DNA of 64,000 nt. Source: a virus. Taxonomy: Duplodnaviria > Caudoviricetes. Within the stretch, counting starts at the first letter, position 1. Every line of letters begins with the position of its first letter. The stretch is taken from positions 1-64,000 of the IMG/VR virus record IMGVR_UViG_3300032270_001445. One strand, given 5' to 3'. The notes beneath the pieces are model-generated. The model worked only from the letters and a program-made list of their open reading frames with translations. It made no database searches and had not been told where the DNA came from. Shown one piece after another: positions 1 through 64,000 of the stretch. Both the position numbers and the translations under genes were made by a program.

Positions 1-2
1 AT

Positions 3-557
3 CGTATTGCTGTAGCACACACCACCACCCCATTCATCTCCGTCTACCCTTGGACGGGAACGTTTGGAACGAAGGTTGCAAACCCTGCAACGCTGCCTGC
101 GAGTACTGGCAACGGAGTAGCGTTCACCCCATCTGGTGGTCATATTGCCGTAGTGCACCCGGGCACCCCATACGTCTCCGTCTACCCTTGGACTGGTGCG
201 TTTGGAACGAAGGTTGCCGATCCAGCAACGCTTCTTCCAAATGCTGGCAACGGAGTAGCCTTCGCCCCATCTGGTGACCATATTGCCGTTGCGCACGCTA
301 CGAATCCACTTATCTCGGCCTACCCCTGGACTGGTGCGTTTGGAACAAAGGTTGCCGATCCTGCAACGCTGCCTGCGAGTACTGGCAACGGAGTAGCGTT
401 CAGCCCATCTGGTGGTCATATCGCCGTAGCGCACGTGGGCAGCCCATATTTTTCCGCCTACCCCTGGACTGGTGCGTTTGGAACGAAGGCTGCGGACCCT
501 GCCGCGCTTTCGAGTACTGGCAACGGAGTAGACTTCAGGGGCGTTACTAAGATATAG
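3..557 (+). CDS. 5'-truncated beta-propeller-like repeat protein (virion/tail associated)
   Basis: Frame is open from position 3 into the 153..557 ORF; four 46-aa repeats (YPWTGAFGTKVADPATLPASTGNGVAFSPSGGHIAVAH) spaced 138 bp apart, WD40/YVTN-like blades; next to tail fibre genes. Confidence 0.7.
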   Translation, partial: RIAVAHTTTPFISVYPWTGTFGTKVANPATLPASTGNGVAFTPSGGHIAVVHPGTPYVSVYPWTGAFGTKVADPATLLPNAGNGVAFAPSGDHIAVAHATNPLISAYPWTGAFGTKVADPATLPASTGNGVAFSPSGGHIAVAHVGSPYFSAYPWTGAFGTKAADPAALSSTGNGVDFRGVTKI

Positions 558-594
558 TATAAAATAGGTTTGTTAAAAAGTAACAAATCGTATA

Positions 595-1002
595 GTGCCA
601 GATGGCAAGGAGCAGAAAATGATCATTACAGATGAAAAGCGGATTCAGGACCTAGCCGATAACGTCGTTGGGCGCACTCACGAGGTGTACCAGTACGACC
701 TCAACATCTCTAACTACCAGACGATTCTGGCGGCATCCGATGGGGTTTATCCTGAGCATCTTCTTGCTCTGAAAGACCTGCCTGCAGACCAGGCGGTTGC
801 GCAGTGCCCAATTGAAGACCTTGCTGAACTCGCAGAGCTTCAGCAGTATGTCCGCGTGTCCTATTTGATCCGCTCAGAGATCGTAGAGCGCACCAAGGCA
901 AACGGCATTCTCCAGGTTCTTGTAACGCAGTTGCGCGCCGCACTTCCAGTTACGGCAGACTACGATGCCGCAATTGACGCTGCAGTGTCACGACGGGCGT
1001 AA
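595..1002 (+). CDS. hypothetical protein
   Basis: 135-aa ORF, GTG start, tightly packed between tail-associated genes. Confidence 0.6.
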   Translation: MPDGKEQKMIITDEKRIQDLADNVVGRTHEVYQYDLNISNYQTILAASDGVYPEHLLALKDLPADQAVAQCPIEDLAELAELQQYVRVSYLIRSEIVERTKANGILQVLVTQLRAALPVTADYDAAIDAAVSRRA

Positions 1003-1005
1003 GTT

Positions 1006-1545
1006 ATGGCTAAGCAAGCAAAGATCTGGGACGGCACGCAGTGGATAGAGATTCTATCTAATGCGGGTAATGCCGTCTATTACCAGAATGCTGAGCCGAC
1101 GATTGCCAACGATGGCGATATCTGGATTGACTCTAATGATGAGATCGTAGGATCAACTGGCGCTACTGGTGCTACTGGCGCTACTGGGGCTACTGGAGCC
1201 ACTGGTCCAGCGGGCGACCCGACCCTTGTACTCGGAAGCACCGTCGCTGCGCCAAAGACAGCAAACTACCCATTCGTCATCGGGGATGAAAGTGAACTAT
1301 TTATCTTTTCAAGCGCCAGCGCACTTGTTGCTCAAATCCCAACAAATGCCTCCCAAGCATTTCCAGTTGGTACACAGATCAATATTATGCGATACGGAGC
1401 AGGAGCACTCACTGTCGCTGCAGTTACGCCTGCAACTACTACTGTCAGGGCAACTCCAGGAGCAACACTGCGCGCACAATACTCTACTGCTACCTGCATT
1501 AAGATTGCAACGGATGAGTGGGTAGTTGTTGGTGACTTGTCATGA
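1006..1545 (+). CDS. tail fibre-like protein with short collagen-like stretch
   Basis: GATGATGATGATGATGPAGDP Gly-X-Y triplets; KIWDGTQW N-terminus and C-terminal WVVVGDL end typical of phage fibre modules. Confidence 0.65.
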   Translation: MAKQAKIWDGTQWIEILSNAGNAVYYQNAEPTIANDGDIWIDSNDEIVGSTGATGATGATGATGATGPAGDPTLVLGSTVAAPKTANYPFVIGDESELFIFSSASALVAQIPTNASQAFPVGTQINIMRYGAGALTVAAVTPATTTVRATPGATLRAQYSTATCIKIATDEWVVVGDLS

Positions 1546-2576
1546 GGATTCTAGGAACAACTTCTTCAGCATATTCATTAAACTATTCAGTGCTGCTTGC
1601 TCCAGGCAGCCAGCCAGATACTGCAATCTATACTAGCGCAACAGTTCCTTCTGGGTTCATGTCTGGTAACGGATACTATGTAAAGTACGGTGCGCCAACC
1701 TCTTCTGTCACCGCAACTGGAAGCATCTCTTACGCAACGTCAATCAACGGAGGATGGACATATAAAACTATTCAGAGCCAGGGGCAGGCGCGTGGCATTA
1801 CCTATATTGATACTGGTTCAAGCAAATATTGGGTATATGGAAACGACACAACTGGTCAATTTTCCTATACGTCAGACGGCACGCCGCAAGGTACATTAAG
1901 CACAGTCAGCCCAGTTTCATCTGGGGCAACTAGCGCAACAATAATGATGTATTGTAATGGCGCAGCTCGCCCATTCGTTGCTGTTGGTTCAAATGCAACT
2001 GGAATTTACGTTGCCACTGCGACATCAATTAGCGGAACTTGGTCTACTGCTACTACCCTTCCGCAAACAGGGGCAAGTGTTCAGGGCATCGCATGGGGTG
2101 GAACGGGAACTGGATCAGATAAGCGACTTATTATGGTGATGGGCGGTAACGGAGCTAACGCAACGTATTTTTCCGCCGCAAATGACACAACATCTTATAC
2201 ATTGCAGACTATTGCTATTGGTGACTGCCGAGGTCTTGCATATACTGGTACGCACTGGCTATACCTTGGCGACAACAGCCTTGGTCGCGCTGCTGCCTCA
2301 GCATTTAACAATACCACTGGTAATGTCATCACTAACCCTTCTCCGGCAGTATACCCAGGAACTGTTCGTGGTCTTGCAGCATCGCCTACGGGCAATGGCG
2401 TGTGCTACCTATCTGGCGGAACAACTATCGGGTATAGCACTGACCATGGTGCAACATGGGCAGCAGTAACATCTGCAACTTCGCTAACAAGCCAGACTAA
2501 GATGAGCATAAGCGCAGATACAATCGTTGCCTACAGCAACAATAGCGCAAGTATTGCATACTTAACCTATGCATAA
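1542..2576 (+). CDS. putative receptor-binding/beta-propeller tail protein
   Basis: 344 aa Ser/Thr/Gly/Ala-rich beta-strand pattern with BNR-like YSTDHGATW motif; stop/start overlap with upstream gene. Confidence 0.55.
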   Translation: MRILGTTSSAYSLNYSVLLAPGSQPDTAIYTSATVPSGFMSGNGYYVKYGAPTSSVTATGSISYATSINGGWTYKTIQSQGQARGITYIDTGSSKYWVYGNDTTGQFSYTSDGTPQGTLSTVSPVSSGATSATIMMYCNGAARPFVAVGSNATGIYVATATSISGTWSTATTLPQTGASVQGIAWGGTGTGSDKRLIMVMGGNGANATYFSAANDTTSYTLQTIAIGDCRGLAYTGTHWLYLGDNSLGRAAASAFNNTTGNVITNPSPAVYPGTVRGLAASPTGNGVCYLSGGTTIGYSTDHGATWAAVTSATSLTSQTKMSISADTIVAYSNNSASIAYLTYA

Positions 2577-2585
2577 GGAGTTATC

Positions 2586-2795
2586 ATGAGCCTAAATCGG
2601 AACGAATGGTACGAGATAGCACAAGACGATTCTGGCACGACCTTTGCAAGGTGGCGAGATGCAACCGCAGATCAGCGTAGCGATGTGTTTGCTTTTGAGA
2701 AACTTAAAGATAATGAAGTGGTATTCTACGAGGAATACGCAGATGAGAACCTTGCTATTTCACGATTAGAACTAGCAATTGTTGAGGGGAGTTAG
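2586..2795 (+). CDS. small hypothetical protein (possible fibre chaperone)
   Basis: 69-aa ORF with AAGGAG RBS, between fibre genes. Confidence 0.5.
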   Translation: MSLNRNEWYEIAQDDSGTTFARWRDATADQRSDVFAFEKLKDNEVVFYEEYADENLAISRLELAIVEGS

Positions 2796-2797
2796 GC

Positions 2798-3883
2798 ATG
2801 CCAAAGAAAACATACATTAGGTCTGGCGGAACATGGGTAGATATTACCTCTGGCGCTGCCTTCCCAGCGTCTAGCGCCGCGCCCGCGACTCCCGTTACTG
2901 GTCAGGTGTACTTTGATACAGACGACCAGAAGCCGTACATTTATAACGGATCTGCCTTTGTGCTGTTTGGTCCAGCGCTAACAGACTTAACCAGCACGAC
3001 AAGCAGCACCGTTGCCGCAAGCGCAACTGCGGTTAAGGCTGCGTATGACCTCGCTAATGCTGCCGTTGCAAAAAGTACAGTCACTACTGCTGGGGATATT
3101 ATTTATGCTACGGGATCAGCGGCAGTAACTCGACTTGGGATTGGATCAACAAATAATATCTTGACAGCAGGGGCATCTGCCCCCGCTTACCAGACATTGT
3201 CAGCGCTTCACGGCGCAGTCGCCACCGTCCCTTCACAGGCTGCTGGTGACCTCGTGTACGCATCAAGCGGAACAGCCCTTGGGAGGCTGGGCATTGGTGC
3301 AGCAAACACAGTACTGACATCAAGCGGCAGTGCCCCGCAGTGGTCAACCCAGTCAGGCATGGCATTAATTAGCAGCACTACATTGGCTAGCGCAACGCAA
3401 ACGTTCACAATTTCAAGCATCCCATCAACGTATAAATCTTTGCTTGTTTACAGTTATAACATTAAATCAAGCACTGCGACTGCGGCAAACCTAAGCGTTC
3501 AAATGAACGGGCTTTCAACGACAACCTATGGTCGCAAGGGTATAACCGTAACCTCTGCAAGCACAACCGTTGGCACTTCCGCGGCAACTACTGGAGATAC
3601 ATCGTGGGCTGTAGACCTTGCAAGCGGTGGGGTTGTTATTTCCGGTGCTGGAGCAGGGTCTGTCTTGAAGATGGAGTTCCCAAACTATGCCGCCTCTATG
3701 TACAAGGCGGCGCTGTGGACTTTTATGTTTGGAACGGCGGCTTCTTCTATGGCTCCTGGATTTCAAATTGGATTTGGTTTTAACTCCACAACTGCTGCCG
3801 TCTCGTCAATTTCGCTTGTGTCTTCTTCAGCCACAAACCTCATTGGAGCCGGAGCAGTAATAGAAATTTATGGAGTATACTAA
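2798..3883 (+). CDS. tail fibre protein
   Basis: GQVYFDTD..PYIYNG motif and two GD(I/L)(I/V)YA.G...RLGIG....LT repeats, then a beta-rich C-terminal tip ending IEIYG. Confidence 0.7.
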   Translation: MPKKTYIRSGGTWVDITSGAAFPASSAAPATPVTGQVYFDTDDQKPYIYNGSAFVLFGPALTDLTSTTSSTVAASATAVKAAYDLANAAVAKSTVTTAGDIIYATGSAAVTRLGIGSTNNILTAGASAPAYQTLSALHGAVATVPSQAAGDLVYASSGTALGRLGIGAANTVLTSSGSAPQWSTQSGMALISSTTLASATQTFTISSIPSTYKSLLVYSYNIKSSTATAANLSVQMNGLSTTTYGRKGITVTSASTTVGTSAATTGDTSWAVDLASGGVVISGAGAGSVLKMEFPNYAASMYKAALWTFMFGTAASSMAPGFQIGFGFNSTTAAVSSISLVSSSATNLIGAGAVIEIYGVY

Positions 3884-4098
3884 TGCCTGACATGCCAACT
3901 AAACTTACCTATGACATTTTAACTGGAGAAACGACAGTAGAGCCGTTGACCCAAGAAGAGGTCAATGAGATTAATGCTGCGGAGGCGACTGCTAATGCAG
4001 CGCGTGAAGCGTCCAATGAGGTGCGAGAGTCTGCCCTGGCAAAGCTTGCAGCCCTTGGATTGACGGAAGAGGAGATTGCTGCCATTATCGGGGGGTAG
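3883..4098 (+). CDS. small tail fibre-associated protein
   Basis: 71 aa ending SALAKLAALGLTEEEIAAI, overlapping stop/start with fibre gene. Confidence 0.55.
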   Translation: MPDMPTKLTYDILTGETTVEPLTQEEVNEINAAEATANAAREASNEVRESALAKLAALGLTEEEIAAIIGG

Positions 4099-4102
4099 TA
4101 AA

Positions 4103-4273
4103 ATGCCAGTATACGAATATTTCTGCGATAAGTGCGACAAGAAGGTTGAACTTATGCACCCGATGTCAGATGATAGTAAGAAGATACATAAACCGTGCGG
4201 GAAAGAAATGAGCATGGTTTTTTCTTCTGCAAATGTTTTTTACAAGGGCGAAGGCTGGGCGCGTAGAGGGTAA
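4103..4273 (+). CDS. FmdB-family zinc-ribbon protein
   Basis: MPVYEYFCDKC...PCG...FKGEGW-like signature; ATG at 4103. Confidence 0.75.
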   Translation: MPVYEYFCDKCDKKVELMHPMSDDSKKIHKPCGKEMSMVFSSANVFYKGEGWARRG

Positions 4274-4345
4274 ATTACTTGCGCTTGTAGTGAGCACATA
4301 ATATAGTGCAAACATCAATGCATCCCCACAACATGAGGTGCCGAT

Positions 4346-4531
4346 GTGACTGCGAGCAACGTTCAGCAAATTATTGATCGCCTTGACAAGATTGAGGAAG
4401 AACTTTCTGCTATGCGCGTAGAGATGGCTGAGACACGCGGCGCCTTCCGCCTTGCAAAGTTTGTTATTGGCATTCTTGGCCTTACGGGTATTAGCGGAAT
4501 TATGGCTTGGCTTTCCGGACAGGGAAAGTAA
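4346..4531 (+). CDS. small coiled-coil plus single TM protein (holin/hemolysin XhlA-like)
   Basis: N-terminal heptad [11 protein letters not shown] then hydrophobic [18 protein letters not shown]. Confidence 0.55.
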
Positions 4532-5889
4532 TGCATAGAGCAATTGTTATCGCCGCCACCCTGTGGCTCATTGCCTCCACGATAGTTTTCTCCATTGTTT
4601 CCTCGCCGGTTTACGGGGCAGATGGCTACGACGGCGCTGGATACCCCTACAGCACAATTGTGACCGAGACTGGCGACTACTTTGTCGTCATTGACGTGCC
4701 GTCTGTTTTTTCTGCCGAAACAGACCTTTGCAACGACACTGCAAGTTTTTGGTGCGCTGCGACTCAGGACGGCGGAAACTTTACTGACTCTGCACTCTGG
4801 CTTTACGATGCAACTGGTGCGTTGATGACGGTGAACGACGATGACCCCCGAACCAACGGGCAGTCTTGGCACTCCTACATCAGCGTGGAGCTCCAGGCTG
4901 GCGTCTATCGGCTGCGGGCTGGACGCTTTACCTGTCACGACGGATCATGCCTCTGGCCGCAGGACCCATTCCCTGTAGGCGGCTCCTACCAACTCTTGAC
5001 CACCACTGCGCTTTTGCGTGACCCTAACCCGCCCACGGTTGAGCCGACTGCAATTCCTTCTATTTTGCCAACGCCACAGCCCACCCCTGAGCCGACCCCA
5101 GAGCCGACCCCAGAGCCAACTCCGGAACCAAGCCCCGAGCCGACTCCTGAGCCGACACCTTCTCCTACCCCAGAACCGCCTTCCCCAAGCCCTAGCGTGG
5201 CTCCTACCCCCACGCCAGAGCCTTCTATAGAGCCTTCCCCGAGCCCTTCTCCATTGCCATCACCTAGCCCGGAATCAACTCCAGATCCAACCCCAGATCC
5301 AACCGCAAGCCCTGAGCCGACTGAAGAGCCGACTCCAAGCCCGGAGGTAACCAATGAGCCGACACCAGACCCGACTGCCACACCAGAGCCGACGCCCGAA
5401 GGAACCGTGGAGCCAACTGATTCGCCGGAACCTGCCCCTTCTCCTGATCCCACTGCTGTTCCTTCTCCTGAGCCAACACAGCCCCCTCTGCCAGATCTAG
5501 GTGAGGTTGCTGCTGCGGTTGAGCAAGCCGTAGGTGCTGCTGCAGAAGCGGTTTCCGAGGCGGTAGGTGCCGCCGTAGAAACAGTCTCTGAGGCCGTAGG
5601 TGCTGTTGCTGATGCCGCTGCAGAGGCAGTTGGTGAGGCACTTGCGCCAATAGCAAACCTAGGGAACGATATATCTCAAGAGGACAAGGAATCAGCAAGA
5701 GAAACTGTATTGCCTGCGATCATCTTGACGCAGGTTGCACAGGCTGCAGCAAGTGCTGCTGCTATCGCTAGGTCGTCAGGCGGGGGCTCAAGCGGGCCCA
5801 CGGGTGGCGGCGGTGGAGGAAAGGGTCCAAAAGGACCAGCTGCAAGAAGCGTAGAAGCCCAACTGGGCAGGAGAAAAGAAAATGAATAG
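4531..5889 (+). CDS. exported protein: signal anchor, PPC-like beta domain, PTPEP repeat stalk, Ala/Glu-rich helical region
   Basis: Hydrophobic N-terminus; [11 protein letters not shown]...NDD...[17 protein letters not shown] resembles pre-peptidase C-terminal domains; about 150 aa of PTPE/PSPE repeats. Confidence 0.65.
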
Positions 5890-6076
5890 ATGGAAGTCAA
5901 TAGCCCAAGCCGTTATCAATGACCTCGTTTCCCAATCTTGGACAGTATTTGGTCTTATGGTCGGCTGGATTGTGTTGCCAGATGGAGAGACACGAAACTT
6001 CGTCGGCGGAACCCTGCTGGTCCTTACGATTGCATGGGCAGTAACCATGCCATTGAGGATTTCAATCGAAGATTAG
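5882..6076 (+). CDS. two-TM small membrane protein
   Basis: Two hydrophobic segments separated by LPDGETR; overlaps upstream stop. Confidence 0.6.
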
Positions 6077-6105
6077 CGCCATAAACGTTATGGTATACTC
6101 TCTTC

Positions 6106-6558
6106 ATGGAAGAAGTTACCAAACGGGGGCGACCAAGAACTGACCCGCTCACGCGGTTTCTTCGTCATGTCTCCAAGGCTGAAAGCGGCTGCTGGGAGTG
6201 GGCTGGGGCAAAGGACCCGTCTGGATATGGGGCCTTCAAGGACCAGCACGGCAAGAAGATCAATGCGCACAAGTGGCACTACGAACACGTCCACGGTCCT
6301 ATTGTGAAAGGACTTCAAATCGATCACTTGTGCCGAAACAGGAAGTGCGTTAACCTTCAACACCTTGAGGTCGTCACCCCAAGAATGAACACCAGAAGGG
6401 GCGACGCAGGCAAGCTTCGTGCGACAAGTTGTCGTCACGGACACGAGTACACATGGGAGAACACATACTGGCGTAGAAACGGAGACCGGGAGTGCCGCAC
6501 CTGTAAATATTACGGTGGCAGGCTTGATCCCGCGATTAGGGGGCTAAACCAGCGTTAG
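6106..6558 (+). CDS. HNH endonuclease
   Basis: CWEWAG...AHKWHYE...IDHLCRNRKCVNLQHLEVVT..N and C-terminal CRHGH...CRTC zinc motif. Confidence 0.9.
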   Translation: MEEVTKRGRPRTDPLTRFLRHVSKAESGCWEWAGAKDPSGYGAFKDQHGKKINAHKWHYEHVHGPIVKGLQIDHLCRNRKCVNLQHLEVVTPRMNTRRGDAGKLRATSCRHGHEYTWENTYWRRNGDRECRTCKYYGGRLDPAIRGLNQR

Positions 6559-6578
6559 CCCCAAGAAAGGGGAGACGC

Positions 6579-7052
6579 ATGAGCAACATTGTAAAGAAGG
6601 ACACAGAGTTCTGGAGAACGCTTGCACCAGAGGGCCCGTGGAGGAGGTTCCAAGTTGCCACGGAGGCCGAATGCAGAGGCATGAGCGTCAAAAGCTTTGT
6701 TGATTACTGGTCGGAAAAGCTCGGGTACAGCAAGTCCTCTGTGAACCAGTGGCTGACGGGATCAAGGTCAATACCGCTCTCAGCGCTTGAAAAGATCGGT
6801 ATTGAGATCAGCCCAGAGGAGTATCAGAGAACATCATTCAGGGTCGCAATGCCCGACGCAGAGCGCCAGGCTCGTGCAAGGCAAATGGTCATTAACAGAA
6901 TGTGCGGCGGCTGCGCCCTTGGGGATAGGTTCTGCAGAATTACCGATTGCCCCTTGCGACCATTTAGTCCGTTGCCGCTACACCCGAAGGCTGTTCCAAT
7001 GGGTTGGGATGATGCCGAAGTGGACGTAGAATCGCCTACCCTTGCCCCGTGA
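6579..7052 (+). CDS. HTH (XRE-like) protein with C-terminal Cys cluster
   Basis: SEKLGYSKSSVNQWLTGSRSIP helix-turn-helix pattern; CGGC..C...C motif. Confidence 0.55.
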   Translation: MSNIVKKDTEFWRTLAPEGPWRRFQVATEAECRGMSVKSFVDYWSEKLGYSKSSVNQWLTGSRSIPLSALEKIGIEISPEEYQRTSFRVAMPDAERQARARQMVINRMCGGCALGDRFCRITDCPLRPFSPLPLHPKAVPMGWDDAEVDVESPTLAP

Positions 7053-7076
7053 GTCAGATAGCGTACTATCCTCTTT

Positions 7077-7472
7077 GTGAAGGGAATATACGAATCGCTG
7101 TTTAGCAAGCTTGGCGGGGATGCAACCTTGCAGACCTCGCTTAGCGGAACTGCCAGCGACAAGAAGATATACCCGATCACCGCAACAGTCCGGACTGCCT
7201 TGCCAGCGATAAAGATCTCTGTTGAGAGCGGAACGTCTGATGCAGCTTTTGGGATAAGTCGCCCGGAGGTTGAGGTGCTAGTGGTTTCGTCCACAGGCTC
7301 CCCTCAGCTGAGCGAGATCTCAAGCCGCATTGATGTTCTAATCAACACAAAGAGCTTCGCGGGATCGGGCATAAATATACATCTCGCTAAAAAGGTCGCC
7401 GAGCGAGATGAGTACGATGAGGCGACATTGGAGTATCGAAGGCGCCTTCGGTACAAACTAATAGTAGTTTGA
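7077..7472 (+). CDS. tail terminator/tail completion protein
   Basis: 131 aa directly upstream of tail tube gene; size and position as in lambda U/DUF3168-like proteins. Confidence 0.6.
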   Translation: MKGIYESLFSKLGGDATLQTSLSGTASDKKIYPITATVRTALPAIKISVESGTSDAAFGISRPEVEVLVVSSTGSPQLSEISSRIDVLINTKSFAGSGINIHLAKKVAERDEYDEATLEYRRRLRYKLIVV

Positions 7473-7484
7473 GGAGTAAATAGC

Positions 7485-8036
7485 ATGCTGACTCTTGGAT
7501 CGGGTACCCTTTCGGTCGCCCCGTGGGTCTCTGGCGCGAACCCCGCCGCGCTTTCGACGACCTACACAACCATCTACACCATCGGCGAGGTCGGTGGCGA
7601 TGTCGAGCTCAACATTGAGTTCCAGGAAGCGGAATTCCGCGGCCAGTCGAACTTCGTAATCGCCCGTGGTTACTACGGTGGCAACGTCACCGCAGCTGCA
7701 CGTTCAGTCGAGCTCAACTTCGAGAACCTTGCCCGCTTCTTCACCGTTGCAAAGACCACGGTGAGCAATACGGCAGGAAACCTGACGGCAACGCACAACG
7801 TCTTCACGACGGAGTACGATGACAAGCCACAGGCCATGTATGTGAAGTTTGTGCACACCCGCACTGACGACCCTGACAAGAGGGTGGTCGTTCACCTCTT
7901 TAAGGCGTTCTCAACGGCCCTGAACTTCCCGTTCATGCGAGAAGACATTTCGACGATGGACATTGACTTCAATGCCATTGTCGACACGACCCTCACCGGA
8001 GCCGATCAGATCGTCCGCGTGGAGATCGAGAGCTAA
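7485..8036 (+). CDS. major tail tube protein
   Basis: 183 aa beta-rich protein with high-expression codon usage, followed by terminator then chaperones and tape measure. Confidence 0.8.
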   Translation: MLTLGSGTLSVAPWVSGANPAALSTTYTTIYTIGEVGGDVELNIEFQEAEFRGQSNFVIARGYYGGNVTAAARSVELNFENLARFFTVAKTTVSNTAGNLTATHNVFTTEYDDKPQAMYVKFVHTRTDDPDKRVVVHLFKAFSTALNFPFMREDISTMDIDFNAIVDTTLTGADQIVRVEIES

Positions 8037-8063
8037 TTTAAGCTCAAGGCTTAGGCCTAACAG

Positions 8064-8099
8064 AACCCCCGAGACTTGTTCTCGGGGGTTTTCTGTTTT
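8064..8099 (+). terminator. intrinsic terminator after tail tube gene
   Basis: AACCCCCGAGA-5nt-TCTCGGGGGTT followed by TTCTGTTTT. Confidence 0.8.
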
Positions 8100-8178
8100 A
8101 TAAATGATCTTGGCGCTAGTTGCGCTATGATATCCACACGGCGACTTGCCGTGATTGGAGTATAGGAGATAGGGAAAT

Positions 8179-8478
8179 ATGGCAAACCTAGTAGAGATTA
8201 GCTCGAAAAAGGCGCTCAACCTCAACGACCTGGCGGATCTTGAGGACAAGTACGGGGCGATTGACAAGATCGACTTTAACAAGTTCAACGTCCTTCGTTA
8301 TGTGCTTTGGCTGGCAATCAAGAGAAACGAGCCAGAGATCACGGAGCGCGAGGTCGGGGATCGTTTTGACATCAGAACGATGCAGGACACGGTAACCAAG
8401 GTTCTTCGAGATAGCGGACTTCTTCCTGACGAGCCTGAGGAGGGCGAACAGGTGGGAAAAGCAGTAAATCCGGCGTAA
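8179..8478 (+). CDS. tail assembly chaperone (lambda G analogue)
   Basis: 99 aa between tail tube and tape measure; ends just after slippery GGGAAAA. Confidence 0.8.
   Translation: MANLVEISSKKALNLNDLADLEDKYGAIDKIDFNKFNVLRYVLWLAIKRNEPEITEREVGDRFDIRTMQDTVTKVLRDSGLLPDEPEEGEQVGKAVNPA
8454..8460 (+). promoter_or_regulatory. programmed -1 ribosomal frameshift site G GGA AAA
   Basis: In-frame X XXY YYZ heptamer; the -1 frame is open (AGC AGT AAA ... ATT ATG) into 8508..8795. Confidence 0.85.
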
Positions 8479-8507
8479 GCTGGTCAGACATTGATTGGGG
8501 TGTAATT

Positions 8508-8795
8508 ATGGGTTCGTACGCTGATGCGTTTGGGTATACACCAGGCGACTTCATGCGTATGACCCTTCCCCAGATTGCATCCTTCGGTAGATACATGGAG
8601 ACTAGAGACAAGAAAATGAAGTCTTCTTCTACCGTGTCTAAGACTGGCCAGGGGAAAAAGATGCTAGACGCGCCGGATGAGAAGTCATCCATTGAAGCCC
8701 TTGTAATGCAGTTTGGCTCACCAGAAGCTAAGCAGAAGCTTATCAACGAACGAATAGAGTCGATGAGAAAGCGCGCAGCGGAGTCAGGTAAGTAA
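8508..8795 (+). CDS. tail assembly chaperone frameshift extension (lambda T analogue)
   Basis: GYTPGDFMRMTLPQI motif typical of GT extensions; reached by the -1 frameshift. Confidence 0.8.
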   Translation: MGSYADAFGYTPGDFMRMTLPQIASFGRYMETRDKKMKSSSTVSKTGQGKKMLDAPDEKSSIEALVMQFGSPEAKQKLINERIESMRKRAAESGK

Positions 8796-11700
8796 ATGGC
8801 AGAAGACAATAATATCCAGTGGGAAGCCCTTGGAGAAGTAGACGACTCAATTACGATACTTGAGGGGCTTTTGTGGGAAAAATTTGCCCCAGGACAGGTC
8901 GCAAATGTTGGTCGAGTTGATTATAGGGTTAAGGGAACAATTGACGACGCTGACTTTACCGCGGCGGAGCTAAAAGTTCAGTCTGCGCTAAAGTCTTTTG
9001 GCGTAAAACTTGACTCTGAAGGTATGCCGGAAGACATACCAAATACTCCATCTGGGAAAAAGCGTGCACTTGAAATACTTGCAAAAGTTCTTTCAAAAGA
9101 TCAGAAGCTTTTTAATGCACTACAGGCACACGGGGCAGTCAGGTCTGCCAGCGCCAAAATGGTCGCCGCACCATCGGCGGCGTCCGCAAGGGGCGCGAGA
9201 TCGTCAATAGCCGATAAAGCAAGGGCCAGGATTCAGAGAAGATTTGTTGCGTCCGCCGTTAAGGCCAGAAGGCAGGGGGATTTTTCCAAGGCGTACGCTG
9301 AATATGAAAAACTAACTGGTTCTAAAACAGTAACCGATGAAAAGGGAATCATTGGACCTGCTGGAAAAACCTACCCCGCCGCAGTAAGGATTGGCGGATT
9401 TGGCGGTCCACTTGATGTCATTGTAGAGGGAATACTTTCTGAGCGCGCAGGAGAGGGAAAAAGCAGTCCCCTAAGAAATGCTTTCAGTGAGCTTGGATTT
9501 GGTAGCGGCGGAAAACGAACAGGCCTTGCCGGGCAAATTAGTCACATATACGAAAAAGACCCAGAGCTTGCAATGTCGATTCTTATGGCTGCAATCGTAC
9601 CCCCTGGGTCAAAAGGCGCCATAAAAATAGACTCAAAAACTGGTAAAATTAACGTCTCTGGAGAGATATTTTCGCCAGCAGAGATTAAAAAAAGATCAAA
9701 TGACTTTGCGCAGATAGCAAAAATACTTGCAACAGGAAAGATAGGCGATCAGAAGATTATTTTGGCAGGTTCGCCAACTGAAAAAATTGTTCAGGCTTTT
9801 CTTGCGTATGCTAATGCAAATCCAAAATCAATGCTTGATAGGGAAACAAGAATAAAACTTGCCCTAAAAGAGGTAAAAGCCGGGAAGTATCAAAGCGGAG
9901 ATGTCTCAAGGGCAACAAAGCCCGCAAGTGATAAAGAGCTCTTTGTCGACACTACTGGGAAAAACCCAGAATTATATCGATGGAATAAGACTACAAAATC
10001 ATGGGTTCCACTTGGCGCCGCACCGATACAAATCTCAAGGGTAATCAAGGGCGACCAGGTTCTTATTGACCCAAAAGCAGCAGACGAACTCAAGAAGCTT
10101 TTTTCCTCTGCGGAAAGATCAATTTCTGGATCCAAAGCGGGAAAAGAACTTGTTAAAATCCTTAAAGATCTCGGAAGAAGAGGCGGCGAGATTGACGTCC
10201 TTGCAGAGGGAAGGCTTGCCGAGGAGGGGATGCGAAGGGTCAGAAAGGCGGAGAGATTTTCTGCAAAAAGAGAAAAAGCTGCAGGCATACAAGCGATAAA
10301 AGATGCCGCCGAAATAAACCTTTCTGAAATCCTTGGTGGAATAAATCAAACAAAGTTTGGCAAGTCAATACCAAAGCGCGGGCTCACAAAAGCTTTTATT
10401 GTATCAACAATCGGTAAAATTACTTCAGCAAGAATAAGAGTTCAAGAGAGGCTACGAAAAGATCGACTTGAAGACATGGGCCGAAAGGGTCGGCTTGACG
10501 ACGAGCGTGAATACGCAAGACTTCTTGCGGTAGAGCGATCCATCATCGGTGCGTATCAGGGGCTAAGATCCCTTCCGTCTTCAATAAGAAGAGAAATACC
10601 TGCGCTTTCAACGAAAGGCGGCAAGGTTGAGAGGCTGCCAAAGCTCGGTATGGGCAAAAAGAAAATAATTAATGACCCGAAAGCAATATACAGGGGAATG
10701 AGTCCTACCGAAAAGCAGGAAGAATACCGTTTAAAGAGGGAGGCAACAGAGAAGCTAATAGCTCCACATATAAAAGAGTCAAAAAGACTCGCTAAAGACC
10801 TTGCTACGATTTTTGGCGTGGCGGCTGGCAAGAAGAGTTACGAAGGGGTTTTGAGCGCTGCGGAAAAGGCTGCCCTTAGGTATTCGGAGATACAAAGTCA
10901 GGTCAAGTCTATGACAGGAGTCCCCCTTGAGGGCAGGCAACTGGCAATGCTTAAGGGAATTGTAAGAACCGATCAAGGAGGAGTTTTTACTTCGAATATA
11001 AGAGCTGGAGTAATTAACCACATCAATGTAAAAAACAGTGCCATTATAAAGCTTCTTAACGATGGAAGTCTTTTTGACGTAAACGGAAAAGTAACTGCGC
11101 AGGGTAAATTCGCCATAGACGACCTTATGGAGACGATTAAAAGATATAGACCCGTTATGCAGGTTATCGGTTATGGCGAAGCGAAAATAATAGTCGATGG
11201 CCAAGCTAAAATAATAGACGTTACGTCAAAGGGACTAGATGCGCATGAGAGGCTTGAGCGATTTGCGGACATTGTTTTCCAAAGGGGCGGTGTTATTAGC
11301 CTTGCCCAGCTTAGAGAGCTCGGCGCAACTCCATCGACTGCAGGAAACATTATTTTCAAAAACCTTCAAGGCCAGGGAAAGACATCGCAGGAAGCGCTCG
11401 AGGCAGTTGCCCAGGCTGAAGCTGCATCAAAAATGGACCCAGATAAGGTTCTTAAGCGACTGTTTGCTGTAAGCGGGGAGGACTCCGCTGGCCGAGCGGC
11501 AAAGATGGAGCTCATGGGCTTCCTTAGGAAGACCCTTGGTACAAAGGTCGATCCAGGAGCGGTCGATCAAGAAAGAATTGACTCACTTCTTTCAAGCCTT
11601 GGAATAAGCAAGGGCGGCAAACTCAACTTTAAAGCAATAGGGTCAAAGGGTCAGGGCACGCTCACGGACATATTTAAAAACGTTTTTCCTAACGAGAGTT

Positions 11701-14700
11701 ATTCAAAGGGGATGCTTGAGAACTGGTTTGAAACTATGGCCAAGGATGGTGTCAGGCAGCTAAGGGCAACACCAGGCAGTGCTATTTCTGGTCTTGTTGC
11801 ACGACCGCTTGGGCCGGAAGAGGTTAAGGCAGAAGTTGAAAGAATGCGCGAGCAGGCAAAGCTTGCGAAGGCAGAGGAGAAGGCCGCCAATGCAACGGCC
11901 AAGACGTCTAGGTCAACAAGGGCTTCTGGAAAACTTGGCACTGCTGCTGGCGTTAATGATCAGGGCGTTCCAGTAGACGAAAAGGGTAGGCCATTTCTTG
12001 TCGGGGCAAAGGGCGATAGGTTTGCTGCGCCAGGCCAGGGAAAGCCACCATCTGGAATCAGTGGGCTAGGAAAGTATCTTGTCAAGCAGGGGCTAATCTC
12101 TTCAGAGGATCAGCTTGTCATGCAGCCAAAGGCGCGAGGCAAGAAGCAGGGAATTGATGTGGCGGCAACTGCAGCAGCCGCAAAGCTCGGCGATGCTGGC
12201 ACTGCGATGCTCTCAATGGTCAATGCCGCACGGGCAAGGGGAATGAGGTTTGACCCTGAGAGCCGTGCTCCGCTTGCGCAGGGTGGGGCAAGTGATCTAT
12301 ATGGAATGATGCATGGCGGAACAAAGTTTACGGGACCAAAGCTTACGCCATTACAGAAGAAGTCACTCATGGCCGCAACCGACGCAGCAATGCAGAGCGG
12401 CGACATAAGATCAGGAAAGAGCGGCATGACTGCCGCAGAGTGGCTTGCATCGCAAAAGGCAAGGGCAAAGGTTCCTTCGGAAAAGGTCCTTAGAAAGTCA
12501 TTCCTTAAGAAGTTTGGAAGCGACGAAACGCTTAAGGCAATCGGCTCAAAGGCTGGCATTGACCTTTCTCCTGAAAGCGTCGCAAACGCCAGAAGTCAGT
12601 TTGATGCGGCAAGGGCGTCTGCAGCAGCAAGAAGGTCTCTTCTTAAGGACGTAAGAAAGCAGCAGGCGGCAAGGGCTAAGTGGCAAGAAAAGAGCGCGGC
12701 AAGATTTGCTGCTGGTAAATCACCAATTGACTTTGGCGGTCAGAGCCCTCTTCCAAATCGTGCCGCAGGAATACTTCCAACCCGCGCTCCAATTCGCGGA
12801 GCGGCCCCAGCCGCCGCAACAAAGGCAGTTGCCGAGGCAGCAGTAGGCACGGTTCAGGCTGTTGCAAGTCAGGCAGCTGGTGGAAGAATTCCAAACATTG
12901 ACATGGGCTCAGTCGGCTCAATGCTGGAACACATTGGGAAGATTAAAGCCCCTAACATTGCAAACCTGCAAAAGGTTGTTGAGGCACTTGCTAAGGTTCA
13001 AGAAATACTCAACACGGCTTCTGGTATTAGAGGTGGTATCGCCGGTAAGCTTCAGGGCGGTGCCGCTAGGGCTCCTGGTGGAAGGCTCTACAACGCGACA
13101 AAGGGAACAGGTCGCCCATTCCGATTCCTTGATGCCGAGCAAGCGCAATACCAGAAGGCAGCCTCTGAGTACGATGCTGCACGGAAGAAAGCCCTCGCAA
13201 CAAGCGTTGATCAGATAAAGTCCGGCGCGCTGCTTGGAAGGACGCTTCCAGGAGTTGTGAAGGGCGGACAAAAGACAACTGTTGGCTCCGAGCTTGACAG
13301 GATGCAGTCTGAAATATTCAAGGGTCTTGAGTCAAGGGCCCTATCAAGGGCTCAAAGGTCCGTTCGTGCCGGGAGACCCGCAACTGGGTACGCGACTGAC
13401 GCGCAGGGCGGCCTATCGCTTGGGCCAGAAATGGCACTCAGGATGCAGGAGAGGGCACGAGCGGCTGCTGTTTCCCGAATGGCACAGCAATACCCGAAGC
13501 AGCTCGCGTCAATGCAGACAGAGATTATTCGCGAGGCAAGAACTGCCTTTAGAACGGCTACGGCCCCAGCAAGATCTGCGGCAGCCCAGAGGGCAGTTGT
13601 CTACGACAGGAGCGGCGGAGGCGCACGTCCGCCAGGATACGCATCAAGGCCTGGTGGGTTTGGCGGCGGTGGCGGTGGATTCGGACGCCCACCAATGGGG
13701 CCTGCGGGTTTTGGTCGCGGCGGCATGGGCGGGGGATTTGGTGGCACGATACCGGGCCCGCAAATAGGTACTGACGGAGTTCAGAAATTTGCAAACGACG
13801 CGATGGGCATACTCGGAAATCTTCAGCAGCAAATTAAGTTCGGATTCTCTCAGGAAATAACAAGAGAAATATCACAAGCCCTTGGCGGAGTGCTTGCACA
13901 CTTCAAGGACGGAATAATAAAATTCAACCAAACCCTTGAAACGTCAACCGTTGCCTTCCAGACGCTTTTTGAGAACCAGCAAAAACTCAAGGGAGAAGAC
14001 ATTGACGTAGGTAAGGCAACTAAAGACTCTGAGTTCATGGTTTCATCGATTCAAAGCTTTGCTAACCTTACTCCATTCAGATTCCCTGAGCTTGTAGAAG
14101 CGGCAAGAAAAATGCAGGCGTTCGGATTTGAAACCAAAGAAATTCTTCCGAACCTTCAGGCAATTGGAGACGCGGTAGCCGCCCTCGGAGGAGAAGACGA
14201 TAAGATCAGAAGGATTACATACGCACTTGGCCAGATGCGATCAGCGGGGCGCGTGTACCAAAACGACATGATGCAGCTGGCGAACGCAGGTATTGCAGGT
14301 TACGACATTCTTTCGCGAGCACTCCTTCAGGACTTCGTCAAGACCGGGGATATTGTTCTTGAGTATAACGGAAAGACAATTGACAGGGCATACGTTCAGA
14401 CAACGGAAGGGCAGGCCGACCTCGTTACGGCTACCGTTAAGGCAACAGATGACGCTACAAGAGGGCAGGTCAAGCTTGCAAGCTCAAGCAGCGCAGAAAT
14501 TGCAGAAATATTCAAGAGAATCTCCCTGGACCCAATTGAGGCAATCCGAGACCTGACATCTAGCGGAAAAATCGGAGAGGGCGCCGCAGAGGCAATTATC
14601 GACGGACTCTCCCAATCGTATGGCGGCGGCATGAAGAAGCTTGCCAAGACGTTTGAGGGAGGAATGTCAACCCTTGCAGACGTAAGCCAGTACTTTGTTG

Positions 14701-17700
14701 CACAGGTAAGTAGGCCGCTCTTCGAGCTAACGAGAGATGTTGTTATTGATCTTGGGCTCTTCTTCCAGTCAAGAATGGCGCAAAGAGCAGTAACTAAATT
14801 TGCTGGCGCATTTGCCTTGATGATACCCCCAGTGGAAAAAACGTTTAGAGACGTTGTGGATATTTCTTCTAACGGCGTTTCTGGAATTATTGGAGTTATT
14901 GGATCTCTTGGTGGCCGTCTTGACGCGGGTGGGGGCATGTCATTCCTGGATCGATTTGGTGACGGAATAGCGATCGTCGCGGACATCATGAGAACCGATC
15001 TTGCAAAGGCAATATTCGGAACAATACTAGTGGTCAAGGCGCTTTCTCTTGCCGTAGGCCTAAACCCAATGGCCGCGCTTATAGGTGGAATTATTGTTGG
15101 AATTTCTGCAATAAAGCAATTTACCGATGCAACTGGTGATAGCGAAATATCCAGAACATTTGGATCGATGATCCTCGCGTTTGACTCAATGAAGAGAACC
15201 TTTGCCCCGATGCTGGAGAGGATAGCAGCCACGCTTTCGTCAGCATTTGGCGCAACGTTTATAGCAATGATTCGGGTGGCCGTACCTGTCCTGCAAAAAG
15301 TTTTGAATATTATGAACGCAATTCTTCAGGTGTTTACTTCTCTACCACTAATGAGCGAGGCGCTTGGACTTGCCGCAACCTATGCATTGCTCAGAAGAAT
15401 GATTCTTCCTCTAAACAAAATGATACTTGGCTCGCCCTCTACAATTGATCCAAGAACGGGAATGGCAGTTCCCGGAGGTCTTGGAATCGGTGGGACAATT
15501 GATCAGGGATTAAGGAACACTTCCAGCAATCTATATGCTGCCGCTGGGGGCGGTAGGGGCGGTGTCGTTGCAAGGGCACTTGGTTTTGGCCCAACGGCGT
15601 TTGAGGCCAACCCAATGACTCTCGCAAGAAATAGATTTGCCGCAATGGAGGCAAGAGGGTTTTTCCCAGCTGGTGGGGCAGCAAGAGCGTCTGCTGCGCA
15701 CAGGGGAGTTCTTGCAGATGCCGTCCAAAGAAGGGGGCTACAGGGCGCAAGGGATGTCTTGGGAAACACTACGAATACGCGCGGCGGGTCAGTTGCGCTG
15801 CGGGCCGGACTTAAGGCGGGTAATTTTGGCGCAACAGGAGACGACATACTCACAAGAAGGATGATCAGTCTAAAAGAGTCAATCAGTCAGCTTTTCGGCA
15901 CCGCGCTGCAGTCCTTCACGGGAAGAATAAGCGAATACTACAAGAGGTTTAGATTTGGTGGCAAGGCAAGCACCCTCATGCCCAAGCAGCTGCTTCTTGG
16001 GCCTGGAAATCTCCAGCTTCCCGCTGGTCCGATAAATGCGCAGACGCTTCTTCCTAGACCGAATATAGCCGGTCTTCTTCCGGCATCCGCAGAAAGCCTA
16101 GGGCTTAGATTGCCGGACACGAGCCCAATTAGGCCAATTGCAAAGATGACTCTTGTCGAAAGAATGTTTAAGGCTTCGGAAAGATATGCGGAGGCAGTAA
16201 TCCGCGCCCACAGACCGCTGATTGCCCTTGCAAATCGAATCGAGTCAATTCCCGGCGTTCTTCGATCAATGGCGGACTCGATATACCACGGAATCGGAAG
16301 AGGCATAATAAAAACAACTCGCGCAATTGTATACGGCCCTGGAAACCTTGCGGAGTCAATGGTTAATTCAATGAGAAGGCTTGGAAGCAGGGTATTCCAC
16401 GCCATGGGCCGTGCGACAATCTCTGCGACGAAGGCAATCGTCTATGGGCCGGGAAACGTGGGGGTTGCCGTTATCGACTCCATGCAGAAGCTTGGCGCAA
16501 GAGTTCTTGATTCTGTTGCTACCAGGGCAATTCCAGGGGTTGGAAATTTTGCTGAGCGCGGCGCCGGTCCGCTTACAAAGCGAATGGTGGATCTAAATTA
16601 CTTTACCAAGAAGGCACAGGGGGCGGCCTCGCTGCCAGGAAGGGCTCTTGACTTTGCGGCAAATAGGCTCACTGTTCAAAGCCCGCTGATCTCAAGCGGC
16701 CTTGGACCCGTTAGCATGTTTGGAAGATTCCAAACTGCGGTTGGTCAGTTTGCCGGTGCGGTAAAGATTTTTGCAGCGGGAGCAAAAACCGCAATCGTCG
16801 CCGGTGGGTCTTCGGTACTAAAAAATATATCTTCCATAGGAATTCCCGCGCTTCTTCTTGCCGGGCTGACGAAAGGCAAAGCTGGGCTCTCAACAATAAA
16901 AAACCTTGCAACTGGTGGTGCTGCGATAAGCGCAGCGGCGGCAAAGAAAGTTGCGATTGCCGGAGGTCAGGGGGCTATTTCTCTTGGCAAAAAGGCACTT
17001 GGGCCGACCGGTTTATTTGCGGGCCTATTCACTGCCGCGGACGCCATCGGAAGGATTTCCTCAGGGGAAGACGCGGCAAGGGTTGGAGTCGAGAGCACGT
17101 TTGACCTTGGCGGAATGCTTATCGGTGGCAGCATTGCAGCCGCGGGGGCAACCGCGGTTGGACTTGGTGGCGGAATCCCGTTGGCGATCGCCGGGATTGT
17201 TGGCTCAATGCTTGGAATGGACCTTATCGGAGGAATAGGGAATACCGTTGCCGACTCTCTTGGGCTCCGCGACGTTGCAGGTGAACAGGCAGGAGCAGCA
17301 GCAGTAGATCCAGTTGATGTTGAAAAATCTAATGCAATTAGAGCAGCCTTCGCCGACACAAAGCTTACCGTTCAGGAAATAAACGGACTCCTTGACACCT
17401 TTGACGTACGATCAGACGACATTGTTGCCAACATGCTTACCGGTGACACGCTTCCTACTACCGACGAGCTGCTCGGCGGTGTTTCATCAAGGCTTTCCCT
17501 TACTGAGGAACAGACATCATCACTGCAATCAGTGCTAGCCATGGTTTCTGAAGAGATGACTCGTCAGAATCAAAGAGTTGCTAAGGGTGCCGGAGATTGG
17601 GAGGCGTATAAGAATGCAGGAAAGTCCGCGATTACTGAGCTTGCAATAAGGCTCGCCTCGATGGGCGATATTACAAGCACAGATCAGCTATTCCAGACTA

Positions 17701-19277
17701 TTGAGATGCTTGCAAAAGAGCTTGGAATTAAGCTTACTAATGACGCGTACGGATTGTTCAACGGGACAGGCGCTGCTGCAGAAGACGCTCAAAAGAAGGT
17801 CAGTAAGCTGCAGGAGGCCGTGGACAAGCTTAGGGCATCTGTTTCAAAGTGGAGCTCAAGGCTTTCAACTAGGATCATGATGCTCTTTGACAAGAGAATG
17901 CAGGACAACCTCGAAAAGGCAAAGGAGAACCTCGACGCCACATTTGAAGTAATTTACGACGGCACAACAACAAACGTCAAGGCATTGAGGGACGAGATAG
18001 AGGCCCAAGAAAAGAAGAACAAGCTTCTCGCCATCGAAAAGAGGATTAGAGAGGCAACAAGAAACGTTGAAATGGCTCGCCTTTCCCAGTACGACGCAAG
18101 CGTCGACCCTCTTGAGGCCGCGGCGAGGATGCGAGAGGCAGAGGAAGCAAAAACAGAAGCGCTGAAAGAGGCTGCGCTTGAGCGGAAGAAAATTGCGCTT
18201 GAGGAGGCCCTTACGTCAACACCATACCTTGACGCAGTTGATGATCTGGAGGAGCAATTTGAGGCTGTGAAGCTAAAGTTCCAGGAGGGGATGGAGGACA
18301 TTCTTGCCCAACTTGAAAAGGGAAAGATTACCGGAGACGAGGCAATTGCAAAGATACAGGCACTATATGGCGAAAGCTTTGCACTTGTTGGGGACCTTGA
18401 TGCCGACCTCATTGTTGACGCCGCAGACTTTGGCGACAACTTCATGGGGACATGGAACGTAATCATCGACAAGCTCAAGACAGTTGTTGACAAATTTATT
18501 AAGCAGCTTAAGAGGCTCAGAAGGGCCGTCAAGTCACTTAACGATCCAGGGACTGAGCCGGAACCTACGGAGCCTGATATTCCATTTCAAGCGCCTAACA
18601 GCGACTCTTCCCTTGGCGGAAGAGCGTACGACAACTGGAGGGGCCACGGAGTTCAGATCACAGACCAGATCAAGGGCGAAGCTGCCAATATGGACGCCGC
18701 AAGCGATGCACTGATAAAGCAGGCAGTAAAAACTAGGTACATCGCAATGCGGAAAGAGCTTGGAAGAATGTTGTCCCTTGGCGCTCCTGCTGGTGCGAAC
18801 CCGTATAACTGGGGTGTAATAATGTCCAACGCGCTTAGCCAGTTCTCCTTTAACCCATTGGGTAAAATGGGACAGGCGTACAATATGGCGTCAAACATGA
18901 GCACTAAGTCAAAAGACGTAGAAGCATTTTTCAAGGTAGCACACATAGCATTGGTAAAGGGACTTGGTTCATATGCGGGAAACATACCAAAGATGGCAAG
19001 CGGCGGGACAATCATGGGTCCTGGAATGTTCTCGGTCGGAGAGGCGGGAAGAGAAACCCTGCAGGTTGTTCCTGGCGGCGTCGCACGCGTATTCCCAAGA
19101 AGAATACGACCTATCAGCGGGATCGGTGCTGCGGGTGGCGGTGGCGGTGGAATCAACGCAAGTGTTATAATCAACAACCCAACAGTAAGAAACGATCAGG
19201 ACATCAGGAAGCTTGCCGAGGAAGTCACGAGGGCGCAGCGATCGCTGCTCAGGTCTTCAGGGGTGGGAAGGATTTAA
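8796..19277 (+). CDS. tape measure protein with very long N-terminal extension
   Basis: Position after chaperones; tape-measure domain TPFRFPELVEAARKMQAFG...ITYALGQM at about 14050-14300; C-terminal PKMASGG...VGEAGRE motif; 3493 aa. Confidence 0.9.
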   Translation: MAEDNNIQWEALGEVDDSITILEGLLWEKFAPGQVANVGRVDYRVKGTIDDADFTAAELKVQSALKSFGVKLDSEGMPEDIPNTPSGKKRALEILAKVLSKDQKLFNALQAHGAVRSASAKMVAAPSAASARGARSSIADKARARIQRRFVASAVKARRQGDFSKAYAEYEKLTGSKTVTDEKGIIGPAGKTYPAAVRIGGFGGPLDVIVEGILSERAGEGKSSPLRNAFSELGFGSGGKRTGLAGQISHIYEKDPELAMSILMAAIVPPGSKGAIKIDSKTGKINVSGEIFSPAEIKKRSNDFAQIAKILATGKIGDQKIILAGSPTEKIVQAFLAYANANPKSMLDRETRIKLALKEVKAGKYQSGDVSRATKPASDKELFVDTTGKNPELYRWNKTTKSWVPLGAAPIQISRVIKGDQVLIDPKAADELKKLFSSAERSISGSKAGKELVKILKDLGRRGGEIDVLAEGRLAEEGMRRVRKAERFSAKREKAAGIQAIKDAAEINLSEILGGINQTKFGKSIPKRGLTKAFIVSTIGKITSARIRVQERLRKDRLEDMGRKGRLDDEREYARLLAVERSIIGAYQGLRSLPSSIRREIPALSTKGGKVERLPKLGMGKKKIINDPKAIYRGMSPTEKQEEYRLKREATEKLIAPHIKESKRLAKDLATIFGVAAGKKSYEGVLSAAEKAALRYSEIQSQVKSMTGVPLEGRQLAMLKGIVRTDQGGVFTSNIRAGVINHINVKNSAIIKLLNDGSLFDVNGKVTAQGKFAIDDLMETIKRYRPVMQVIGYGEAKIIVDGQAKIIDVTSKGLDAHERLERFADIVFQRGGVISLAQLRELGATPSTAGNIIFKNLQGQGKTSQEALEAVAQAEAASKMDPDKVLKRLFAVSGEDSAGRAAKMELMGFLRKTLGTKVDPGAVDQERIDSLLSSLGISKGGKLNFKAIGSKGQGTLTDIFKNVFPNESYSKGMLENWFETMAKDGVRQLRATPGSAISGLVARPLGPEEVKAEVERMREQAKLAKAEEKAANATAKTSRSTRASGKLGTAAGVNDQGVPVDEKGRPFLVGAKGDRFAAPGQGKPPSGISGLGKYLVKQGLISSEDQLVMQPKARGKKQGIDVAATAAAAKLGDAGTAMLSMVNAARARGMRFDPESRAPLAQGGASDLYGMMHGGTKFTGPKLTPLQKKSLMAATDAAMQSGDIRSGKSGMTAAEWLASQKARAKVPSEKVLRKSFLKKFGSDETLKAIGSKAGIDLSPESVANARSQFDAARASAAARRSLLKDVRKQQAARAKWQEKSAARFAAGKSPIDFGGQSPLPNRAAGILPTRAPIRGAAPAAATKAVAEAAVGTVQAVASQAAGGRIPNIDMGSVGSMLEHIGKIKAPNIANLQKVVEALAKVQEILNTASGIRGGIAGKLQGGAARAPGGRLYNATKGTGRPFRFLDAEQAQYQKAASEYDAARKKALATSVDQIKSGALLGRTLPGVVKGGQKTTVGSELDRMQSEIFKGLESRALSRAQRSVRAGRPATGYATDAQGGLSLGPEMALRMQERARAAAVSRMAQQYPKQLASMQTEIIREARTAFRTATAPARSAAAQRAVVYDRSGGGARPPGYASRPGGFGGGGGGFGRPPMGPAGFGRGGMGGGFGGTIPGPQIGTDGVQKFANDAMGILGNLQQQIKFGFSQEITREISQALGGVLAHFKDGIIKFNQTLETSTVAFQTLFENQQKLKGEDIDVGKATKDSEFMVSSIQSFANLTPFRFPELVEAARKMQAFGFETKEILPNLQAIGDAVAALGGEDDKIRRITYALGQMRSAGRVYQNDMMQLANAGIAGYDILSRALLQDFVKTGDIVLEYNGKTIDRAYVQTTEGQADLVTATVKATDDATRGQVKLASSSSAEIAEIFKRISLDPIEAIRDLTSSGKIGEGAAEAIIDGLSQSYGGGMKKLAKTFEGGMSTLADVSQYFVAQVSRPLFELTRDVVIDLGLFFQSRMAQRAVTKFAGAFALMIPPVEKTFRDVVDISSNGVSGIIGVIGSLGGRLDAGGGMSFLDRFGDGIAIVADIMRTDLAKAIFGTILVVKALSLAVGLNPMAALIGGIIVGISAIKQFTDATGDSEISRTFGSMILAFDSMKRTFAPMLERIAATLSSAFGATFIAMIRVAVPVLQKVLNIMNAILQVFTSLPLMSEALGLAATYALLRRMILPLNKMILGSPSTIDPRTGMAVPGGLGIGGTIDQGLRNTSSNLYAAAGGGRGGVVARALGFGPTAFEANPMTLARNRFAAMEARGFFPAGGAARASAAHRGVLADAVQRRGLQGARDVLGNTTNTRGGSVALRAGLKAGNFGATGDDILTRRMISLKESISQLFGTALQSFTGRISEYYKRFRFGGKASTLMPKQLLLGPGNLQLPAGPINAQTLLPRPNIAGLLPASAESLGLRLPDTSPIRPIAKMTLVERMFKASERYAEAVIRAHRPLIALANRIESIPGVLRSMADSIYHGIGRGIIKTTRAIVYGPGNLAESMVNSMRRLGSRVFHAMGRATISATKAIVYGPGNVGVAVIDSMQKLGARVLDSVATRAIPGVGNFAERGAGPLTKRMVDLNYFTKKAQGAASLPGRALDFAANRLTVQSPLISSGLGPVSMFGRFQTAVGQFAGAVKIFAAGAKTAIVAGGSSVLKNISSIGIPALLLAGLTKGKAGLSTIKNLATGGAAISAAAAKKVAIAGGQGAISLGKKALGPTGLFAGLFTAADAIGRISSGEDAARVGVESTFDLGGMLIGGSIAAAGATAVGLGGGIPLAIAGIVGSMLGMDLIGGIGNTVADSLGLRDVAGEQAGAAAVDPVDVEKSNAIRAAFADTKLTVQEINGLLDTFDVRSDDIVANMLTGDTLPTTDELLGGVSSRLSLTEEQTSSLQSVLAMVSEEMTRQNQRVAKGAGDWEAYKNAGKSAITELAIRLASMGDITSTDQLFQTIEMLAKELGIKLTNDAYGLFNGTGAAAEDAQKKVSKLQEAVDKLRASVSKWSSRLSTRIMMLFDKRMQDNLEKAKENLDATFEVIYDGTTTNVKALRDEIEAQEKKNKLLAIEKRIREATRNVEMARLSQYDASVDPLEAAARMREAEEAKTEALKEAALERKKIALEEALTSTPYLDAVDDLEEQFEAVKLKFQEGMEDILAQLEKGKITGDEAIAKIQALYGESFALVGDLDADLIVDAADFGDNFMGTWNVIIDKLKTVVDKFIKQLKRLRRAVKSLNDPGTEPEPTEPDIPFQAPNSDSSLGGRAYDNWRGHGVQITDQIKGEAANMDAASDALIKQAVKTRYIAMRKELGRMLSLGAPAGANPYNWGVIMSNALSQFSFNPLGKMGQAYNMASNMSTKSKDVEAFFKVAHIALVKGLGSYAGNIPKMASGGTIMGPGMFSVGEAGRETLQVVPGGVARVFPRRIRPISGIGAAGGGGGGINASVIINNPTVRNDQDIRKLAEEVTRAQRSLLRSSGVGRI

Positions 19278-22200
19278 ATGGCAACGGTAAGGATATTTGC
19301 AAGGCTGAAGTACGAGGGGCAAGCCGCCGCCTTCTATGACATCAGCTCCCGCGTGGACTACGAGAATTTGACGTGGGAGAGCAACAGCGAGGGCACGAGC
19401 GCAAACTCCTCAATAAAGCTTTGGACCATTCTACCGAGCTCTTCAAGCCTAGTCTATGACTACACGGGAGCAACGTTTGCGGACAAGGTCAATGCCGCAA
19501 TAGCAGACGAGTCCTTTATCATTGAGATCCCCAACAAGACCGAGGTCATCATATTTGACACTTCTACCAGCCCAGACACGGTTTTATTCTCAGGCGTTGT
19601 CACAAGGGTGTCCACGGCAAGGCAGGGTGGTTCGGTAACTCAGGATATCGAGTGCGCTGACAACACCGTAATGCTGGAAGAGCACATCATTGCCGACTAT
19701 TACGCGCCGCGAGACTCCAGGGATATTGATCTTATTTCTGGCAGCACAAACACCACATACACTCTTATTGGTCAATTTCCGCAGATTGTTGGCCAGGTTG
19801 ACGGACTCTCCGCAACGTCGCAGTCCACTGGCGGTAGCCTTTCCGATGGAACATACGAGATAAGGATTCAGGCAGAGTCAAGCACAATCCCAGGAAGGGA
19901 CGGAAACACGCCGCAACTTGGACCAGTAACAAAGCCGTACACGATCACGCTCTCCGCGGGGACAGCCACGCAAAACATAAAGGTGAAATGGAAGAGCGCG
20001 TCGAAAGCAAGCGGGCATAATGTTTACATAATTAAAACAGCGGGCTCTGGATCAGAAACGACAAGTTATCTTGCAAGGTCATCAAAGTCCCTCCTTTCGC
20101 AGATAAAGATAACTTCCGCATCTAGGAGCTCAAATGCAGTAACAATCCAGACGGAAAACCCGCACGGCCTTTCTGCTGGCGACCCAATTGTAGTGACAAT
20201 TCCGCAAACTCCTGGATTTTCTGTTTCAACAGAAGACGCAGTTGTCATAGAGTCTGTCCCGTCCTCAAACAAAATCACCTACAAGAACACTGGCGATAAC
20301 GGGTCGGCATCGACAACCAACGCATTCCTGACATCTGGAGGGGTTGCGTATATCAAGAGCTACTCCTCAACCGGATCACCATGGGAGTTGTTTTACGGGT
20401 CACCAAGGGGATATGCGGACGGCGAGATGTTTAAGCTTGACGCCTTGACGTCAACCACCGCCAGCACTGAAACGCTTGTAGGGAACTGGTTTGACGAAGG
20501 ATACTACAGAGTTGGCACTGGCGAGGACGGGATCAGGGGCCTGCTGTACCCAGTATCGCTTTTTGGTGGACTTTTTGACAAGACATGGCTTACCCAAATA
20601 GACCTTGACGTTTCATCGGAAATTGAGCCAGTAGATACCCAGTACAGATTTAGCCCATACCTCCCAGAAAGCGACACCGCAAACGCAGAGCAGTTTGGCG
20701 GAAGAACGCTAAGAAACGCACTGGACTATATATCTGAGAAGACTGGAGCGGAATACTGGATAGACAGGGGTCAACTAGACGGGGCTGGCGCCTACTCCTG
20801 CAAGCTCCACTACAGGGCGAAGACCCCAAAGGAGTTGGTTGTCAATGGTCTTTATGATGGAAACCTTGATGGCTGGACATCTAGTTCAGGATTTACCCTT
20901 CAATCCTCATCGAGCGGACCGTACGGCGCAGGTTACAGCGTTATGTCTAGTACGGCCAGCACAGCAATCGAGACAAGCGCAGCCAGCAGGGTAACGACCT
21001 CCCCTGGGCTTAAGTACTTCATTTCTGTTCGTGGGCATGTTGGCGCGCATCAAGGCAGGTGGGGTGCGCATGTTGATTGGTACAACACTGCGGGAGGGGT
21101 CATCAGCTCAACCAGCATTGGAAGCCTCACTGGTGAGTCGGTCTATGCCTGGGAAAGAATATGGAAAATAGTTGAGGCCCCGGCAAACGCCGTAAACTTT
21201 GGACTCCGGGGGTCCTGCACGGATCAGCAGAGCGGAAGCGCATCCTTCACCGACTGGAGCGCAACCCAGATAACCGGTTTAATGGGATATGGGGATTTTG
21301 AGGACTCTGTTTCATACTCCGTACCAATTTACGAGATGGAAGTTCCAACGAGCCCTGTAGAGTCTGGTGCATCGGTAAACAGGCTTCATCTTTATGCTGT
21401 ATTCAGGACCAAGGACGAAAACGGCAACAAGGTAGCTCTCACCGACCAGAGCGGGAATCCCGTTCAGTATGTCGACTACGATTTCGTTCCAGGCATATGG
21501 GCCACTAATGGAAAGATAGTAGAGGCGGCAATTACTGACGAGCGAGTGGAGACACTCGAGGATGCGGAGCTTTCTGCGGAAGGATTCTGGAAGGAGAACG
21601 GCCTCCCGATAGAGTCCTACACATTCGAAATGCGACCGTCAAGCGCCAACGGGACAGCGTATCCAGTTCCTGAGGTCGGCGACGTTATCCCGTTCCTCTG
21701 GACGCTTCTCGGGGTTGCGAAGCCGCTGATCGTTAAGGCGGTCCAGGCAAGAATGATGGGAATGGACGTTGTTTATACAATTACTGTTGGTGGTGACATC
21801 AGGCTGCAAAGAAGTGCGTTTATCAGGCTAAGCGAAAAGATCAAGGAGCTTGACCAGGTAAACCCAATTCCGCCAAGGCCCGAGACTCCGTCTAGTATTT
21901 CCGTTTCCGCAAATGACAAATCGGTATCCCTCGCCTGGACATTCGACCAAGACGTTGAGGTCAACAAAAACCTTGCGTCTTTCGAGGTCCAGAGGCAGGA
22001 CGCAATATACAAGGACATCTCAAGTGTATCCAGGTCCGGAAGCACAGTAACAGTCAACACCTCTGACTCCCATGGTCTTGTTGCAAACGATGTTGTAAGG
22101 ATAGAAATTGAAACCATAGACGAAACCTTACTTACGTTAAACGGTCAGTGGCTTGTTAGCCAGACATACACAAACAGCTTTGAGTATGTTTGCCTTGAGA

Positions 22201-25200
22201 GCGGCACAGTAGAGGAATCCGAAGTAGACGGACTTGCCTATTACGCCTTCAACGACTTTAGAACAATTCAAAATACAAATGCCACATATGTGAACGACTC
22301 TGGATTGATACCTGCTCTTGGGTATAGGTACAGGGTTCGCGCCATATCAACCAACGGAACTTTTAGCGGATACTCGGAAGCAACCGCGCCAATTTCTCCT
22401 AATACAGTATCACCCGAGCTTCAGGACGGTTCTGTTTCAATAGAAAAACTTGAGTCAAGCCTTAGACCGTTGCAAATCATTAGCGGCCTCAATCTGCCAG
22501 ATATAGAAAATATTGCATCCCTAAGATCTATTTACCCTGAGGGAATGATTGTTTACCACCTCGGCGGGACACCACCAGGACTGAGGAAGGTCGCTGTCGG
22601 GGGCACTTCATGGGAAAACGCAATTAATACCGCAGACATTGTTCTTAATTCAATTACCAGCGGATTGATATCCTCTGCGGGAATTGACGCTGGTGTCATA
22701 AAGTCTGGAAAGATAACTATCGACTCAAGGTGGGGCGCAACCCTCGGTACAACAACCGCTGTCTACAAGCATAAGTCCGGTACTGCCGCAACATTGTGGA
22801 CCGGAACTACGGCCGGGGTTGCGGCAGGGAACCTGGCAATCATTGCTGGGGTCGGCGCAGGCTTCGACGGATCAAGGACCATTTCAGCGATAGATGTCCC
22901 CACGTCCAGGAAGGTGAAAAACGGCACCACGGGCGCTCTAAGTCTTGAAAACAAGCACGGGATCTCGCCTGGAGATCTCCTTACGATAGCAGGCGTAGAC
23001 GCGTCAATGAATCTTACTGGTGTTCCTGTTTCACATACAGACGAGTGGATTACCCATAAAACAAAGTGGGGAAGCCTCTCCTCCCTTAGATCGCTTCAGT
23101 GGCACCCGTTCGCATCAGGAGACCTAGTTACGGTACTAAATTCGGACGTTGATGCAAATGTTACAGACGTAGCAATCTCAAGCATTAGCAGCGCGATATC
23201 GCTAAAGGCACAAGGAGTTCCTGCTGCGGGCGGAACAGATCTTTCCCCGACGGCGGGAACGGATACATACGGAACCCTTGTATCGACAGCGCCCCACTCG
23301 ATTCTTCCAGGGGATATTGTAAATGTCTCAAACACATCGACCATGGATGGATCGTCTCGGGTTGCTTACGATTACGGCTCTGAGATTGAGTCTTTTGCAA
23401 GGGTTGGCAATGTCGCAACGGTAAGAACAAAGAGATATCACGGTATTTCCGCAGCGGAATCGATAAAGGTTTCCGGTCTCGGGGTGGCATTAAATTCTGG
23501 AACAACGGCAACAAGAACCAACCTTGAGGTTATAAGGACTCAGTCATATACGGTCTCAACAGCAACACCAGCAGCACCGAGCGTTCAGGCGGCAAACATA
23601 TCGGCAAACACGTCAGGCTCGGTAATGACAGTATCGATGCCTCAGGCATCATTGGCCATAGGTGACCTGGTAGCGGTTACTGTTGGTTCGGATACGGCAA
23701 CAAGCATAACCAATGGAGTAGCATTTGTAGGATCTGTTTCAACAAATTTTGCTGGCTCTACTACCGGAACGGCCAGCCTTCCCGTGACAGCCAAGGGCGA
23801 CGTAGTTCTTGTATACGCAGCGTCAGACGGCTCCCTGCCGTCAACGTCTTCTGCTGGGTGGACTGAGCTTCAATCAATGACGAATGGTAGCCACTATGCG
23901 AAGTTGTGGGCAAAAACTATGGGCGACACTCCAGACACGTCACTTGCTGTTACCGGTATCTCCACAGCAAGCGCTTCAATCGCTCGGGCATACAGAAACT
24001 GCACAGTTCAAACAAGTGCTCAGCAGCTTGCGTCAACTGGCATGCCGGACTCTCCTTCGGTTTCGGTTTCCATTGAAAATTCAGCGGTTGTTGCGTTTGG
24101 AAGCCTTGATGACGATGGAATCTCTTCATCCGCCCCCACTGGCTTTGCAAACTATTTAGGAATCCAGTCAAGTTTGCCGGGAACCACCGTGGTCAATGTA
24201 TACTCTGCAGACAGCCTGGTAAACCCTGTGGGCGCCTTGAATCCAGCCATTTGGCCGGGAACGGGCACCGACGACAACGCCGCCGCTACTGTACTTTTGG
24301 CGCCACTATCTAGCTGGCAGCGTATTGCAACTCTTCCAACAGATCCCGGGGCAGCAATTTTTGTTTACCCAGTAGCATCGCTTCCAGTTCCAGACCTTGT
24401 GGTTTCAGGGTTTACCGCTCTGGCAACTGCTGCAGTTGGAATGATATTTAGACCGGCATCGGGGAGGACGATAGCCTACACGACCCCAGCAACAACTGAC
24501 TCATTGACGACAAACGGAGACCCTAATCCCCCTGCGACAACAACACCGATAGCAAATTCCATGGTGGTTGCAGCCATCGCGCAGGATGATACCCCTCAGA
24601 CATACACCGCTCCAGCTGGATACTCAAATCTTAGGCAGGCCTCATCTGGTACTGGGACCTCAAGCGTCAGCGTTGCAATGGCGACCAAGATTGTTGTTGG
24701 GTCTGGAGTTTCCGAGGACCCAGGGGTATTTGACGGTGTGACGAACGAAACATACGGAGCGTTTACGTTTGCCGTATACGACAACAGCACTGAGAAGAGA
24801 TATGGGATAATTTCCACCGCCCAGCCGAACGGATTTATCCCCGGCGACTTCGTGGAAATTGCAGCAACCAGCGCCACCTACAACGGTTCAAGAAAGGTAT
24901 TGTCAAACCAGGTTTCAGTAACATCGTACTCGGTAACCAGTAACGTTGTCACCTGCGTGACCGACAAGCCGCACGGATTTATTAACGACGACACCGTTTC
25001 AGTTTCCGGGCTTGGCGCACCATATGACGGCTTTTTCCTTGCAACATCTATTGCTACGACAGGAAATCCACTTACATTCAGCTACTCCCTGACAACCGCA
25101 AATGTTGCGAGCAAACCCTCCTCGGGCACGGCGACAAACGGAAAAATGTTTACCGTTGCACTAGCTTCTGGGGCAAATACTTCGATCGTCACGACTACGG

Positions 25201-26531
25201 GAACCGCGACAAATAGATCAACTGTTACCTATGGTATGACAGTTTCAGGTGGAACCGCAGGATCTCCTGTCACGCTTGTTCCAATTGGCACCATAGTTTC
25301 TGGTGCCAAAATAGACAATGGGAAGACTATTGTAATATCTGGATTGACTGCAGCGAATCAGGCTCTTGCCTCTGCTGGCGCTGGCGCTGATGCAAACAAC
25401 TACAGGACAATCAACTACACGCATCCGTCGTCTACCTCAACTCCATACTCGCTCGTTCAGCTCACAAGCTCGACCAACGCAGATGGCTATGGAAACGCAA
25501 CTACGGGCAAGACAATCAGGATTGCAGGCATTTCATCTGGGGATATTTCACCCCAAAGTGACACAAACGGTACGGTGGCAAACGGGAAGGTCATAAGATT
25601 TACTGGCGGAAGCGGAAATGTGGCATTTGCGCAGGTTACGCCTGCCGGATCAATCGAGACGAAGTCAGACACTAATGCCATACAGTCACCGAACTTTACC
25701 GTTGACTTTAATGGAAATGTTACTGCTTCAAGCATAGATATCACGGGTGGCGCATTTACCGGCGGTTCAATAGATCTTGGAAACGGAACGTTTACTGTTG
25801 ACAACAGTGGTTCCGTTTCAGCAAGCGACATATCTATTACTGATGGGTTCATAAACCTTGGCGGAGAGTTTGTTGCCTATACCACCGGAGAGGTTCAGGC
25901 CACAAACATGAACATTACCGGTGGCGGGATAAACATCGGGAGCGGAAAATTTGTCGTCAACGGATCGGGTGAAATGACCGCAGTTGGGCCAATTCTTGAT
26001 AATCTGGTAATTAACCCGGACGGAGAGCCAGCGCTTCTAGTTTCAGCAAACGCTGCCGAGGGGGACTTTGCGGTTCCTACCAACAATAGGATCGACCTTG
26101 GGCATTGGGCTGCGGGTAGTCCGGGGACGTTTACGCCAAGATTGAGAGTTAACAGCTCGGGAAACACGCAGGCAAGCGGGTCAATTACTGGAGGTCAAAC
26201 ACTAACCGCTTCGGATATTAACTACAAGCACAGCATAGAGGAGTACTCGATAGACCCTTCGTCAATCGATAAGATAAATTTGTATTCTTTTGAATGGAAC
26301 AATCAGAAGATCAAGGATGATGGTTACATTGGCGGGGGCGATGGCAGGGTTATTGGTGTTATCGCCCAGGAGATTGAAGAGCATCTACCAGTTGCGTTTT
26401 CTCCGGCAGACAGTGATTCAATGGCCACCGTAAGCACTCAGCACCTTATCTACGCACTGATCGAGACATCAAAAGACCTTAGGGCTAGGCTTGAGCGTGC
26501 AGAAAAGAAAATAGCAGAACTAGAAGGCTAG
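19278..26531 (+). CDS. tail tip/central fibre protein with CBM-like, FN3, repeated beta domains and C-terminal intramolecular chaperone (peptidase S74-like)
   Basis: Follows TMP; LVVNGLYDGNLDGW CBM-like start; PETPSSISVSANDKSVSLAW...YRYRVRAISTNGTFSGYS FN3; SDINYKHSIE...YSFEWN...GVIAQEIEE...LIETSKDL coiled-coil end. Confidence 0.8.
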   Translation: MATVRIFARLKYEGQAAAFYDISSRVDYENLTWESNSEGTSANSSIKLWTILPSSSSLVYDYTGATFADKVNAAIADESFIIEIPNKTEVIIFDTSTSPDTVLFSGVVTRVSTARQGGSVTQDIECADNTVMLEEHIIADYYAPRDSRDIDLISGSTNTTYTLIGQFPQIVGQVDGLSATSQSTGGSLSDGTYEIRIQAESSTIPGRDGNTPQLGPVTKPYTITLSAGTATQNIKVKWKSASKASGHNVYIIKTAGSGSETTSYLARSSKSLLSQIKITSASRSSNAVTIQTENPHGLSAGDPIVVTIPQTPGFSVSTEDAVVIESVPSSNKITYKNTGDNGSASTTNAFLTSGGVAYIKSYSSTGSPWELFYGSPRGYADGEMFKLDALTSTTASTETLVGNWFDEGYYRVGTGEDGIRGLLYPVSLFGGLFDKTWLTQIDLDVSSEIEPVDTQYRFSPYLPESDTANAEQFGGRTLRNALDYISEKTGAEYWIDRGQLDGAGAYSCKLHYRAKTPKELVVNGLYDGNLDGWTSSSGFTLQSSSSGPYGAGYSVMSSTASTAIETSAASRVTTSPGLKYFISVRGHVGAHQGRWGAHVDWYNTAGGVISSTSIGSLTGESVYAWERIWKIVEAPANAVNFGLRGSCTDQQSGSASFTDWSATQITGLMGYGDFEDSVSYSVPIYEMEVPTSPVESGASVNRLHLYAVFRTKDENGNKVALTDQSGNPVQYVDYDFVPGIWATNGKIVEAAITDERVETLEDAELSAEGFWKENGLPIESYTFEMRPSSANGTAYPVPEVGDVIPFLWTLLGVAKPLIVKAVQARMMGMDVVYTITVGGDIRLQRSAFIRLSEKIKELDQVNPIPPRPETPSSISVSANDKSVSLAWTFDQDVEVNKNLASFEVQRQDAIYKDISSVSRSGSTVTVNTSDSHGLVANDVVRIEIETIDETLLTLNGQWLVSQTYTNSFEYVCLESGTVEESEVDGLAYYAFNDFRTIQNTNATYVNDSGLIPALGYRYRVRAISTNGTFSGYSEATAPISPNTVSPELQDGSVSIEKLESSLRPLQIISGLNLPDIENIASLRSIYPEGMIVYHLGGTPPGLRKVAVGGTSWENAINTADIVLNSITSGLISSAGIDAGVIKSGKITIDSRWGATLGTTTAVYKHKSGTAATLWTGTTAGVAAGNLAIIAGVGAGFDGSRTISAIDVPTSRKVKNGTTGALSLENKHGISPGDLLTIAGVDASMNLTGVPVSHTDEWITHKTKWGSLSSLRSLQWHPFASGDLVTVLNSDVDANVTDVAISSISSAISLKAQGVPAAGGTDLSPTAGTDTYGTLVSTAPHSILPGDIVNVSNTSTMDGSSRVAYDYGSEIESFARVGNVATVRTKRYHGISAAESIKVSGLGVALNSGTTATRTNLEVIRTQSYTVSTATPAAPSVQAANISANTSGSVMTVSMPQASLAIGDLVAVTVGSDTATSITNGVAFVGSVSTNFAGSTTGTASLPVTAKGDVVLVYAASDGSLPSTSSAGWTELQSMTNGSHYAKLWAKTMGDTPDTSLAVTGISTASASIARAYRNCTVQTSAQQLASTGMPDSPSVSVSIENSAVVAFGSLDDDGISSSAPTGFANYLGIQSSLPGTTVVNVYSADSLVNPVGALNPAIWPGTGTDDNAAATVLLAPLSSWQRIATLPTDPGAAIFVYPVASLPVPDLVVSGFTALATAAVGMIFRPASGRTIAYTTPATTDSLTTNGDPNPPATTTPIANSMVVAAIAQDDTPQTYTAPAGYSNLRQASSGTGTSSVSVAMATKIVVGSGVSEDPGVFDGVTNETYGAFTFAVYDNSTEKRYGIISTAQPNGFIPGDFVEIAATSATYNGSRKVLSNQVSVTSYSVTSNVVTCVTDKPHGFINDDTVSVSGLGAPYDGFFLATSIATTGNPLTFSYSLTTANVASKPSSGTATNGKMFTVALASGANTSIVTTTGTATNRSTVTYGMTVSGGTAGSPVTLVPIGTIVSGAKIDNGKTIVISGLTAANQALASAGAGADANNYRTINYTHPSSTSTPYSLVQLTSSTNADGYGNATTGKTIRIAGISSGDISPQSDTNGTVANGKVIRFTGGSGNVAFAQVTPAGSIETKSDTNAIQSPNFTVDFNGNVTASSIDITGGAFTGGSIDLGNGTFTVDNSGSVSASDISITDGFINLGGEFVAYTTGEVQATNMNITGGGINIGSGKFVVNGSGEMTAVGPILDNLVINPDGEPALLVSANAAEGDFAVPTNNRIDLGHWAAGSPGTFTPRLRVNSSGNTQASGSITGGQTLTASDINYKHSIEEYSIDPSSIDKINLYSFEWNNQKIKDDGYIGGGDGRVIGVIAQEIEEHLPVAFSPADSDSMATVSTQHLIYALIETSKDLRARLERAEKKIAELEG

Positions 26532-26594
26532 AAACAGCTTGCTGTGAACTGTATACTAACATTGCTCCAGACGGGGCTATAGTTAGGGGGTTTC

Positions 26595-27218
26595 ATGAAG
26601 TTCAAGGTAAAGTCTCAGCTTGACCACGAGGAAAAGGGCGGAATTCTTGACGACTGCGGGCCATCAAGTGTAGCCGCCGCTGTTTCCTGGGTTTTTCAGT
26701 ACGAAGCGGGCAAGGATTTCTCTGCAGCGCAGGGCATCGCCGCCAAGGAAAAGGCAACCGGGCACAAGGATAAGCAAGGGGTCTCAGACAACGGATCTTC
26801 CCTTGGAGACCTCATGAAGGCCGCCAGGGTGCTTGGTGCTAATGCCCGCTTTGCAAAGGACTGGTCTGATGTTGTGAAGAGCTGCGAGAATGGCGCCGCT
26901 CTGATTGTTTGGGTTCAGCAGCCAATCGGATATCCCAAGGAGTTAGAGGTTAGCGCCTGGCACGCAGGCTGGGCATCTTACTGGTCCAAGAAGGACAAGA
27001 CGCACATCACTCAGGGATATGGTCACATGACCGCCGCCGCATGGGATGCGGTTGAGGGGTGGCAGTGGGCCTGTCCAACGCGATCAGGCAAGGGCAAGGA
27101 GCAGTTCGGCGTCAAGGTTACAGAGGCCCAGCTGAAGGCAATTGCCGACTCAAAGCGTGCCTCCGGCGAGCACAATGCCCCTCCGTTCCAGCACGTCATC
27201 ATCATAGAGAAGAAGTAG
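26595..27218 (+). CDS. endolysin, C39-like cysteine peptidase
   Basis: SQLD...DDCGPSSVAAA catalytic Cys motif, YGHMTAA His; upstream of holin. Confidence 0.7.
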   Translation: MKFKVKSQLDHEEKGGILDDCGPSSVAAAVSWVFQYEAGKDFSAAQGIAAKEKATGHKDKQGVSDNGSSLGDLMKAARVLGANARFAKDWSDVVKSCENGAALIVWVQQPIGYPKELEVSAWHAGWASYWSKKDKTHITQGYGHMTAAAWDAVEGWQWACPTRSGKGKEQFGVKVTEAQLKAIADSKRASGEHNAPPFQHVIIIEKK

Positions 27219-27233
27219 AGAGGATTTTGAATA

Positions 27234-27611
27234 ATGATTAAGAACGCAGTTCTTTGGCTTGTGAACAACACTGGTATTGACGAGATGCTTTTGGAGGCCG
27301 CAAGAGCCTTCCTTGCCGTCTCAATCGCGGTTGCCCTTGGGTTGGGCGTGCCGCTTCTTGATATCTCTGACGGGGACTTCCGAATGGTTATGTCGGCCGG
27401 TCTTGCTGCGTGCCTCCAGGTAATCGTGCGAGCCCTCAACCCGGAGGACGCAAAGTTTGGCGTCGGCAAGGCAAAGGCCTTTAAGGCGGAGCAGAATTCC
27501 ACCTCCCACATCTCAGGGTCGGCGATCGACACCGATGGTGACGGGATCGCGGACGAGCTTGCTGGTAGCCTGGCGAACGAAGCGTATGAAGACGACGCAT
27601 CACAGAAGTAA
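27234..27611 (+). CDS. holin
   Basis: Two hydrophobic helices, RALNPED.KFGVG motif common in actinophage-type holins; follows endolysin. Confidence 0.7.
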   Translation: MIKNAVLWLVNNTGIDEMLLEAARAFLAVSIAVALGLGVPLLDISDGDFRMVMSAGLAACLQVIVRALNPEDAKFGVGKAKAFKAEQNSTSHISGSAIDTDGDGIADELAGSLANEAYEDDASQK

Positions 27612-27667
27612 TCTGCTATACTCAGAAAACGGTCAATTGACCGAGTTTTTGAGAAGGGGTATAAAGA

Positions 27668-27817
27668 ATGTCAGGAAAGAAGATCGCAAAGAAGCCAGTA
27701 GCAAAGAAGCCTGCTGCGAAGCCGAAGCCTGCTGCAAAGCCTGCCAAGAAGGCTCCCGCGAAAAAGAATGCGGTAGCTAAGGGCGGCGGGATTCTAGGCA
27801 AGATTTTCGGTAAGTAA
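27668..27817 (+). CDS. 49-aa Lys/Ala/Pro-rich histone-H1-like peptide
   Basis: Read manually: MSGKKIAKKPVAKKPAAKPKPAAKPAKKAPAKKNAVAKGGGILGKIFGK; AGAAGGGG RBS; below ORF-track cutoff. Confidence 0.7.
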   Translation: MSGKKIAKKPVAKKPAAKPKPAAKPAKKAPAKKNAVAKGGGILGKIFGK

Positions 27818-27820
27818 TAC

Positions 27821-27882
27821 GAGGGGGCCCGAGACCCCTCCCACAAGAGGCCCTGGTGTCGCCCCACCAGGGCCTCTTTATT
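27821..27882 (+). terminator. tandem hairpins/terminator after H1-like gene
   Basis: GAGGGG..CCCCTC and 14-bp stem AAGAGGCCCTGGTG/CACCAGGGCCTCTT followed by TATTT. Confidence 0.6.
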
Positions 27883-27979
27883 TCCACCAACACATCCGTG
27901 TATGTATGTGGACAACTATTCGCGTAGGTGTTATGCTTACACTGCAGGGAACGTCCTGCCGAATAGACAAGGAGAAGAT

Positions 27980-28234
27980 ATGTCCGTAGACGAGATCTTG
28001 GACGAAATGAGGAGCAGCTTCGTTAAGAAGGGGCCTCAGTGCAGCGTTGGGCTGATCTTCACGTCGCTCGGTGGCGATGAACGGGAGGCTTTGGAAAAGG
28101 CGCTGTTGGACTCAACCATTGAGCTTGTTGCCGTCTCTAGATGGCTGCTCAAGAACGGGCATGACGCCAAGCCGCATACGCTTGGGCGCCATCGCCGAAA
28201 GGAATGTCGGTGCGATCAATGGCTAACCCGCTAG
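27980..28234 (+). CDS. small Cys/His protein preceding metallophosphoesterase
   Basis: AAGGAG RBS, ATG 27980; GPQCSV...HRRKECRC pattern. Confidence 0.65.
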   Translation: MSVDEILDEMRSSFVKKGPQCSVGLIFTSLGGDEREALEKALLDSTIELVAVSRWLLKNGHDAKPHTLGRHRRKECRCDQWLTR

Positions 28235-29424
28235 ACGACATAAAGGCGGTTCAGAGCGAACTGCAGGCTGAAAGAAAGCCAAAGCGTCAACACGCAGAGG
28301 GCTGGGAGCCAGGGGTGTCGTGGAATGGCAACGAGGGAACAGTCACGACAAATGGCATGCCCGCAGAGAATGCACCAGACTGGGACACCGTTCTTCGCGT
28401 GTGGGGCCTAGACCCTGCAGGCTTTGAGGTTGTAGAGCCGGTCCTCTTTAACGTCTGGGGTGACACTCTTGGGGTGTTAAACCGCCAGTGGAAGGGCAAG
28501 GTTGTCCGCAAGACTGCCGAGATGGGCGCTGATGTTCAGGACATTATTGAAGAGATAAGGAAGCACAAGTTTGCCCGTCCAGTCGTCTCGGAGAATGGCT
28601 CCGCTCTTGTGGTTGCCATATCCGACCTCCAGCTTGGCAAGGGGGAGAACGGCGGAAGCCTAAAGATCGCAGGGAGATTCCTTGCCGGGATCAACGAGGT
28701 AGAGGCGAGATGGAAGGAGCTGAGGAAGCTTGGCGCACCTCTATCGAAACTCATCGTTGTTGGCCTCGGGGACATTATTGAAAACTGTGACGGCCACTAC
28801 GACATGCAGGCATTCCAGGCGGACCTAGACCGAAGGGAGCAGGTAACTGTTGCAAGGCGCCTTATTACTAAGGCGCTGACCCAGTGGTCAAAGTTTGCCC
28901 CAGAGGTCCTTGTTGCCTGCGTTCCTGGCAACCACGGGGAAAACAGGAAGAACGGCAAGGCGTTCACGACGTTCGGCGACAACGATGACGTGGCAGTATT
29001 TGAGCAGGTCGCCGAGATACTTGCAGCAAACCCAGAGGCATATGGGCACGTAAAGTTCATTATCCCAAAGAACGATCTCACCGTCACGCTGGACGTGTAC
29101 GGGACGATCATTGCCCTCGCCCACGGCCATCAGGCGCGTAGGGGCGGCGGAAACGCGACTGGGAAGATTGAGAACTGGTGGGCACGACAGGCGCTTGGGA
29201 TGCAGCCGATATCGGACGCAACCCTGCTCCTTACGGGGCACTACCATCATCTTGCCCTTGCAACGCACGGAGCGAGAACGCACATACAGGCGCCAAGCCT
29301 TGATGGCGGATCTCAGTGGTACAAGGAAGTTGCTGGCGTTGACGCGCCCACTGGAATGCTGACGCTAGTCGTTGGCAATTTTGGGTGGGATGACCTAAAA
29401 GTTCTTAGGTGCAGGATCGATTAA
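28219..29424 (+). CDS. calcineurin-like metallophosphoesterase
   Basis: SDLQLG, GLGDIIE, PGNHGE, AHGH, GHYH motifs in the correct order. Confidence 0.85.
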   Translation: MANPLDDIKAVQSELQAERKPKRQHAEGWEPGVSWNGNEGTVTTNGMPAENAPDWDTVLRVWGLDPAGFEVVEPVLFNVWGDTLGVLNRQWKGKVVRKTAEMGADVQDIIEEIRKHKFARPVVSENGSALVVAISDLQLGKGENGGSLKIAGRFLAGINEVEARWKELRKLGAPLSKLIVVGLGDIIENCDGHYDMQAFQADLDRREQVTVARRLITKALTQWSKFAPEVLVACVPGNHGENRKNGKAFTTFGDNDDVAVFEQVAEILAANPEAYGHVKFIIPKNDLTVTLDVYGTIIALAHGHQARRGGGNATGKIENWWARQALGMQPISDATLLLTGHYHHLALATHGARTHIQAPSLDGGSQWYKEVAGVDAPTGMLTLVVGNFGWDDLKVLRCRID

Positions 29425-29756
29425 CGCTCAAGCCTCTCTGCCCTAAGAAGCAGGTGATGACGAATGGCCTCGAAGTCCAGTCCAATGACTCGGAACTCGA
29501 GGCCATTTGTTTCCAGCCTGTCGTTGACTTTTGGCTTTTCTCTTCCCTCAAGATAGGGAGTCCAAAACCTATACACCTGTCGCGAGGTCGGTCCGGTTGC
29601 GGTTGCGTTATCTCGGCTGCCATCCTCACGGAGCGACTGGTAGTGGCAGTTCTTGACCCATATGATCTCGTCAGTGGTAATCGGCGTACCGTCTGCCGCC
29701 TGGCTGGCAGTCCCCTTCCTCTTCAGCGTGACCCGAGCCATGGCTCCTGGGATCAT
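29421..29756 (-). CDS. head-tail adaptor/head closure protein
   Basis: 111 aa downstream of connector gene; KVNDRLETNGLEFRVIG pattern. Confidence 0.6.
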   Translation of the reverse strand: MIPGAMARVTLKRKGTASQAADGTPITTDEIIWVKNCHYQSLREDGSRDNATATGPTSRQVYRFWTPYLEGREKPKVNDRLETNGLEFRVIGLDFEAIRHHLLLRAERLER

Positions 29757-30673
29757 CTGAGGGATACCGAGATGTATTGGTCAAGGATTGCGGCTGCAGT
29801 TGGCGGTATTGCCAAGGCCGAGTAGCGACCGCCGACCACCTGGGGCAGTCTCTCCATGGTCGTGTCGCCCACGGTAAGCTTGGTAAGAAGCCCCATGCCG
29901 GTCTGATAGAGGGAATCTCTAGCGGCAAGGTCAATTGCAATCATTGCTGTCGCGTCCTTTATCTCGTGAGGAGGCTTCTTGTATCCGTGCTTGTAGGTAA
30001 TTCTCGCAACTGGTTGGATTAGGCCGAGGGCAACAATTGCGGGGAAAAGAGAATAGGTCACGTTTGCAAGACTGGTGACCTCAATGTAGTTCTGCGATGT
30101 GTTGATAAATAGGTCGCTTAGGTTAAACGTGGCCTTCTGCTGATTGCTTACAAAAACCTCAACCGAGTCGATGCTGATGATTGGGTTGTTGTATGGGTAT
30201 ACCCTTCTTGAGTTCTGGTTCCAGCTGTGTTGCTCCGTGGACTCCTTGTATTGAAATGTTATTCCGCAGTAGCTGTCAACCATCGAGGAGGCGACGGCTA
30301 TCAGGCGCTCAAGGCGATTGTCAGTCGACTCGCTTCCGTCAGGAAGGGATATAGCCCCAAGCTCATAATCCCTGAACTCTGAGACGGTTAGATACCCAAG
30401 CTCTTTGCCCTGGAAGGCTGTGGACCATGCGCTGCTCGCCGATGAGCTAAATAGGCGATATGCATACCAGTACCCAACGGGGGCGGAGGTGTCGTTGTAG
30501 TGGTATATGCCGACGTAGGGGTCAATTGCAGCCGTGCTTCCGAGATTTGAAAAGGTTCCAGTTTGAGCGTTTGCGTCTGCCTCGTTTGCTGCCCTGCCAA
30601 TCTGAATATGGGTGTAGGAGGCTGCCGAAGAGGCTGGGTCGCTGAGGTTGACGGTGACTTTTATCATGTTCAC
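29753..30673 (-). CDS. head-tail connector (gp6/gp15-like) with N-terminal extra domain
   Basis: YLTVSEFRDY...LERLIAVASSMVDSYCG...YKHGY...PHEIKDAT signature. Confidence 0.75.
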   Translation of the reverse strand: MNMIKVTVNLSDPASSAASYTHIQIGRAANEADANAQTGTFSNLGSTAAIDPYVGIYHYNDTSAPVGYWYAYRLFSSSASSAWSTAFQGKELGYLTVSEFRDYELGAISLPDGSESTDNRLERLIAVASSMVDSYCGITFQYKESTEQHSWNQNSRRVYPYNNPIISIDSVEVFVSNQQKATFNLSDLFINTSQNYIEVTSLANVTYSLFPAIVALGLIQPVARITYKHGYKKPPHEIKDATAMIAIDLAARDSLYQTGMGLLTKLTVGDTTMERLPQVVGGRYSALAIPPTAAAILDQYISVSLR

Positions 30674-30745
30674 ATCCTAAAGCAATGGGGCCCGCAAATC
30701 ACCTAAATTAGGTCCTGCGAGCCCCATTACAGCTACTGAGTTTGA

Positions 30746-31063
30746 TTACTCGGACTTGCCGAAGACCTTCTCCAGTTCAGCCTTTTGCGCTGCGGTGAGC
30801 TCGTCTGGCTTTGGCGAAGGGGCGTCGGCTTCAACCGTGCAGCCCTGTGCTACTGCCTGAACGAGGTACTTCGCCTTAATGTTGGCAACGCTGAGGTGGA
30901 ATCTAGCAAAGGTCCCGTCCCCAAAAACGATTGAGGAAAGACCGTCATTAGTTCTTACCTTGACAATCTGGTCGTCGGCAACTGCCGCCTTTGCCGCCGT
31001 AACGGCCTTCTTGGCAACTGCAGATGAATCTACTACAGGAGCTTCCTTCTTATCTTCAAACAT
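30746..31063 (-). CDS. small head-associated protein
   Basis: 105 aa directly downstream of capsid gene, flanked by hairpins at about 31085-31112 and 30686-30726. Confidence 0.55.
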   Translation of the reverse strand: MFEDKKEAPVVDSSAVAKKAVTAAKAAVADDQIVKVRTNDGLSSIVFGDGTFARFHLSVANIKAKYLVQAVAQGCTVEADAPSPKPDELTAAQKAELEKVFGKSE

Positions 31064-31124
31064 TTGATGCTCCCTCTAGCCTCTTGGGCCCCAGGTTTCC
31101 CTGGGGCCCATTTGGCACTTACTA

Positions 31125-32360
31125 TTAGGCTGTTACGCGAATCTTTGACTGGAACTGAGGTGCCTTGTTGGCAAACCCGAACATCACATACATGATGTAG
31201 AGGCGCGTAAGGGCACCGTTCACGCCGATTGGAATCTCGAGGGTCGTGATTGAGTCAGAGCCAAGATATGGCATTGACCAACCGGCCTCGTCTACCACGT
31301 ACATATCGCGGTAGCTGGTTCCGGAGATTGCGTATCCACCGATGGCATCACCAGGAACGGCAAGGATTGGCAAGTTGCCAGCTGCCGTAACTACTGAACC
31401 GAAGGTTGCGCCAGCAGCCTGATCCGTCTGCGAAGGTGCATTGTAACGAACGAGGTTTGTAAGCTCGTTCACAAGACCAGCGTAGTCGGTTGGGGTGCAG
31501 ACGATGGCCGACGGAGCGCCACCGTTGTCCAGAACGCCAGCAACTGCGGTGTTGATGGTGGACAGGTATGAAGCCGTCCCCTTGCCAACAATGCCGTTAC
31601 CAGCAGCTGCAGCGGACCCGAGCAGCTTGCGAAGCCCGTCAAACGAGTTGGCATCATAAGCACCAAGCTCGGTTGTTGAGGTAGCACCTGTCGTAACCGT
31701 TGCGTTGCCCTGGAACAGGGTCTTCTGAAGCTTGTGGGCAATGCCGGTCACGCCGCTGCCAAGCTCCTGCGAAAGGCCATTGAACGGCGAGCCGCCCTGA
31801 CCAAGCGCGAACTGATTCTTGAGCGTGATACCACGGCGTGTCGCAAGAACGGCCACGTTGGTCGTCTGGCGTGAATACGTCGCGTTATCGTCGGTCACAG
31901 TGCCAGTTTCAGTCTGGAAGACTGCGTCACCGTAAGCCGTCTGCTGGTTGAACGCGTGCACGAGGCCGTTTGCAGGCTCCTTGCGGATGCGCTCAAAGAA
32001 TGGGAACTTCTTCACGAACAGGCTGTAAAGGATTGGCTCGAGGTCCTGGCGGATAAGCGCCGAACCGCTGCTGCTGTCAAGTGCCTTTGCAATCTGTGGG
32101 TTTGACATCGCAAGCTGGTTAAGCACGGCCGAATCGGCCTGCTTGCCTGCCTGTGTCGAAGCCTGAACATCAAGCATCTCGTTGAGTTCAGTTGCCGAAA
32201 GCTTTGAGAACTTCTTGCGAAGCTCGCGCTGAACGGCATATGCCTCGGCTGGGTCAAACGATGACTTCTTATCTACATCGATGTCTCGACCGATGTGGCC
32301 GTCGTTAAGGGAGTTTAGACCCTTCTCGACGTCCTGTAGCTTCTCTCGTATCTCAGACAT
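31125..32360 (-). CDS. major capsid protein (HK97 fold)
   Basis: 411 aa downstream of prohead protease; ALIRQDLEP...FDGLRKL...YVMFG features of SU10-like major capsids. Confidence 0.85.
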   Translation of the reverse strand: MSEIREKLQDVEKGLNSLNDGHIGRDIDVDKKSSFDPAEAYAVQRELRKKFSKLSATELNEMLDVQASTQAGKQADSAVLNQLAMSNPQIAKALDSSSGSALIRQDLEPILYSLFVKKFPFFERIRKEPANGLVHAFNQQTAYGDAVFQTETGTVTDDNATYSRQTTNVAVLATRRGITLKNQFALGQGGSPFNGLSQELGSGVTGIAHKLQKTLFQGNATVTTGATSTTELGAYDANSFDGLRKLLGSAAAAGNGIVGKGTASYLSTINTAVAGVLDNGGAPSAIVCTPTDYAGLVNELTNLVRYNAPSQTDQAAGATFGSVVTAAGNLPILAVPGDAIGGYAISGTSYRDMYVVDEAGWSMPYLGSDSITTLEIPIGVNGALTRLYIMYVMFGFANKAPQFQSKIRVTA

Positions 32361-32363
32361 TTT

Positions 32364-34247
32364 CTACTCCTCGTCTTGCGCCTCAAGGACGCGCTGTACA
32401 TATGGGCTTAGCCACGGAGCAAACTCCGGTGACTTTACACGAACTTCCTGCGGACGGTCATAAGACTTTCTGCCGACCCCAAGAGCGCTGATGCGCTCAA
32501 TGAGTTCGAGCGCCTTCGAAAGATCCTCTTCGACCTTGGCCTTCGCCTCAGCAAGTTCGGTCACGCGCACAGAAATGGCAGCGACCTCCTCGTGAGCAGC
32601 ATTGGCTGCATCGAGAGCGGACTTTGCGATCGACTTGACTTCGTCAATAGACGAAACCTCGTCAGCCTCGACATTCTCCGCCGCCGGGGCCTCCTCAACG
32701 GGGGCCTCGACAACAACTTCCGCCTCTGCCGTTTCCGGCTGTACGGATGATTCATTTTCGCCGTCTGCAGACTTTTCAGCCTCGACTAGCGTGGCGCCAA
32801 GCGCCTCAAGGGCCTCAACCACAGGGTCCTTCTCGGACTCTTCGGCCTCGGCATCCTCTTCTACGTTAACGGCTGGCTCAGTATCCTCTGGGCTGGCTGA
32901 GGCCTTAACCTCTTCCTTCTCCTCGGCCTGATCAACTTCAGCAACTGGCTCCATTGCTGGGGCCTGCTGCCTCTCGTCTCCATCCGTGCTGACCGTAACG
33001 GTCACGCGAGTCTTCTTCTCTTCGATTTCCATTGAACTCTCCTGTTCATTCTTCTTGCTTGACGTAAATCCATTGGACACAACGCCGGAGGATGACGCCT
33101 CTTCCGTTGCTGTATCTTCGACGTCAATGCCACCAGCACCAGTATCAGTCTCGACTTCGGCGAGCGAAGATCGAATCTGCCATGACCATTTCTGGTGCAT
33201 GTCCTGGCGTTCAGCAAGGAAATTTGCAATCCCCTGCTGATTTTGTCTGGTAGCAACGTCAAATGCGGAGAGAATCCGCTTGATAAGGGCCTCGTTTGCG
33301 GAATAGACCGAAGAAGCCAAGCTTTCTGGGTCGTAGTCATCCGCAATTGGCTGTGGCGAGGACATGAGGGCAAGCTCTCTTATCTCTGCAGGGGCAGGGA
33401 CGTTAAGCTTTCTAATGTTCTCGGCGAGCGGATCTAGCGAGCCGTAGACATCCTCGTAGATCTCGCCAAAAAGCTCATGATACTGAGCAAAGGCTGGCCC
33501 AACAACGTTCCAATGCGCTCCGTGGGCCTTCACATAGAGGGCCGCAGAGTCGGCAAGCACGCCAGCAAGGGCTCCGGCAAGGGCAATGTTTTCCGGTGAC
33601 GTCTCGCCCTCAATCTCAAGAGACTTGATCGAATCAATAATCTCCCTGGCCTTTGCAAACTTATTGTTGATCTCTTCGTAGTCTTCACCAGACTCGATGC
33701 TGTCGAGGTTTACACCTGCAGCCTTGATGCTCTTAATTGCATTGTGCAAGTAGGATCTCTGGTTCGCCGGAATCCCTACAACGCTTGCCTCCATGAGGCG
33801 AACCTTCTCGATAACAATGGACTCAGGCTGGCTGTCCGTAGCCGCCTTGCGGCTTGCCTTCTCGACTCGTGCGCCAATGGATAGTCCGAGCTTGACGCCG
33901 CGCTTGATTGCGCGATATGCGCGAAGTGCCTCTGGGTTTTCGTCCTCGTTTACGACACGAATGTTGACGTCCAGGTCATAAACCTCTTGCCCAGTCTCGG
34001 AGTCAAATCGCTTGACAATCTGAGCGTCCATTGCGGATCCAAAAAGATCTTCTGGAACGTTGTAGTTGTGATTAAGAAACACAGTCATATTCTGTCTTGC
34101 CGTATCGGCCATTGACTTCAACGCGTTCAGGGACATCTCATCTCCGTGAAGGTCCCTGATCGTGGAGGAGGTGGTCCCAGTGACAAATCGCTCGCCACCC
34201 TCATTTTCGTAGGCCTTCAAGGCATTGGTGTAAATCTTGAATTCCAA
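32364..34247 (-). CDS. HK97-type prohead protease fused to a Dps/ferritin-like domain and acidic scaffold
   Basis: N-term RDLHGDEM...FLNHN...GLSIGA...LMEASVVGIPAN; central HWNVVGPAFAQYHELFGEIYE..DPLAE.IRKL; acidic tail and coiled coil; TTG start. Confidence 0.85.
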   Translation of the reverse strand: MEFKIYTNALKAYENEGGERFVTGTTSSTIRDLHGDEMSLNALKSMADTARQNMTVFLNHNYNVPEDLFGSAMDAQIVKRFDSETGQEVYDLDVNIRVVNEDENPEALRAYRAIKRGVKLGLSIGARVEKASRKAATDSQPESIVIEKVRLMEASVVGIPANQRSYLHNAIKSIKAAGVNLDSIESGEDYEEINNKFAKAREIIDSIKSLEIEGETSPENIALAGALAGVLADSAALYVKAHGAHWNVVGPAFAQYHELFGEIYEDVYGSLDPLAENIRKLNVPAPAEIRELALMSSPQPIADDYDPESLASSVYSANEALIKRILSAFDVATRQNQQGIANFLAERQDMHQKWSWQIRSSLAEVETDTGAGGIDVEDTATEEASSSGVVSNGFTSSKKNEQESSMEIEEKKTRVTVTVSTDGDERQQAPAMEPVAEVDQAEEKEEVKASASPEDTEPAVNVEEDAEAEESEKDPVVEALEALGATLVEAEKSADGENESSVQPETAEAEVVVEAPVEEAPAAENVEADEVSSIDEVKSIAKSALDAANAAHEEVAAISVRVTELAEAKAKVEEDLSKALELIERISALGVGRKSYDRPQEVRVKSPEFAPWLSPYVQRVLEAQDEE

Positions 34248-34422
34248 AATCAGATCCCCCGGCTACTGCGATTTGTTGGACAGGCAGACCGGCCAGGCAG
34301 GCCGATAAACACCTGTGTCAGTAGATAGTCCCGTATAAGCACCATCAGATAATCCCCCCTGGCTGCCATGTTTTCAAGGCTATTGATTCCTACGCATAAT
34401 AATACACTAGTTTTCACACAAA

Positions 34423-34962
34423 ATGCAGAGTTGTGTGTATACTGTCATCATGTGTGATGGGACGGCAGTCAAATGCCATTTGTGTCTAGAGCTGAATGAG
34501 GCCGAAACCGGCCTGATTGAGATTGTCCTTGCCATCCGAAAAATACAGAAAACCCTTGCCCCAATTATGCGAAGATACGAGGAGATACACCGGGCCCACC
34601 CAAGGTGTGCGATGTGCACCATCATGGTTGGGCCTGAGCATATGGAGGCCGATCTGGTCCCAGAGCCGATGGTTCCGAGGGCCAAGGGCCAGAAGCGGTA
34701 TGCCGTATGCAACGACTGCCACAAGATCCTCTCTAGGCTTAAGAGGAGCGTCCCCCAGCAGATCAAGTATCAGCGCCACGTAGAAGAAGAATTGGTCAGG
34801 GTGGCGGATGAGGATGATAAGGTTTATGATGGTTTCTGGAAAAAGTTCCGCGAAGAGAATCCGACAGATCCATCGGCCGTCGGTAAGTTAATGGGAAACC
34901 TGGACTCTGTTGCGGAGATCATGTCTGAAGACTATGCTGAAGAGGTCGATGAGGATGCTTGA
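34423..34962 (+). CDS. hypothetical Cys-containing protein
   Basis: CHLC, CAMC, CNDC pairs; first gene of the + strand portal operon. Confidence 0.55.
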   Translation: MQSCVYTVIMCDGTAVKCHLCLELNEAETGLIEIVLAIRKIQKTLAPIMRRYEEIHRAHPRCAMCTIMVGPEHMEADLVPEPMVPRAKGQKRYAVCNDCHKILSRLKRSVPQQIKYQRHVEEELVRVADEDDKVYDGFWKKFREENPTDPSAVGKLMGNLDSVAEIMSEDYAEEVDEDA

Positions 34963-35194
34963 AGTTAGCGAAAGCGTCGAGATGCAATTTGAGGACGGTA
35001 GATACGTTGTGCCAAAGTGGTGGTCCCGTCTTCCCTCATTTCGTGGCATTGGGATGGTTGATGGGATTCGTATGATACCATTCAACTATACAGATGCCAG
35101 GGGCATTGTGAATAAAGACTTGGATCAAACAGCAATTACTAACGCTATTAGATCATGGAGAACAAGAAAGCCGAAGGAGCAAAACCCGTGGTGA
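34955..35194 (+). CDS. hypothetical protein
   Basis: ATG 34955 overlapping upstream stop. Confidence 0.5.
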   Translation: MLEVSESVEMQFEDGRYVVPKWWSRLPSFRGIGMVDGIRMIPFNYTDARGIVNKDLDQTAITNAIRSWRTRKPKEQNPW

Positions 35195-37353
35195 TGATGC
35201 CCTGGGAGCGCGTAAGTCGCTCCACAGCAAATGTTCAGGCTGAAGCAGATGTTCAGGCAATAAAGGATGCAATTCTGATTCCTAACTATGACGCGCAGCC
35301 TTATGCGCGCGGGGCGGGGCAAAGTACGGTTCAGAAAAGATCAGTCAATATGCTGCGCAAGTGGTCGCGTAACAATCCGTGGATTCGCTCTGCGATAAAT
35401 CTTCGTAGGCAGCAGATCAGCCGGGCGCGATGGGATATTGTCACGATTGATGGCGAAAGCCAGGCAAACGTGGAAATTGTGCACAAGATTAAGCACTTGC
35501 TTCGTGATCCAAACACAAGAATGGATTCATGGCGCTCATTCATCGAGCCCGTTGTCGAGGACATACTTGTTCTTGACCAGGGGTGCATTGAGAAGGAGCT
35601 GACCGTTGGGGCGCGTGCCGGAAGGAGCACCGACCCGATTAAGAATCTTTGGCCAAAAGATGGTTCAAGAATTGCGTTTGACCCAGCATGGGACGGATCA
35701 AACCTTAAGAAGCCAAGGTACTTTGAGTACGACGATACCGGCAAGGTCGTTGCTGACTACAAGAACGAAGAGATGGTGGTGATTGTTGCCAACAAGGTGA
35801 CGTATTCTCCACTCGGGCTTTCCCCGCTCGAGGTTCTAGCGGAAACCATTGAGGCAGATCTTCGCGCGGCGAAGTACAACAACAACATTGTTGAACAGGC
35901 GACTCCCCCTGGCATTATTGATCTTGGCGAGGGCGTGCGCCCAGACCAGGTAGATGCCTTCAAGTCATACTGGGAAGGCGAGATTGCAGGCAAGAGCCAG
36001 ACCGCCATCACGGGCGGGGGCAAGGGTGTCAAGTGGATACCAATGGCCCAATCGAATCGCGACATGCAATTCATGGAGTGGCAGATCTATCTCGCGAGAA
36101 AGATCTGTGCAGTCTTCGGCGTTCAGCCGCAAGACATCGGACTCAACTTTGATGTAAACAAGAGTACGTCTGAGTACGGGGCAGCGTTCACTGCCGATAA
36201 CGGGATCGCACCGCTGTGCGAGCTGATCGCGGACTATATTACCCGCGAGATCGTCTGGCTGTATGACAGAAACCTAAGATTTGTTTACACCGACGTTGGC
36301 AGGGAATCTGCCCAGGCAGTCGCCGACTACTACAAGGCCGCACTTGCAGGTCTTCCGTGGCTGCGGCTCAACGATGCCCTTAAGGAGCGAGGACAGGATG
36401 CCGTTGGCGACCTTGGCAATGAGATCTGGCTTCCGAGCCCGCTTGGGTACATGCCACTCAGGTACTACGAGCTTTACCTCAAGGGCAAGGTTGGCGACCC
36501 CGACCAACCGGCACCACCAACCGTTCCAGACGCTCCTGAGGGTGCAGTGGACGATTCTCCAGGCGCGCCGAAGCCGCCGAGCAAGCCGGACCAAGGCAAG
36601 GATCAGCTAGATTCAAAGCCAAATCCCGACATGAACGCGCGCCAGCAATCCGGCAAGAAGTCTGCTGTGATTATTGAGTCAGACAATGTCCTGGACGAGA
36701 ACTGCCCCGCCCACATAATTGATGAGCTTGACATGTACATCGAGGCAGGGGTGGAAATCATTGCAATCACACGCTCAAAGGAAAGCCCTGATCTGATTAA
36801 GGATCTTCTTGGGGATTTCGGAATACCTGTCGCAGATGTAATTCGCAACACGTTCCCGGACGACGCCGCCCTCCACTTTAAGAGATACGAGTCTCAGAAG
36901 GTTGAAAGAGACGGCTACAATGTGGTCGCATTCTACGATACTGACGAACAGGCGGCGCGCGCGTACTCTTCGTCTCATCCAACAGCGAAGAACATTGCCG
37001 AGGTTGAAATCGAGAACGCCGACGGGATAAACCTCGATGTTCCTTCTGGCGTGAAGTCTGAGGCCCAGAAGGGTCTCGACTGGAGAAGAGAGTTTGGTCG
37101 TGGCGGTATTGGCCCAGGCCAGCAAACCGCACGAATGCTCGTTGGCAACAAGATGACAGTTGCTCGCGTCAGAAAGATGCGTTCGTATCTTGCCCGTCAC
37201 GAGGTTGACAAGAAGGGTGAAGGCTGGGCACCAGGGCAAAAGGGTTTCCCTTCTGCTGGAAGAATCGCCTGGGCTCTCTGGGGTGGAGATGCTGGCAAGG
37301 CATGGTCAAACAAGGTAATGCGATCAGTAGAATCCCGCGAAGCGAATGGCTGA
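35155..37353 (+). CDS. portal protein (HK97-like) with C-terminal HAD-like and WALWGG domains
   Basis: WIRSAINLRRQQIS, GLSPLEVL, ICAVFGVQP, LRLNDALKERG portal motifs in first 440 aa; Pro-rich linker; two extra domains. Confidence 0.85.
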   Translation: MENKKAEGAKPVVMMPWERVSRSTANVQAEADVQAIKDAILIPNYDAQPYARGAGQSTVQKRSVNMLRKWSRNNPWIRSAINLRRQQISRARWDIVTIDGESQANVEIVHKIKHLLRDPNTRMDSWRSFIEPVVEDILVLDQGCIEKELTVGARAGRSTDPIKNLWPKDGSRIAFDPAWDGSNLKKPRYFEYDDTGKVVADYKNEEMVVIVANKVTYSPLGLSPLEVLAETIEADLRAAKYNNNIVEQATPPGIIDLGEGVRPDQVDAFKSYWEGEIAGKSQTAITGGGKGVKWIPMAQSNRDMQFMEWQIYLARKICAVFGVQPQDIGLNFDVNKSTSEYGAAFTADNGIAPLCELIADYITREIVWLYDRNLRFVYTDVGRESAQAVADYYKAALAGLPWLRLNDALKERGQDAVGDLGNEIWLPSPLGYMPLRYYELYLKGKVGDPDQPAPPTVPDAPEGAVDDSPGAPKPPSKPDQGKDQLDSKPNPDMNARQQSGKKSAVIIESDNVLDENCPAHIIDELDMYIEAGVEIIAITRSKESPDLIKDLLGDFGIPVADVIRNTFPDDAALHFKRYESQKVERDGYNVVAFYDTDEQAARAYSSSHPTAKNIAEVEIENADGINLDVPSGVKSEAQKGLDWRREFGRGGIGPGQQTARMLVGNKMTVARVRKMRSYLARHEVDKKGEGWAPGQKGFPSAGRIAWALWGGDAGKAWSNKVMRSVESREANG

Positions 37354-37492
37354 TAAGTTTTATCATCAGCAGCCCTGCTTCTGCATGCCATGCCGAGTTC
37401 TGAAGGATTCCGGAGAGGCACCAAGGCCAAAGTTAATTGACGTGGACAAGGAGCCAGTCATTAAGAAAAGCCGTGGGCGAAAGAAGTCCTAA
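37346..37492 (+). CDS. 48-aa Cys/basic peptide
   Basis: Read manually: MADKFYHQQPCFCMPC...KKSRGRKKS; overlaps both neighbours' stop/start. Confidence 0.5.
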   Translation: MADKFYHQQPCFCMPCRVLKDSGEAPRPKLIDVDKEPVIKKSRGRKKS

Positions 37493-37806
37493 TGGGTCAT
37501 CGAGATCCGGTTACGCCCGTAATGAGAAAAGCCGTCTTGGCCAGGGACAAAGGGTGCGTTGGGCCAAGGATTGGCATGCACGACCAGTGCGGAAGCCAGT
37601 TTGGTCCTGGTACAGGCATCGTCCTGGAGATGGATCACGTTTTCAGCTATGGTATGGGGAGGCGAGGGCCATCAGAGGAATGGAACCTGGTGACCCTTTG
37701 CGGCTGGCATCACCGGATTAAAACGGAGTCCTCTCGCAAATGGCGTGAGGCTATATACGAATATTTGGAGGGCTTTGCATATGATCGAGGAGAATACGTC
37801 CCCTAG
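37492..37806 (+). CDS. HNH endonuclease (possible packaging-associated)
   Basis: VLARDKGC...EMDHV...NLVTLCGWHHRIKT. Confidence 0.85.
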   Translation: MGHRDPVTPVMRKAVLARDKGCVGPRIGMHDQCGSQFGPGTGIVLEMDHVFSYGMGRRGPSEEWNLVTLCGWHHRIKTESSRKWREAIYEYLEGFAYDRGEYVP

Positions 37807-37954
37807 CGGATATTGTCACAGCAAGGTATGTCCCGCACGAAAGTGGGGCCTCACCCGGAAGGGACTCGGACCCCTCGTAAAGAAAGGCAACGACAAGTAC
37901 CACCTGTCATGCCTCCCCGAACGCGCCTTGACAAGAGGTGATACAATCAAGTAA
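37781..37954 (+). CDS. small hypothetical protein
   Basis: CHSKVC...YHLSC; start uncertain. Confidence 0.4.
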   Translation: MIEENTSPSGYCHSKVCPARKWGLTRKGLGPLVKKGNDKYHLSCLPERALTRGDTIK

Positions 37955-37976
37955 GGTCATACTCGAAGGAGGGAAG

Positions 37977-38300
37977 ATGGCTGAAAAGGGGATCTGGTGG
38001 AGATCCTGCTACGCATGTAGCGGGAAACTCTATGAGCTCACAACTGGAATGCTGTTTTGCTCAAATGAGCACTGCATGCGTGGCGGCAGAGTGATGAGCT
38101 TTGATGAGACCATCGATAAGGCGGGATCTACGCACTCTTCGTGTATTTTGGATGAGTGCTATTCCCATAGCAAGGGGAGATACGAGAATGACGGAACTGG
38201 AGATGGTGAAGCTCGGGAGTTGGCGATTCAGTCTTCATCTAAAAAGGGTGCTCGACAGATCAGACTCCGTAGAAAAGCCGAAGGTGGCGATCGGGTTTGA
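37977..38300 (+). CDS. hypothetical zinc-finger protein
   Basis: AAGGAGG RBS; CYAC...CSNEHC. Confidence 0.5.
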   Translation: MAEKGIWWRSCYACSGKLYELTTGMLFCSNEHCMRGGRVMSFDETIDKAGSTHSSCILDECYSHSKGRYENDGTGDGEARELAIQSSSKKGARQIRLRRKAEGGDRV

Positions 38301-38427
38301 GGCTGCAAATGCAGCCGCTGGAATGGAGCCGGAACTGACCCCCGAAGATCACTCGGCGTACTACGAGGGAATCAACTACGCTCTCCAGCAATGGCTAGTC
38401 GGCTCGGATGAGTCTGGAAGGGATTGA
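38188..38427 (+). CDS. hypothetical protein
   Basis: AAGGGGAG RBS before ATG 38188; overlaps preceding ORF. Confidence 0.45.
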   Translation: MTELEMVKLGSWRFSLHLKRVLDRSDSVEKPKVAIGFEAANAAAGMEPELTPEDHSAYYEGINYALQQWLVGSDESGRD

Positions 38428-38701
38428 AGTACCAATGAAGCAAACAGGGCCAAACTTTGCAGAGCAGCGCCTGCTTCAACGCAAGAAGACCGCCTGGGTG
38501 TGGAGACTGCTCGAGGAAACTGGGATCAAGAGAAGGTTTCTTGCACGGCACCTTGGGGTGTCGTATGGTTATCTAAACCAAGTGCAGTATGGGCAGGCGC
38601 CAATCAGTAAGCCGATGCGCCAGCGTATTTCTGAATTTCTTGGTGTTGATGAAGCAAAGCTGTTCGAGGATCTCGACCAGTACATGAATAAGGAGGACTG
38701 A
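38408..38701 (+). CDS. XRE-family HTH transcriptional regulator
   Basis: LEETGIKRRFLARHLGVSYGYLNQVQYG...RISEFLGV. Confidence 0.75.
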   Translation: MSLEGIEVPMKQTGPNFAEQRLLQRKKTAWVWRLLEETGIKRRFLARHLGVSYGYLNQVQYGQAPISKPMRQRISEFLGVDEAKLFEDLDQYMNKED

Positions 38702-38702
38702 A

Positions 38703-39302
38703 ATGGCATTCGATAAGAGCGCACTCAAGGATTACGTGGATGTAGCGGAGCGAATTCGCGCGTGGTACGAAGCGTATCCAAATGCACGAATCGAAACGAA
38801 AATTGTTGAGCACACGGAGAAGCGCGTGGTGATTGAGGCTCGTGCTTACCGCGGTATAAAGGGCGAGGGCAGCAGCGACGACCTCGGGTTTATAGATCAC
38901 TACCCAGCAGGAATCGGACACAGCGCGATGCAGATTCCAGGCGCTACGCCGTACACCCGCGGTTCTGAGATTGAGAACTGCGAGACGTCGGCAGTTGGTC
39001 GCGCCCTTGTTATGGCCGGTCTTCCGTCAAAGCGTATTGCTTCAGACGACGAGATAAAGTCAAAGGGCGGCACGTCAAAGACGCTCGCGAAGGCTGCTGC
39101 AGAAGTGTTTGAGGACATGGTCCTTGCTCCGCATGTACAGAAGTTCTCCGACGATTTTGACGCGGCGACCACAATGGAGCAGTTGAACGCAGTGGGGCAG
39201 AAGGTAAACAACTCTTCCGCTGACGGAATCGAAATTGACGAGATTTCCCGAGAGTTCCTTGTCAAGAAATTCAAGAGCCGCCGCACGGAGATCGTTGGAT
39301 GA
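38703..39302 (+). CDS. single-strand annealing protein (Rad52/Sak-like)
   Basis: YVDVAERI...IENCETSAVGRAL motif; adjacent to exonuclease. Confidence 0.7.
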   Translation: MAFDKSALKDYVDVAERIRAWYEAYPNARIETKIVEHTEKRVVIEARAYRGIKGEGSSDDLGFIDHYPAGIGHSAMQIPGATPYTRGSEIENCETSAVGRALVMAGLPSKRIASDDEIKSKGGTSKTLAKAAAEVFEDMVLAPHVQKFSDDFDAATTMEQLNAVGQKVNNSSADGIEIDEISREFLVKKFKSRRTEIVG

Positions 39303-40168
39303 TTGAGGAGCGAAATCCTCAGCACATCAGCGTCAGCGAGCTAAGAGAGTTTCTCTCTTGCCCGTTGCGCTGGTGGTACAAGTATCGCCTCGGCATGTGG
39401 ACGAACCGCACTACGGCGTACTTTGCTCTTGGAACTTCCGTACACGCTGGTCTCCAGCGCTGGTACGAGCCCATCACTGGCGGTAAGCGCAACGGCGACC
39501 TTTCAATGGCCTACGACCACTACAGAAAGACGTGGGCGCTAGAGGCAGATAAGGTCGACTGGGGCGGAGAAAAGGAACGCGACTCAATGAGCGAGGGATT
39601 TGCTGGCGAGGAGATGCTTCGCGCAGCCATACTTGAAGGTGACGATTGGGAAGCCAAGCACGTTGAGCACACGCTGATGTCCGAGATCAAGCACTCCCGA
39701 CTGGGAAAGCTTCCGATCAAGCTCAAGACAAATCTTGACATGATCAACAAGGACCTCAATGTCGTGGAGCACAAGACGGCGCAGCGCAGGTGGGAAAAGG
39801 ATAGGGAGAATGGCGACATTCAGGCAACAGCCTACGTCAATGCCATTAGAGAGAACTACAGTCATGACCCTACGATCACATTCAACATCATTAGCAATTC
39901 AGCCAAGGGTGTGAACGTGGATCGCAGAGTGACAACAAGAACACAGGATCAGATTGACACAATGTATATTGGCGCGAGGTCGTTCCTTGACGCGATTGAG
40001 AAGGGTGCAATCTATCCAAACCCAACGGCCTTTGCGCACGCAACGTGCGAGTTTAAGACGTTGTGCAATAAGTTTGAGAGTCACCCGCAGCAGATTCCTG
40101 AAGACCGTAAGGAACTGTATAGAATGGTTCCAACATTGAAGAAAGGTCTTTGGCCTGACTGGGAATAA
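39299..40168 (+). CDS. PD-(D/E)XK (Cas4/RecB-like) exonuclease
   Basis: HISVSELREFLSCP, GTSVHAGL, NLDMI..VVEHKT, QATAY, C..C..C cluster. Confidence 0.85.
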   Translation: MIEERNPQHISVSELREFLSCPLRWWYKYRLGMWTNRTTAYFALGTSVHAGLQRWYEPITGGKRNGDLSMAYDHYRKTWALEADKVDWGGEKERDSMSEGFAGEEMLRAAILEGDDWEAKHVEHTLMSEIKHSRLGKLPIKLKTNLDMINKDLNVVEHKTAQRRWEKDRENGDIQATAYVNAIRENYSHDPTITFNIISNSAKGVNVDRRVTTRTQDQIDTMYIGARSFLDAIEKGAIYPNPTAFAHATCEFKTLCNKFESHPQQIPEDRKELYRMVPTLKKGLWPDWE

Positions 40169-40178
40169 GGAGGAGTCG

Positions 40179-40328
40179 ATGTACGATTGGGCGATGAAGT
40201 GCGCGGCATGCGAGAAGATCAACACCTCAGAATATTTTCCGAATGACACAGACATTTGTGTTGATTGTCAGGAGGAAATTATTCCAGACCAGTTGAAACT
40301 ACCACTTGGCGAAGGGGATCAGGGGTGA
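40179..40328 (+). CDS. 49-aa zinc-finger peptide
   Basis: Read manually after AAGGAGG: CAAC...CVDC. Confidence 0.55.
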   Translation: MYDWAMKCAACEKINTSEYFPNDTDICVDCQEEIIPDQLKLPLGEGDQG

Positions 40329-41014
40329 AGCCCCAGATCATTCCGATTGAGGAGCCAGCGGATCACCGAGTATATTGGAGATGCTACAGCGACCTACCGC
40401 GACACAAGAAGCTATGGCGCTTGCCCGACAACAACGCACGGTGGGCGTGGGTAGTTCTTCTCTGCTCGGCATCGGAAACAAACGGCGTGTTTGAATCAGA
40501 TCAGCATGTTGAGGGGCTCGTCGGAACGCAGAACGCAAAGTTCCTTCCGCACTTCCGAAGGGTCGGATTGATGGATGGTCTTGCTGTTCACGATTGGGAC
40601 GAGTGGCAGGAGCCAGCAGACGGCATGGCGCAGGCTCGCGCAAATCTTGCGGCGGCTGGAAGGGCGAGGCTTGACCGACTTGGATTGCGAGATGATCACG
40701 ACACACCAGTTGCCAGGAGCCTGAAGGAGTGGCTCTCATATGTCGTTGCTGGGCCGAACACGCAGGGAAGGCTCGGTGAGTTCTTTGGTGCGATGCTTGG
40801 GGTTGTGCCGCAACGAAGCGAATACAGCCGCATTGCAAAGTTGATGAAAGATTTCCCTGGAGGGATTCCAGCGCTCATGGCAGCAGTTTGCGACGCGGCA
40901 CTTAGGGACCTCAAGGGAGATCCGATCTCCTATTTGACGGCAATAAGCCAGAAGCGTAAGATAACTCCAGTCAGGCAAACATCAAGCGCCAGAGATGCGC
41001 ATTTGGAGGATTGA
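40325..41014 (+). CDS. putative replication initiator/replisome organiser
   Basis: Immediately upstream of DnaC-like ATPase; GTG start at 40325 overlapping upstream stop. Confidence 0.55.
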   Translation: MKPQIIPIEEPADHRVYWRCYSDLPRHKKLWRLPDNNARWAWVVLLCSASETNGVFESDQHVEGLVGTQNAKFLPHFRRVGLMDGLAVHDWDEWQEPADGMAQARANLAAAGRARLDRLGLRDDHDTPVARSLKEWLSYVVAGPNTQGRLGEFFGAMLGVVPQRSEYSRIAKLMKDFPGGIPALMAAVCDAALRDLKGDPISYLTAISQKRKITPVRQTSSARDAHLED

Positions 41015-41655
41015 TGACAGAAGTAGTGTACCTAGAAGATGTGCAGAATAAAACTGTGCCACCAAGCGACATCAAGGAAGCCCTGCGAAAGTCGGGAATC
41101 CCTGAACGTTATATGAACAGCACCTTTGCGCAGTTTGAGTCCCAGAAGGAATCAAAGACCGCACTGCAGGCTGCACAGGACTGGGCTGCTGAACCGCTGG
41201 GCGAGCGCGGACTCCTCTTTGTCGGTCCTCCTGGAACGGGAAAGACCCACCTCGCCGTCGCTGCGGTACGAGAGAAGGTTGCCCAGGGTCTCCTTGGCGC
41301 TCGTTTCATCAACGTCCCGTTGTTCCTTGATCGCATCCGATCATCCATGAAGTATAATGACGCAGAAGTAGTAGCCATGTTTGAATACTGCCTGGAAAAG
41401 GCTTCGGTCGTCATTCTTGATGATCTTGGCAAGGAGAAGGCCACGGACTGGGCGGCGGAGAGGCTCTACGTATTAGTGGAGAGTCGATATAGTGCGTGCA
41501 AAGCGACCATCGCAACGACGAACCGCGGACTTGACGAGCTCGACGCCCTTGGATATGGGGCTCTCGTCTCCCGCCTACAGCAGACCTGTCGCGCTGTCAA
41601 AGTGGGAGGGTCGGACCAGCGTATCCGACTTGGAAGGCTGGACCAGACCACTTGA
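41011..41655 (+). CDS. DnaC/IstB-like helicase loader ATPase
   Basis: GPPGTGKTHLA Walker A, VILDDLGKE Walker B, TIATTN. Confidence 0.9.
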   Translation: MMTEVVYLEDVQNKTVPPSDIKEALRKSGIPERYMNSTFAQFESQKESKTALQAAQDWAAEPLGERGLLFVGPPGTGKTHLAVAAVREKVAQGLLGARFINVPLFLDRIRSSMKYNDAEVVAMFEYCLEKASVVILDDLGKEKATDWAAERLYVLVESRYSACKATIATTNRGLDELDALGYGALVSRLQQTCRAVKVGGSDQRIRLGRLDQTT

Positions 41656-42007
41656 GATACGCCTGAACGGAAGACCCCCCTCGTGGAACAGGGCCTACCG
41701 TGTCGCAGGCAGGATTTTCTACATGACCAGGGAAGCCAAAGCGTGGAAGGAGGAAGTGACACGACAGACGATTGCTGCTATAGTGGCAAGGCCGGACTTT
41801 ATTCCGGTGGATAAGAAGCGTATTGTCATCGACATCTGGGCGCATTTAAATCGCCCAATGGACGCGGACAATTTGCTGAAGCTCACGCTCGATGCGATCG
41901 CGACGGGGCTTCAAGTGAACGATCGCTGGTTCATTCCACGTGTGTGGGAACTAGAGTTTGGGAACAAGGATGAGCATATCGTCCTCGCTCTCAGTCAGGA
42001 GTTGTAA
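41630..42007 (+). CDS. rusA: RusA-like Holliday junction resolvase
   Basis: PPSWNRAY...DADNLLKLTLDAI...NDR; start codon uncertain. Confidence 0.8.
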   Translation: MEGWTRPLEIRLNGRPPSWNRAYRVAGRIFYMTREAKAWKEEVTRQTIAAIVARPDFIPVDKKRIVIDIWAHLNRPMDADNLLKLTLDAIATGLQVNDRWFIPRVWELEFGNKDEHIVLALSQEL

Positions 42008-42385
42008 ATGGCTAAGGAGAGACTGGAGATCACGGGGCGACTCGGATCAAAGCCAGAGATGCGAAACACCAAGAACGGCAAGCAGGTGAGCTCTTTCAGC
42101 GTTGCTGTGAAGAACAAGCGCGCTGGCGAAGAGACTACCAACTGGTACGACATTTCAGTTTGGGAGAAGCAGGCGGAACTTGCCGTTCGCCTTCTCGACA
42201 AGGGCGACCTCGTGTGCGTTGCTGGAACGCCAAGCGTGAAGACATTCACGACGCGTACTGGCGAGCAGAAGTCGTCGATTCAGATTACCGCCCAGACGTT
42301 TGATCTCCTTGCAAAGGGCAAGAACGCAGTCGGCGCGGTAAAGGCAGAGCCAGAGGAGCCAGACTTCTCTGAGGTTCCGTTCTGA
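42008..42385 (+). CDS. ssb: single-stranded DNA-binding protein
   Basis: ITGRLGSKPEMR...WYDISVW...KGDLV.V.G, acidic DFSEVPF tail. Confidence 0.92.
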   Translation: MAKERLEITGRLGSKPEMRNTKNGKQVSSFSVAVKNKRAGEETTNWYDISVWEKQAELAVRLLDKGDLVCVAGTPSVKTFTTRTGEQKSSIQITAQTFDLLAKGKNAVGAVKAEPEEPDFSEVPF

Positions 42386-42486
42386 TGGAACTCGGCACGT
42401 TCTTTAGTTACGTGGCAGCAGTTGTTATCGGCTCCACGCTCACGCTGGCCCTCTGGACTCTTTGGTTCAGAATCGTCAATAGATAA
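42385..42486 (+). CDS. 33-aa membrane peptide
   Basis: Read manually, TGATG overlap with ssb stop; single hydrophobic helix. Confidence 0.45.
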   Translation: MELGTFFSYVAAVVIGSTLTLALWTLWFRIVNR

Positions 42487-42538
42487 CAATGTCACTTCTC
42501 CTTAGGAGACCCGTACCCAAGAGTTATCCTAGTGGCTC

Positions 42539-42877
42539 TTGGGTACGGGAACCAGTGATCCTCGCGCGAGGCTCAAGATGAAGCAGGGTCGTATGGTTAT
42601 AGCCATACAAGAAGACACTGTTCAGATTGTTCCTTTTTCTACTCTTCGTTATGATGGCACAAGCGAAAAAATTTTTTGTGGGAAGCTTGCGGTAGCGGCT
42701 AGTTTGGCTGTTAACCACATACGCCTGCTACCTGACCGCCGCTACAGGCAACTTATTGCCAGCAGATACGCCCCAGGATATTACCCAGAACTCTGGCAAC
42801 GCTGGGCGCTTGACGCATGGCATGTCAGTACGCCGATAGACGAACGGTCCCTTGCAAAGGTGAGGAAGATCAAGTGA
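42539..42877 (+). CDS. hypothetical protein
   Basis: ORF whose stop overlaps next start; true start may be near 42578. Confidence 0.45.
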   Translation: MGTGTSDPRARLKMKQGRMVIAIQEDTVQIVPFSTLRYDGTSEKIFCGKLAVAASLAVNHIRLLPDRRYRQLIASRYAPGYYPELWQRWALDAWHVSTPIDERSLAKVRKIK

Positions 42878-43179
42878 GGGGCAAAGAGATTACTGAGTTC
42901 CAGTACCGAGGAGAACCAGTCAAGCTCTACATGGACCGATACCCTAGTGGACAAGTTGCTATCATTGCCTACGGCGTCTATGGGGAGCCCTATGGGACCC
43001 TCAGCGTCAATCTTGACGACCTGCCACCGGGAGGATCGTTCTGGGTCAAGGGGTGGAATGAGAACGCAGAGTTTGCTGCGTGTGCATGGGGTAGTGGTGT
43101 TTTCGCCAAGGCAGGTACGACACGGATTCCGTCCCCTGGTGGGGTTATTACTGTAGAGGCTTGGTTTATCAAGCCATAA
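42874..43179 (+). CDS. DUF4313-like protein
   Basis: GEPYGTLSVNL...FWVKGWNEN pattern. Confidence 0.55.
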   Translation: MRGKEITEFQYRGEPVKLYMDRYPSGQVAIIAYGVYGEPYGTLSVNLDDLPPGGSFWVKGWNENAEFAACAWGSGVFAKAGTTRIPSPGGVITVEAWFIKP

Positions 43180-43188
43180 GGAGGGAAT

Positions 43189-43587
43189 GTGGACGAACAG
43201 ACAGTTATTACGAGACCAGTTATCGAACAGATCGACGATGTGCTTTACGCTGACGGTTGGGAGGACTGCCTTGTAGGCCATGGGAACATCTTCCACGGCT
43301 CGGATGGCCCACTCATTGTCGCCATTTATGATCGGAATAAGATCCTCAAGCGCATAATGGACGATGTCATTGAGACGTGCAATGCCAACAATCCTGGCGA
43401 TACGCACGAGAACTGCTTCCACTATGAGGAGGCAGACGAATATATCTCCTTCAATATGGAGGGTGCCTTCATCAAGCCAGGCATGCCGGTGTACGCTTCG
43501 TTTCAGGCGCACCCAGGCGTAGTCTCCGACTGGAGCATCGAGATTGAAGATGGTGGCATCTGTGCCCAGTGCAAGGAGAAGATTTAA
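43189..43587 (+). CDS. conserved phage hypothetical protein
   Basis: ADGWEDCLVG...YD...EEADEYISFN pattern. Confidence 0.55.
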   Translation: MDEQTVITRPVIEQIDDVLYADGWEDCLVGHGNIFHGSDGPLIVAIYDRNKILKRIMDDVIETCNANNPGDTHENCFHYEEADEYISFNMEGAFIKPGMPVYASFQAHPGVVSDWSIEIEDGGICAQCKEKI

Positions 43588-43967
43588 TGTGCCTCGCATG
43601 CGACAGCATGGACGCTCGTCTGCACCGCGAACTAGCCGATCTCCACGAGGAGCCAGCAGTACCGCAAGAGGAGATTGACGGACTCGTCAACCGCCTCAAC
43701 CGTATGGCTGGATTCCCTGATGGGCTCAAGGGAAAGACCACCCCTGGATTTTTCCGTCTTCTTTCTGACTACGGCGGAACAAGTCTTGTCCGCGTCGTCA
43801 ATGATGCTGGCGGAGTCCGCGCAGTCATGGGCGGGTACCATCCCGCCAAGAACTTTTACTCCGTGCTTCGTGGCTTTGTCATGGGGATGGATGAGTCTTC
43901 GCAGGGCCTAGACCATTATCAAGCCGTAGCAGACGGATATAAGGAACGCGGCTATTCCGCGTGGTAG
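43587..43967 (+). CDS. hypothetical protein
   Basis: TAATG overlap with upstream gene. Confidence 0.5.
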   Translation: MCLACDSMDARLHRELADLHEEPAVPQEEIDGLVNRLNRMAGFPDGLKGKTTPGFFRLLSDYGGTSLVRVVNDAGGVRAVMGGYHPAKNFYSVLRGFVMGMDESSQGLDHYQAVADGYKERGYSAW

Positions 43968-44407
43968 GAGGGGACATGATCACACAAGATTGTTGCATCT
44001 GTGCATGCGTTGGGTGTAGTGAGGGCAACTGCTGCGACCACAGCGCAGGGAACCGAGGGGATCTTCCTCTCAGTTTCAGCTCGTACCAGCGGGGGGCCTC
44101 CATCACCGCGCGCGGCAATATAACCCTCCCCGACGCCAAGGGTCGCGCTGCTATTGCAGCCATGGGCCTTGCCGGTGAGTCTGGCGAGCTTATTGACCAC
44201 CTCAAGAAGTGGGTCGGCCACGGGCACGATCTCGATCGCACCTACCTACTCATGGAGCTTGGTGATATCCTGTGGTATGTCGCAGAGATTGCGACGGTTG
44301 TTGGCATTGACCTTGGCGAGGTCGCCAGGGTGAATGAAAGAAAGTTGCGCATGCGGTACCCAGCGGGGTTCTCCGTAGAGCGCAGCGTCAATCGGGAGGA
44401 TGCATGA
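43961..44407 (+). CDS. MazG-like nucleoside triphosphate pyrophosphohydrolase
   Basis: GLAGESGEL..HLKK...ELGDILWYVA...N..KL..RYP.GF. Confidence 0.88.
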   Translation: MVGGDMITQDCCICACVGCSEGNCCDHSAGNRGDLPLSFSSYQRGASITARGNITLPDAKGRAAIAAMGLAGESGELIDHLKKWVGHGHDLDRTYLLMELGDILWYVAEIATVVGIDLGEVARVNERKLRMRYPAGFSVERSVNREDA

Positions 44408-44568
44408 AGAGCAAGAGACCAATCAAGTCCAAGGGCGATTCAAAGTTCATCTATACCGGTAAGCCAAGCGAACTTAACCGCAGCACATCGTCAGTGTACG
44501 CTGGCCTGGTCCTGGTTATCGGTGCGCTGCTGGTCCTCGCCGCAATTTATCGCGAATATTTCCGATAG
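44404..44568 (+). CDS. 54-aa single-TM protein
   Basis: Read manually; basic N-terminus then hydrophobic helix. Confidence 0.5.
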   Translation: MKSKRPIKSKGDSKFIYTGKPSELNRSTSSVYAGLVLVIGALLVLAAIYREYFR

Positions 44569-44579
44569 TAGGGGGTTGT

Positions 44580-44687
44580 ATGAAGAAAAACCAAGAATTT
44601 ACTTTGCGCAGTAGGCGTGATGCTCTGGTAATGCAGGTCATTAGCCTCGTATTGCTGGTGGTATTCCTAAAGGTTGTTGGCTTCTAA
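44580..44687 (+). CDS. 35-aa single-TM peptide
   Basis: Read manually; GGGGG RBS, TAATG overlap with next gene. Confidence 0.45.
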   Translation: MKKNQEFTLRSRRDALVMQVISLVLLVVFLKVVGF

Positions 44688-45427
44688 TGCCGCAGCCACT
44701 CGCAAATTTACCGCCGATTTCTTGCTATGTGAGGAAGGAGTATCTCCGCGACCTTCAGGATGGGCACGGCGAGTTCACTCCTGCCTACTGGGTGACCGTC
44801 AAGGCGCTCCGTCACCGTGCGCTGTATGTCGAGGCATTCTTGCCAGAGTACGGCGCGTTGTACGATAAGTTGCCTATCAGCGCGTTCACCACGAGACCGG
44901 AGACCCCAACGCCCGATCTTCCGCTGGGGACGCTCCAGTTGTGGGATGTTGGGACAAACGCGATCTCCGTTGTGGAGAAGGCGTTCCTCAAGGGGATGCA
45001 CTGCAAGTTCCGCGACCCAAAGGGTTCGTGGCACCGAGGCACCTACCTCTTTACGGTTGACTTGGTAGAGGGTGACCCGAACGAGCTTGATACCGGGTAT
45101 TCGAGACTACCGTCAGAGCACAAGTCGTACAATTTCATTAAGATGGATAACGGACAGTTTGGCGCGCAGCCGAACAATCGCATTCTTTGGGATGACGAAG
45201 CCCTTGTTCACAGAAATAAGAAGATTCCAGACTTCAGGGTCAGCACGATAGAGTTCTCAGCAGAGGGTGAGCGATTTGCCCCACTCGGTGACAGCGATAG
45301 CTGGACCTACGAGGAGCCAAAATTCATCACCAAGGCGGACGACGACGATGCCGCCGCAGAAGCAATGTTCACGAAGCCGATTAACCCAGACAATGTCACA
45401 AGCATGGCAAGAGATTTAAAGAAGTAG
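44687..45427 (+). CDS. conserved phage hypothetical protein
   Basis: 246-aa ORF in operon; no function recognised. Confidence 0.6.
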   Translation: MPQPLANLPPISCYVRKEYLRDLQDGHGEFTPAYWVTVKALRHRALYVEAFLPEYGALYDKLPISAFTTRPETPTPDLPLGTLQLWDVGTNAISVVEKAFLKGMHCKFRDPKGSWHRGTYLFTVDLVEGDPNELDTGYSRLPSEHKSYNFIKMDNGQFGAQPNNRILWDDEALVHRNKKIPDFRVSTIEFSAEGERFAPLGDSDSWTYEEPKFITKADDDDAAAEAMFTKPINPDNVTSMARDLKK

Positions 45428-45438
45428 GGGGTGTGTAA

Positions 45439-46239
45439 ATGGGGAAGAAGTCAAAGCAGGTAAAGAATCAGCAGGCGCCAAAGCTGCAGTCAAAGATCTC
45501 CATCTACGCGGGTGGACCGGTCGCACACGAGATCAATCCAAGAAACGCCACGGGCCTCATGGAGTTGCAACGAGACGCCGGTAGAAACGGCATCCCGTTT
45601 AAGTGGAAGATCATCCACGGATCATCAGTGCTCCCAGACGCCCGAAACATTGTCTGCAAGCAATTCCTGGAAAGCGGGTACAGCCACCTCTTCATGGTGG
45701 ACGCAGATATCGCCTTTTCTGGTTTTGATGTCTTGAGGGCTATCGCAACGGGTAAGGATATTGTCGGTCTGCCTTGTGCCAAGAGATCAGCAGACTTCGA
45801 GCTTGCCGTAGAGGTCATGAGGAAGTTCCCAGAAATACCAGCAAAAAACCTTGCTGCGTATATCGGCGGTGTCAACTTCATGCCGCTTGACGAGAACACA
45901 AAGCCAGACCTTGACATGACCCTCAAGGTGAAGCACATCGGCACTGGCGCCATGATCATCTCGAGAGAGTCGATGCTGAAGTTTGCCAAGGAGTACCCAG
46001 AGCGGTATTATCACAACACGATCACTGGTGATCGGCTCGTTGAATACTTCCGCTTCTGGACAAATCCGGAGACGAAGGAGCAGTGGGGCGAAGACTACGG
46101 TTTCTGCCAAGATATGCGAGGAATTGGCATTGACGTCCACGCACTCATCGACGCGAAGACCGTGCACTACGGTTCATTTGGATACGAGTGCGACTTCTCA
46201 AAGCTCGCATCTCATTATATAACGAAGGAGAAGGTATGA
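45439..46239 (+). CDS. GT-A fold glycosyltransferase-like protein
   Basis: ARNIVCKQFL...HLFMVDADIAF (DxD), GTGAMII, WGEDYGFC. Confidence 0.75.
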   Translation: MGKKSKQVKNQQAPKLQSKISIYAGGPVAHEINPRNATGLMELQRDAGRNGIPFKWKIIHGSSVLPDARNIVCKQFLESGYSHLFMVDADIAFSGFDVLRAIATGKDIVGLPCAKRSADFELAVEVMRKFPEIPAKNLAAYIGGVNFMPLDENTKPDLDMTLKVKHIGTGAMIISRESMLKFAKEYPERYYHNTITGDRLVEYFRFWTNPETKEQWGEDYGFCQDMRGIGIDVHALIDAKTVHYGSFGYECDFSKLASHYITKEKV

Positions 46240-46535
46240 GCGACTCAAAAGAGGATCTAAAGAAAATTGCCGAGGGCATCTCTGAGCAGCTATCAAAGTT
46301 GTCAGCGGAACTCCCAGACGGGGAGCGCCTCCATATGCTGGAGTTCCTCAGGGAAGCAAACGTGTGGTCTGCATCATCTCAGGTGTTTGACCCAAAGGCG
46401 GAAAACTATTTGAACAACCTGGAATATCTTGACGGTGTGGAGAAGCCAAAGGGTGATTGGGTCACCGTTGGGTACGCTGCAGGAGAGACCATTGCAGAGG
46501 CGATTGCCAACCTCGTCGTCAAGAGGAAGTCGTGA
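46236..46535 (+). CDS. hypothetical protein
   Basis: AAGGAG RBS; stop/start overlaps. Confidence 0.55.
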   Translation: MSDSKEDLKKIAEGISEQLSKLSAELPDGERLHMLEFLREANVWSASSQVFDPKAENYLNNLEYLDGVEKPKGDWVTVGYAAGETIAEAIANLVVKRKS

Positions 46536-46783
46536 GCGTCCCCTGGAGCAAGTACGCCTCCCTGACTCACGAAGAGGCAGAGTTGAGCCTGTCCAGCGGC
46601 GGCTACCTGCTGGCAGCAATCCATAGAGCCTTCGTGGACGGAGACTGGATGGCTGTCGCCTATGACAAGAAGGGCAGGAAGTACGCTGCAAAGGGCAGAA
46701 ATCCTCATGAGGCGGTCTGTAGGCTCGCGTGGGAGCTCATGATGCGGTCGTCCAATCAACAGGGCTCTACGGGCCGCAAATAG
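46532..46783 (+). CDS. hypothetical protein
   Basis: GTG start overlapping upstream stop; last gene before array. Confidence 0.5.
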   Translation: MSVPWSKYASLTHEEAELSLSSGGYLLAAIHRAFVDGDWMAVAYDKKGRKYAAKGRNPHEAVCRLAWELMMRSSNQQGSTGRK

Positions 46784-47015
46784 GCATTTCCGGGGCTTCT
46801 GCAACGCTCTCCGAGAGTGATTATCGAACCGCCAACCCCCACATTGTGAAAAAAAGGTAGGCGTCCCTAGCGCAGGTGGGGAGGGGGGGTCAAAGGGTAC
46901 ACGCGAGGGGTTAGACCCGCCCCTCCGGGGCTATCGGTCGTCCCAAGATGAGGCACGCTCTCGGCGTATTGTTCTTGTACGGGGGACTTCCCCGCGAAGT
47001 ACAGAGGAGGCAATC

Positions 47016-47309
47016 ATGGACACGATCGGTACAGCAATCAAGGCTCTCTTCGTGGGAGTCATCGCAGCCAATCTTCTCGCGTGGCAGCATCTCGTTCTTG
47101 GATTCGATAGCCGTTCTATTCAGATGGTGAACCCGATCGAGATCATCGTAGCGCTCCTCGCAGGAGTCACGGTGTTCCGAGCATTCTACGCATGGACGCA
47201 CGATACACTCTTCCCGGCGATGGACAGGGTATTCGAGAAGATCGACGCAATGCGAGAGAAGCGAAAGGCTCGCGTGACTTGCCCATGCGGCAGGCACCAC
47301 AGCGTCTAG
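47016..47309 (+). CDS. cassette gene: two-TM protein with C-terminal CPCGRHH
   Basis: GAGGAGG RBS; hydrophobic helices. Confidence 0.75.
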   Translation: MDTIGTAIKALFVGVIAANLLAWQHLVLGFDSRSIQMVNPIEIIVALLAGVTVFRAFYAWTHDTLFPAMDRVFEKIDAMREKRKARVTCPCGRHHSV

Positions 47310-47543
47310 CACAGCACCCCACTCACCGCGCGGCGGTGGGTGGGGTGTTCCAGTCCTCTTCTCTATCTCTCTCTGTTCGATCTCACACACACCTAAGATA
47401 ACTAACTAACACTAACTAACGTAACCTGACTAAGGTTCGATTCGGCGCTCCGCGCCTATCGGTGTCACCTGAACTATCTGTCGCTATGGGGCACTATGGA
47501 CTCACGGGGCAACCGCTCCGTAATAGTAGCAAGGGGGTACGCA

Positions 47544-47798
47544 ATGGTAGGAGCACTAGCAGGGTGGAGCACGCGACACGGCGTCGTGTCGCTCCACTAT
47601 GATATCCGAAACGGCGGCGGTTTCCCAGACACGCTGACGTTCGAGCTCGCACGAGTCAATGGCGAATTGGTCGCCAATATTCACAGCGGCGGCTATGCTG
47701 CTGCTAGTGATATCAACCTACGCGGTGCTGCTGCCGAGCAGCGCCTAGTAGACGCTGGTGTCTGGCTAGACTTCCCAGCGTATCTACGTCGAGCGTAG
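47544..47798 (+). CDS. cassette gene: hypothetical
   Basis: AAGGGGG RBS before ATG 47544. Confidence 0.7.
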   Translation: MVGALAGWSTRHGVVSLHYDIRNGGGFPDTLTFELARVNGELVANIHSGGYAAASDINLRGAAAEQRLVDAGVWLDFPAYLRRA

Positions 47799-48026
47799 TC
47801 AGCTCGCACGCTTCACCCCGCTCACCGCAATCGTGCGGTGGGCGGGGTGTTCGTTCTCTCATCTCTATCTCACTGCGTTCGATCTCGCCTGTCCCTAATA
47901 TAACTAACCGACTAACTAACGTTCGAGACGCCGCTCCGCGGCTATCGCTATCACCTGAACTACTCTGCTCTATTCCGTATTCTTTGTATGTGAGGCAACC
48001 GCTTCACAATAGTATGGAGGTCTGGT

Positions 48027-48314
48027 ATGTGGCATATCCCGGAGGAAGGGTGCAGACTCACGGTGAAGGGCGACGTCAATGACGTCATCACCGTGTCCTG
48101 CAATCTTGATGGTAAAGCAATGGATTATCATTGCGCCGTCACGCAGCGTGGTCTCTTGATGATGTTCGTCAAGGATCACGGTCATAGCACCGAGTACTAT
48201 GATGGTCGCAACGCTGTTGGGATTCTAAAGCAGGACCTAGTATGGGAAACGCTCCCAGACACGTTCCGCTCAATGGTCAATCTATCGGCGGCATCGCTGA
48301 CGAAGCGACGCTAG
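48027..48314 (+). CDS. cassette gene: hypothetical
   Basis: GGAGG RBS, fills unit between conserved modules. Confidence 0.75.
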   Translation: MWHIPEEGCRLTVKGDVNDVITVSCNLDGKAMDYHCAVTQRGLLMMFVKDHGHSTEYYDGRNAVGILKQDLVWETLPDTFRSMVNLSAASLTKRR

Positions 48315-48541
48315 TCCAGCCCCCCGCTCACCGCGAACGCGCGGTGGGCGGGGTGGTCAATCTCTACTCTCTATCTCACTCTGTTCGATCTCGGCAGTCC
48401 CTAATATAACTAACCGACTAACCATAAGGTTCGAGACGGCGCTCCGCGCCTATCGCCACCACAATGAATGAACTAGGCGATATGCGATTGTAGGTAGGCG
48501 ACGGACGCGTCGCGTAAGTAGTCATAGCAGAGGAGGTAAGT

Positions 48542-48829
48542 ATGAGTAAGCACTACGAGCCGCTTCGGTGGGAGGTGCGTATCGGCGCCGTCCTGAACGA
48601 AGCAGATAGCGATAGGGTATCGGACTGCATCGTCAGGATGCTGGAAGGTATCCGCAAGTCACGCCCTAGCACTTGGATGGAAGATATCCAAGGCGAGTAT
48701 GCATATACGCTGCTGAACGATGCACTTCGTCCAGCGGGGTATTGCACTACCGGACGCAACGAAGAGGACGCGTGGATGATCGGCAAGTTGCCGATGGATA
48801 GGTGGTCAGCGAACCTGCTGATCGTCTGA
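48542..48829 (+). CDS. cassette gene: hypothetical
   Basis: GAGGAGG RBS. Confidence 0.75.
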   Translation: MSKHYEPLRWEVRIGAVLNEADSDRVSDCIVRMLEGIRKSRPSTWMEDIQGEYAYTLLNDALRPAGYCTTGRNEEDAWMIGKLPMDRWSANLLIV

Positions 48830-49064
48830 TTCTACTTCCCCCAGTCGCGGACGCGCGGCTGGGGGAGTTAGGTTGTCTCTCTCTATCGAACTATGTTCGA
48901 TCTCGCAACTCCATAATATAACTAACCGACTAACCATAAGGTTCGAGACGGCGCTCCGCGCCTATCGGCACAACCTGAACTATCCCTCCCCATTGCGTAC
49001 TCTTCTTGTAGCGGGACGCCGCCGCGATGAATGCGACATCGCAATAGTATCAGCAGGAGGCTAT

Positions 49065-49325
49065 ATGAAGGGTAAAGAGCATCCGGCGTTGATGCCGTTT
49101 ATCGTCGTGGTCGCACGACTCGTTGAGTACTCTATCCCGATCGCTGCTGAGACAGCAGAAGCGGCGAAAGATATCGCCGAGAAGATGGTCATGGATGGTC
49201 ATGCTGATGACTACGCCCATGAGTGCGACATCCAAGAGGATGACGTTAAAGCGAGTGATCCTAGCGATGCGGAGCGCACCGCGTACAGGTTCTTGAACCG
49301 GGAGAACGACGAGCACACGTTCTAG
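49065..49325 (+). CDS. cassette gene: small acidic protein (DpnD/PcfM-like pattern)
   Basis: AGGAGG RBS; FIVVV...I.I.AET.EAA pattern. Confidence 0.7.
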   Translation: MKGKEHPALMPFIVVVARLVEYSIPIAAETAEAAKDIAEKMVMDGHADDYAHECDIQEDDVKASDPSDAERTAYRFLNRENDEHTF

Positions 49326-49569
49326 CAGGTAAATCACCCCCGCCGCAGCGGACGCGCTGCGGCGGGGGTGGTTAGATCACCTCTCTCTATAGAACTTCGT
49401 TCTATCTCGAGACGCCCTAATATAACTAACCACCTAACTAAGTTCGACTCGCCGCTCCGCGGCTATCGGTACAACCTGACTAAACTTCGCGGTGGGCGTA
49501 TTCTTCTTGTAGGGGGGACGCTCCCGCGATGAGTGCGACATCGCAATAGCAGTTAGCGAGGAGGCTATC

Positions 49570-49857
49570 GTGAAAATGGTAAAGACAATCGGCGACGCGA
49601 TCGCGCAGTTGCGCGTTCTAGTCTCCGAAGGCACGGCACTATACTCGGAGGCGGTCAGTATCGCTAGCCGATCAGATGTCCTGGTGGACCTATTATCAGG
49701 GAGCGACCGCGATGCGATGGTTGCTGCTCGCGATGGTGCGATAGATCGTGCGGCGCGGGTAGCGATTATCAATCGCGCCAACCAACACTCACTCGCTCAG
49801 TTAGAGGCTCAGGCAGCAGTCTACGGACTGGACTGGACTGGCTACCAGAGCCAGTAG
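49570..49857 (+). CDS. cassette gene: helical hypothetical
   Basis: GAGGAGG RBS, GTG start. Confidence 0.75.
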   Translation: MKMVKTIGDAIAQLRVLVSEGTALYSEAVSIASRSDVLVDLLSGSDRDAMVAARDGAIDRAARVAIINRANQHSLAQLEAQAAVYGLDWTGYQSQ

Positions 49858-50090
49858 TACCGACCACCCTCGTCGCAGCGGACGCGCTGCGGCGGGGGTG
49901 GTTAGATCATCTCTCTCTATAGAGAATGGTTCTATCTCGCCAGCCCATAAGATAACTAACCTAATAACTAACGTTCGATAGGCCGCTCCGCGTCCATCGC
50001 CACCACCCTGAATGAGTATCGCGTTGTGGCATTCTTCATATGCGGCGGACGCGCCGTATTGTTGTGGTAGTCATAGAGTAGGAGGCAGTT

Positions 50091-50342
50091 ATGAGTCAGT
50101 ACGGACTAAAGGCAATCGTTAAGGGTAAGGAGCGAAAGTTCATCTACGGATTCGATCGGGGTATTCCAGAATACTTCTTGACGGATATCACTGATGGTGA
50201 TGATCCGCAGTGCATCGTTGGCATGCTCGGAGGCGTGTACGGCGATAGGATGAACTTGCACGAGAAGATGAACGAACTCGGTCTATGGAAGATGCTCACT
50301 GACGATCAGCGCAGCAGAATCCTGATGGATCTTCCGTTCTGA
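50091..50342 (+). CDS. cassette gene: hypothetical
   Basis: AGGAGG RBS; YGFD motif. Confidence 0.75.
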   Translation: MSQYGLKAIVKGKERKFIYGFDRGIPEYFLTDITDGDDPQCIVGMLGGVYGDRMNLHEKMNELGLWKMLTDDQRSRILMDLPF

Positions 50343-50590
50343 ATTTATCACCCCTGCCACGGCGGACGCGCCGCGGCGGGGGTGGTTAGGTCGTTATTCT
50401 CTATAGAACTTTGTTCTATCCCGAAACTTCTCAGGATAACTAACTGAATAATAACCACTAACTAAGTTCGACTCGCCGCTCCGCGGCTATCGGCTGAACC
50501 TGACTAAACTTTGCGAACCGCCTACTCTTCTTGTAGCGGGACGCCGCCACACTATCGTTGATGGTGTGAATCGCGATAACAGGAGGCGAA

Positions 50591-50839
50591 ATGGAAGCGT
50601 TGATGAAACTATTCGCTATGGCATGGATAGCAGAGAAGCGTTCATGGGAAAATCTGGAAAGATACGAAAACTTTCTTCTTGATCTGGGCAGGGAGCCAAT
50701 GACGCACCCGTACTACAAAGGGCTTCTGGACCTTTGGAGTGAATCGCAAAAGGAGACCAAGAGGATCGGCAAGGAACTCCTCAAAGCGTACAGCGAAACG
50801 CAGGGCTCCGAATCGTTCTCGGTTCTCTCCGCGAAGTAG
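50591..50839 (+). CDS. cassette gene: hypothetical
   Basis: AGGAGG RBS. Confidence 0.75.
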   Translation: MEALMKLFAMAWIAEKRSWENLERYENFLLDLGREPMTHPYYKGLLDLWSESQKETKRIGKELLKAYSETQGSESFSVLSAK

Positions 50840-51083
50840 ACCACAACCCCTCATCGCAGCGGACGCGCTGCGGTGGGGGGTTGGTAGATCGCTTCTCTCT
50901 ATAGAACTTCGTTCTATCCCGAAGATCCATAAACTAACTAACTAACTAACTAACTAACCTGGTTCGACTCGACGCTCCGCGTCTATCGGCCTAACATTAC
51001 TAAACAACGCCGTACGCCTACTCTTCTTGTATCGGGACGCCGACGCGTAATGATTGATTGCGCGAATAGTTTAGCAGGAGGGC

Positions 51084-51341
51084 ATGATGACTCTTGAGAA
51101 TAGCGTGGTTGATGAGACCACGGAAGAGCAAGAAGATACGGGTAGGTTTTGTGCTTGGTGTAAGGTATCTGAGCAGGAGACGGACATTCGTCACTCGTGG
51201 GACGACCACGAGGGTAATGATGTCTCTTACTTTGAGAAGAAGACAATCCTAGACCTTTGTAGGGAATGTTTTTACGAGGGTCACGTAGAGTCTGTTATTG
51301 ACGACATCAAGAAGATTTACGCAGACCTAGCGAAGGGCTGA
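51084..51341 (+). CDS. cassette gene: acidic zinc-finger protein
   Basis: AGGAGG RBS; CAWC...CREC. Confidence 0.75.
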   Translation: MMTLENSVVDETTEEQEDTGRFCAWCKVSEQETDIRHSWDDHEGNDVSYFEKKTILDLCRECFYEGHVESVIDDIKKIYADLAKG

Positions 51342-51568
51342 GAGACCACCACCGTCAACCGCGGACGCGCGGTTGGCGGTGGCGGTTAGTTCGTCTCTCT
51401 CTATAGAACTTCGTTCTATCCCGCAGATCCCTAAGATAACTAACTAACCTCATAACCATAACGTTCTGCCGGTCGCTCCGCGCCCTTCGGCACAACCTAA
51501 ACTACCTGAGCGATACCGCGATTATGTATGTGCGGGGAACACCTCGCGTAATAGTAAGGAGGTATGAA

Positions 51569-51850
51569 ATGGGAAAGCGGCTAAATCGTAATGGGGTCAT
51601 TGCGGCGATCGCTCGCCTAGATGATTTCACATCGCATACAAAGAGTATGCGTGGCGAGTGGCAGGGAGAGATCTACGTGGTGTATTCGTACAACCAGTGG
51701 ATTGGTCAGACGGACGGCACGCATTGGAATCTAAACGATCAGCGATACAGCGTGACGACATCCCGCCACCAGTCATATCTACGCCGTGCAATCAGCGCGC
51801 ACGCAATCAACACTCAAGAGAGGGAGATCGGTAAGCTGCTCTCCAGGTAG
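51569..51850 (+). CDS. cassette gene: hypothetical
   Basis: AAGGAGG RBS; YVVYSY...YSVTTSRHQS. Confidence 0.75.
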   Translation: MGKRLNRNGVIAAIARLDDFTSHTKSMRGEWQGEIYVVYSYNQWIGQTDGTHWNLNDQRYSVTTSRHQSYLRRAISAHAINTQEREIGKLLSR

Positions 51851-52069
51851 TCAATCCACCCGAGCCGCGAAGTCCTGCGGCTCGGGTGGTTAGGTCTCTT
51901 CTCTCTATCTCTCTTTGTTCGATCTCGAGACGCCATAAGATAACTAACTAACTGAGTTCGACTCGACGCTCCGCGTCTATCGGCCTAACATTACTAAACC
52001 AACCATCAAGCGTATTGTTCTTGTAGCGGCGGACGCGCCGCACAATCCAATAGTAGTAGAGGAGGCTTT

Positions 52070-52372
52070 ATGGGAGAGAAAGTAAAGCGCGTGAAGCGCA
52101 AAGCAACGGAGTCGCTTGGAGTGATCACGAAACTCCTCGCGCGCTCCATTGAGCAGCGTGCAGCAGCGGTTGACGCTGTTGATTTCACGCAAGAGCAGAT
52201 TGCGATAGTCGCAAGAGCAGAGAAGCCCAGCAAGAGCGTCGTCAAGAAACTGAACGCTGCGCTTGTTGTTGCCAATAGTGCTCTCGCGTACTATGAAGCA
52301 AACGTCAAGGAACTTCAGAAGCGTCAGGCTTCTGCTATGAAGGCGATTGAGAAGGCTCAAGCGCAAGAGTAG
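52070..52372 (+). CDS. cassette gene: basic coiled-coil protein
   Basis: GAGGAGG RBS. Confidence 0.75.
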   Translation: MGEKVKRVKRKATESLGVITKLLARSIEQRAAAVDAVDFTQEQIAIVARAEKPSKSVVKKLNAALVVANSALAYYEANVKELQKRQASAMKAIEKAQAQE

Positions 52373-52595
52373 TATCCCCACCCTCATCGCAGCGGACGCG
52401 CTGCGGTGGGGGTGGTTAGATCACCTCTCTCTATAGAACTTCGTTCTATCCCGGACCGCCTTAATATAACTAACCACCTAACTAACCAGCGTTCGATTAC
52501 TCGCTCCGCTCGTATCGCAACAACCTAAACTGACCTGACCTAAAGCCTATTCTTTGTATGTGAGGCAACCGCCTCACAATAGTAAGGGGGCTAAA

Positions 52596-52880
52596 ATGGC
52601 AGTGAAGCAAGTGCCAGAGAAGGTAGTCAGGGACATTGTTGAGTTCCAGAGTATCCTTGAAGGATTCATCGCGGCACTCAACAAAGGTAGATACTTCGAT
52701 CACGATAGCCAACAGGCTGTTAGTGATGTGCTGTACCTTATGGAGAAGCCTTGGAAGTATAAGTTTGAGATGGCTGAGTGGGAGGTTCTTGGATACCCCG
52801 ACGCTTACAATCCAGACTATGTTAGCGATCTAGAAATTGACACCACCGACGCAAAGATCTTTTCTTACTTCAGCCGCTAA
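52596..52880 (+). CDS. cassette gene: hypothetical
   Basis: AAGGGGG RBS; YLMEKPWKY. Confidence 0.7.
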   Translation: MAVKQVPEKVVRDIVEFQSILEGFIAALNKGRYFDHDSQQAVSDVLYLMEKPWKYKFEMAEWEVLGYPDAYNPDYVSDLEIDTTDAKIFSYFSR

Positions 52881-53089
52881 CGATTCCCCCCGCTCACCGC
52901 GAACGCGCGGTGGGCGGGGTGGTCAATCTCTACTCTCTATAGAACAAAGTTCTATCCCGCAGATCCCTAAGATAACTAACTAACGTTCCATAGCTCGCTC
53001 CGCTCGCTTCGGCAGAACTCTAACAAACTAACAGGAACGCGTATTCTTTAGGTGCGGGGCAACAGCCACGCAATAGTAAGGAGGCTAGT

Positions 53090-53329
53090 ATGTCAATAAA
53101 GGAGTTCAGGGTAACGGCAACATACGAGACCACTGTTGAAGTGGATCAAGATTACGAGTGGCAGGTGTGCGACAAGCACAAGCCAGCCGACGATGAGACA
53201 CCTGCTCAGTGGGATGTTCGCATGGTAGCGATTGAATCGTGCAGCGATTGCGACGATAAGGCTTACGATGTCGCTTCTGAAGAGGCTTACGGAAAGTTTC
53301 CAAACGCCGACGACATTGACATCTCCTAG
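53090..53329 (+). CDS. cassette gene: acidic protein with Cys pairs
   Basis: AAGGAGG RBS; FRVTATYETTVEV. Confidence 0.75.
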   Translation: MSIKEFRVTATYETTVEVDQDYEWQVCDKHKPADDETPAQWDVRMVAIESCSDCDDKAYDVASEEAYGKFPNADDIDIS

Positions 53330-53553
53330 TCGCTAAGGAGAACCCCCGCTCACCGCAATCGTGCGGTGGGCGGGGTGTTCGTTTCCTTCCCTCTATAGAA
53401 CTTCGTTCTATCCCGCAACTCCTTAATCTAACTAACCACCTAACTAACGTTCGCACGCTCGCTCCGCTCGCTTCGGCCGAACTCTAACAAACTAACGCGT
53501 AGGCGTATTCTTTGGGTGCGGGGATTCCCGTGAAGATCATAAGGAGGCTTGAA

Positions 53554-53757
53554 ATGGTTGCGTGCGATCAGTGCGGCACGGAGTTCTTCAACGAGTTTGA
53601 GCCGCTCTCAACGATCTGCGAATCGTGCAAGGAAGAAGAATCCGCAGCGGCGGACGCGTATTGGGAGAAGTATCTTGATTGGGTTGATGATACCCATCAT
53701 CGCGATAGCGATGACGATACTGACCCGCTTATTCAATACGAAGACGGCTGGCGATAA
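53554..53757 (+). CDS. cassette gene: very acidic zinc-finger peptide
   Basis: AAGGAGG RBS; CDQC...CESC, D/E-rich tail. Confidence 0.75.
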   Translation: MVACDQCGTEFFNEFEPLSTICESCKEEESAAADAYWEKYLDWVDDTHHRDSDDDTDPLIQYEDGWR

Positions 53758-53761
53758 ACGA

Positions 53762-53803
53762 TAAAGCCCCAGATTCCCACGAGGGAGTCTGGGGCTTTAT
53801 TAT
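53762..53803. terminator. bidirectional terminator at junction of the two arrays
   Basis: TAAAGCCCCAGATTCCC-ACGA-GGGAGTCTGGGGCTTTA with A/T tracts on both sides. Confidence 0.8.
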
Positions 53804-53869
53804 TGAGTTCCAGTCCTAGCAGCCGCGGCTGCTAGGAGCCTAACGATAATAGCCCCTAGCAGCCGAGGA

Positions 53870-54148
53870 TTATGCGGAGTAGTAATCCAACTCCATCTTC
53901 TCCACGAAGTTATCGTCAACTTCAATCTCGCTATATTCCACAACGAAGCCTTCCCGCGCCATTGCGGTTATGAACAATGGTGCGTCACAATCTTCTTCAA
54001 GGTAGACGCTTCCGTTGCCTTCGTATGAGCAGTTGCTCACAACGCTGGCGATACCGAGTTGGCGAAGCATAGCCTTCTCCGCTACGAGGTAGCCGTGCCC
54101 TGGCGTATTGAACTTCCGCGTGAAGTAGGTTGCCGAGATTCCGAACAT
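53870..54148 (-). CDS. cassette gene: hypothetical (PGHGYL...YLEEDCD family)
   Basis: AAGGAGG RBS; motif seen in small phage/plasmid proteins. Confidence 0.75.
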   Translation of the reverse strand: MFGISATYFTRKFNTPGHGYLVAEKAMLRQLGIASVVSNCSYEGNGSVYLEEDCDAPLFITAMAREGFVVEYSEIEVDDNFVEKMELDYYSA

Positions 54149-54276
54149 TGGTGCCTCCTTGCTTCCCTACGGCAACTGCCGCAACGCAATACTACGCGAA
54201 CTTCTGGCAGGTTGTCAAGCGTTCCATCCTAAGCCACCGCGGTGGCTTAGGGCTGAACCCTAAACCACCGCGCTCG

Positions 54277-54606
54277 CTACGCGTTCGCGTTCTCTGTCTG
54301 TTGTCGCTCGTTCTCTATTGCTTCGTCGGTGTAGTGCTTCGCGATCTCCCGCCAATCAACGCGCGAGAGTGAGGCGCCGAGCAAATCGGTCACGAGCCCA
54401 ACCGCCGCCTCTGGTAGCGTGTTGGTCACTTCCTCCTTGAGCCACTTGCCCATTTCATAGGCTGCGAAGTTTCCGTCGCTGTCGTTGCTTTCTGCGAACG
54501 CACGAGCCTGCTCCTCTACTCCGTGGAGGTCTCCGATGATCCCCTCACCGAGCCAGAGATTGACGAGCCATGTCTCGTAGTTGCTCCAGCCGTTGTAGTC
54601 TGCCAT
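54277..54606 (-). CDS. cassette gene: YNGWSNYETW-family hypothetical
   Basis: AAGGAGG RBS, ATG 54606. Confidence 0.8.
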   Translation of the reverse strand: MADYNGWSNYETWLVNLWLGEGIIGDLHGVEEQARAFAESNDSDGNFAAYEMGKWLKEEVTNTLPEAAVGLVTDLLGASLSRVDWREIAKHYTDEAIENERQQTENANA

Positions 54607-54764
54607 TTTTGCCTCCTTATGACCTAGCGGGAAGCCCCGCAAGGGAATACTAAACGAACTCCTAGCGAACTGTCAAGCGTTCTATTCCAATGTGCCGCGG
54701 CACATTGGAGCCTAACAATAAACCCCGCCGAAGCGGGGCTTATTGTTTCCGCAGCTGCGAAACT

Positions 54765-55172
54765 TTACGCCATCGGATAGTTGCCCAGTTCTAGAAGCGT
54801 CTTGATTTCCGCAACCTGCTCATCGCTGAACGCAAGCGTCTTGCCGTCCTCGTCCTCTGCGGTGAGTACGCAGTTGCCGTAGATTCCGTCAAACACGCCG
54901 CCAAGAATCTCATTGCGCAAAGATGTTGCCGCCTGATTGCGAATCACAGGCTCGTTGTATAGCCCTTCCTCGTCGCACCAAAGCACCACGCTCGTCGCGC
55001 CGTACTTACCAGAAGCCGCAACCTCTACCAGGCTCCACTCGCCGACTCGGTAGAGTTCGGTGAGCGTGTTGCCGTCATCGTTGAAGTCCACGACCTCAAC
55101 CCAGTTGAACAGCGCGGGGACTGGCGTAGCAGTCTCAAACTTTCCAACTCCGAACTTGATTGCCTTACCCAT
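54765..55172 (-). CDS. cassette gene: DUF3846-like protein
   Basis: LWCDEEGL...N..AT...I.GN.VL motif; AAAGGAGG RBS. Confidence 0.7.
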   Translation of the reverse strand: MGKAIKFGVGKFETATPVPALFNWVEVVDFNDDGNTLTELYRVGEWSLVEVAASGKYGATSVVLWCDEEGLYNEPVIRNQAATSLRNEILGGVFDGIYGNCVLTAEDEDGKTLAFSDEQVAEIKTLLELGNYPMA

Positions 55173-55287
55173 TTGCTTGCCTCCTTTGCCTTTCATCGGG
55201 AAGCCCCGACCTCTGAATCTTACGCGATAAAGTTCCAGCCTGTCAAGGGGTTCTATCTCAAATGGTCGCGACCATTTGAGGCTGAAC

Positions 55288-55529
55288 AAAATGATAAGGG
55301 TCTGACTGGCACCACACCAACCAGACCCTTATCGGCATTTCGCTGCCTTTGACGCTTATCCTCTTGCGAGGAGAGGCTTCACCTTCCGGCTGCCTCTTGC
55401 GAACGGCGTAGGTGTCGGTTAGGCACCCCCACCGCTCGTCCTTATCGTCTCGGGTAGTTAGTCTACAACTACCAACCAGCCGCAGCCCCATAAGCCCGCC
55501 ACTTTCACAGCGGCACCAGAGCGGCTCGT
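55288..55529 (-). ncRNA. candidate structured non-coding RNA cassette A
   Basis: TTGACG-17-TAGAAT promoter (55564-55536), terminator 55293-55333, no RBS-led ORF, several hairpins, motif shared with 57637-57866. Confidence 0.6.
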
Positions 55530-55615
55530 GTGATGATTCTAAACGAACATCTGCCAGCCGTCAAGCGTTCTATCCCAAATGGCCGCGGCCATTTGGGGCT
55601 GAACAATAATAAGAG

Positions 55616-55828
55616 TTATACGCCGCTTCTTACTGCCTCGTCTAGTCTTGTCGCCGCTTCCGTAATCGTCGCCAGAACTTCGTCGCCAAAGATTTCCGCG
55701 AAGCCCGTAGGCTCGGCGGTATGGTCTGCCGCAAGTTTCTGGAACCGATAGGCTCCGTCATCTTGCTGGTAATAGCGTGCGAAGGTTGTCGTTGCGCCGT
55801 TGGTGTGAATCTGCTTCCACTCCGTCAT
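55616..55828 (-). CDS. cassette gene: hypothetical
   Basis: GGAGGG RBS, translationally coupled to 55830 gene. Confidence 0.65.
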   Translation of the reverse strand: MTEWKQIHTNGATTTFARYYQQDDGAYRFQKLAADHTAEPTGFAEIFGDEVLATITEAATRLDEAVRSGV

Positions 55829-55829
55829 C

Positions 55830-56114
55830 TTATCCCTCCACTTCATACTTCTCGCCGCCGATTCGCAGCCCTGTGATTGCGTCAAGCGCGATGGTGCGAT
55901 AGCCCTCGGCGGTAATGTCGTAGACAAAGATGAGGTCTTTCGCAGCCGCGTCATACGCAGCCTCGCCGCCTTTGAGGTGCTTCTTGACCCCAAGACGCGC
56001 CGTCATCTTTCGCAACTCGCCTGTCGTGCGCTTCACGAAGTCCACGCCAAAGATCGCGCCGTTGCTTGTGCGGATCATCTCTGCCGCCTCTGCCATCTTG
56101 ATTACCTTGTTCAT
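55830..56114 (-). CDS. cassette gene: SH3/Sm-like beta-barrel protein
   Basis: IFGVDFVKRTTGELRKM.ARLGV...VYDI...YRTI pattern; AAGGAGG RBS. Confidence 0.7.
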   Translation of the reverse strand: MNKVIKMAEAAEMIRTSNGAIFGVDFVKRTTGELRKMTARLGVKKHLKGGEAAYDAAAKDLIFVYDITAEGYRTIALDAITGLRIGGEKYEVEG

Positions 56115-56262
56115 TTAAGCCTCCTTACTTCTGTACCTTTCTGGTACAAGATGATTCTAGAACAGACCTATCCAATCCGTCAAGGGGTTCTAGTCCAAAG
56201 GGCCGCCGCCCTTTGGAGGCGAACAAAAATACCGCCCGAAGGCGGCATCTTTGCTTTCTGGA

Positions 56263-56601
56263 CTACTCGGCTGTCTGAAGCGCGATGATCTTGCTGAACT
56301 CCAGTTCAGCGTCGCGCTCGTGCTCAAACGCAACGAAGTCAATGAATCCATCGTTTCGCCAATGGACAACGATGTTGCCGAACTTGTCGTAAGTCCCATC
56401 AAGTTCAGTTGAAATGAAATCGTCTGGGACTGCCAGTCCGTCCATCACATCGCCGTAGATTTCAGCAAACTTCAGATCGTAGCCTTCAAGACGACTCGCA
56501 ACCCTTTGCTCAACAAGCCAGTCGCCATCGCAACTTCCCTGAGAGCACTTGAACTTCGTGAAGTCGCCGTTCGTGAGTGAAACCGCCAGAGCCTTGAACA
56601 T
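56263..56601 (-). CDS. cassette gene: acidic hypothetical
   Basis: GAGGAGG RBS. Confidence 0.75.
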   Translation of the reverse strand: MFKALAVSLTNGDFTKFKCSQGSCDGDWLVEQRVASRLEGYDLKFAEIYGDVMDGLAVPDDFISTELDGTYDKFGNIVVHWRNDGFIDFVAFEHERDAELEFSKIIALQTAE

Positions 56602-56791
56602 TTTAGCCTCCTCTGTTATCCGCCCAGTTGGGCTATGCCCATTGTAATCAGTAATCTACTCAGCCGTCAAGAGGTTCTATTCCGAGGAGCCGCCGCTCCT
56701 CGGAGACGAACATAATAAAGCGGACTAGTTGGGCTGCGACTCAACTAGTCCGCTTGTAGTGGATAGGTGGAGGCTTTCTACCTATCCGTAG

Positions 56792-57064
56792 TCATAGTGC
56801 CGCCAAGTACGGCAGGCGGCAGTCGTATCCTAGCAGGCAACTTGATGGCTCGTGATGGACAGGCTCAACCGCCCACTCAAGGCAAGTCCCGCAAGACTCG
56901 CCGCACCAGTTCACTTCGTCCCAGTCAAAGACAGGGTGAAGTGGATTGCCTTCGCTATCAACAGATTCCTCGTCGTTCAGAGCCGTTCCCCACCTTGCCT
57001 CGGAGCAGGGTACGCAATGAACAGCAGCCTCGTATTGCCACGCGATCGGTGTGTGCTCGCTCAT
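56792..57064 (-). CDS. cassette gene: Cys-rich acidic protein
   Basis: AAGGAGG RBS; HCVPC...CGTC. Confidence 0.75.
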   Translation of the reverse strand: MSEHTPIAWQYEAAVHCVPCSEARWGTALNDEESVDSEGNPLHPVFDWDEVNWCGESCGTCLEWAVEPVHHEPSSCLLGYDCRLPYLAAL

Positions 57065-57183
57065 CTTTGCCTCCTTGTTTCGTCAGAAGTCCTGACTAAG
57101 GGATTGTCGCACAGCCGCAACAGCCTGTCAAATGGTTCCATCGTAGGTAGCCGCCGCTACCTACGCCCGAACATAATAAACTG

Positions 57184-57258
57184 CTATGGGCGGGTAAGCA
57201 CCAGCGCGTAAAGCATAAGCGCGCCGAGCATTATGTAGAACGCTCCCTGCGCGTCCAT
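57184..57258 (-). CDS. 24-aa hydrophobic peptide
   Basis: Read manually: MDAQGAFYIMLGALMLYALVLTRP; TAATG overlap with upstream gene. Confidence 0.5.
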   Translation of the reverse strand: MDAQGAFYIMLGALMLYALVLTRP

Positions 57259-57521
57259 TAGATCAAATCCGAAAGCGTTGGGACTGCCTCGTAGCAATCG
57301 TCGCAAAGATACTCAATGTTCTCGTGGGCGTTCTCGTAGCCGTTCCAGCCGTAAGGGAAAGAACGCTTCTTGCCCTCAAATGGGCAACGCTTCTCCAATG
57401 AGAGAAACTCCTCGCCGTGGCACTCCTGAACGAGCGGGTGGTCGTGCGTTTCGCACTCGCATTGATCGTAGTAGCAATCGCCGTTGCCACACATCGTCAT
57501 TGAGCCTTGTAGGTACGCCAT
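57258..57521 (-). CDS. cassette gene: Cys/His-rich protein
   Basis: AAGGAGG RBS, ATG 57521. Confidence 0.75.
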   Translation of the reverse strand: MAYLQGSMTMCGNGDCYYDQCECETHDHPLVQECHGEEFLSLEKRCPFEGKKRSFPYGWNGYENAHENIEYLCDDCYEAVPTLSDLI

Positions 57522-57636
57522 TGTCGCCTCCTTATTCGCAGCCCCAAATCGGGGTAGCCCCATTGTAAATCCATCGCGCCAGATTCGTCAAGCGTTCTAA
57601 TCCAAGGAGCGGCGGCTCCTTGGAGCTGAACCTAAT

Positions 57637-64000: not shown

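Follow-up and report, generated by a model that had tools for sequence, protein, structure and literature searches.

The plus strand of an uncultured 85-kb phage carries 14 consecutive tiny genes of 67-100 aa at positions 46910-53805 of the window (the 64,000-nt stretch of DNA that was analyzed), and one frame of about 220 bp is repeated around each of them. This is probably a hyperplastic accessory-gene region of 14 autonomous one-gene transcription units with a common frame, served by host sigma70-type promoters and exchanging payload genes by general recombination. The frame comprises, in order, a 34-bp hairpin box, a -10 element, a 5' RNA stem-loop, AAUAG, GGAGG, the ORF, a terminator, and a G-poor spacer that contains a second, GTTCGA box and (TAAC)n. 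Coding sequence makes up about 3.75 of the 6.85 kb, so that non-coding DNA amounts to about 45%, close to the half given in the first-pass annotation.

A MAFFT alignment of the 13 complete intergenic modules (mean column identity 59%) matches the block order described in that annotation. All 14 of its box starts are real, and its 28-bp GTTC(T/G)ATC...TAAC box, more closely GTTC(G/T)ATC-N11-TAAnATAAC, is again found in 13 of 13 complete modules. The (TAAC)n copy number, said to be variable, ranges from 1 to 6. The 14 genes and their sizes stand, but the start of gene 2 moves from 47496 to 47544; GGAGG-guided starts were also revised for genes 5 (49065), 10 (51569), 12 (52596), and 14 (53554). 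The genes had been called unrelated, and no BLASTP similarity at E<1e-3 exists among the 14 proteins of this genome; paralogues of two payload families are present within relatives. Perfect 5-bp/TCC hairpins number nine (9 of 14 boxes); all of them belong to the array and its plus strand, and the rest of the genome has none. Since chance would yield only 0.65 over the 85-kb genome, both strands counted, a chance origin is excluded.

Anatomy of the 14 cassettes

All cassettes lie on the plus strand. Their promoter modules, 1 to 14, span 46910-47015, 47435-47543, 47921-48026, 48429-48541, 48941-49064, 49442-49569, 49973-50090, 50466-50590, 50962-51083, 51463-51568, 51956-52069, 52491-52595, 52985-53089, and 53449-53553. 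The box of module 1, GTTAGA..GCCCC-TCC-GGGGC-TATC-GG, is at 46910-46943, with no GTTCKATC box upstream. The hairpin is GGCGC-TCC-GCGCC in modules 2, 4, and 5, GCCGC-TCC-GCGGC in 3, 6, and 8, and GACGC-TCC-GCGTC in 9 and 11. Four of five pairs form in modules 7 (GCCGC-TCC-GCGTC) and 10 (GTCGC-TCC-GCGCC). Modules 12 to 14 have class II boxes: CTCGC-TCC-GCTCG, with only the mini-hairpin GC-TCC-GC, in 12, a box between GTTC..GAAC in 13, and GTTCG..CGAAC in 14. The -10 hexamer is TATTCT in modules 3 (47978-47983), 6 (49499-49504), 12 (52548-52553), 13 (53042-53047), and 14 (53506-53511), TACTCT in 5 (48998-49003), 8 (50523-50528), and 9 (51019-51024), TATTGT in 1 (46967-46972) and 11 (52013-52018), CACTAT in 2 (47492-47497), and GATTAT in 10 (51520-51525); GATTGT in 4 (48486-48491) and CATTCT in 7 (50030-50035) are TG-extended. 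A -35-like CTGACT is present in 6 and 8. Each module has a 5' stem-loop (two in module 5, and more than one in 6, 8, and 9); AATAG is found in modules 2, 3, 5, 6, and 9-13, and the ribosome site is GGAGG, or GGGGG in 2 and 12.

Payload gene 1 (47016-47309, 97 aa) encodes a hydrophobic protein whose family is common to three complete genomes, with a dN/dS of 0.44. The orthologues of gene 2 (47544-47798, 84 aa) and gene 4 (48542-48829, 95 aa) occupy slots 4 and 7 of the relative IMGVR_UViG_3300016263_001265, the latter with its own promoter and terminator retained. Gene 3 (48027-48314) encodes 95 aa. The family of gene 5 (49065-49325, 86 aa) is in all three genomes, with two copies in one, and gene 6 (49570-49857, 95 aa, GTG start) is found in this genome only. 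Gene 7 (50091-50342, 83 aa) has an 83% identical orthologue in IMGVR_UViG_3300016263_001265, which follows family 8 there and precedes it here. Gene 8 (50591-50839, 82 aa) belongs to the most frequent family, with 12 copies across the 15 arrays, and the neighbor of this family differs in most arrays that have it. Gene 9 (51084-51341, 85 aa) is Cys-rich. Gene 10 (51569-51850, 93 aa) is phrog_32689, with distant homologues in two Streptomyces phages, at two places per record within record positions 800-1500. Gene 11 (52070-52372, 100 aa) has an orthologue that is 93% identical, yet a different terminator lies behind it. Gene 12 (52596-52880, 94 aa) is present in five fragments and not in the two complete relatives, gene 13 (53090-53329, 79 aa) is acidic with Cys pairs, and gene 14 (53554-53757, 67 aa, CxxC..CxxC) is the final cassette in five arrays.

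The 3' modules, 1 to 13, span 47310-47434, 47799-47920, 48315-48428, 48830-48940, 49326-49441, 49858-49972, 50343-50465, 50840-50961, 51342-51462, 51851-51955, 52373-52490, 52881-52984, and 53330-53448. Their terminators extend to about 47349, 47856, 48357, 48872, 49382 (-45 kcal/mol), 49903, 50386, 50883, 51387, 51889, 52421, 52928, and 53388, respectively, and every module contains (TAAC)n, with six units in module 8. The second box is GTTCGATC at 47375 (within a G-poor spacer, and followed by TAAGATAAC), 47877, 48383, and 51917 in modules 1, 2, 3, and 10, and GTTCTATC at 49929 in module 6. Elsewhere a palindrome is found: ATCGAAC-TAT-GTTCGAT in module 4 (GTTCGATC at 48895), ATAGAAC-TTC-GTTCTAT in 5 (49389-49405), ATAGAAC-TTT-GTTCTAT in 7 (50403-50419), ATAGAAC-AAA-GTTCTAT in 12 (52939-52955), and others in 8 (50901-50917), 9 (51403-51419), 11 (52433-52449), and 13 (53395-53411). 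Behind gene 14, a convergent terminator hairpin (53758-53805, -35 kcal/mol) with a plus-strand T-run and an A-run before the hairpin separates the array from a minus-strand array.

The terminators are 14-19-bp hairpins whose folding energies range from -31 to -45 kcal/mol (z-scores -4 to -7). G-U pairs account for 25 of the 264 pairs in their stems, and in 14 of 14 the plus-sense RNA is stabler than the opposite strand; these features indicate RNA structures in the gene sense. The spacer (56-85 nt around the second box) is 9.7% G, versus 26.8% genome-wide.

Payload turnover among relatives

The frame is common to three complete genomes, this one included, and 12 metagenome fragments (15 arrays in all), but gene set and order differ. 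The three genomes have 19 payload families, only five of which are present in all three. Numbered by this genome's order (1-14), the families run 1,3,5',2,5,15,4,8,7,9,8',10,11,13 in IMGVR_UViG_3300016263_001265 and 1,2,16,4,15,5,8,17,18,19,17',14 in IMGVR_UViG_3300032245_001466. The relatives thus do not repeat one gene set in one order, the observation that the first-pass annotation had named as counting against payload swapping on a retained chassis. The swapping itself is supported: relatives have swapped, lost, and reordered genes by recombination within the frame. The 12 fragments add further families and new neighborhoods; with them, automatic ORF calls give 37 groups, a few of which are miscalled frames.

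Exchange at fixed boundaries, which that annotation suggested testing, is not supported: breakpoints fall inside the frame at varying points. This fits homologous recombination rather than a site-specific enzyme. Between fragments L087 and L109 a non-homologous ORF has been swapped, with both breakpoints within the promoter region; one flank is 98% identical and the other 82%. In 6 of 11 comparisons a payload orthologue has retained its own promoter module, and in 6 of 11 it has retained its own terminator. By dN/dS, which is 0.13-0.60 in eight orthologue pairs, the payload ORFans evolve under purifying selection. A Pfam search of the payloads gave no family above cutoff; they probably serve host takeover or counter-defense.

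The hairpin box and its possible roles

An 80-nt alignment with one single 1-nt gap accommodates 74 promoter modules, drawn from this phage and its relatives (metagenome fragments and no fewer than four distinct viral records). These modules are related by descent, and counts over them are not independent. GTT, C-TCC-G, C29, C37, and A62 and T66 of the -10 are invariant; the last two are positions 2 and 6 of a sigma70-type hexamer, nAnTnT. The 34-bp box, with its covarying 5-bp hairpin (loop TCC), is followed by the -10 exactly 38 nt later. A TG one base 5' of the hexamer is present in 44 of 74 modules, none of which has a -35 match of at least 4/6; the five modules with such a -35 all lack it. 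Folding of the 14 leaders places the start of the 5' hairpin at the predicted +1 in most of them (3-4 nt into the folded segment, which itself starts 4 nt after the -10). The arms of the hairpin box are 94% paired, with 47 compensatory cells and no G-U pairs, a pairing reached by 0 of 500 shuffles. The covariation and lack of G-U pairs point to a structure at the DNA level. A simple operator model leaves this covariation unexplained, because a duplex-binding protein needs no complementary arms. Judged by the E. coli consensus the cassette promoter is weak, and the built-in promoter scan found no promoter in the plus array, against nine in the minus-strand array; initiation may depend on an activator or a different polymerase. 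Multiple copies of the box pattern are confined to this phage lineage, and a search of 596 Gb of bacterial genomes gave single hits only.

The box could instead be an N4-type single-stranded promoter for a hairpin-specific (T7-like or novel) RNA polymerase, carried by the phage or encoded unrecognizably, with the cassettes as its regulon and the downstream -10 as an additional promoter or a leader segment. N4 early promoters read, on the non-template strand, GTTGC-TTC-GCAAC-TTAT-GG, GAAGC-TCC-GCTTC-TTTT-GG, and GCTGC-TCC-GCAGC-TTTT-GG (P2 oligonucleotide: PMC13492108). The box, GnCGC-TCC-GCGnC-TAWC-R, has the same geometry: a 5-bp stem, the template-strand mini-hairpin GCGGAGC (PMC13037366), a 4-nt spacer, and a purine start. 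The outer stem bases differ between boxes without loss of pairing, as they do in N4 (PMC4496689). The purine is present at the N4-type predicted start in 74 of 74 modules, preceded by the invariant C, the orientation is correct for the genes, and the perfect hairpins are confined to the array. However, the -8G required by N4 is C in 10 of 74 boxes, and the search for such a polymerase was negative: neither PF00940 nor Sigma70_r2 is present, and N4 mini-vRNAP and gp16 have no match in six frames. A 3493-aa ORF was rejected as a candidate, being a helical tape-measure protein with a TMP_3 domain (its profile of 14 homologues has no RNA polymerase match in the PDB); ORFs of 2417 and 757 aa are fibre-like. 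In the minus-strand array, moreover, the same position is held by long (38-bp) covarying palindromes without the 3-nt loop, before consensus sigma70 promoters (TTGACR-N17/18-TAnnAT). In 10 of 12 cases they precede the -10 by 42.5-46.5 nt; the other two are about one helical turn farther away, at 56.5 and 57.5 nt. For the plus-array hairpin the corresponding distance is 42 nt. Because no N4-like polymerase was found and these palindromes share its helical position, we take the hairpin to be an upstream element in a promoter of the host polymerase, and consider the N4-type promoter unlikely.

Two further proposals concern the repeats themselves. As sites of structure-specific single-strand recombination (integron attC-like or IS200/IS605-like), with (TAAC)n as crossover or target, the hairpins would account for an array that resembles a sedentary integron in its small ORFans, all in one sense and spaced at about 500 bp, with intervening elements conserved in structure more than sequence. 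TAAC copy number varies between modules, and homology with the closest relative switches near (TAAC)n in several cassettes. Yet neither a tyrosine recombinase nor a Y1 transposase is in the complete genome, no integrase was found there, the box begins GTTCGA rather than with the integron core GTTRRRY, each cassette has its own promoter, and the breakpoints are not fixed; this role is highly improbable. It is also improbable that the second box (GTTCGA-N13-TAAnAT, directly 3' of the terminators) is an extra promoter at which a phage activator replaces the -35, as in T4, giving each gene a long-leader transcript later in infection. T4 middle promoters, which depend on MotA, combine an activator box centered near -30 with a -10. 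The second box has a like geometry, 62 distinct modules show one fixed spacing between its GTTCGA and a TAnnnT-type hexamer (A, A, and T each at least 90%), and a GTTCTATC half-site also adjoins the -35 of minus-strand promoters. Against this, it has no -35 or TG extension, in most comparisons goes with the cassette before it, as part of that cassette's 3' end, and is missing from the first cassette, which has hairpin box and -10. The variable (TAAC)n behind it shows no spacing constraint relative to the gene, and its low-G surroundings would equally suit an unstructured Rho-loading or insulating spacer.

Working model and likeness to known systems

With autonomous host-transcribed units, a host sigma70-type RNA polymerase would start at the nAnTnT promoter, aided by the -35-like CTGACT in this genome or the TG extension in relatives, and by the 34-bp box at its rigid distance, whose core would be a 5-bp DNA hairpin or mini-cruciform centered near -54. 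The mRNA, predicted to be monocistronic, would begin at the foot of the 5' stem-loop, which probably stabilizes it, and continue through AAUAG and the strong GGAGG into the 67-100-aa ORFan, to be ended by the very stable RNA hairpin. The G-poor unstructured spacer (GTTCGA box, TAAnATAAC, and variable (TAAC)n) would set the next unit apart. Repeated 14 times in direct orientation, the frame constitutes portable homology, and general recombination between frames, within one phage or between co-infecting relatives, could delete, insert, replace, or reorder single cassettes. An incoming ORF would thus arrive already equipped with promoter, leader, ribosome site, and terminator. Of the two analogies drawn in the first-pass annotation, the SPO1 host-takeover module is a loose one only. 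The PeSL mobile promoter cassettes of T4-like phages hold up on the features readable from sequence, as the array genes are likewise exchanged by recombination inside the frame.

The cassette frame of the plus-strand array

A repeat finder and direct reading of the sequence bear out the 14 plus-strand genes of 67-100 aa at 47016-53757 that the first-pass annotation had described. Their 209-248-bp spacers align into the fixed, ordered blocks it had claimed, and about 45% of the array stretch is non-coding, close to its estimate of nearly half. Five gene starts were corrected by the position of GGAGG (47544, 49065, 51569, 52596, and 53554).

Promoter modules from this phage and its relatives, 74 in all, align across 80 nt with only one 1-nt gap. 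Invariant in all 74 are the GTT of GTTCGA, the closing pair and loop of the hairpin box (C-TCC-G), the C four bases past its stem, the C of an ACCTAAA/ACCTGA motif, and two bases, A at 2 and T at 6, of a hexamer (nAnTnT) that sits 38 nt 3' of the hairpin core. These two are the defining bases of the sigma70-family -10. A TG lies one base 5' of the hexamer in 44 of the 74 modules, never alongside a well-matching -35-like hexamer; TG is missing from all five modules that have CTGACT. Real extended -10 promoters are expected to show such a trade-off; given the common descent of the modules, the pattern is taken as support rather than as a statistical test. A sigma54 reading of TGGCAT...GC was rejected on inspection, the spacing being off by two.

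In most of the 14 folded leaders a stem-loop begins 3-4 nt into a segment cut from 4 nt past the -10, and so lies at the predicted +1; it is followed by AAUAG and then GGAGG. After each stop codon there is a terminator hairpin of 14-19 bp (-31 to -45 kcal/mol). G-U pairs account for 25 of the 264 terminator pairs and the plus-sense RNA is the stabler strand in 14 of 14; this hairpin therefore acts at the level of the genes' RNA. The 56-85 nt after the terminators contain 9.7% G, against 26.8% genome-wide. The 13 spacers concerned (47350-53448) are G-depleted on the plus strand and C-rich, a composition that resembles that of Rho-loading sites or of deliberately unstructured RNA.

A second conserved unit in the spacer, GTTCGA-N13-TAAnATAAC, is followed by one to six TAAC units. 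The copy number of these units (47399-53448) ranges from 1 to 6 and differs between modules and between relatives. At least three TAAC units place a stop codon in all three plus-strand frames, and at least three GTTA units place a stop (TAG) in all three frames of the minus strand. A tRNA-like T-loop reading of GTTCGA was rejected; there is no flanking stem, and Rfam matches are sub-threshold and at chance level.

Seven modules (49389-53411) contain a perfect ATAGAAC-N3-GTTCTAT palindrome, and one has ATCGAAC-N3-GTTCGAT, a compensatory change; more distant relatives keep only the right arm. The palindrome was not accepted as a LexA site of the Cheo type (TCGAAC-N4-GTTCGA), as its spacer is 3 nt rather than 4 and its left arm is missing in most relatives. 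Like the 17-bp palindrome TGTTCGG-N3-CCGAACA of Cluster O mycobacteriophages (PMC4351075), it has inverted 7-bp arms based on GTTC/GAAC that flank 3 bp, and it recurs tens of times, mostly between genes. In both cases the phage is long-tailed, encodes glycosyltransferases, and has its terminase gene displaced. The arms of the Cluster O palindrome are invariant in sequence. The element of the plus array has its arms in the opposite order, lacks the left one in many copies, and is embedded in a larger frame.

The hairpin box and its counterpart on the minus strand

The hairpin box, the 34-bp box with a TCC loop before each -10, has five pairs that are 94% paired; both sides have changed in 47 cells, the stems are of seven kinds, and G-U pairs are absent. 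Its covariation score is reached by none of 500 shuffles, and slid controls collapse. Unlike the terminators and leaders, the box has no wobble pairs, which points to a structure at the DNA level. The last three boxes of the array (52491-53482) form a distinct class, CTCGC-TCC-GCTCG, with outer GTTC..GAAC pairing; in the relatives, the same class precedes the last cassette, that of the gene-14 family.

In the three virion-polymerase promoters of N4 (Schitoviridae), which were read from the N4 genome for comparison, a stem of 5 bp closes a GGA loop that contains a sheared G:A pair; the GCGGAGC mini-hairpin, a ruler of 4 nt, and a start on CC complete the geometry (PMC4496689, PMC13492108, PMC13037366). 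The template strand of the hairpin box, 5'-CC-GATA-GnCGC-GGA-GCGnC, agrees with this in stem length, GGA loop, mini-hairpin, and 4-nt spacer, and likewise has an outer stem that covaries and a purine at the start. It thus forms a template-strand hairpin with a 3-nt G-N-A loop whose structure is kept while the outer stem varies, and the predicted equivalent of the N4 start, 11-12 nt past the loop centre, is a purine in 74 of 74 modules. N4 contacts are at -11G and -8G; in the hairpin box the loop centre is invariant, while position -8 is not, with G in 64 of the 74 boxes and C in the other 10. The failure to find in the genome a cognate T7-like polymerase, as either a giant virion protein or a heterodimer, speaks against an N4-type promoter. 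No T7-like polymerase domain, sigma region 2, sigma factor, or two-barrel DxDGD metal motif was found anywhere in the genome, and N4 mini-vRNAP and gp16 have no match in its six frames. N4 early promoters number three, against 14 copies here (LUZ7 has nine early start sites; PMC9163698), and, unlike N4 promoters, the hairpin box precedes a sigma70-type -10 at a fixed distance. That the box is itself an N4-type promoter is considered quite improbable.

The giant ORF at 8796-19277 was considered as a virion polymerase like that of N4 and rejected: it carries a TMP_3 domain, gives helical profile matches, and shows no polymerase motif in the correct order. In the PDB, a profile built from 14 homologues of this giant protein matched helical proteins and nothing else. 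The other large protein without an assignment is fibre-like.

The genes on the minus strand at 53.8-64 kb, directly 3' of the plus array, likewise form one-gene units, with a consensus TTGACR-N17/18-TAnnAT promoter for every unit. Ahead of every such promoter stands a 38-bp GTTC...GAAC palindrome, the arms of which vary between copies while their complementarity is kept. The centre of the palindrome lies 42.5-46.5 nt before the -10 in 10 of 12 minus-array cases and 56.5 and 57.5 nt before it in the remaining two, about one helical turn further than in most others. The centre of the plus-array hairpin lies 42 nt before its own -10. These matching distances indicate that both arrays are of one design, in which a host-type promoter is accompanied, near -55, by a structured DNA element that is in helical phase with it. 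Within the minus-strand units (53807-63605), palindrome and sigma70 promoter are followed by a 5' hairpin and then AAGGAGG; sixteen of the 38-bp palindromes lie between 53.7 and 67 kb.

The design common to both arrays is the main reason for reading the plus-array hairpin as a probable upstream element of a host sigma70-type promoter and not as a self-standing N4-type promoter. The system poses the question of why a phage that lacks an N4-type polymerase should join an N4-type mini-hairpin, at a fixed distance, to a -10 of the sigma70 type. Another reading, on balance unlikely, is that the mini-hairpin and its long-palindrome counterpart would be a new kind of promoter element, a DNA structure that is extruded by supercoiling around -55, is helically phased with the core promoter, and gates the cassette set. 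It would be read by the host polymerase together with a phage factor, or else by a hairpin-specific polymerase that went unrecognised in this long-tailed phage, which lacks an N4-like virion enzyme.

Payload genes and their exchange among relatives

Orthologue pairs of payload genes from this genome and its nearest relative have dN/dS values of 0.13-0.60, by which the payloads are judged to be real genes under purifying selection. None has a Pfam match above cutoff, and one matches a PHROG, itself without known function. Distant homologues of payload 10 (51569-51850), with 33-41% identity, occur in the Streptomyces phages BillNye and Muntaha. They lie at record positions 800-1500, near one record end, and in two places per record, which may reflect a terminal repeat.

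Pattern and protein scans found two complete relatives, IMGVR_UViG_3300016263_001265 (84,616 bp, 70-82% DNA identity) and IMGVR_UViG_3300032245_001466 (82,937 bp), as well as one 33-kb viral contig and eleven metagenome fragments with 2-6 hairpin-box copies each. A search for more through the flanking 266-aa protein returned nothing beyond the same two genomes. In 596 Gb of bacterial genomes the box pattern gave no more than single hits, which is the chance expectation in GC-rich DNA.

BLASTP clustering of the payloads gives 19 families in the three complete genomes, of which five are common to all, in permuted order. With the fragments included, automatic calls give 37 groups, a few of which are miscalled frames. 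Most arrays that contain the commonest family place a different gene next to it. The frame is common to the relatives while gene set and order differ; this comparison rules out a static tandem duplication and supports the earlier suggestion of a plug-and-play platform with exchanged payloads.

Comparison of this genome with its nearest relative shows homology often switching near (TAAC)n; the downstream gene brings its own hairpin box, promoter, and leader, and the upstream gene keeps its terminator and second box, but in only 6 of 11 cases on each side. Two other relatives' sequences, L087 and L109, have flanks that are 98% and 82% identical; the ORFs that these flanks enclose are unrelated, and the two breakpoints both fall in the stretch from the -35 region to the -10. 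Orthologues of gene 11 are 93% identical, yet the terminators right after them already differ. The complete genome contains no tyrosine recombinase (PF00589; a positive control matched in 14 of 14 genomes) and no Y1 HUH transposase (PF01797). Breakpoints that vary within common sequence, together with the absence of an integrase and a Y1 transposase, fit general homologous recombination, and on the same observations an IS200/IS605 model was rejected. The array resembles an integron in its small same-sense cassettes, the structured repeats between them, and its fast turnover of content. Integron cassettes are mostly promoterless, however, and attC cores are RYYYAAC and GTTRRRY. Here there is no IntI, the boxes start with GTTCGA and hold no such cores, and every cassette has its own promoter with a -10, leader, and terminator; an integron was rejected on these grounds and on the variable breakpoints.

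The closest likeness on features readable from sequence is to the promoter-early stem-loops (PeSLs) of T4-like phages, as the first-pass annotation had proposed. In PeSLs, crossovers vary within the motif and arise by general recombination without a dedicated recombinase (PMC2839356, Arbiol et al. 2010; PMC4122927, Comeau et al. 2014). Both systems have a repeated composite motif of terminator and promoter flanking ORFans in a hyperplastic region, with indels, replacements, and reshuffling between close relatives, variable breakpoints inside the motif, and no dedicated recombinase. Judged from its sequence, the motif here consists of a stem-loop able to terminate and then a sigma70-like promoter, whose -10 has the invariant A and T and is accompanied by a TG or a -35-like hexamer. 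Its 14 tandem copies are clustered around ORFans in a variable region between genes conserved in three genomes, and breakpoints lie inside it both in L087 versus L109 and in this genome versus IMGVR_UViG_3300016263_001265. Unlike the PeSL phages, this phage is not a T4-like myovirus; it belongs to an unrelated 85-kb lineage with a giant tape-measure protein, and no T4 core genes were seen. The frame is about four times longer than a PeSL, keeps a strict order, and takes in the leader and the ribosome site. The 14 units follow one another in an uninterrupted tandem array, and the promoter is sub-consensus, weaker than the consensus promoters of T4-type PeSLs, and at a fixed distance from a covarying DNA hairpin. 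The plus array works like a PeSL region without being one by descent, and is more elaborate, with a full expression frame, a tandem arrangement, and a DNA hairpin locked to the promoter. The SPO1 host-takeover module is likewise a cluster of small, mostly uncharacterised early genes with many promoters and terminators, but most of its units are operons of several genes that lie in the terminal redundancy and have no common frame.

PeSL-style cassette shuffling is thus extended past T4-like phages to an unrelated, uncultured freshwater lineage. Its form there is unusually clean: much as in a synthetic expression vector, everything from promoter, leader, and ribosome site to terminator and spacer comes with the frame, and from this form the rules of natural cassette exchange can easily be read in metagenomes. 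About 40 small ORFan families under purifying selection are evidently traded by the phage, and are candidates for host-takeover or counter-defence functions.

The phage and its other genes

The 85,238-bp IMG/VR record has direct terminal repeats and is rated complete. None of 50,697 phage records contains a cultured phage with a near or distant DNA match, and the nearest cultured homologues of the portal, with 21-26% identity, are in Bacillus, Lactobacillus, Mycobacterium, and Arthrobacter phages. Recognised structural genes encode an SU10-type capsid protein, the portal, and a prohead protease fused to a ferritin-like domain; others encode a terminase, a replication initiator, a DnaC-like loader, and nucleases. 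The fused protein has 627 aa (32364-34247, minus strand), with the prohead serine protease domain at residues 103-173 and the ferritin-like domain at residues 226-365.

The giant protein has 3493 aa and a tape-measure domain, and homologues of 3474-3772 aa are present on other metagenome contigs. Its gene is directly followed by that of a 2417-aa fibre with an S74 chaperone domain (both within 8796-26531), and together the two proteins imply an extremely long tail.

Outside both arrays, at 66334-66400 of the full record and past the end of the window, there are two further GTTCTATCCCAC-N-CAATAAC units in tandem. They adjoin what appears, by eye, to be a tRNA gene.
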